Shown here: piece by piece, positions 1 through 42,915 of the stretch
How the letters are laid out: each line of letters starts with the position of its first letter
Numbering within the stretch: position 1 is the stretch's first letter
Assembly: GCF_004010195.1 (NCBI RefSeq)
Contig: NC_057759.1
Location: 4,268,301 to 4,311,215 of the forward strand
Origin: Chiloscyllium plagiosum
Lineage: Eukaryota
Direction: 5' to 3'
Length of the DNA stretch: 42,915 bases
The notes under the pieces: generated by a model
What the model was told of the DNA's origin: nothing
Database searches by the model: none
What the model saw: only the letters and a program-made list of their open reading frames with translations
Translations under genes and position numbers: made by a program

Positions 1-29
1 CTGTCATAGAATGACCTGATGTTGAGATT

Positions 30-128
30 TTTAACTTAAATGGGACTAGGTTGGATTAGGATATCTGCTCAGCACTAACAACTTGGACTAAAGGATCTGT
101 TTTTGTGCTGTATAACTATGACTCTCTG
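30..128 (+). mobile_element. CR1/HER1 LINE 3' UTR fragment
   Basis: Matches the LINE 3' ends elsewhere in the window (tgggactag...gatatctg...aaggatctgtttttgtgctgtat). Confidence 0.6.
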
Positions 129-1589
129 AAGACCGCAACTTGATATCATTATCCCCAGTTAGACTCTGCACTATCGGAGTTGCAAAGGTCCATTGCTTTT
201 ACCTCCTTGACTCTGAAGAACAGCACAGATAATTTCTGTGATGATGTGTTGTGGTTTCAGTTGCCTGTGAATCCTACAGATACAGTCAAAGAAAATAAGA
301 TGTTTCCCATTCACTTCTGGAAACATGAACTAAAAACTCTCTGCTTTGCTAACTGGTTGTCCACTTAACAGCAAGCATTTAAACTGCTCAGTAACACAAT
401 GCAGGAAGATTGAAGCAGATCAATCGAGTGTGGGCAACCTTCCTATATCATAACAACTGTTTCTTTCAAAAATGTTTTTTCTATATAAAATCAGTGGATG
501 TACTTCATTTCCAAGTTTTTCACTAGGCAATATGGCTCTAATTTGTTGACAGTCTGTCACATCTGAGCAGAGTTTTGAAGCCAAATCCAAAATCCCATTG
601 AATAGCACAGTCTGACAGGTCGATAGTAATTCCTAAGTACACAAATTGTACAAGTGATGGAAGAAACGAGATGAGTTCTGCACTCACAGAAGAGCAAACA
701 GTTGCAGACTGCAGCAGTCATTTTTCTTATTCACATCATGAAGGACTTGGAGGAAACTGATAATTTCTGGACAGAACAAAGAATGAAATGGTGCCAGTAC
801 ACAGTGGGTACAGAATTACTTGCAACATACAGGAATACTGTCAGGTTAATAGGTCTATAGGCAAAAATAGAAAAGCCATGACCTCAAAGATGTCACAGTT
901 GGGAGAACTAGTATTTCATTAAGCAAGTTACCCAGGACAGTGTGAGAGTGAAGGATGTCAGTCGCAGTGTCCAAGTCAACTTCTTACAGAATTAAAATGA
1001 TGGTATCAACTTGGTGAAAAAGTAAATTCTACTTGTTTATTAGAAAATATTGAACCTATTGAATGTTCACAATGAATTCCACTTAAGTAGGGAAAGAATA
1101 AAAATTCAGACTAATTATTCATCCAATTATCTCACCATGGTTTAAACTAGCTGTCTGACTCTCTGACTGTATGAAATTCATCTATCAATCTTTTTGTCCA
1201 ACCTGGAGGAATTAAATAGCAGGCCAAGTGCCAGATTGAAACAAATATTGCAATTTAATTTGTTTCCAAAAGGAGAAAACAGAACACATCTCAGACAAAA
1301 TGACTGAATAACACTTTGTTTTCAAATGGTCCAAAGGAAAATCAAACATTGACATGAAAAGGTACACTTTCAGATAGATACCCAGAGATTATTGGACACA
1401 GAATGAAAAAACTCTCATATTCAAAGTACACATTCAGACCAGAAACTGACCAATCCAGAAAATAACTTACAATCATAAACTGGGCCATCGAATAAAAGTT
1501 GTGGAAATTATCCAAACTGCTTTAGAGTGACAGAGACTGACAATGGTATAAAAAGTCTCACTTTCATTTACAGTACATAGAATTTCTCC

Positions 1590-2530
1590 AGTGCAGATAG
1601 AGGTCATTCGGCCCATCGGCCTGCAACAACTTGCCAAAGTGCATTCCACCTGGATATAGACTACACCCTCCCACCCATAACCACATCTTTGCCATAGTTA
1701 ACCCACCTAGTCTGAACATTGCTAAATATTACAGGGCAATTTAGCATGGCTAATCCAACTAACCTGCACATGTTTGGACTGTGGAAGGAAACTAGAGCAC
1801 CCAGAGGAAACTGTTTTGAAGATGTGGATGTACTGTACCTTTAAGAAAGTTACTAGCCAATCGAACTATCGGACATCACCAAGTGTTCCGAAAAAAAAGT
1901 AACATTTGGTCGAACAACCCAAGTAGCTGTTTGCCTGGAGACAAAAACATTTGAATTCAACCAATTAGTTTAAATTAAATACAGAAAATATCAAATTCCA
2001 ATCCAGTTTAAATTGAGTATATTGACAATCTTAAAAGCCAGTGATACAGTCCGATGCTCCGGAGGTATAAGACCAGGGAAAATTGAACAATTGGGAGGAG
2101 AATTGCCAAGCCATCAGCATGTAAAAAGACTGCCTGAAAAATAGCTCTCCTTAAGGTACCTTTATCAATCAATAAGGTGTGTAGCACAATCTCCAAGAAG
2201 AACATAAGACAGGAATACAGAAAAGAACTGAAAGCTGTCTGGTTTTGAGAAAAGAAGTTTTGTTTTGTAAATCTTAATCAGGAGTTCTATTGTACTAGTA
2301 TTATAGAAGATAAGTTAGAGGAATGAGTTGTACATAGTTGTTAGTTAATCACACTCTGTTATACTTTAATAAATAAAGTGTTAATCTTTACTTTAACTAG
2401 TTCTTGGCCTATCATTCTTCCACAGATTACTGCATGGGATAAATCTTTTCTGTGTTGCTAGTTTTAAATTAGCGAAGGGATTTAGCCCGTGCCATAACAA
2501 AACCAATGCAGACATGGGGAGCATGTCAAA
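1590..2530 (-). mobile_element. Old HE1 V-SINE split by a solo LTR
   Basis: V-SINE core (gggcaatttagcatggc...tggactgtgg...gagcacccagaggaaac) resumes at ~2504 (caatgcagacatgggg). Confidence 0.75.
1812..2499 (+). mobile_element. Solo LTR (Gypsy-type) with 4-bp TSD
   Basis: Starts TGTTTTG and ends CATAACA (imperfect terminal inverted repeat). AAAC duplicated at 1808-1811 and 2500-2503. Internal TATA-like and AATAAA signals. Confidence 0.85.
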
Positions 2531-2830
2531 GTGCAATGTGCACAATGAGCGAAGGCTAGTATTGAAAGTGGGTCTCTGGCACCAGTGTGCCACCATGCTA
2601 CCCGGACATGGATGGCAATAGATTAAAAACTTATTCATGTTGAGCAACAGAGATTTGCTTCCCTTCCTTTTTTATACAGCCCGGCCTGACTGAATAAGAG
2701 CTGACAGAGATTGAGAGGTGGGTCCGCAGAGGAAACTGAGTTGACGGACTGAGCAAGGAAATGGCTTTGATCATCCAGCTCCGCCACCAGCTCACTCCAC
2801 CCCCAACTATATCTGGGACTGAACCTTTTC

Positions 2831-3063
2831 TCCCCAAAGCTGACAGTTCCTGAGTAGATGAGCGCATGCGTGAGGCCCTCCCCCAGCGCTGCCATTGAGG
2901 AGCATTTACTCAGTGAGTGCAAGAGGTTTGTTTGAAACAGACCGCAATGGAGAGATCAGCGCCCAGGGAAGCGAGGGAACAGCAGGCTCCTTTCAGCAGC
3001 ACATCGGGATGGGAGCCTGGGACACAGAGGGGGCTCCGAGACCGGGATTGATTCGGGGTGAGT
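2831..3063 (+). promoter_or_regulatory. Putative promoter/first exon module, copy 1
   Basis: NRF1-type GCGCATGCGT 2862-2871, GC-rich segment, donor GTGAGT 3058-3063. Near-identical to 35761-35991. Confidence 0.55.
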
Positions 3064-3574
3064 TCAGGGAGAACCGGGGGCTGTTTGTAAGAGCAGGAAC
3101 TGGTCCCGGAACTTGGATTGAGCGGGCTGGGGGGAAGAGAGAGGCCTTTCTCGGGCTGTGTGTGGGCCTGCTGAGGGAGGCAGAGCGGGAAGAAGCTGCT
3201 GAGGGACATTCTTGGAGGTTTTAATCATCTCAACCTTGTTGAAATTTCATTCTGCTTCCCATTGTTTGTTGAAAGTGTGCCATCAATAGTGGAACCGCAG
3301 ACCGACTGAAGGAATGGGAAAAGACAAACATATGGTTCTTGGGAAAAAAAAATTAGATATCACGTCGTTTTCCCTCTCTCCAACAGGTAGTATGTTGAGA
3401 GTTGGATATTGAACTGTATTAGCATCCCGGTGGTGAGTAGTCCCATTCATGGAGCTGTGCAGTTGTTGCTCCATTTCTAGGTCTCACTCAATTGGTATCG
3501 AATCATATGAAAAAACAAACACAATCTCCAGACAAGGTGCAGCGCGGCACAATTCCTGTCCTGTTGGAGAGCAC

Positions 3575-3873
3575 AAGGAATCATTGAGTCATAGAGAGGT
3601 ACAGCATGAACACAGACCTTGAGATCCAACTCGTCCACGCTGATCAGGTATCCTAACCAAATCTCGTCCCATTTGCCAACACATGGCCCATGTCCATCTA
3701 AACCGTTCCTATTCATATACATATCCAGATGACTTTTAAATGTTGCAATTGTAACAGTCTCCACCACTTCTCCATGGCCCTTGTGATTTTACGAACCTCT
3801 ATAAAAGGTCCCTCTCCAGGGAAAGCAGATCCAACCTATTCAGCCTCTCCCTATAGCTCAAATCCTCCAACCT
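3575..3873 (-). mobile_element. CR1/HER1 LINE 3' end, internally deleted
   Basis: Minus ORF MVETVTIATFKSHLDMYMNR is the CR1 ORF2 C-terminus, followed by 3' UTR. Confidence 0.8.
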
Positions 3874-3989
3874 GGATGAAACACATTTACATGGAGTTTA
3901 TCTGTGACTGAGGAAGACAGAATTAATCCTTTACTGAATAATTCTCAGACAGAGAGATGACAATTAAATGTGAATTCCAATCAATCTGT

Positions 3990-6465
3990 GCAAAAGTCTG
4001 AGTTTTTCTCACTCCAAAATGACCTCCTCGTGGGAGCTCATGTGCTATTCGACACTTCCCTCTATAACCCACTGGCAATACAACTCGATAAACTTCTGCA
4101 TATTTCTCATCAGCCTGAACATGTGATGGTCTCCATTTCCTCATTAAGACATCATTTTTAAAGATGCAGGGACAGATTCACATTCTTCTGTGTATGCCTT
4201 TTGATACATATTTGCTTAAGATTTAAGCTAAACACGTCTGCTTTATCATCTGTCTCTTCCCGGTTTGTCCCAACCATCTGATCTGATAAGGTCTCTGCTA
4301 ATTTCACTTCAACTTTCTTATCTGTACTCTTTGATCTTTTCTGTTTCAACTGGTGACTGTGACTTTATCACCACACAGTCAGGAATAATCCCAGGATATA
4401 TGTCCAGCAATAATTCAGTTGCCTGAGTTTCCATTGGCTTTTCAACAACAGTAGCCAGCACTCCTACCGGTGATTCAACAATATCAAGGATAAGTTGTGG
4501 TTGACGCTGAGAGTTTGTCCAATGCTCCAACCACAACTTCTCCACTCTTCACTGGACACTCTAATCTCACTTCTCACAATTCAGTGTTTCTTGTCTCAAC
4601 ATGAATTCCTGTTACTAGAACCTTTTTCTGGCAATAGTCCTTCAGAGGTGCATATCTCCTCATCTTTCACTATCACAGATTTAGACGATCTTTAAATCTC
4701 TTATTATTGTAACCACTTTGCCTGCTCTTCCTGGCCTATGTGAGTAAACTTTACCTTCAGAGGTGGATGGTGCAATAGTCCTTCACAGGTGCTAGATTTT
4801 GCTAGATCTTCTTACCCTAAGAAAATCTAGCACCTCCAACCAGCTTGTACATTCTGGTGCAGGTTTTGAACCTCCATTGTACTTTCTGTTATCACTCCAA
4901 CAAAATTCACTGCCTTATCCTGTTTCCTACATTTGGGGGGCTTCCCAGTGTTTTTCCTAACCACCAACACTGACTTATGTAGCCTACTGTCGTGCAGCGA
5001 AAACACCAGAGCTTTTTAACTTTTCTTTCCCCTTCAAGGGTTTCCTTTTTACCCTGTGGTAAGTCATCCTTATGATCTTCACCGAGATCTATTCCTTTCC
5101 ATGTGAGGATTTTTCTTGTCCTCAACTTATATCCCTCATGGATTGAAATTGGTTTTGGAAGCCAAACTTTGACTTATGGACCAACTCATATCCATCAGCC
5201 ATTTCAGCTGCCAATCTTGTCGTTTTTGCTCTCTGCTCTTCCACATGAGTTTTCACTAATTCAGGAAGTGCCAAATTCCAAAGTTCAAACTCCCTCTCTT
5301 TCTTCCTTTCCCTGCTCTCCTTTTCTCTCTCTGTCCTCACGCTGTTTTCTGTATTTAATCATAATTCAAAAGAATTAATTTCTGTCGCCCTTTCCTTGTG
5401 TTCTGCCTCTAACTCAAGTTGCTGAATTTTCCATTGAATGTTAGCCATCTTTGAAGATTCTGATGGTGTTTCCAACAAATTTAAATGCTGAGCTACTGCT
5501 GTAATTATCCCTCCTTTCCTCATGGAAGGACACAGCCTCAATCCCAGCTTGTCTGCTATTTACAGCAGCTCACCCTTAATCACCTTTTGTAAAAGGCCCA
5601 AAATCACTTCTTCCACCCCCACAGAAAACTCTTGTTCACTGAAAGAGTCATTGCCTCCCCAAACACTGTTTAAACCAACTGAATTCAAAGCCCAGAACAA
5701 AAGACACTAACGCCTACCACTCGCTGCCTTAGAGTCCAACGACCCTAATCCCAAGTCTGAACTACAGAACAAATCCTGCAAAGAACCCCCTAACTGGTAA
5801 GGACCATGCCAGATCCCCTAATAACTTTTCAAGTAGCCTGCACCCTAACTTTGCTAGTTGTTTTAAGCAGGTGTAACGCGAATATTCCAGAAGCGATGTT
5901 GCTGGTCAAACCATGTTGTTTTAAACTAAACAGAATTGATTTACAAGATTATCAAATGAAACACAAACAAATGCTCCTATGTCTTATAAGACAATAGAAT
6001 GCTAAATATGTTAACCTATCCAAAAACCCAACAGTTTATACGAACTTAACAATATTGTTCCCAATACTTGCAACAATCCCCACAAACACCCTTTGGCACA
6101 AAAAGGTAAAACCAACACAGGGTCTTACAGGAGAGATGTCAGAGAGAGAGAGGGTACCAGCATGGACCTGCGTCTTTGGGTTCAACAGCTTTTTCAATTA
6201 CCTGACCGCTTTCAGTCAACAGCAAATCAAACCAGAGAAAAGCTGAGCTGGGAAAACTGGGCCACTCCCCTTTCATTTTACAAGTGTTCTTTTTCAAAAT
6301 TTGGAAGCATTTTGCCTGAGGCATTACCTGTTAGCTATAATCAAAATGGTCCTAAAACCATCAAGTCAGACTTTTTGGAGCCTGTGTCTTTTACAAGATT
6401 CTTAAAGGAGCAGAAACATCACAGCAAACTGGTCCAAAAAGTAAAAGGTGTGGGATACGTGGTAA
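3990..6465 (-). mobile_element. Degenerate Gmr1-like Gypsy LTR retrotransposon (5' LTR, gag with SCAN-like and zinc-knuckle remnants, protease region, integrase N-terminus)
   Basis: LTR ~5795-6465; decayed tRNA-Pro-like PBS ~5771-5792. Fragments LPELVKTHVEEQRAKTTRLAAEMADGY, WCFRCTTVGYISQCW, IIPDCVVIKSQ and AHELPRGGHFGVRKT (integrase HH zinc motif). Confidence 0.8.
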
Positions 6466-6819
6466 TGTAGAGAATTGGATGCAAAGTTGGCTTAGTAACA
6501 GGAAACAAATGGTAATCGTTGATGGCTGCTCTTGTTAATGGAACGTTGCTTCAAGTGGTGCTCTGCATGGCTCAGTGTTGGGACCTCTGCTGTTTGTTTT
6601 TTACATTAGTGATTTGGACTTGAATGTGGTGGGGAGATTTGTGAAATTTACAGATGACACCAAAATTGGCCACATCATGGATAATGTAGAGGATAGCTGT
6701 AAGCTCCAAAACTATCATAGATGGTTTGGTGGAGTGGGCAGAAAAGTGGCAGATGGAGTTCAGCTCTGATAAGTGTGAGGGAATGTATTTTGTGAAGTCA
6801 AACAGTAAATGGGAATAGA

Positions 6820-7044
6820 GATGGAAATGTGTTGCTGGAAAAGCGCAGCAGGTCAGGCAGCATCTAGGGAACAGGAGAATCGACGTTTCGGGCATTAGCC
6901 CTTCTTCAGGAATGGTTCCTGAAGAAGGGCTAATGCCCGAAACGTCGATTCTCCTGTTCCCTAGATGCTGCCTGACCTGCTGCGCTTTTCCAGCAACACA
7001 TTTCCATCTCTGATCTCCAGCATCTGCAGACCTCACTTTCTCCT
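6820..7044. mobile_element. Non-autonomous Penelope-like pLTR insertion, head-to-head palindrome, 17-bp TSD
   Basis: TSD CAGTAAATGGGAATAGA at 6803-6819 and 7045-7061. Perfect arms 6817-6912 and 6916-7011. Homologous to the Penelope terminal sequence at 40502-40660. Confidence 0.88.
6919..6946 (+). ncRNA. Minimal hammerhead ribozyme motif (mirror copy on minus strand at 6882-6909)
   Basis: CTGAAGA-A-GGGC(TAAT)GCCC-GAAA-CGTC: catalytic boxes, stem II, palindromic ACGU and a GUC site. Confidence 0.65.
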
Positions 7045-7787
7045 CAGTAAATGGGAATAGACAATAAATGGGAATATACTGAGAGATCTCGGTATGCAAG
7101 TACACAGGTCCCTAAAAGCAGATGGGGATGTAAAGAAGGCACGCACAATGCTCTCCTTCGTAGGAAGAGGGATGGAATACAAAAGTAGGGATGTAATAAT
7201 GAAACTGTACAAGGCACTGCTGGCTACAACTGGAGTATTGTGTGCAGTCGGGTCCCTATATCGCAGGAAGGACGTCATTGCTCTGGACAGAATGCAGAGG
7301 AGATTTACGAGAATGTTGCCAGGTATAAACAAGGACTGCAGATGCTGGAAACCAGATTCTAGGTTTACATAAAACACCGCATGTTCTTAATTAGACAGAC
7401 AGTGGAAAGGCAATAATTTGTAAGGCAGAGACATTAATTAACCAGTCTGTGTGCGCTTAACTGATCACTCCTGTGGGCCCTCAACCATCCATCGGGGGGG
7501 GGGGGGAAAATAGATCCAGCCGAGTCAGGCGCCTGTTGGTGAGGTAAGTCCCTATCATAAAGAGGTATCAGTCTAAACTAAGTGGGAGAGGTCATAAGGT
7601 AACTTGCACAGCTTGCATGTCATATATCATTGCTTTACAAAATGGCATCTTAGCGAGGAGGGCAAGCTTTGACCATAAAATGGCTTTGTGACAGATTGTG
7701 TCAGAATCTTTTCAATGTTAGGTTTAGAATAATTTTTACATAATTATTCTGTACCTGAGGCTGAAAGGTTAAATTTTAAATGATTCA

Positions 7788-8034
7788 TTAGATTACTTAC
7801 AGTGTGGAAACAGGCCCTTCGGCCCAACAAGTCCACATCGACCTGCCGATGCGTAACCCACCCATTCCCCAACATTTACCTAACACTACGGGCAATTCAC
7901 CTGACCTGCACATCTTTGGACTGTGGGAGGAAACCCGAGCACACACACACAGTCAGTCGCCTGAGTCGGGAATTGAACGCGGGCCTCTGATGCTGTGAGG
8001 CAGCAGTGCTAACCACTGTGCCACCGTGCCGCCC
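7788..8034 (-). mobile_element. HE1 V-SINE with internal deletions
   Basis: tRNA-derived head GGGCGGCACGGTGGCACAGTGGTTAGCACTGCTGCCTCAC on minus strand, V core and LINE-derived tail. Confidence 0.9.
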
Positions 8035-8262
8035 TATTAGCCTTGAATTAACATGCTTTCTTTTCATAGTTGTGGGTCAAATTCAAAGAAGACATAAGAT
8101 ACGACGAGTTAGAATTGACAGTGGGGCAGTCATGGTGTATAAGAACACCAAGTAAGTTAAAGCTTCATCAATATTACATTTTAGAGTTTGTATTTCATAA
8201 TCAGCGATGGCTACTCAATCATCATAAAGTACGAAAAAGGAAATAAATTCAAAACATTCATA

Positions 8263-8263
<1 letters not shown>

Positions 8264-8303
<40 letters not shown>
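8264..8303. repeat. (CA)20 microsatellite
   Basis: Direct read. Confidence 0.95.
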
Positions 8304-8305
<2 letters not shown>

Positions 8306-8649
8306 AAGTATGCATTATAATTGATAGGACCTGACCGTTTATTACAAGCCTTTTGATATGATTCTGAGATGATACAAAGTTTCCGAGATACAATCAAACA
8401 CTGTCATTAATTTTACAAGTTAACAACAGTGAATGTTATCACTCTGTGTGCCTTTTACACAGATTCATTGATGTTAAGGCAAATGTTCTTAATTGCTTTA
8501 GAGCATCCTGTTATCACAGATGTTCTTTATCTTCTGCACATCCGAGGTCCCCCTTTTTGTGGCCTGATGCCTCCCTGCCTGCCCTGTTTATTTTCTTGTG
8601 TTCTATAATTCAAAATTACATTTCGACTAAGTATTTAAGGACAAGCTTT

Positions 8650-8820
8650 AAGGCTTTCTCATTATACCCACCCAGATGCCTTTTAAATGTTGTAATTGTA
8701 CCAGGCTCCACCACTTCTCCATGCGCCTTATGATTTTATAAACTTCTATAAGGTCACTCTCCATGGAATACAGTTCGAGCCTATTCGTCCTTTGCCTATA
8801 GCTCAAATTCTCCAACCGAG
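8650..8820 (-). mobile_element. CR1 3' fragment paralogous to 3700-3873
   Basis: Shares the same internal deletion junction (ccacttctccatg). Confidence 0.72.
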
Positions 8821-8944
8821 ATGTAACATGTAAATACATGGAGTTTATCTGTGACTGAGAAGGACAGGATTCATCTTTTACTGAATAGTTGTCACATACA
8901 GAGATGACAATTAAATAATATGAATTTCAAGCACACAATCTATG

Positions 8945-10275
8945 CAGGTACCTCATGGGCTACTCGCAACACGTCCTTTCTATAACCCACTGGCAATACA
9001 ACTTGATAAACTTCTGCCCATTTCTCATCTGCCTGAATATGTGATGTTCTCCACTTCCTCATTAAGACATCATTTTTAAGATAATAATAATCAGGGATAC
9101 ATTTGGATTCGTTGTGTGTATGCCTTTTGATACAATTGCTTTAAATTTTCATCTTTCTGCTGTAGCTCAGTTAACTTACCTGAGGTAAGGATGTCTGCTT
9201 TGTCGTCTATCTGTTCCTGGTTTGTCTCAACTATCTGATCAAACATGGCCTCTGTTAATTTCCCTTCAACTTTCTTATCTGTACTCTTTGATCTTTCCTG
9301 TTTCAACTGGTGACTTTGTGACCTTGTTACCACACAGTCAGGAAATATTCCAGGATGTGTGTCCTGCAATAGTGCAGATGCTGGAATTTCCATTGACCTT
9401 TCAACCACAGTCGGCATCACTCCTACCGGTGAATTAGCAACATCATTAGCAACGATAAATTGTATTCCTGGAGCTGAAAGTTTGTCCAGTGCTCCCACTA
9501 TGACTTCTCCCCTCTTCACTGGACACCCTAATCTCACTTCTGACAATTGAGCATTTCTTGTCTCAATGTGAATTCCCGTTACTCGTACCTTTTCTGGCAA
9601 TAGTCCTTAGAAGTACATATATCTTTTAGCATCACAGATTGAGTGAATGTGTGTGAATATTGTCACACAGATACAGATATGTGTGAATATTGTCACCTCT
9701 TTATCTGCTGCTCATGACCTACGTGAGTAAACTTTACCTTCACGGTGTATGGTTTAAGAAGATCTGGTACTTCCTCCATAAACAACCTCCAACCAGCTTG
9801 TACTTTCTGGTGCAGCTTTCTAATTTCCACAGTGCTCTCTGTTACCACTCCAACAAAATTCACTGGCTTTTCCTGTTTTCTTACGTCTGACTTCTCAGTG
9901 CTTTCCCTAACCCACCAACACTGATTTCATGTGCCCTACTTTATTGAAAACATCAGAGCTTTTTCACTTCTCTTTCCCCTAGAAGGGCTTCCTTTTTACC
10001 CGATAGTAAATCATCCTTATGATCTTCACACAGATCTACTTTTTATTTTCCATGTGAGAATTTATCTTATCCACAATTATTATCCCTCATGGATTGAAAT
10101 TGATTTTGGCAGGCCAATTTTGATTTATTGCTCAACTCAATCATCAGCCATTTCTGATGCCAGTCTTGCTGTTTTAACTCTCTGCTCTTCCACATGAGTT
10201 CTCATTAATTCAGGAAGCAAATTTTTGAACTCCTGTCAAAGTGTCAATTTCTAAAGTTCAAACTCCCCCTTTCAC
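8945..10275 (-). mobile_element. Second copy of the Gypsy gag-pro-IN remnant
   Basis: ORF 9091-9600 (GIFPDCVVTRSQ...QQKDENLKQLY) is collinear and homologous with 4000-5295. Confidence 0.82.
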
Positions 10276-10277
10276 AT

Positions 10278-10412
10278 ACCACCAGTGGTTTATCCGGAGG
10301 CTCACTGATGATGGTACCTAGTATGGTGACAAAGCATCTGAAAACGAACCTTCCAGCTAAGCAAGAAAACCTAGATCCAGAACCTCAACCTGAGCTACAA
10401 CTCTTCTCAAAC
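10278..10412 (+). mobile_element. Penelope-like terminal fragment of a third family with decayed hammerhead
   Basis: CTGATGA (10305-10311), stem GTACC..GGTGAC, mutated GAAA box. Confidence 0.5.
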
Positions 10413-10584
10413 TTTTATAGACTTCTATTAAGTCTGCCCTCTGTCTCTGCTGCTCAGAAGAAAACTACTTGGGCTTTTCTAGCTTCTCTTTATTGCTCAT
10501 ACCCGCTAGACAACATTCTGGCAAACCTCTTCTGCACCCTCTCTAAATCCTCCACGTACTTCCTGTAATGTGCCGACCACAATT

Positions 10585-11318
10585 GAAAAATTACACAACA
10601 CCAGATTATAGTCCAGCAGGTTCATTTGGAAGTACTAGCTTTCAGAGCGCTGCTCCTTCATCAGGTAGCTGTGAAACAGGATCAAGAGACACAGAATCTA
10701 TCGCAAAAGATTATAGTGTCATGCAACCGATATTTTGAAGAAACCTAGATTGCTGTTAGAATGGGTTGCAAGTCACAGTTCATTAATGTATACATCTTTT
10801 AAGTCACATTCTCAAGATGACTTCAGGTTTTATTTAAAAATGGGTGACACATCAGCTCAGGTGAAGTATTAAAGGTGTGAGGTTAGAGTCTGTCTTGAGT
10901 CACACTGGTTCTATTGCCAAAGTAGGAATATATAAAATATTGCATGAATTGACTGCCTGCAGATGGTGCCCTTTTTTAGCAAAATAGAATGTATCTGCAA
11001 ATATAATTCTGCAAATGCAAATTCACCTCATAGACTTGTGAGTGTGAGAGAGAGTGTGTGTGTGTATGTATGGAGTGTGAGTACATATGCGAATGTGTGT
11101 GTGCACGCTTGATAAAGTTTGTGTATATGAGTGTGATGGTGTTAGCCTGTGAGAGGGTGTGTGCATAAGTGTGAGTGTGGGGGGTGTATTTATGAGGGGA
11201 AGTGTGTGGATGAGAGAAGGTCTGCATGAGTGTGTGCGTGTGTGTGAGTGAGAGAGTGCGTAGTGTGACAGGAACCCAAGGTTCCGATTTGAGGCTGTCC
11301 TCATGGGTTCTGAACTTC
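10585..11318 (-). mobile_element. Penelope-like element 3' end: endonuclease C-terminus, (AC)-rich spacer, pLTR with hammerhead
   Basis: KFRTHEDSL / NRNLGFLSHY is the end of the GIY-YIG region. Minus-strand CTGATGA-A-GGAGC(AGC)GCTCT-GAAA-GCTA near 10636-10665. Confidence 0.78.
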
Positions 11319-11504
11319 ACTAAGGATACTTTTCACATTACAATAGAGGTTAACAAATAGCCGATGCTGTTAGTTTGAACAACCATATATTAAGTAGATA
11401 GTGAGTACAAATATTGAAGGAAACATTTCAGGTATCAGTAACTGAGATGGACAGAATTGATGTTTTGTCACAAAACTAAGCATGACCCTAACCAAAATCC
11501 TTTA

Positions 11505-11840
11505 AAGCTGCAATATGACATCCTGACATTTGTGCTCAATGCCCCAACCAATAAGGCAAGCATGCCAGACACCTTCTTCTAGATACCACCCTATCTACTT
11601 GCATGGCCACTTTCCGGGAGCTAGAGACTTGAACCCCAAGATCCTTCTGTACATCAATGACTTTCAGAGTCCAGCCATTTCAAGTATACCATTCCTTAAA
11701 ATTTGATCTCCCAAAGTTCAGTATCTTACATTTTGCCAGATTAAACTCAATCTGCCATATTTTCAGGCCATATCCTGCTGTATCCTTTGACAAGCTTCTA
11801 CACTACCCACAAGTCCACCAATCTTTATATCGTCTGCATT
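11505..11840 (-). mobile_element. CR1 RT fragment
   Basis: Reverse complement of CR1 RT motifs (gatcttggggttcaagt, gcatgcttgccttattggt). A related piece lies at ~10470-10585. Confidence 0.7.
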
Positions 11841-12446
11841 TGGTAACAATAATTTTAATGTTACAATCAAGGTGACAAATAGCTGATATGATTACTTTGG
11901 GCAACCATATGTAAAATAGATACTGAGTACAAATTTATATTGAAGGAAACATTACAGCTCTCGGGAATTCAGAGCAACAGAATTAATCTTTTGTTTTATA
12001 TATATAGAGACGGCAATCAAATAATATGAATTCCATATGCACATTCCCTATCAAAGCCTGACATAGAATGATTAGTGTGTAAGTACGTAACCAAATGTTG
12101 CCCCCCTCCCTCCCGCAACACAAACACACACACTGTCTCTATCTCTCTCTCTCTCTGATTTACGATGAGTTTCAAAACATACACCATCCTGACACCCGTT
12201 ACAATGTCTAAGTGCCTTGCAGTTCCATTCACATTGCAAGTGACAGAAAATGTTACACTCAAAATGATTTCTACCCACAGATTCTTTGTCAGAGAAGGGG
12301 AGGCCGACAGCACAGATTCAGGCCCTTCAAAAGATTTGAGTTTTCACTGACCAGAAATAACCAGCTAACAATTTTCATCCTGAGCAGCTAACATCCATTT
12401 GCATAAATGTATCATGGTAGCAGAGGAGCTGCCATCCCCATCATGT

Positions 12447-12683
12447 GGGTGGCATAGTGGTTAGCACTGCTGCCTCACAGAGCCAGAGACCTGCGTTCAA
12501 TTCCCGCCTCAGGCAACTGTGTGGAGTTTGCACATTTTCCCTGTGTTTGTGTGGGTTTCCCCCAGGTGCTCTGGTTTCCTCCCACAGTCCAAAACTGTGG
12601 GCCTAGGTGGATTGCTCTTTGGAGGGTCGGTATGGACTTGTTGGGCCGAAGGGCCAGTTTCCACACTGTAAGTAATCTAATCT
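12447..12683 (+). mobile_element. HE1 V-SINE (shortened)
   Basis: tRNA head, V core, TAATC tail. Confidence 0.9.
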
Positions 12684-12767
12684 TTATCACAACGACATTC
12701 TCCATTTCTTCATATTGTGGTAGAAGACTTTGTTTTGTCTGCTTCAGTCCAACCAGAAACCTTTTTA

Positions 12768-13566
12768 AAGATAAATATGTCCTATTTTCAAAATTAGTTG
12801 CAATTATCTACAAAGTGTTCTGCATTCCTCCTCCCCCTACCGAGGATGTATCCCAAAAAAGCGTGAAATCTGACTGCAATTTTCACAATGCCTCAAAGGA
12901 ATCTAATAACCACCCTTCAAAGCAGTGGAGAAAGGGGGGAAAAAAGCCAAAATTGGCAGGTTTGTAGAACTGCTTATTTCATCTTCAAGCAGAGTTGCAC
13001 AGTGTTGATTATTCCATAAGTTGAATTTGACAGTTTGCATATTCTGCAAGGCATGACAAAAAATAAAAGTCCTTTTCTTTTCCTCCTCCCTACTATAGAG
13101 TAACACAAGAGTACTGCTAATGGTACATCATCACACTACAGAGCCGGGTCTACATCAGAAAATAGAAGTGAATTAGTCAGTTGACTTTTCAGTACAAGGA
13201 ACATCATGGTCAGTCAGCTCCAATGTAGTTGAATGGTTTGTCACTTAGTTGCAAATGGATTCAGTTTACATTGATTGTTAGTTCAGCAGTGTTCAGAAAA
13301 GTACATCACTATGCACTGAAACAAAAACTAATGACATTCTGAAGATAAATATGTCCTATTTTCAAAATTAGTTGCAATTATCTACAAAGTGTTCTGCATT
13401 CCTCCTCCCCCTCCCGAGGATGTATCCCAAAAAAGCGTGAAATCTGACTGCAATTTTCACAATGCCTCAAAGGAATCTAATAACCACCCTTCAAAGCAGT
13501 GGAGAAAGGGGGGAAAAACGCCAAAATTGGCAGGTTTGTAGAACTGCTTATTTCATCTTCAAGCAG
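12768..13566 (+). repeat. 225-bp direct duplication (12768-12992 and 13342-13566)
   Basis: Two mismatches by eye, offset 574 bp. Confidence 0.92.
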
Positions 13567-14729
13567 TTCAAACATTTTATATCATTACTGCCTGTTAGAT
13601 TCTGCACGATACAAGATTCCTCCCTTGACTCTGAAGAACAGCACAGCATCCTCTATGTTGCAGTGTTACACTTTCACTTGCACGTAATTCCTACAGGCAC
13701 TACCAATTGAAGAACTACAATTGTAGTGAATGTTTCCCATTCACTACAGGAGACATGAACTGAGATACAGACTGGCAGCACAATAGTAAACTCACTTCAT
13801 TTCAGCATCCAGTGGCTGAGAGCAAAAGAATAAAATTTGGCCTCAATTATTTCCAGATATTAATTGACTCTCAACATCGTTTATCACAGCTGAGCATAGA
13901 CAGTGCCCAGCAGCACCTGATAAAGGCATGCACACACAGGCAAGCACACACAATGTATCAATAATCTGAGAGTGAAATGCAATGCAAATAAGCATAACTG
14001 AAAAGTTTATTTACAGAGTTTATACTACACTCAGACACAAACACACACTGAACATAAGTGAATCAGATCCAGTAAATGTCCAATGAACCCTCTCCAGAGC
14101 ATGAGGGTCCTCCCTTAAAAAAAGGGCCCAGAACTGAACACAAATGTGATCTGACCAATGATGTGTGATTGAGATTGTGGGAAAAATATCAAAACTAGCA
14201 CTATAGTTATTAAAAGTCAGATGACAGCAGAACTGATATCAAATTGTCCTTTCCATTTAGACGCTGACAATGAGTCGATGAAGTTCACATTCCCAACAAT
14301 TACTGCAGAACTGATGTATAAGAGAATTTCCCAGTAGAGGCATAATAGGCTGAATGGTCTGCTTCTGAGCTGTAGCATATCAGTGATTCTGATTTTGATG
14401 AGAAAGGAAAGGACATGCTGCTGTGTTACAATTGGTAAGAAAAATATCAAACAGAAATGGACTGACATGCAGAATAAAGCTCTTCCATAATATAAAAAAC
14501 ACCAATAATGTCTGGAGACAAATTGAACTTCAATGTCTCAGTGATACACAGATCGTAGACTCTCTACCCCAAACAGGAAATGTGGCCATAATTCAGAATG
14601 GATATCAAAATTAAGGAGTTTCCCTTCCGCCATCACCCTTTCTCATCGCTCCCCCACCCACCTCCACAGACTGACAGTCAACTCAGAAATCACAAAATGC
14701 AGAAAAGATTAAGACCCAGTCTCAACTCC

Positions 14730-15390
14730 CTCATAACAACTATCACAGAATGTATCACACAGACACAGAGAGTATTACTGGCTTCCACTTCGATATACAA
14801 GAGTAGAACTTGACAAGTACATGCTAATAACTACACACTCATTCATTTCACAGAAACAGACAAACGAATTATGACAACAGTTACTGTGATGCAAATTTGC
14901 GACTAACAGTCTCCATCGGTCAGTTTCTGTTAACTTAAGTCACATATTCGCATTGCAGTAACTGTCGGGGACAGATTAATAACTACACTCTCATTCACAA
15001 AGATAAAAGTGACAGAAACAGAATGATAACTACACTCCCAGTTTCACACAGCATACAAGTACAGTCTGATAACAACACTCTCATATTCACAGAATCACAA
15101 AGGTTACATATTGGTCCCTTCACATTCACCAAGCAGGATCTGACAGGTAGAAATCGATATTTAAATGCACAATTGACAAGGCAGAGATTGAGAGGCATAG
15201 ATTGGTAACTGCATTCACATATTGATAGAGGAGAAACTGACAAGTACAGATTAATATCGACAGTTTCAATTCACAGAGCAGGAACAGACTGGTAAATACA
15301 CTCACATTCACATCAGGGAAACTGACAGGAGAGATTGATAGTTACATGTACATAGAAGAAATGACGAGTACACATTGATAACTACATTGG
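14730..15390 (+). repeat. Degenerate ~45-48 bp tandem satellite
   Basis: Recurrent agaaactgacaagtacagattgataactacactctcatattcac. Confidence 0.8.
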
Positions 15391-15459
15391 TTATATAAGT
15401 GATTAGGTGTTGGATGTTGAAAGCATAATCTTGAAATTGCAACTGATACTAACCCAGGG

Positions 15460-16230
15460 AGATGAGTGATTGGGGGGATGATGCTGTGTGACTTCACAGG
15501 GGGATTGACAAGTTGGCCAAATGGACAGAAACCTGGCAGATTAATTCCAATGCAGAGAAATGGGAGGTAATGCATTTTCCTAACAGAAACACAGAGCAAC
15601 AATGCAATGTCAATGGTACATCTTTGAGGGAAGCACTGGAGCAGAGGGACCTTGGGGTTCAAGTGTATCATTCGCTGAAGTTGGCTAGGCAAGCTGAAAC
15701 CTTTGTGAAGAAGGCTAATAGGATTCTTGCCGTTATAAATAGAGGCATTGAGTACAAAACTAAGGAAGTGATGCTACACGTCCACAAATCATTGGTCAGA
15801 CCACATTTGTGTTCAGTTCTGGACACTTTATTTAAGGAAGGAACTTCACGCTCTGGAGAGTGTTCATTAAAGATTTATGAGAATGAAGGATTTTACAAAA
15901 AGGAAGGATTAGTGACACCAGGCTCCTCCTCCTCAGAGCAGAGAAGATTAAGAGAGGAGCATTATGGAGGTGTTCCAAATTATAAAGAATTTTGTCAGAG
16001 GAAAGAAGAATATTTTGTTACCATTAGTTGGTATGTGAGTAACTAGGCATCACAATTTCAAGATTGTAAGCAAGAGAGCGAGGAGTGAGATGAGGAGAAA
16101 TGTCTTTACTCAGAGTTGTTAGGATTTTGGATTGTGCAGCCTGGGATCGTGGTGGAGGTAGATTCCATATGAGGTATGAAAAGAGATTTGGGTGTGTATT
16201 AACAGTGATGAAGTTAGAGGACAACGAAGA
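15460..16230 (+). mobile_element. CR1 LINE ORF2 3' portion
   Basis: WTETWQINSNAEKWEVMHF...RDLGVQV...KSLVRPHL. Confidence 0.85.
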
Positions 16231-16592
16231 TAGGGCTGGAAAACAAGTTATTTCTACCACAATTTCAACAAAAGGTGGAGAATACATTCAATTCATTGGC
16301 TCGTCTGCCTGGATCCACTTGCCAGGAAATCAAATGGATGCTAAAGTTAAGAATGAACAGCATAAAACTTCAAATCTCTGCCATCAATACGTAGATTGTG
16401 CTACAATGAGATAAATTGACACATTGAGGGTTGGGAGAGACACAATTATTCAGATGGTTTCTCAAGACAAGTCCATCTTTGGAACTAACATCTTGCTGAG
16501 TGAATTGAGACAAAGCCTATCCTAGTCTCAGAAACGTGTCATTTCTATGCCTTCTCTTCTTTGTCCTCTTTATTTGCTGGAAGGTAGGATTG

Positions 16593-16766
16593 TTATGTTC
16601 GATTTTGAAGCTTCACAGGCTTTCTTCTGTGCTGTCTCAATGTCCGTGGAAGGCTGGTATAAGCATTTCCCTCTTCCTCTTAACCTGATCCCTCATCCCC
16701 TCCTGTATCTATGTGTCTCAGGGCTGCATATGTGGTGCAGGATGGTTGCTGCTCCACTTGGTCAAC
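16593..16766 (-). pseudogene. Terminal cytoplasmic exon with tyrosine motifs (ITIM/ITSM-like)
   Basis: Acceptor ttttttgtcAG. VDQVEQQPSC-TTYAAL-RHIDTGGDEGSG*EEEG-NAYTSL-PRTLRQHRRKPVKLQNRT*. Minus-strand AATAAA at 16569-16574. Same strand as, and downstream of, the two Ig exons. Confidence 0.62.
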
Positions 16767-16809
16767 CTGACAAAAAATGCCAACATAGAAATTTAGTAGA
16801 TAGGAGCAG

Positions 16810-17692
16810 GATCAAAATTGGTGGCATTGTGGACACAGAAGGTTATCTAAGAGTAAAATGGAAATTTGATCAACTGGGCCACTGGGTCAAGGAATGGCAG
16901 AAGAAGTTTAATTTAGATAAATATGATGTGTTGCATTTTAGTAAGGCAAACCAGGGCACGAGTTATACTGTTAATAGTACAAGTCTGGGCAGTGTTTCCG
17001 AACAAAAAGACCTCAGGGTGCAGGTGGATAGTTCCTTGAATGTGCATTGCAGCTCGATACTGTGGTGAAGGCGGCTTTTGGCATGCTTGCTTTCCCTGGT
17101 CAGAGCACTGACGACAGGAGTTGGGGCATCATGTTTCAATTGTACAGGATTTAGTGAGGCCACTTTTAGAATGCTGGGCACAGTTCTGGTCAACTTGCTG
17201 TGGAAAGGATGTTCTTAAGCTAGAATGGTACAGAAAAGATTTACAAAGATGTGGCTACATTACAGGGTTTGAGTTTTAAGAAAAAGCTGCATAAGCTGGG
17301 AGCTCTTCTCCCCTGGAACGTCAGAGGCTTAGGGCTGACCTTATAGAGGCTATAAAATCACGAGGGGCAGGGAAAAGGTAAATAGGTATGGTCTTTTCCC
17401 CAAGGTAGGTGTGTTCAAAACTAGTCGGCATAGGTTTAAGGTGAGAAGTGAAAGTTTCAAAAGGGATCTGAGAGGCAAACGTATCACACAGAGGGCAGTG
17501 CGTACATGGAATGAGCTGCCAGAAGAAGTGGTAGAGGCAGGTACAGTTACAACACTTGAAAGACATTTGGAAAGAAACCTTCAGAGAGATATGCGCCAAA
17601 TGCAGATAAACGGCACTAGTTGTATTTGGGAAAACTGGTCGCCATGGGTGGGTTGGGCTGAAGGTCCTGTTTCTGTGCCGTATGATTCTATG
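16810..17692 (+). mobile_element. HER1/CR1 LINE 3' end with UTR
   Basis: KIGGIVD...WQKKFNLDK...KDLRVQV; QRAVRTWNELPEEVVEA; 3' UTR. Confidence 0.9.
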
Positions 17693-17904
17693 AAAATGGA
17701 TGAGAATAACAAAGTTTGCCTGAAAGACAATCGGAGTGCACAGGAGGAGCTATGAATATCTGGGGTCATTATACAGACCAATTTCTCTTGGCAAATCACA
17801 TGATTTGAACAAGCAAAAACCTGACCCTGATATTGGTTATTTCTCTGTATTCTGAACAGGATGTGGCCATTTCTGCCAAGGTGGAAAGTGAATGCTATAC
17901 CAAA

Positions 17905-18165
17905 ATGGCTGGTTAGCAAAGTTAGATCTCACGGAATACAGGGAGAGGGCATAGGTTTAGTGTGAGAGGGAAAAGATATAAAAGAGACCTGACGGGCAAC
18001 TTTTACACAGAGGGTGGTACGTGTATGGAATGAGCTGCCAGAGGAAGTGGAGGCTGGTACAATAGCAACATTTAAAAGGCATCTGGCAGTAGTTTGGATT
18101 GGGATATCTGGTCGGCATGGGTGGGTTGGACTGAAGGGTCTGTTTCCATGTGTACATCTCTATGA
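17905..18165 (+). mobile_element. CR1 fragment with large internal deletion
   Basis: RT-core sequence (ggttagcaaagttagatctcacggaatacagggagag) joined directly to the C-terminal gggcataggttt...tggaatgagctgcc. Confidence 0.8.
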
Positions 18166-18269
18166 ATAAATAGACTTACTCAGCTAGAAGGCAGTGAAGA
18201 GTTTGCACAGGAATCAAGTGCAGAGCAGACTAAGAAGGGCAGATTTCATTCCCTGAAGAACCAACACAG

Positions 18270-18500
18270 ACAGGAACACGAGAAGGCCATTTGGCCCCTC
18301 GAGCCTGCTCAGCCATTCAATAGCATCATGGCTGATGCACCATTCCTCACGGTCACCTTCCTGCACTTAACATGTCATCCTCAATTCCCAAACTGATCAA
18401 GAATCAAACCTGCTCCCTGTCCCCACACACAGCTCTCTGTGGCAAGGAGTTCCAAAGACTCTCAACAGTCCGAGAAGAAATCCTCCTCACCTCAGTTTTC
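18270..18500 (-). mobile_element. CR1 3' end of another subfamily
   Basis: ggccatttggcccctcgagcctgctcagccattcaata and ggagttccaaagactc. Confidence 0.7.
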
Positions 18501-18744
18501 AATTTTGAACCGATTAAAACTTAACTGCCCTCTTTTTCACTCCAAAATAACTTATGTGTTTCCTTCCTGATGTATGATTTGAGTAAGCAGTAAATAAAAG
18601 AAAAGACATTTTCCCAATGGTGCACATCGAACTGAACTGGGAGAGGATGCACAGGGAGACGTATTACATATAGCCTCGGGCGATGGAGAGTTTCAGTGAT
18701 CGAGAGAGATTGGACAGACCGGGGTTGTTGTCCTTACAGCAAAG

Positions 18745-19061
18745 TAGATTAGATTAGATTTCCTACAGTGTGGAAATAGGCCCTTCGGCCCAACAAGTCT
18801 ACACCCACCCTCCGAAGAGTAACCCACCCAAACCCATTTCCCTCTGACTAATTCACCTAACACTATGGGCAATTTAGCATGGCCAATTCACCTGACCTGC
18901 ACATCTTTGGAATGTGGGAGGGAACCGGAGCACCCGGAGGAAACCCACGCAGACACTGGGAGCATGTGCAAACTCCACTCTGACAGTCGCCCAAGGCTTG
19001 AATCAAATCTGGGACCTGGTGCTGTGAGGCAGCAGTGCTAACCACTGAGCCACCATGCCAC
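18745..19061 (-). mobile_element. HE1 V-SINE
   Basis: Near full length with (TTAGA)n tail. Confidence 0.92.
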
Positions 19062-19168
19062 TTATTGTTTTTTGATTATAGATGACTCCGAAACAGATAG
19101 CAGGTTAGTGTACTTAGTTTTCACCATCTCAAAGCCAAGAAACGCTGGTACAGGATACTATATATATA

Positions 19169-19481
19169 TTAGATTACTTACAGTGTGGAAACAGGCCCTT
19201 CGGCCCAACAAGTCCACACCGCCCCGCCGAAGCGCAACCCACCCATACCCCTACCCCTACATTTACCCCTTACCTAACACTACGGGTAATTTAGCATGCC
19301 CAGTTCACCTGACCTGCACATCTTTGGACTGTGGGAGGAAACCGAAGCACCCGGAGGAAACCCACGCAGACACGGGAAGAACGTGCAAACTCCACACAGT
19401 CAGTCACCTGAGGCGGGAATTGAACCCGGGGCTCTGCCGCTGTGAGGCAGCAGTGCTAACCACTGTACCACCGTGGCGCCC
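19169..19481 (-). mobile_element. HE1 V-SINE (young subfamily)
   Basis: Near full length with CpGs retained. Confidence 0.93.
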
Positions 19482-19899
19482 ACAAACTTCTATATATACT
19501 TCTATAACATTTCTGGTTCAGTGAAAGTGGAGATTTTCTCAAATTCATATCAACCTTCAAAACTCCCGCCACTTTTGAACAGCACATCAAGTGAAGGTCT
19601 GTTTCCTGTACCCTGTTGCCCTGACTCCCTGCCAATACCCGTCCAATTGGAGGGAAACCCTTGCGTCTGCGAAATTCGCTCCAAACTCTCACCATCGCAG
19701 TCACATCACTGTTTCTGTGCAGCTTCTCATTAACAACATCCTACCAATCCTACCTAGACTATTTGATGCCGAAGTCAAAAGTGCATCCACATTCTAAATT
19801 ATTGACTGGAAATTATTGCCCCTCATTTTCCCTGCCTACATATATCGAGGCAAAACTTCCTTGTGTCATCCACCCGTCAGCAGCAACTGGGCCATTCAC

Positions 19900-20430
19900 A
19901 GAGAAACATCGAAAATATCATCATGAGGAGGCCAGTCGGCCCTTCCAGCCTGCTCCATCCATTCAATGGGATCGTGGCTGATCACCTAACTTCGTCCTGT
20001 GCCTCCCCGCACTCTCCTTTAGTCCCTGAGAACTCAATCCTGAACAGAGAATTCCACAGGCTCCCCACTCTCTGGGTAAAGACATTTCTCCCCATTTTAG
20101 TCTTGTTGCGTCTCCTTCAGACAGTGACCCCCTGGTTCTTGATTCTCCGTTTGGTCACTGGGTACACTTGGTCTTTGTGTTTACTCTGTCTCGTCCTTGT
20201 TCAGATTTCTATGAGACTTCACCTTAATTCCTCTCAACTCCAGTGACTATCATCCTGACTGATCGCATCTGTCTCCAGTCTTGCTATCCCAGGAATCCTT
20301 TGCAGCACTGCCTCCACAGGCACAATGTCCTTCCTCAGATAAGGAGACCCCAAACTGCACACCTTGGTCTCACCCTGTCCAATTGTAGCAAGCCATCCCT
20401 GCTCCTGGACTTGAATCGTCTCACTGTGAA
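19900..20430 (-). mobile_element. CR1 3' portion, old
   Basis: agaattccacagg...ctctctggg and gacccaaactgcacac motifs. Confidence 0.7.
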
Positions 20431-20654
20431 GGTCTCCCTTATTGGAGCAAGGATGTTACACTCTCTCTCTGCTACCAGACCTGCTGAGTTTTTCCAGCGC
20501 TTTGTGTTTATAACCTGCAACATTAATTCTGTCTCTCTCTCTCTCTCTCTCCACGGATGCTGCCAGACCTGTTGAGTGTCTGAGGCAATTTTTTTAGAGT
20601 ATTCATATCAAGTCTTCGGCTGCACCCCAGTGAAGAATAAGCATGGATCATTAC

Positions 20655-20957
20655 CTGGCACTGTGAGGTCGATGGAATTACTGGTCACGTTAAATATCAT
20701 TCCAATGGGACCCTTGTTGATCACGACACACTGTTATTGGTGTTGGTGCTGGGACTGGAAGGATTCAATGACCACCTCTGTCCTGTCTGAGCTAGAGTTG
20801 TAATTCCTGCTGGCATTGTTTAAGGCTTTCTGTTGAAAGTACCATTGTAAGTAGTGTCTAGTACCTCGGCTCAGTGCACACTCTGGAACAAGACAACGCC
20901 CAATCAGAATCTTCATTTTATTGGCTCTGGGGGTGAGGAAAACCCCAGCAACAGGAA
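20655..20957 (-). pseudogene. Second Ig exon of the same receptor, 303 nt, one in-frame stop
   Basis: Acceptor tcttgttttcttccAG and donor GTAATG, phase 1/1. PVAGVFLTPRANKMKILIGRCLVPECALSRGTRHYLQWYFQQKALNNASRNYNSSSDRTEVVIESFQSQHQHQ*QCVVINKGPIGMIFNVTSNSIDLTVP retains B-strand C, C-strand W and F-strand C. Confidence 0.8.
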
Positions 20958-21188
20958 CTGGAAGAAAACAAGACAAAGAGGAAATAAAAGATTGGACGCT
21001 GAAATTGTCTCCTTTTTCACAGATGTTATCTTCGATGACAAGATAATAACAGATGGAAAGTAATAAAACAAGCAAGATTTCTCATAATTGCAAAGTCTCC
21101 CTATGTTGTAAAATCTACATTTCAAAAGATTTGTATTAACAATGGATGGCCAAATCATTCAACCATTGCCTCTCAATGTTCAATGGTA

Positions 21189-21513
21189 TTACCATCACTG
21201 TCCCCACCCCACTGCACTATCAACATCCTGGGGGTTACCGTCACTGTCCCCACACTCTTCCCACTATCAACATCCTGGGCGTGACCATCACTGTCCCCAT
21301 CCCCACTATCAACATCCTAGGGGTTACCGTCACTGTCCCCACCCCTCTATCAACATCGTGAGGGTTGCAGTCACTGTCCCCATCCCCACTATCAACATCC
21401 TGAAGGTTAACGTTACTGCCTCCACACTCTTCCCACTATCAACATCCTGAGGGTTACCATCACTGCCCCCATCCCCATTGTCAACATCATGGGGGTTACC
21501 GTCACTGTGCCCA
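21189..21513. repeat. Minisatellite, ~8 units of ~39-45 bp
   Basis: Unit ccactatcaacatcctgggggttaccgtcactgtccccac. Confidence 0.92.
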
Positions 21514-21729
21514 CATAAACACCCTACCCCACATAAACATCTTTGGTGTTACCATCAGCCTCCATCAGTTCATATTGTCTAACCTTCTACCTTTCTCTGA
21601 TGGATTGCTTAACAAGGAATTGTAGAGTCAGAGGTCTACAGCACAGGAACAGGATCTTTGGCCGACTGAATCCAGTCAAAAATGCCAGTCAAAAGCAACC
21701 AACTCTATTCTCTGATAACATTTTCCCAG

Positions 21730-22480
21730 TCATAGGGTCATACAGCATGCAAATAGACCCGTCGGCCCAACACATCCATGCTGACCAGGCCACACTCACA
21801 AAACTAGTCCCATTTGTTTGCATTTGGCCTATATCCACCTAAACCTCTCCTAACCATGTATCTTTCCAAATCTATTTTAGGTGTTGTTATTGTACGCACT
21901 CCCACCACTTCCTCTGGCAGCTCATTCCAAATATGCACCACCATCCGTGTGAAGAAGTTACCCCTCTGGTCGCTTTTAAATCTTTCCCCTCTCACCTTAG
22001 TCTTGGACTGCCCTGCCCTGCAGAAAAGAACTTGGCTATTCATCTTACCCAAGCTCGTATTTCTGCAGGAAAATACGAGTGAAACGTCAAGGACCACTTA
22101 ATATGACTCTAGCCTGACATCGCAAGTGCACATATAAATTCTTCTTCAATGTGATGAGGATTTCTGCCTCTCTCACTCGTACAGGGTGAAAATGTTTTCC
22201 CTCACATCCCCCTGGAAACCTCCTGGCCCTTACCTTCAATCTATGCCCCTCCCCCAGTCATTGGTCGCTCCATCAAGGGGGATTTCTTCCTGTCTACCCT
22301 ATCTACACCCATTATTTTATACATTTCAATCATGTCACGACACTCAATCTCCTCTGCTCTCAGGAAAACAACCACAGTCTATCCAATCTCTCTCTATCAC
22401 TGAAACTCTCCAGCATGCAAAGTAACATCCCTCTGCACGCTGCCCCAATGCTGTTACATTGCTCCGATAATTTGGATTTG
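21730..22480 (-). mobile_element. CR1 3' fragments (two adjacent pieces)
   Basis: FFTRMVVHIWNELPEEVV ORF plus UTR; second piece ~22100-22480. Confidence 0.8.
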
Positions 22481-22503
22481 TACAGAGTTGCTTACAAACT
22501 TAC

Positions 22504-22777
22504 TGATCACTGAAACGGCGAGGAATTTGCTGTTCAGGAGAGATTCTTCCTCCTGGTTAGAAACAGCACAGTGCTAATTGCCCTCTTGACTTTTGCTGAT
22601 GTTGATGATTCTGTGTACGGTTCTGCTGTGGTTGGAGTATTCCCAGTAAATCTCCTCATCGTCTTTCTGGAAAATATACTGAATTGAGGTTGAACTAAGC
22701 GGTTTAAAGGGGTGCTGTCTCCCTCCACTACCTCATTTCCACGTGAGCATTCAGCTCTAGGACTGACACAGGGATGT
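22504..22777 (-). pseudogene. Disabled Ig C2-type exon of an FCRL/PECAM-like receptor
   Basis: Acceptor ttaatcacAG and donor GTAAGT, phase 1/1. Conceptual translation across two frameshifts: IPVSVLELNA / RGNEVVEGDSTPLN(R for C)LVQ / SIQYIFQKDDEEIYWEYSNHSRTVHRIINISKSQEGN*HCAVSNQEEESLLNSKFLAVSVI. Confidence 0.78.
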
Positions 22778-23103
22778 CTGTGATTAAACCAAACTGTTAG
22801 ACACTTTTCTAAGGCAGGATTTGTGCTCAGCAATGAACAGTGCTCCCACACTACAGTCAGAGAGAGTTACAGGGTCACTGAGAGAGTCAGAGAGAGACAG
22901 AGGGTCTCAGAAAGGCAGGAAGAAACATAGAACATAGAACACTGCACAGCTGCAACATGACTTCCAAACACCTATACTCAATGCTCTGACCAATAAATCA
23001 AAGCATACCAAACACTTTCGTTATCCTATCTACCAGCTTCTGCACTTGCAAGAAACTATAAACCTGCACTCCAAGGTCTCTTTGCAACAGCTCGCATTAA
23101 ATT

Positions 23104-23170
23104 ATCCATCTGCCAAGCCTCAAACCATCAGTACATCCATCTGCCAAGCCTCAAACCATCAGTACATCCA
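23104..23170. repeat. 31-bp tandem duplication
   Basis: atccatctgccaagcctcaaaccatcagtac x2. Confidence 0.9.
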
Positions 23171-23224
23171 ACCAATTCTAATTTATATCAAAGTTTCTTT
23201 CCTCTCTCATTTGAATACATACAT

Positions 23225-23625
23225 CTAGGCGGATAGGCTGGGAAATGTTTCACTGGAGCATAGGAGGTTGAGAGGTGACCTTGTAGAGGACTATAAAATC
23301 ATGAGAGGTATAGATGGGGTAAACAGCAAGTGTCTTTTCCCTAGGGCGGGGGTTTCACGATTAGGGAGCAAATGTTGAAGGTGAGAGAAGAAAGATTTTT
23401 TCAAAAGAACGAGGATCACTTTTTTTTAAGAAAGCAGTTTCTATGTGGAATGAATATCCAGAGGAAGTGGTGGATTCAGGTACTGTGACAACGTTTAAAA
23501 GACATTTGCATAAATTCATAAATCAGAAAGGTTCACAGGGATATGGGCCAAATACTAGCAAGTGGGACTAGATTAATTTGAGAACATAGTCAGCATGGAC
23601 GAGATGGACTGCATTTGCCATGTGT
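23225..23625 (+). mobile_element. HER1/CR1 3' end
   Basis: gaggtgaccttgtagagg...tggaatgaatatccagaggaagtggtgg and UTR. Confidence 0.85.
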
Positions 23626-24129
23626 TTGCCAATTGAGACCCAGACCTTTCCAGAGTCTGTCCCCTCCCTAGATTCACTCCCTTTCCTTTCAGTTCCTGCA
23701 AGTCAACAATTGAATCCCAGAATGAAACAAAGAAATGGAAAACGCGGTAAGAAAAGAGTGCTGTACGAACAGATGTTGAACAGAGGAAAGAAGTTGCAGT
23801 TTGGGGTGAAACCCAATCTTCATTCAGAGAGAGGAGCAGCAACTTCCGAAGCTCATGGTCCAATGTCTGCATTCAGACAAAAGGAGGGTTGTGACTGGCA
23901 GGAGGACCACACTCCTTCCAATTGTCCAGGGCTCCTCATTGGTCCATTAAAAAATGTTGCAGGCCGTTTCCGCGGTGAGCGAGGAGCATGCGCATTATTT
24001 TGCTGACACCGATGAACATTCACAGAGCTTGCAGACACCGAGGAGCATGTGCAGTATGCAGTGCGAAGATGCTGGTGCTACTGACAAATTTAAAGTGCCT
24101 AAATGCCAATCGTTTAAAAAAAGGCTGCA

Positions 24130-24629
24130 NNNNNNNNNNNNNNNNNNNNNNNNNNNNNNNNNNNNNNNNNNNNNNNNNNNNNNNNNNNNNNNNNNNNNNN
24201 NNNNNNNNNNNNNNNNNNNNNNNNNNNNNNNNNNNNNNNNNNNNNNNNNNNNNNNNNNNNNNNNNNNNNNNNNNNNNNNNNNNNNNNNNNNNNNNNNNNN
24301 NNNNNNNNNNNNNNNNNNNNNNNNNNNNNNNNNNNNNNNNNNNNNNNNNNNNNNNNNNNNNNNNNNNNNNNNNNNNNNNNNNNNNNNNNNNNNNNNNNNN
24401 NNNNNNNNNNNNNNNNNNNNNNNNNNNNNNNNNNNNNNNNNNNNNNNNNNNNNNNNNNNNNNNNNNNNNNNNNNNNNNNNNNNNNNNNNNNNNNNNNNNN
24501 NNNNNNNNNNNNNNNNNNNNNNNNNNNNNNNNNNNNNNNNNNNNNNNNNNNNNNNNNNNNNNNNNNNNNNNNNNNNNNNNNNNNNNNNNNNNNNNNNNNN
24601 NNNNNNNNNNNNNNNNNNNNNNNNNNNNN
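24130..24629. other. Assembly gap (500 N)
   Basis: N run. Confidence 1.
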
Positions 24630-25570
24630 CTCTGGTTGAGATCATTTTAAGAGGGTCGGTGTGGACTTGCAGGGCTAAAGGTCCTGTTCCAAAACTGTAT
24701 GCATTCTAATTCTAACTAAAAGACTAACCCTGAAAGTTTCTGCTAGATGAGTTATTAATGACTAATAAATTTATATTTAATCTCTCCCAATCAGTTTCTG
24801 ATTTGATAATGCATGAATGCATTTATCAATCTGAATCTGTCATTCTTTGTAATATGAATATGTGAGTAGAGTTACTATTCTATGCCTGGAGACATAGGAG
24901 TGGAGGCTAGGAAACTTGGGGAATTAAATATTGACATCATGAAAACAGTTCACATGCCAAAAGAAGAGGTGTTTTTTAGATTAGATTAGATTACATTACA
25001 GTGTTGAAACAGGCCTTCGGCCCAACAAGTCCACACCGAGCCGCCGAAGGGCAACCCACCCATACCCCTACATTTACCCCTTACCTAACACTATGGGCAA
25101 TTTAGCATGGCCTGACCTGCACATCTTTGGACTGTGGGAGGAAACCGGAGCACCCAGAGGAAACCCACGCGGGCACGGGGAGAACGTGCAAACTCCACAC
25201 AGTCAGTCGCCTGAGGCGGGAATTGAACCCAGGTCTCTGGCGCTGTGAGGCAGCAGTGCTAACCACTGTGCCACCGTGCCACCCGTGTTAGAGACGTTAA
25301 AAAAAAATAAAGGTGTCTCAAACTCTTGGACCTGATCAAGTATATCTCATGATGTTGTAGGAAGCTGTATTAATAATTTGAATTAATGATATTATTTTTT
25401 CATATTGATATTGTGTGCTCAGTAATGATTCCCTACTTGTCACATATGGCTGCTGAAATTATGTAAAAGCACGATGTCATTGTTTATCCGGTTTGTAACA
25501 TTTAAAATGTAAATTGGATTTAGTACACCAATTGCCTACTTTAGACAACCAGTCAACTTCAAAAATGCTG
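24630..25570 (+). repeat. Left arm of ~0.9 kb inverted duplication
   Basis: Reverse complement of 36911-37816. Confidence 0.95.
24976..25284 (-). mobile_element. HE1 V-SINE within the left arm
   Basis: Full head, core and tail. Confidence 0.93.
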
Positions 25571-25673
25571 GGGACTCGATTTAATTTGTAGTGGATGACA
25601 GATTTTAGTGTCATGTATGCTGCAGACAGAAACCTTGTGATGTATTGTATGCCACAACAAGAGACCCCAGCTG

Positions 25674-25975
25674 TTTTTGTTTATTCACTCCTGGAACGTG
25701 GATGTCGCTGGCTGAGCCTACCATTTATTCTCCATTCCTTTAAGAAGGCGGTGGTGTGCAACCTTCTGGAACAGCCGTTGTCCATGTGCTGCCCACAATG
25801 CCACGAACAGGGAATTCCAGGGTCTTGATCCAGTGACAGTGAAAGAAAGCGGTTTTATTTCCAAGTCAGTATCGTGAGTGCCTTGGAGGGGAACTTGTCC
25901 GATATCAAGGCGGTGTTCCCTGACATCAGCTGCTTTAATTCGTTTTAGATGGAAGTAGTCGCGATTTGGAAGGTC
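25674..25975 (-). mobile_element. 3' end of a different LINE family (CR1/L2 group)
   Basis: Minus strand reads ...ttcactgtcactggatcaagaccctggaattccct..., a decayed LINE C-terminal W-N-S-L-type motif, followed by UTR. Confidence 0.6.
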
Positions 25976-26009
25976 CTCCTTTTACAAATTACAAAACTCG
26001 AATCTCTTT

Positions 26010-29000
26010 GTCAGACAGACGTCTCTCCGGCCGACAGCGAGAAATCAGAATAGCGTGTTGCCTCCCTGGTGCCAAGATCAAGGATATCTTGGACAGAGTA
26101 CACAATATTCACAAAATTGAGAGGGACCAGCCAGAGTAAACACTGGAACCAACTACATAGGAAGGGGAAAGGATTAGATTCCGAAGGAAGAATAAGGAAG
26201 AGGCAAGAATTTAGAAAGGAGGTCCTCTCCGGTAGTAACATGTAGATTACTCCCACTGCTCCGAGCGAGTGAGGGTAGCAGTAGGATGATAGAGTAAAGT
26301 AATGCCCAAGTCAGGAGCTGGTGCAGGGGAGAAGGGTTCACATTTTTGGATCATTGGAATCTCTTCTGGAGAAGACGTGACTTGTATAAAAAGGATGGAT
26401 TGCAGCTGAATTGGAAGGGGTCTAATATACTGGCAGGGTCATTTCCTGGAGATGCTAGGGAGGGATTAAACTAGTAAGGTGTGGGGCGGGAACCAGGGAG
26501 ATTGTGAGGAAAGAGATCGATCTGAGACTGGTATAGTTGGCAAGTCAAACAGTCAGGGCAGGAGGAACATAAGAGAATGACTTAGGATCCATAAATTAAG
26601 CTGTGTTTATTTCAATTCAAGAGGCCTAATAGGGAAGAAGGATGATCTCAGGACATGGTTAGGAAAATGGGATTGGTCTTGAGATATCATAGCAATTACA
26701 GAGACATGGTGGTTAGGAAAATGGGATTGGTCTTGGGATATCATAGCAATTACAGAGACATGGTTCGGTAATGGACACAACTGCAACTTAATGTTCCAGG
26801 AATCAAACGATGGGGAGAGGCGGGCAGCAAGAGAAAATGGGGAGTGACGTGTTTGGTAAGAGATAAGCTTACAGATATACTTAGGGAGGATTTTCCTGGG
26901 AATTATTTGGGTGGAACTGAGAAATAAGAAAAGGTTTGATCATCTTATTGGGATTGGACTGTAGACACCCCAACAATCATGAGGAAATTGAGAAACAAAT
27001 TTGTAAGGAGATCTTAGATCTGCAGGAATACTAGCGTGGTTATGGTAAGGGATTTTAACATTCCAAACATAGATTGGGACTGCCATTTTGTTAATAGTTT
27101 CAACAGAGAGGAATTCCTTAAGCGTGCACAAGAACATTTTTTGATTCAGTATGTGAAGGTACCTTCTAGCCAAGGTGCAAAGCTTGACCTATACTTGGGA
27201 TATAATGATGTGTCAGTGGGGGAGCATTTTGGGGCCAGTGACCATAATTTAAAACTGTTATTGAAAAGGATATACCAGATCTCAAAGTTAAAATTCTAAT
27301 TTGGAGGAAGGCCAATTTTGAGAGTATTATGCAAGAATCTTCAAAAGTTGAGTGACGGCAAATATTCACAGGCAAAGGGATGGCTGGAAAATGGGAAGCC
27401 TTCAACAATGAGAAAACGAGAGTCCAGAGACAGTATGTTCCTGTTAGAGTGAAAGGCATGACTGGTAAGTGTAGGAAATGCTGGATGAGAAAAGAAGTTG
27501 AGGTTTTGGTCCAATGAGAAGGAAGCATATATTAGTTAAATACAGCAGAGGTTGACTGAATCCTTCAAAAAGTATAAAGGCAATAGGGAAAAACTTAAGA
27601 TGGAAATCAGGAGGGCAAAAATGGAACATAAAATACCATTGGCAAATATTGTTAGGGAGAATTTAAACAGATTTTATAAATACATGAAGGACAAAAGGGC
27701 CCAGCAAAGATTAGCAGGGCAGTCTTTGTGTGGAACAACAGGAAATGTGGGAGATACTAAGCAAGTTCTTACTGAGGAGAAGGAAATGGAAGATGTAGAA
27801 TGTGGGAAATAGATGGTGACAGCTTGAAAAATGTTCATAATACAGAGGAGGAGATACTGGATGGTTTTAAACATAAAGCACGTGATCAGGTGTACCCTGG
27901 AACACGGTGATAAGCTAGGGAAGTGATTGTTGGGCCCCTTGCTGAGATATTTGTACCATCAATAGTCACAGTTGAGGTGCAAAAAGACTGGAGGTTGGCC
28001 AACGTGGTGCCACTGTTTAATAATGGTGGTAAGGCAAAGCCAGGGAACTATTGAACAGTGAGCATAACATTGACAGGAGGCACACAGTTGAGGCGATTCT
28101 GAGAGACAGGATTTACATCTTTTCAAAAGGCCAGGATTATTTTAGATGTAATCAACATGGCTTTCTGCATGGGAAGTCATGTATCACGAACTCAACTAAG
28201 TTTCTTTTTTAATTGGTAAGGAAGAGGACTGATGAGGGCAAAGTGGTGGATGTGATCTATATGGCCTTCAGTAAGACATTTGACAAGGTTCCCCATGGGA
28301 AATTGGTTAGCAAGATTAGATCACATGGAATGCAGGGAGAACTCGCCATTTGGATACACAACTTGTTTGAAGGTAAAAGACAGAGGGTGGTGGTGGGGGG
28401 ATGCTTTTCAGACTGGAGGCCTGTGACAAGTGATGTGCTGCAAGAATCACTGCTGCGTCCGCTGTTTTTCATCATTTATATAAATGCTTTTAGCTTAAAA
28501 AATGACAACACCAGGTTATAGTCCAACAAGTTTATTTGGAAGTACAAGCTTTCAGAGTGCTGCTCCTCCATCAGGTGTCGATGCTCTGAATGCTTGTACT
28601 TACAAATAAACCTGTTGGAGTATAACCTGGTGTTGTGTCATTTTTAACTTTGCACACCTCAGTCCAACACTAGCACTTCCACATTATTATGAATGATTTG
28701 GATGTGCAGTTGCACCTGTTAATAAGTTTGCTGATTACACAAAAATTGGAGGTGTAGTGGCCTGCAAAGAAGGTTACCTCAGAATACAGCAGGATCTCAA
28801 TCAGTTGGGCGATTGGACCCTGGATTGGCATATTGAGATCAATTTAAATCAATATGAGGTGCAACAATTTGCAAAGGCACATCAGGGCAGGACTTACACA
28901 CTTAATATTAAGGTCCTGTGGAGTGTTGCTGAACTAAGAGACGTTGGAATGCAGATTCATTGTTGCTTGAAAGTAGAATTATAGTTAGATAGGATAGCAA

Positions 29001-29175
29001 AGAAGGCATTTATATGTTTGCCCTTACTGGTCAGAGCTTTGAGTATGTAAGTTAGGAGAACACATTGTGGGTGTACAGAATATTGTTTGTGCCACTTTTG
29101 GAATATTATGTGCAATTCTGGTTTCTCTCCCATGGAAAGGATATTGTGAAATTTGAAACGGCTATACAAGATACT
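26010..29175 (+). mobile_element. Near full-length degenerate CR1 (HER1-like) LINE: ORF1 SGNH esterase, APE endonuclease, RT
   Basis: CCLPGAKIKDI and DGLQLNWKGSNILAG (ORF1); DIIAITETW and RDFNIPNIDW (APE); VDVIYMAFSKTFDKVPH and KFADYTKIGG (RT). Many stops and frameshifts. 54-bp tandem duplication at 26657-26764. Confidence 0.92.
28487..28684. mobile_element. Penelope-derived imperfect palindromic insertion in the CR1 RT
   Basis: Arms acaacaccaggttata...cagag and ctctgaa...tataacctggtgttgt; same family as 10585-10665. Confidence 0.8.
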
Positions 29176-29539
29176 TTTTGGTCCAATGAAAAGGCCTAAA
29201 ATTTGGGAGGATATATAGTAAAAGATGTGAAGGCTGCAAACAGATCTAAATTCAGCCAATGGCAGGGAAAAGAGATTTGACTAACAAAGAGCAAATGAAG
29301 AAAACAGTAATGTTGCAGAAGCCATGAAAGAAAAAAATTGGTTGAAGCAAAAATAAATGTGTAAAGGGAGAAATAGGTTGGTAAAGAGGACCATATGTCA
29401 CTTACAACATAAAAAAGGGGAGTTTAAAATGGGGTACAAAAACGTCTCAAAAATCTCTAACATTATGTTGTTCTCTGTTCACAAATGTTCACACAACTAA
29501 CAAAGTAGTAAAGTTGGGGAGTTTACTGAGAGGGAAAAA

Positions 29540-30130
29540 CTGAATCAAATCAGTATTATTTGAGAAATGATGTTGGGAAAGTGGGTAGGATTGAAGGTTA
29601 GGAAACACCAAACCTTGATCATCTCCGTCACAGAATATTTAATGTAGTGGGCTGCGTAGTACTGGATGCAGTGGTGATTCCTGGTGAAGGGCTTTTGTCC
29701 GAAACATCGATTTTACTGCTCCTCGGATGCTGCCTGACCTGCTCTGCTTTTCCAGCACCACTCTGATCTAAACTCTGGTTTCCAGCATCTGTACTCCTCA
29801 CTTTTACCTGGATTCAGTGGTGGTCATGTTCTCTCAACTCTGCAATAATTTACACATATTGGTGGCTAGCTAGTGTAAGCAATCCAATGGAAAAGGGAGG
29901 TAGGTATAAAATTGGGAACTATAGACCAGTCAGCCTACAGGGAAAAATCAAAATGAAAGTTTCAATTGTAAAGCATTTGACACAACAGTATTCAGGATTT
30001 GCGAGAGACAGCATGAACATGAAGGGCATGTTCCAGTGCACACTGTTCTGTCTTCTAAGCTTGACAAACCGACTGGCCATCTTTGAGGATGTAAACAGTA
30101 GAGCTGATGAGAGTATAACAGTTAATGAGG
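29540..30130 (+). mobile_element. Old CR1 ORF2 fragment
   Basis: KGGRYKIGNYRPVSL motif. Confidence 0.65.
29677..29807 (+). mobile_element. Penelope pLTR fragment with decayed hammerhead and 15-bp TSD
   Basis: TSD ctggat(g/t)cagtggtg at 29662-29676 and 29808-29822; ctggtgaagggcttttgtccgaaacatc. Confidence 0.8.
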
Positions 30131-30274
30131 AGAAAAACTACAACTAACTCCCTGGACACCGCAGCAAAGGCTGAAAGGAGGAGAAATCCTCTCCTTCCAC
30201 ACTTACATTTGGTGATATTTCGGCGTGTGACTGTGTGAATGTGAATACTGTGTCAGAGAGACTGTCGGATAAGG

Positions 30275-30710
30275 GCGGACGGTTAGTCTAACGTACCTGT
30301 GTTTGTGTGCGCGCTAATATTATGATATTTCCAAGTCTCTCTTATGTAACTCAAAAGTATTTGCAATTCAGGTTATCCCTCTGCTCCCCTTCTAAACCTC
30401 AAAGGTAGAATTCAAGACAATACATTTGTTAGTTTCAAGATTTCGGTCTAAAAGTAGCGACAATGTCATCGTTCAGCTCAGAGAGCGCCATCAGTGCTGC
30501 AGCAAAATGCGTTTAACTCGACAACGGAGCCGTCAATTCGAGTGAAAACTTTTCGGCCGTAAACCTTCCCGTGTTAGGATGAGGAGCGATCGAGCCTGGT
30601 TCTCTGGAGATGCGGAATTTCAGAGGAATCGGAGAGTTTAGGCCGTTAGAGAAACACAGAGAGGCAGCAGGAGCAGGGAGCTGACGGCAGGTTGTCCCTG
30701 CGCCGTCCGC
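30275..30710 (+). promoter_or_regulatory. H1 promoter: TG box, H1/AC box, HiNF-P-like sites
   Basis: TGTGTTT 30298-30304; AAACACA 30652-30658; GCGGACGG 30275-30282; CCGTCCGC 30703-30710. CpG-rich context. Confidence 0.75.
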
Positions 30711-30806
30711 TCGCTGCCTTGAAGTTGCTCAGTGCCGCCCCCAGTAGCTTCATTGCTGACCCAGTTCAGACTGATCCAGAAAGAGATTCAGCGCAGAGTT
30801 CTCAAC

Positions 30807-31487
30807 ATGAGCGACAGTGCAGCCGCCGAAACGGCTCCTCCAGCATCCGCTCCCACCAAAGCCAAGGCTCCCAAGAAGAAGGCGGCGGCTCCCAGGAAGA
30901 AAACACCCGGTCCCGGGTTGGGAGAGCTGATTCTGAAGGTTGTCGGGGATATCAAGGATCGCAAAGGGGCGTCTCTGTCCGCTGTAAAGAAGGGGCTGGA
31001 GAGAAGAGGGATCGATGTGGGAAAGCGAAACCCACAAATCAAGATGAGTATCAGGAGGTGCCTGGCGAACGGCTCCCTTGTTCTGGTCAAGGGCCATGGC
31101 GTCTCCGGCTCCTTCAAACTCCCAAAGAATCCAGTCAAGGCAAAAGCGGGAAAGAAGGCGGGAACATTAGCGGCCGCCAAGAAACCGGCCGTGAAGAAAT
31201 CACCGGCCAAGAAGGTGACAGCCAAGAAATCTCAGGCCAAGAAGGCGACAGTCAAGAAATCCCTGGTCAAGAAAGCGACAGTCAAGAAATCCCCAGCCAA
31301 GAAAGCGAGCGGCAAGAAGGCGGCACCGCCAAAGAAAGCGGTGAGCAAAGCAGCGCCAAAGAAACGGACTCCCGTGAAGAAGGTGAAAAAGACCAAGGGC
31401 CCTAAAGCCCCCAAACCCCTCAGCAAACCGGCTAAAAGCAAGGCCAAGCCCAAAGCGAAAGTGACCAAGACAGCAGCAAAGAAATGA
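30807..31487 (+). CDS. H1: Replication-dependent linker histone H1, 226 aa, intronless
   Basis: ATG at 30807 (ctcaacATGa). MSDSAAAETAPPAS N-tail, winged-helix globular domain (GPGLGELILK...SLSAVKK...GSLVLVKGHGVSGSFKL), K/A/P-rich tail with SPAK/TPVK motifs. Downstream histone stem-loop. Confidence 0.96.
   Translation: MSDSAAAETAPPASAPTKAKAPKKKAAAPRKKTPGPGLGELILKVVGDIKDRKGASLSAVKKGLERRGIDVGKRNPQIKMSIRRCLANGSLVLVKGHGVSGSFKLPKNPVKAKAGKKAGTLAAAKKPAVKKSPAKKVTAKKSQAKKATVKKSLVKKATVKKSPAKKASGKKAAPPKKAVSKAAPKKRTPVKKVKKTKGPKAPKPLSKPAKSKAKPKAKVTKTAAKK
31194..31313 (+). repeat. 4 x 30-bp coding tandem repeat in the H1 C-terminal tail
   Basis: Units encode KKSPAKKVTA / KKSQAKKATV / KKSLVKKATV / KKSPAKKASG. 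Confidence 0.85.
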
Positions 31488-31523
31488 ACCAGTCAGTGTA
31501 ATATATAACCATCTGAACCCAAA

Positions 31524-31564
31524 GGCTCTTATCAGAGCCACCCACATCTCTCAGGAAAGAGCTG
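31524..31564 (+). terminator. Histone 3' stem-loop and histone downstream element of H1
   Basis: GGCTCT-TATC-AGAGCC at 31524-31539 flanked by CCAAA and ACCCA. AAAGAGCTG HDE at 31556-31564. Confidence 0.93.
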
Positions 31565-32059
31565 AGCCCGGATCCAATGTTCCCTGTCCCGGCGCCAAGC
31601 GCAGACCAGCTTCCATATTAATTGATCTGAATCACTCAAATACACACTTGCCATGGTTTACGAAATTGGAGACCTGAGAATAGGGAAGGTGATTTAAAAA
31701 ACAGATTAAGTGAGATTCTGCCCTTTTATCGGTGTACACTGCATTAGCCTTTAATATGTTTAAATTGGCGGGGTTGTTTAGATTGATTCACGGCCGGTAC
31801 AAGTTCGGTTGTTCAGTTTTTCTGGGCTGTTTTAAAACCCGCCTTTCCTCCTGCCTGTTACAGACAGATCAGGCAATGATCCCGCCTCCTGTCCGCGCTG
31901 ACAGTTAACTAGAATTTAAAGAATTACTATAAAATATTAAATTTTATCTTCGTTGCAGACGGATGGTGTTTTGCGTTTCAATGGTTAACTTAATCTCAAG
32001 GTTTGTGAGGATGAATTCGGCGGGAATTTTCAAACTGACCAACTGTCATTTCACGTTAC

Positions 32060-32661
<602 letters not shown>

Positions 32662-32713
32662 ACGGGGCCTGGCCGGCCCTGCACATTCACCCAGAGAGAG
32701 AGAGAAACACAAC

Positions 32714-32750
32714 GGCTCTTTTCAGAGCCACTAAACTATCCAGAGAGAGC
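32714..32750 (+). terminator. H3 stem-loop and HDE, proximal copy
   Basis: GGCTCTTTTCAGAGCC 32714-32729 followed by purine-rich CAGAGAGAGC 32741-32750. Confidence 0.93.
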
Positions 32751-32855
32751 GGGAAGCGATAGGGGACCTGAGAGCATAACAGTAATTTGCTCTTGCCGCA
32801 CTAAGTCAAATCTGTTGTTCGTAAATATACTTTGAATCTAACAGAAAAACACAAC

Positions 32856-32892
32856 GGCTCTTTTCAGAGCCACTAAACCATCCAGAGAGAGC
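32856..32892 (+). terminator. Second, distal histone stem-loop and HDE
   Basis: GGCTCTTTTCAGAGCC 32856-32871 and CAGAGAGAGC 32883-32892, 142 bp downstream of the first copy. Confidence 0.88.
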
Positions 32893-33544
32893 AGGAAACG
32901 ATGTATTAGTATTGTTATTATGAAAGGAACAAGTAAATGGAGATTGAGTGAAATATTGATTTGGAGTCAGTCAGCGACAATGAAAATACACCGACCGAGG
33001 TCTTCGGTGATCGCAGAATTTATTATAATACAATATTAGAGATTTGTAATTTTACTACACAATTAGGAATTCCCCCAACAATAGCCCTCGCTCCTCACTG
33101 TTTATCGTGGTGGTAAACATGGCTTGTGCTTGTGGAGAACATTTGGCGCCAAGAGACCAGCCGCTTTTATTTTGAATTGAAATGCCCGCCAACATGCCAG
33201 AGGAGAATACGTGAATTCGTATTCGGTGATTTGTTTTTCCCATTACAAAAACAATTCTTCATTACTCCCTTTCCTAACTTACATCTGCAAAAAAAAAATT
33301 GACTCGCCAGTGAGTCAATTTTTCGAGACAGAGTCTTTTTATTCCGAGAGAGATAGCGAGCATATTAAACACCAGTGAGTAATGCATTGCCGGGGAGTTA
33401 TTCCCATTGAGCGGCAGTGAAAAAAACATACTGAAATGTAATTTGTACATCATATATGAAGGTAGTGGAGTATTCCGGATTAAAGACCCTCTCTCCTAAT
33501 TGTCTCCCTTGGCATTCCCACCAGCTGTAACTGTATGATCATTG

Positions 33545-33716
33545 TTAAAAACCACACAACACCAGGTTATAGTCGAACAGGTTCATCACGTGGACGCTCC
33601 TTCATCACGCTCCGAAAGCTAGTGCTTTCAATTAAACCGGTTGGACTATATTCTGGTGTTGTGTGATTTTTAACTTTGTACACCCCAGTCCAACACCGGC
33701 ATCTCCAAATCATGAC
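33545..33716. mobile_element. Penelope-derived palindromic insertion
   Basis: Arms cacacaacaccagg and ctggtgttgtgtg; tgatcattg duplicated at 33536-33544 and 33724-33732. Confidence 0.8.
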
Positions 33717-34538
33717 TACTATCTGATCATTGCTGAGAAGGCAGGCGGGAAATCATCAACCGTCTTCCTTCAGATTTGGACATCCCGCCGAGACGTAGGA
33801 GTTTAATAGAAAAAATGCTTTCGTACTTCATCGTTAATTTGCTTTTAGATTACTAAAGTACAGTTCACACAGTCTCTCTTTAGGAGGAGTGAACACATGA
33901 GCTGTTTGAAGGATCCGAGATGCTCTTTGGAGGGGAGGTTCAGACTCGATGGGCCGAATGCCCTCATTAAGCCCTGTCAGGATTTCATGAACGTTCTTCG
34001 CCGTGAGCGCATTGATAACGAACACCGCCTGAGGTATTATTTTAATATCGTACTCCCTTGTTGCAAAAGCTCCACATTAACAATTCCAGTCAGGCAACTG
34101 TTCTGGTTGGATCTCGGTTCATTTTGAACTGTATCTACCCGTGGGTCTGTAAGAAAAAGGGAACTTATTTTGTTTCCCAATGATGAAACTCAGGGCTTAC
34201 GCCCCAACCGGGGCTTGTGGCTTCCGGAATAATCAAATAGAGAGTAACTTGAGCAAATAGCAGAAAAAAGATTAATATGTTCCCAAGAGGCAGAGAAGAG
34301 AGGGCACGTTCTCTTCTCTCGAAGCCAGCGCCAAATCATAATCAGCTTTCTTTCCAATTTGAAAAGCCCGCCGATTCACAAGTAACGGAGTATGTTTTCC
34401 ATAAAAGAATCCTGTATAAGAAGGAGGACGTTGTTCAGAGGAGAATCCACCAATACCTGTTAATTAGGTTACAAATGTATACTTCAGACAATCTCTCTCG
34501 CTCATTCATTTGCCGAACCGCATCTGTTTCTTTCTACC

Positions 34539-34974
34539 NNNNNNNNNNNNNNNNNNNNNNNNNNNNNNNNNNNNNNNNNNNNNNNNNNNNNNNNNNNNNN
34601 NNNNNNNNNNNNNNNNNNNNNNNNNNNNNNNNNNNNNNNNNNNNNNNNNNNNNNNNNNNNNNNNNNNNNNNNNNNNNNNNNNNNNNNNNNNNNNNNNNNN
34701 NNNNNNNNNNNNNNNNNNNNNNNNNNNNNNNNNNNNNNNNNNNNNNNNNNNNNNNNNNNNNNNNNNNNNNNNNNNNNNNNNNNNNNNNNNNNNNNNNNNN
34801 NNNNNNNNNNNNNNNNNNNNNNNNNNNNNNNNNNNNNNNNNNNNNNNNNNNNNNNNNNNNNNNNNNNNNNNNNNNNNNNNNNNNNNNNNNNNNNNNNNNN
34901 NNNNNNNNNNNNNNNNNNNNNNNNNNNNNNNNNNNNNNNNNNNNNNNNNNNNNNNNNNNNNNNNNNNNNNNNNN
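34539..34974. other. Assembly gap (436 N)
   Basis: N run. Confidence 1.
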
Positions 34975-35240
34975 AGCATAGAGGGCATAGGTTTAAGGTG
35001 AGAGGGCAAAGATTTAAAATGACCTAAGGGACAACCTTTCATGCAAGGGTGATGTCCATATGGAATGAGCTTCCAGAGGAATTGATGATGGTTGGGAACA
35101 ATTACAACATTTAAAAGTAACCTGAATGGGTAAATGAACAGGAAGGATAAAAAGGGATATGTGCCAAATGCTAGTAAATGAGATTTGGTCAGTCTAGGGT
35201 ATCTGATCAGAGTGGACCAGTTGAATCAAAGGCTGTATGA
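34975..35240 (+). mobile_element. CR1 3' end
   Basis: gggcataggtttaaggtgagagggc...tggaatgagcttccagagg and UTR. Confidence 0.82.
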
Positions 35241-35738
35241 AAGTTGCAGGTTGATAACTAGATTCTCACATATACACGACAAAAGCTTTGACATGTGGCG
35301 TATGATAAATGCAGTAATAAACCAGAGATTGACATGTACAGATTAATAACTACACTCTGAGATACGCAGAGCAACAGCTGACACAGATATATTCATACAG
35401 CACAGATATACTCATACATCAGCCATCGAGTCTGCACCTACAATATCCTTTATATCTTTACCACTTGTGGTTGATCTTCAAACACGGGAAACAGCTTCTC
35501 TTTATTCACCCTGTCCATACGCCTAATAACCTTTTATACCAAAATCATGAGCCACCAGACTGAAATCATTCAGTCTTCTCTGCTCGAAAGAAAACAATCC
35601 AAGCTTATTTAGTCTCTTATTTTCTTTTGGAAGTAATATTTGTGCTTTGATACTAATCCACAACACTGGGTATGGGTTTAGCACTGCTGCTATCACTGTC
35701 GGTTTAATGTGAATGATTTATTCTTGCATCCTGAAGCA

Positions 35739-35991
35739 GCGCATGCGCGATGCAGCTCCTTCCCCAAAATTGAACGTTTGTGACGAGTAGAGGAGCGCAT
35801 GCGTGAGGCCCTCCCCTAGCGCTGCCCCGGCATTTACTCAGTGAGTGCAAGAGGTTTGTTTTAAACAGACCGCAATGGAGAGATCAGCGCCCAGGGAAGC
35901 GAGGGAACAGCAGGCTCCTTCCAGCAGCACATCGGGATGGGAGCCTGGGACACAGAGGGGGCTCCGAGACCGGGATTGATTCGGGGTGAGT
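35739..35991 (+). promoter_or_regulatory. Putative promoter/first exon module, copy 2
   Basis: GCGCATGCGC 35739-35748 and GCGCATGCGT 35795-35804; donor GTGAGT 35986-35991. Confidence 0.58.
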
Positions 35992-36910
35992 TCAGGGAGA
36001 ACCGGGGGCTGTTTGTAAGAGGCCGAGCGGAGCAGGAACTGGTCCCGGATCTTGGAGTGAGCGGGCTGGGGGGAAGAGAGAGGCCTTTCTCGGGCTGTGT
36101 GTGGGCCTGCTGAGGGAGGCAGAGCGGGAAGAAGCTGGTTCTTGGGGTTTTTAATCCCCTACACACTGATGGGAATTCATTGTTTGACTTCTGTTTCATA
36201 CTGTTTGTTGATACTGGGCAGTGAAGAATGGAAGTACAGACCATAATTTTGCGACAATCTTATAAAGGATACTTATTAGAGTGAACAGACTTGAAGTTTC
36301 GAGTAAAACATTAGACATAGCGTCCCTTGTTCTTTCCTTCAACATTTAGTGTATTGGCAGCTTGCTATTGGTGTATGTCAGCGTTGCAGCTGCTTCAGGA
36401 ATTCCCATTCATGGAGGTGAACAGATAATATTTCTGGATCTCACCCAATTGTCACAAAGTTGCAAATAAAAGAAAAGGAGAAAGAGTGGAATTGAAACCT
36501 GGTTCTGTTTGAATTGCTAGGTTTAAAAATACCCAAATGATTATTAACTGACTGCCACACTGATCAGTTAAATCTTGCCTAACGTTGCTTATATTGATTT
36601 ACAGCTGAAAAATCTTCTGTGTTCCTCCAAGGAAATATTTGAATGTCATATTTCCTCGGTACAAAGCCAATTGTGACCAGCTGCTTCTAACAAACAGAAG
36701 GTATGTTACCACTGTCAAAACAGAGAACATCCTTTCCACAGGCACAGAGCAGATTGAATGAGACTTAGTTTGAGCTCAATTTCCAGAGATATATCCAAAG
36801 AAATGGACAGTTAGACACAACTGCAGAAAGACAAATTTCTTTTTTCTCTGCATTCTCCATAGACATCTTCCCAGTTTCAGTTAATATGATTCATAGGCCA
36901 CTACCATTCA

Positions 36911-37816
36911 CAGCATTTTTGAAGTTGACTGGTTGTCTAAAGTAGGCAATTGGTGTACTAAATCCAATTTACATTTTAAATGTTACAAACCGGATAAACA
37001 ATGACATCGTGCTTTTACATAATTTCAGCAGCCATATGTGACAAGTAGGGAATCATTACTGAGCACACAATATCAATATGAAAAAATAATATCATTAATT
37101 CAAATTATTAATACAGCTTCCTACAACATCATGAGATATACTTGATCAGGTCCAAGAGTTTGAGACACCTTTATTTTTTTTTTAACGTCTCTAACACGCT
37201 GCCTCACAGCGCCAGAGACCTGGGTTCAATTCCCGCCTCAGGCGATTGACTGTGTGGAGTTTGCACGTTCTCCCCGTGTCTGCATGGGTTTCCTCTGGGT
37301 GCTCCGGTTTCCTCCCACAGTCCAAAGATGTGCAGGTCAGGCCATGCTAAATTGCCCGTAGTGTTAGGTAAGGGGTAAATGTAGGGGGATGGGTGGGTTG
37401 CGCTTCGGCGGCTCGGTGTGGACTTGTTGGGCCGAAGGCCTGTTTCAACACTGTAATCTAATCTAATCTAATCTAAAAACACCTTTTGGCATGTGAACTG
37501 TTTTCACGATGTCAATATTTAATTCCCCAAGTTTCCTAGCCTCCACTCCTATGTCTCCAGGCATAGAATAGTAACTGTACTCACATATTCATATTACAAA
37601 GAATGACAGATTCAGATTGATAAATGCATTCATGCATTATCAAATCAGAAACTGATTGGGAGAGATTAAATATAAATTTATTAGTCATTAATAACTCATC
37701 TAGCAGAAACTTTCAGGGTTAGTCTTTTAGTTAGAATTAGAATGCATACAGTTTTGGAACAGGACCTTTAGCCCTGCAAGTCCACACCGACCCTCTTAAA
37801 ATGATCTCAACCAGAG
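36911..37816 (-). repeat. Right arm of the inverted duplication
   Basis: Reverse complement of 24630-25570 with 30-bp and 5-bp deletions and a few substitutions. Confidence 0.95.
37199..37474 (+). mobile_element. HE1 V-SINE lacking its first ~30 bp
   Basis: Duplicate of 24976-25284. Confidence 0.9.
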
Positions 37817-38075
37817 CCATTCCCTTATCACTCTACATTTCCCCCTGACTAATGCACTTAACCCACACATCCTTGAACACTGTGGACAATTTTGCATGGC
37901 CAATTCACAAAACCTCTTCTTTGGACTGTGGGAGGAAACCGGGGCACCCAGAGGAAACCCACACAGACACAGGGAGAATGTGCAAACTCCACGCAGACAG
38001 TCACCTGAGGCTGGAATCGAATCCAGATCTCTGGCGCTGTGAGGCAACACAGCCAACCACTGAGTCACTGTGCCG
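37731..38075 (-). mobile_element. Older HE1-family V-SINE
   Basis: V core and head on minus strand; its tail is also present at 24630-24715. Confidence 0.85.
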
Positions 38076-38079
38076 TATA

Positions 38080-40030
38080 ATATGCTGCATTATACAAGAA
38101 TATTCACATTTTAGAAACTGACTGGTACAGATTGATTACAACACTCGTATGTTCACAGAACAGAAACTGATAGTTACAGATTGATGACTACATTTTCACA
38201 TTCATATTGCAGAAAATGACAGGTATGATTTAATGAATATATTTGCATATTTATAAGCAGAAACATTCAGGGATATATTAATAACTGCATTCATACATTC
38301 ACATATCTGAAACTGACAAGTACAGATCAAAAACTAAATTCGCTTATTGACGTAGCAGAAACTGAGACACACAGATTGATACTTGCACTCATACATTCAG
38401 ATAGCTGAAACAGACAGGCACAGATGGATAGCGGAAACTGACAAAAACTTTCCCATAGCATAACCTAACCGGTAAAGACTTATTACTACACTTTCAATTT
38501 CACAGAGGGAAAAACACACTGTCATGTACAGCTTGATAATGATACTCAAAAATAACAGAGCAGAATCTCACAGGTACATGTTGGGAACTACACTCTCTCA
38601 TTGACCTAGCAGAAATTGACAGATGCAGACTGATAACTACACTGACACATTCACAACACAAACTGACAGGAACAGGTTGAAAACCATCCTCATTCATTCA
38701 TGTAGCAGAAACTAACAGGTATAGATGATAACCACCATAAATTGATAACTGGACTCACACATTCACGTTACAGAAACTGACATACATTTTGATGAAGGCA
38801 TTTGGACATTACCAAAGCAGAAACTTACAGCTACATGTTCATATCAACACTCTCATAGACAGACAGCTGAAACTCGTTGAGCTCAGTTTGAGAGAGAGAT
38901 GTTCAAACAACTGAGAAAATATCAGTTTGTTTTGTTCTCACAATTCACAATGCACATGTGTCCAGTTTGAACAAATTTACCATTCACAGTTCATTGACAT
39001 TTGAACAATTTTGAAACTGGAATGTCTGAATTCTTGTCCAAAATATGCACTCACGAACTGAAATAGATCTGCCTAAAGTCACCCTCATAACGAGTATCAC
39101 ATAAAGAATCACACCCTCACTGAGAATTTTAGTGGCTGCCAGAGAGATACGTCCCTTTACCCAATAGAAACTGACAAGCATGCATTGATACCTTTGTTCA
39201 CTCGTTCACTTTGCAGAAACAGGCAAAAAGACATTGATGGCAACACACATATTGACAGGGTAGTCTCTCTCTCTCACACACACACACAACCTTTTGCGGA
39301 CACTGCCATGGATAGATTCATAACACTCACATTCTGTCATTCACATGACAGAAAGTGACACACACACACTCTTATTTTCATTGCACATACCAGCAGGAGT
39401 GGGTTGACAACTACACTTTCATATTCAGATATCAGAAAGTATCGTGTACAGATGAATAACTGCTCAAATGTTCACCTATCAGAAAGTGGCATTACAGATC
39501 AATAACCAAACTCAACTGCTATCAGGTAGCAGTTGAGTTTGGTTATTGTTCACAAAGATAAAAACAAACTGACCGGTACGTTATGATAGCTAAAATTACA
39601 TTCAGAGGTCGGAAACTGACAAGTAGACCTCTGATTGCTAAATACACACTCACGTTTACACAATAGTAACTGTCCTAGAAAGATTAATATTCACAATGCA
39701 GAAAGTGACAGGAACAAGTTGATAACACTCCCATTTCACAGAACATGAACTGACAGGTACAGTTTGATAACTATTCACAGAACAAAATCTGACAGCCATA
39801 TATTGACACTCGCACTTTTACACCTAGCAGAAATTGACAGATACAGATTGATAACTAAACTCACATTCGCACAGCAGAAACTGAGAGAATAGATTTATAA
39901 CAACAGTCACATGCTTGAATTGCAATAACTTACGGGGACACCTTAATGACAACACTTACATGTTCATGTGACAAGAATGGACAGGTACAGGTCGATAAAT
40001 GAATTTTCATATTCACAATGCAGGAAGTGA
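38080..40030 (+). repeat. Degenerate ~45-48 bp satellite array (same family as 14730-15390)
   Basis: Recurrent cagaaactgaca...acagattgataactacactc...attcac. Confidence 0.82.
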
Positions 40031-40501
40031 GAGATGGAGACTGTGTGATCAGACTGTGGCTTTAAGAGGTTTATTTTGTCCTTGAAGAGTAATTTTAAGG
40101 CAGAGACACCGAATCACAAGACCCAACAGTTTGAGGCCTATTGGGTATCTTTACAGAAAACTGAAGACTCATCAACAGAAATACTTTACATTTGAGAAGG
40201 AGACCTTGGATTTGTTGTTTTTAGAGAAATTTAAGAACAAAAATTACAAACTGTTTCGATGAAGCTTATTATCTCAGTCATTCAATTTGCAAATTAGATA
40301 CATGGCAGGACAAGAGAACCTAATTGCCAAGGTGTTGTCGTAAGTTTGATGACAAAAGTTGGAAACGTTTCGTAGCAGGAAAACTTGGACTGTCGTTGTG
40401 AATGTTTTCATGCTTAGAGTCACTGAAATGTATATGTATTGTGTACTAATAATGTAAGGGTAAAGAATTTTTTATAAAGTTAGGCCATTTCTATATATTA
40501 T

Positions 40502-42360
40502 GCAAAAGTGAGGACTGCAGATGCTGGAAACCAGAGCTTAGATCAGATTGGTGCTGGAAAAGCACAGCAGATCAGACTGCATCTGCGGAGCAGGAAAATC
40601 GATGTTTCGGGCAAAAGCACTTCATCAGGAATTGAGGCAGGAAGCCTCCAGGGTGGAGATCCTTGTCACATTTTCCTGATGTTGAACTCGTTTGGTGAGA
40701 TTGGTAAACTAGGAGGCTGAATAATAAAAATGTGAGTTGTGGTGTTAACAAGACGTTTAACAAGTGTTAATCCTCATCAAATGGTATCGCAGTGCTGTCT
40801 AGCGAGATTTTCACCATGCCCCTTGGGAAAGGTATAAAAGATGGAAAGAAATTCATGCCACAACGCCAACGCCTCCTCTGTGTGTTTTATATGTATCTGT
40901 GATGTAAGCACAGTAATGTTATACTGTTCTGTCAGTTTGAATGTTAAGTCTGTTGAGGCACTACTAAGCACAAAGTACAACGGGTGAAGGGGGGTGGGGA
41001 TGGAGGTGATAGGTCAGAGGGGACGGTGGAGCGGATAGGTGGGAGGGGAGACTGACAGGTAGGATAGGTCATGTGGGCGGTGCTGAGCTGGAAGTTTGGA
41101 ACTGAGGTAAAGTGGGGGGAGGGGAAATGAGGAAGCTGGTGAAGTCCACATTGTTGCCCTGGGGTTGAAATATTCTGAGGCGGAAGATGAGGTGTTCTTC
41201 CTCCAGGATTCGGGTGGTGAGAGAGTGGTGGTGAAGGAGGCCCTGGACCTGCATGTCCTCGGCAGAGTGGGAGGGGGAGTAAAACTGTTGGGCCATGGGG
41301 CAGTGGGGTTGTTTGGTGCGGTGTCCCGAAGATGTTGCCTGAACTGCGCTGCGAGGAGGCATCTAATCTCCCCAGTGTAGAGGAGACTGCATCAGGAGCA
41401 ACGCATACAAAAAATGGCATTGGTGGATATGCAGGTAAAACTTTGATGGATGTAGAAGGCTCCTTTGGGGCCTTGGATGGTGGTGAGGGAGGAGGTGTGG
41501 TTGCAGGTTTTGCAATTTCTGTGGTGGCAGGGGAGGGTGCCAGGATGGGAGGGTAGTGGACCTGACCAGGTAATCACTGAGGGAATGGTCTTTGCGGAAA
41601 AGGGTGGGTAGAGAAATATATCTCTGGTGCTGGGGTCTGTTTGGAGGTGGTGGAAATGTCGGCAGATGATATGGTTAATGCGAAGGTTGGTAGGGTGGAA
41701 AGTGAGGACCAGGATGGTTCTGTCCTTGTTACGGTTGGAGGGATGGGGTTTGAGGGCGGAGGTGCGGGAGGTGGACGAGATGCGTTGGAGGGCATCTTCA
41801 ATCAGTTGAGAAGGGAAATTGTGATCTCTAAAGAAGGAGGCCATCTGGTGTGTTCTGTGATGGAACTGGGAGCAGATGCAGCAGAGGTGGAGGAATTGGG
41901 AATACAGAATGGCATTTTTGCAGGAGATCGGGTGGGAAGAGGTGTAATCCAGGTAGCTGTGGGAGTCGGTGCATTTGTAAAAAAAGGTCAGTGTCAAGTC
42001 AGTCGTCATTAATGGAGATGGAGAGGTCCAGGGAGGGAAAGGAGGTGTCAGAGATGGTCCAGGTGAATTCAAGGTGGGGGTGGAATGTGTTGGTGAAGTT
42101 GATGCGGGAGCACGAGGTGGTGCCGATGCAGTCATCAATGTAGCGGAGGAAGAGGTGGGGAGTGGTGCCGGTGTAACAATGGAAAGTGGACTGTTCTACG
42201 TAGCCGACAAAGAGACAGGCAGAGCTGGGGCCCATACAGATGCCCATGGTTACCCCTTTGGTCTGGAGGAAGTGGGAGGATTCGAAGGAGAAATTGCAGA
42301 GGGTGAGGACCAGTTCATCCCAACAAATGCGAGTGTCAGTGGTAGGGTATTGATGGGTTC
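40502..42360 (-). mobile_element. 5'-truncated Penelope-like element (RT C-terminal part, GIY-YIG endonuclease, pLTR), interrupted at ~40660-40980
   Basis: MGICMGPSSACLFVGYVE, FLRYIDDCIG, TDSHSYLDYTSSHP, CKTC...FTCISTNAIFCMRCS, EEEHLIFRLRIFQPQGNNVDF. pLTR with CTGATGA...GCCCGAAACATC near 40600-40628. Confidence 0.92.
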
Positions 42361-42384
42361 TTTCTAAGAGGGGTGGAAGGTTTG

Positions 42385-42860
42385 GTGTTATTGTGGCTTT
42401 AAGATGTTTATGTTGCTCTTTGTTCTTGAAGTGAGGTTTTATGGCAGAAGTGTCGAGAAGTCTCCACTAGAGTAAACAGTTTGAGGCTCCTTTTTAAAGT
42501 TGGAATATCAGAAACAGCCTGAATGGGTGTAGTCAAGCTCTCACAGAATGACATTTTTAGTTTTGGCTTTCACCAAAGCTGTTGGTGTGCTGAAGATGAA
42601 AAAGCTAGTTTTCACCTCTCAGTTACTGTCAGAAACTGCAGATTCTATTTCTGCTACTGGAGTCGTATATGAGACTATCTGTTTTATTGAGTTTGTCTTT
42701 TGCCAACAATGTTTATGGGATAATACTGGAACGGTTAATTAGGAAGAGTTACAGTGCCCATTATTCTGTTAAGTTTTCCAATAGAGTTAAGTTATTCCAA
42801 TTCCTTCTTTATTGCTTTGTATGTTAACTACTGTGGACAGGACAAAATGTACCTTTCAAA
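42385..42860 (+). mobile_element. LTR fragment resembling the Gypsy LTR at 5795-6465
   Basis: Patchy similarity (ttttgccaacaatgtttatggga). Its start is also similar to 40055-40140. Confidence 0.5.
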
Positions 42861-42915
42861 GCCACATTATCATTCTAACTGGATAAGTGCTCTCATATTC
42901 ACATTACAGAAATGA

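Follow-up and report, generated by a model that had tools for sequence, protein, structure and literature searches.

The window (the whole 42,915-nt stretch of Chiloscyllium plagiosum DNA analyzed here) carries part of a shark Ig-receptor gene, its 3′ half, broken by three premature stops and two frameshifts; one tail exon is inverted, and no transmembrane (TM) exon was detected. The locus is likely a dead third copy that a duplication produced in the lineage of bamboo and epaulette sharks, and its family is likely FCRL. Our estimate for this reading as a whole is roughly 80%. As assembled, the copy is a dead, unprocessed pseudogene, with introns retained and damage in all five exons found (Table 1). 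It would have arisen at about the time that the surviving paralogues A and B did, and loss of function would have been followed by decay through point mutation, an internal inversion, and deletion of the TM exon and two tail exons, in whatever order.

Table 1. Features of the receptor relic and its neighborhood (window coordinates)
Feature	Position	Strand	Basis or remarks
Ig exon, domain 4 (D4) of five-domain receptor	22504..22777	-	Matches three intact paralogues at 65 to 70 of 89 aligned residues; AG/GT, phase 1/1
Ig exon, membrane-proximal domain 5 (D5)	20655..20957	-	Homology search and tblastn; TAA at 20736
66-nt tail exon, with first ITIM in intact paralogues	19082..19147	+ (inverted vs rest of gene)	tblastn; AG/GT intact
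Intron after ITIM exon, inverted too	19148..19524	+	SINE interrupts at about 19165-19481
Probable 32-nt tail exon (tentative), gene's own orientation	18556..18587	-	Sole DNA-profile match in 16767-20654; length and phase fit
Last exon, in which the second ITIM and the terminal tyrosine motif have decayed	16569..16766	-	AG acceptor; homology to intact last exons; TAA at 16682
500-N assembly gap	24130..24629		1.35 kb upstream of D4 exon
Histone H1 gene, neighbor, not part of receptor gene	30807..31487	+	Pfam PF00538, E 4e-15; stem-loop at 31524
Histone H3 gene, neighbor	32251..32661	+	Pfam PF00125, E 2e-45; stem-loops at 32714 and 32856

Ig exons and their lesions

The sequence-only reading had joined three minus-strand exons (D4, D5, and a terminal exon) into one gene. 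All three lie where it placed them, on the minus strand and with AG acceptors, and all pieces of the window copy are collinear with single intact proteins. The D4 and D5 exons each have an AG acceptor, a GT donor, and phase 1/1. D4, D5, and the last exon are ~70 to 80% identical (E ~1e-37) to intact receptors with five Ig domains from bamboo, epaulette, and zebra sharks, and over D4 and D5 the identity is 70 to 82%. Their local alignment scores are 233 to 271, 344 to 361, and 128 to 149, respectively; shuffled sequences reached no more than 64. Searching the repaired peptides against shark proteins, as had been suggested, gave strong matches to intact receptors (phmmer, E = 3e-37), supporting the proposal that a cartilaginous-fish Ig receptor with ITIMs, belonging to the FCRL/PECAM group, left this relic. 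Ig profiles were less responsive: Pfam Ig_3 matched D5 at E = 0.013, short of the cutoff, and no Pfam domain was matched by the D4 or last-exon piece.

The D4 exon measures 274 nt, compared with 285 nt expected. One nucleotide is missing near 22742-22745, and another ten, among them the codon for the first cysteine, are missing near 22699-22701; a premature TAG follows at 22576. The D5 exon is a single frame except for its TAA, which replaces a Tyr ahead of the second cysteine, and 6 of 23 family-conserved positions are altered. The Y-x-F said to replace the C-strand tryptophan is found in D4, while D5 keeps its W. A spliced D4-D5 transcript would meet a frameshift and a stop inside the D4 exon, and the copy is predicted to make no receptor.

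Exons for the signal peptide and D1 to D3 were not found anywhere in the window, either by protein alignment or with DNA profiles judged against shuffled background; they may sit in or past the 500-N gap. A copy that still acts is highly improbable, whether through a regulatory transcript or through a secreted decoy that would break off in D4 and have its signal peptide and D1 to D3 encoded in the gap. The D4, D5, inverted, and last exons all keep their splice sites, and an isoform without the TM exon is modelled for one intact paralogue (P0038), but the 5′ exons are missing from the window and the first frameshift comes after some 11 codons of D4, well ahead of the later junctions. A frameshift in such a position normally leads to nonsense-mediated decay.

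Tail exons, inversion, and missing parts

Neither the inverted ITIM exon nor the lack of a TM exon had been noticed in the sequence-only reading. The inverted exon reads LVYLVF where intact paralogues have LVYSVI; its alignment score is 65 to 84 (shuffled maxima, 36 to 39), and its DNA profile score is 48.3 (runner-up, 6.5). Once the SINE is removed, the frame of the adjoining inverted intron matches the intron read-through that ends gene model P0005. The inverted segment has its left end between 18588 and 19062 and its right end between 19525 and 20654. The 32-nt match is probably a tail exon with both splice sites mutated (acceptor TG for AG, donor AT for GT). Among 300 shuffled sequences, 64 gave a lone match and none gave a match with a donor-like site and pyrimidine context, by criteria chosen post hoc.

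The terminal exon starts at 16766, as had been proposed, but its end had been put at 16593. Intact relatives stop at the site that reads AGA (16635-16637) in the window; thus, the original stop is lost, and 16593 is a read-through stop. The reported TTYAAL and NAYTSL are present as decayed forms of the ITYATL and NVYANL of intact relatives. The AATAAA is likewise present (16569-16574), although it is weak evidence because the minus strand of the window holds 27 such hexamers.

For the TM exon and two further tail exons (C1 and C2), neither protein alignment nor DNA profiles gave anything in the window clearly over shuffled background. We attribute to chance a TM-like match at 16071-16136, which scores 43 to 50 against shuffled maxima of 41 to 49, has stops, and lies past the last exon, as well as a 9-codon match at 13140-13166 (+) that is without supporting context.

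Two SINE copies flank the inverted exon, and LINE fragments are abundant in the interval; a 942-bp inverted duplicate is near the locus, as is the gap. These features would suit a local repeat misassembly, in which the real allele is collinear, with stops or even intact. We consider this unlikely: positions 16400-24129 are free of assembly gaps, and since all five exons are affected by stops, frameshifts, and lost motifs, and the copy has a long end branch (see below), misassembly alone could not yield an intact gene. Among 24 sequencing runs listed in a search with the stretch, 20 contained part of it, none of them as much as half of its words, and no RNA run containing it was listed; we draw on none of this as evidence.

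Intact shark paralogues and the affinity of the family

Intact paralogues, anticipated from the window alone, do exist, in at least 10 shark species, and are already in RefSeq under the automatic names “Fc receptor-like protein 1-6” or “PECAM-like” (for example, XP_059498323 of Stegostoma tigrinum, XP_060712749 of Hemiscyllium ocellatum, and XP_043539740 of C. plagiosum). In Chiloscyllium, Heterodontus, and Scyliorhinus, the intact genes are clustered on small chromosomes. They have exons and motifs in common with the window copy, which, unlike them, is broken, partly inverted, without a TM exon, and in neither paralogue A nor B. The window copy is nested in a shark five-Ig ITIM receptor family in two trees (support 100/99 and 100/100). 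In a tree of the read-through pieces, it falls outside paralogues A (100/99) and B (99/98), within a group excluding the zebra shark (86/92), and its end branch is 0.21; those of A and B, measured from that node, are about 0.12 to 0.15.

At least two hexamers fitting the ITIM pattern are present in 12 of 14 intact shark proteins; a terminal YxN motif is found in 13, as is an uncharged TM core, and no charged-TM member occurs among the 14. A structure model of intact P0006 has five beta domains, a TM helix (487-513), and an unstructured tail. The living paralogues are putative leukocyte receptors of type I. Once phosphorylated, their two ITIMs would recruit SH2-domain phosphatases and damp activating signals; such recruitment by ITIMs is an established mechanism.

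The family likely leans toward FCRL over PECAM1, a placement that comparison of the proteins favors short of proof. The comparison set contained one mammalian FCRL, automatically named amphibian references (proteins of Ascaphus, Bufo, Rhinoderma, Pelobates, and Leptobrachium), and no shark PECAM1, allergin-1, or C17orf99; the PECAM1 search gave teleost proteins only among the best 120 of 190 matches. Within this set, the best BLAST group was amphibian FCRL-like for 16/16 intact shark proteins, and five of six shark domain classes scored highest on amphibian FCRL-like domains; for the membrane-proximal class, the scores were 77.5 bits there and 43.1 on PECAM1. The ectodomains of the intact paralogues fit a construction from FcR-type Ig subtypes in FcR-like order, the domain order of shark P0020 parallels that of frog P0200, and three of the shark domain classes are absent from teleost PECAM1. 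Shark and amphibian membrane-proximal domains also group together in a tree (87/82); joining with tetrapod FCRL domains apart from PECAM1 had support of 87/82 and 94/83, alongside an AU test that does not reject the PECAM1 grouping (p = 0.223; see below). P0006 matches Fc-gamma-RI at 1e-16 in the PDB.

A shark expansion of PECAM1/allergin-type genes, or an independent FCRL/PECAM1 branch rather than an orthologue of tetrapod FCRL, would leave the pseudogene itself unchanged; we regard it as the less probable origin, though one to be taken seriously. Several members are “PECAM-like” in RefSeq, the D4 class is nearer to PECAM1 domain 6 (60.0) than to mammalian FCRL (51.5), and the D4 piece of the window also matches PECAM1 best. 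An AU test did not reject grouping of the shark membrane-proximal domain with PECAM1 domain 6 (p = 0.223), and 43 of 84 inner branches of an 87-domain tree, run in quick mode only, are without resolution. Against this origin stand the fit of five domain classes and of the domain order to amphibian FCRL-like proteins, and the lack of matches to PECAM-1 N-terminal domains: no PECAM-1 chain is among the best 60 PDB matches of P0006 or, at E ≤ 1e-7, among those of P0013 (which has a weak Pfam Ig_C17orf99 match), while a teleost PECAM1 control (P0041) matched PECAM-1 D1-D2 at 2e-14. Moreover, the 17 shark proteins show nine architectures of three to nine domains, resembling the Xenopus XFLs (PMC2413239), whereas each of the four teleost PECAM1 proteins that were divided into domains has six.

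Some comparisons do not discriminate. FCRL5 is the best PDB sequence match (4e-51, followed by FCRL4 at 2e-17 and Fc-gamma-RI at 1e-16), but we dropped this first rank of FCRL5 as an argument because the teleost PECAM1 control also matches FCRL5 best (2e-56). The structure prediction that had been suggested produced the Ig-like model above, but Foldseek returned generic tandem-Ig proteins (PirB, contactin, and titin first; Fc-gamma-RI at rank 17). The phase-1 single-exon Ig domains of the window copy are weak evidence for FCRL because they are common to many Ig genes; the phase-1 rule has been applied to XFLs (PMC2413239).

PMC2413239 describes XFLs with phase-1 Ig exons, shuffled domain subtypes, and birth-and-death expansion. 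The shark family has a membrane-proximal class and domain order in common with amphibian FCRL-like proteins, and this class may correspond to the “Xenopus-specific D6” reported there. XFLs, however, are paired, having activating members with a special TM module, unlike the 14 shark proteins. The two tryptophan motifs of tetrapod D2-type domains occur in 3 of 8 reference proteins and 0 of 17 shark proteins. In classical Fc receptors, D1-D2 tryptophan motifs play a role in Fc binding. Human FCRL5, FCRL4, and Fc-gamma-RI resemble the shark proteins in their tandem C2-type Ig domains and tyrosine motifs, but identity between Fc-gamma-RI and the shark model is low (24 to 26% in structural alignments) and the closest shark paralogues lack a D2-type domain; FCRL5 binds IgG via D1-D3, according to PMC13524021. 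PECAM1 (CD31), which shares ancestry with FCRL5, resembles the shark family in related Ig domains (D4 class) and an ITIM tail. It differs in its fixed six-domain ectodomain; the shark proteins are without PECAM-1 D1-D2 similarity and have a membrane-proximal class that is missing from PECAM1.

Possible Fc receptor-like genes in sharks

The relic had been placed ~8 kb from histone genes. This is the distance to the H1 start, but it spans the 500-N gap, and the histone neighborhood of the relic rests on this scaffold gap. Read-throughs of 33790-34538 gave no Pfam domain. In humans, FCGR1A is linked to the HIST2 cluster; a search of the open-access literature on FCGR1-histone synteny yielded only Fcgr1 and Hist2h2be sharing one mouse chromosome 3 QTL table.

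Papers of 2014 and 2026 state that FCRL genes are absent from cartilaginous fish (PMC4016189, PMC13337447), and the 2026 review asks how sharks manage antibody-dependent phagocytosis. A single-cell paper names fcrl3/fcrl5 in shark B cells (PMC11372145); the available part of its supplement file 3 contains no shark FCRL gene identifiers. We found no study of this shark ITIM Ig-receptor family in the open-access literature. The surprise is nevertheless limited because the genes are labelled in RefSeq and may be those named in the single-cell paper.

On a bolder view, for and against which the odds seem to us evenly balanced, sharks would possess a genuine FCRL family that has expanded and shuffles its domains, with the amphibian XFLs and mammalian FCRLs as its orthologues. 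The FcR lineage, with the membrane-proximal type thought Xenopus-specific, would then date to the jawed-vertebrate ancestor rather than to bony fish, members would be candidates for a shark IgM Fc receptor, and the relic beside the histones might preserve the FCGR1A-HIST2 linkage.

The pseudogene is ordinary birth-and-death debris and in itself matters little, being one more such case in an immune receptor family. It points, however, to a moderately interesting set of intact ITIM receptors. If this family is FCRL, the statement that cartilaginous fish have no FCRL falls, FCRL would already have arisen in the ancestor of jawed vertebrates, and named genes would be at hand to consider for the binding of IgM, IgW, and IgNAR.

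Identity and decay of the receptor copy

The DNA of the window is shark-like in character, with SINE and LINE fragments. It holds three minus-strand exons (22504-22777, 20655-20957, and 16593-16766) which the sequence-only reading had assigned to one FCRL/PECAM-like pseudogene. AG acceptors are present at all three, and both Ig exons, encoding Ig domains 4 and 5 (D4 and D5), possess GT donors and are of phase 1/1. An Ig-domain match was indeed seen for the D5 exon with X at the stop, although it is weak (Pfam Ig_3, E 0.013), while comparison of the repaired D5 peptide with shark proteins yielded six intact or partial matches from Hemiscyllium, Chiloscyllium, and Stegostoma (69 to 72% identity, E 3e-37 to 3e-34). 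Because single proteins of these six match D4, D5, and the C-terminus in order when searched back onto the window by tblastn, all three exons are confirmed as parts of one gene. The window copy is a confirmed, ordinary pseudogene with an additional internal inversion, and its parent is an annotated but apparently unstudied family of shark ITIM receptors.

Features of the pseudogene and gaps in the window
Feature	Position	Strand	Remark
D4	22505-22779	minus	tblastn of six shark proteins
D4 lesion	near 22742-22745		1-nt deletion
D4 lesion	near 22700		10-nt deletion, first cysteine removed
D4 lesion	22576		TAG
D5	20650-20958	minus	tblastn of six shark proteins
D5 lesion	20736		TAA
First-ITIM exon	19082-19147	plus	AG/GT intact
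Probable 32-nt exon	18556-18587	minus	TG and AT replace AG and GT
C-terminus	16638-16769	minus	tblastn of six shark proteins
Last-exon lesion	16682		TAA
Original stop codon	near 16635-16637		lost
N gaps	24130-24629, 34539-34974

The D4 exon is 11 nt shorter than expected. Of the 23 D5 positions at which at least 90% of 17 intact proteins agree, 6 differ in the window copy. The tyrosine motifs LVYSVI, ITYATL, and NVYANL of intact relatives have decayed to LVYLVF, TTYAAL, and NAYTSL. In an 11-row tree, the window copy falls inside the carpet-shark group (paired supports 100/100) and sides with the genes of bamboo and epaulette sharks to the exclusion of zebra shark (86/92), but lies outside both paralogue groups surviving intact in these sharks, A (100/99) and B (99/98), on a longer branch (0.21 versus ~0.12 to 0.15 for A and B). 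From these sequences we infer that it was probably a third copy, which would have arisen in about the same duplication round and died later.

The inversion and neighboring sequence

The first-ITIM exon was overlooked by the sequence-only reading. The intron that follows it, also on the plus strand, reaches at least 19524 and, with a SINE skipped, matches the intron read-through of gene model P0005. Since this exon and intron are on the plus strand and the 32-nt exon is on the minus strand, the left end of the inversion is placed within 18588-19062 and the right end within 19525-20654; the inversion may itself be a local misassembly. Among 300 shuffles, a profile match like that of the 32-nt exon occurred by itself in 64, and together with the exon's context in 0, under context criteria chosen after the exon was seen. 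Across the whole window, protein alignment and DNA profiles detected neither the signal peptide and D1 to D3 nor the TM exon and the next two tail exons; the 5' exons may lie in the gap 1.35 kb upstream. The D4-D5 intron contains a minisatellite (21189-21515; period 42, 7.4 copies).

As for the proposed proximity to histone genes, the H1 (30807) and H3 (32251) genes are real, but both lie beyond the 500-N gap, and linkage to the receptor is a lead, not evidence. Gaps of such round size are usually scaffolding joins of unknown length. Human FCGR1A adjoins the HIST2 cluster. On that linkage, the literature covered offered only mouse Fcgr1 and Hist2h2be listed in one QTL table.

The H3 reading frame is open but has ELTWLG (32536-32560, plus strand) where H3 normally carries a different conserved stretch; the pattern resembles a compensated -1/+1 frameshift spanning some four codons, due either to sequencing error or to damage in this copy. 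Because of a 60-bp duplicate (32701-32760 and 32843-32902), the H3 gene carries a pair of histone stem-loops (32714 and 32856). The H1/H3 pair is flanked by a 942-bp inverted duplicate (24630-25570 and 36911-37816; 95% identical) beginning exactly at the gap edge, which is either a segmental duplication or assembly trouble.

Elsewhere, a coding-like, non-repetitive stretch adjoining the second gap (33790-34538, minus strand; 80-codon open stretch at 33837-34076) has no Pfam match and may be what is left of a gene or of a mobile element. Repeats include a near-perfect (98%) 195-bp palindrome of two repeat copies (6817-7011), a 225-bp direct duplicate (12768-12992 and 13342-13566; 99% identical), and related copies at 2831-3303 and 35761-36242 (84%) and at 3716-5277 and 8663-10223 (75%), the last pair looking, by its translation, like LTR-retrotransposon remains.

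The living family and its probable relation to FCRLs

Named relatives occur in 10 shark species (H. ocellatum, C. plagiosum, C. punctatum, S. tigrinum, Mustelus asterias, Scyliorhinus canicula, Heterodontus francisci, Heptranchias perlo, Cetorhinus maximus, and Carcharodon carcharias). In Heterodontus and in C. plagiosum, three proteins each come from contigs of equal length, which suggests gene clusters. No ray or chimaera protein was among the named matches of searches not built to rule out such members. Seventeen shark proteins display nine architectures drawn from six domain classes. Of 14 examined, 12 have at least two ITIM-like hexamers; a terminal YxN motif and an uncharged TM core are each present in 13. 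AlphaFold models P0006, a shark relative, with five confident beta domains, one TM helix (487-513), and a tail without structure. Hemiscyllium gene model P0009 is a second partial member, reduced to the membrane-proximal domain, TM, and tail; its N-terminus resembles a repeat present in the window, and it may be another truncated copy.

The family likely belongs to the FCRLs, and we put the probability of orthology at roughly 0.6 to 0.7. Amphibian FCRL-like proteins are the best BLAST group for all 16 intact shark proteins, and amphibian domains give the highest score for five of the six shark domain-class profiles, despite 60 of the 109 reference domains coming from PECAM1. Shark P0020 and the frog FCRL-like protein P0200 have a common domain order, while three of the six classes are missing from teleost PECAM1. 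Shark and frog membrane-proximal domains group together (87/82; 94/83 with coelacanth added) in a tree of 34 rows picked from 87 domains. Shark proteins match Fc-gamma-RI at 1e-16 and not PECAM-1 D1-D2, whereas for teleost PECAM1 the match to PECAM-1 (2e-14) is stronger than that to Fc-gamma-RI (2e-7). Against an FCRL assignment, FCRL5 is the best match of PECAM1 too, the D4 class prefers PECAM1 d6 by profile score, and a PECAM1 grouping survives the AU test (p = 0.223). Foldseek was uninformative on this choice, and the reference set is small, with one mammal and without shark PECAM1 or allergin-1. The domains of P0033, a three-domain coelacanth "FCRL5" (Latimeria, XP_005989140), fall together with the membrane-proximal class of shark and frog, suggesting that this domain type may predate amphibians.

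The family is not classical FcR, because D2 tryptophan motifs occur in 0 of 17 shark proteins; the proteins may still bind Ig, since FCRL5 is described as binding IgG without the Fc-gamma-R residues (PMC13524021). One study found shark genomes to be devoid of FcRL and placed the origin of these genes in bony fish (PMC4016189), a view given again in a 2026 review (PMC13337447). Xenopus is credited with at least 75 XFL genes and five shared domain subtypes plus one Xenopus-specific (PMC2413239). A 1988 paper entitled "Fc receptor for shark IgM" appears in the reference list of PMC6795676, and PMC5278576 refers to Fc receptor signalling through GO terms alone. No study of the shark ITIM receptor family was found in the mostly open-access literature covered. 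Inhibitory leukocyte receptors act through ITIM phosphorylation and phosphatase recruitment, and the living paralogues would likely be receptors of this kind, their ITIMs being phosphorylated and then recruiting phosphatases.
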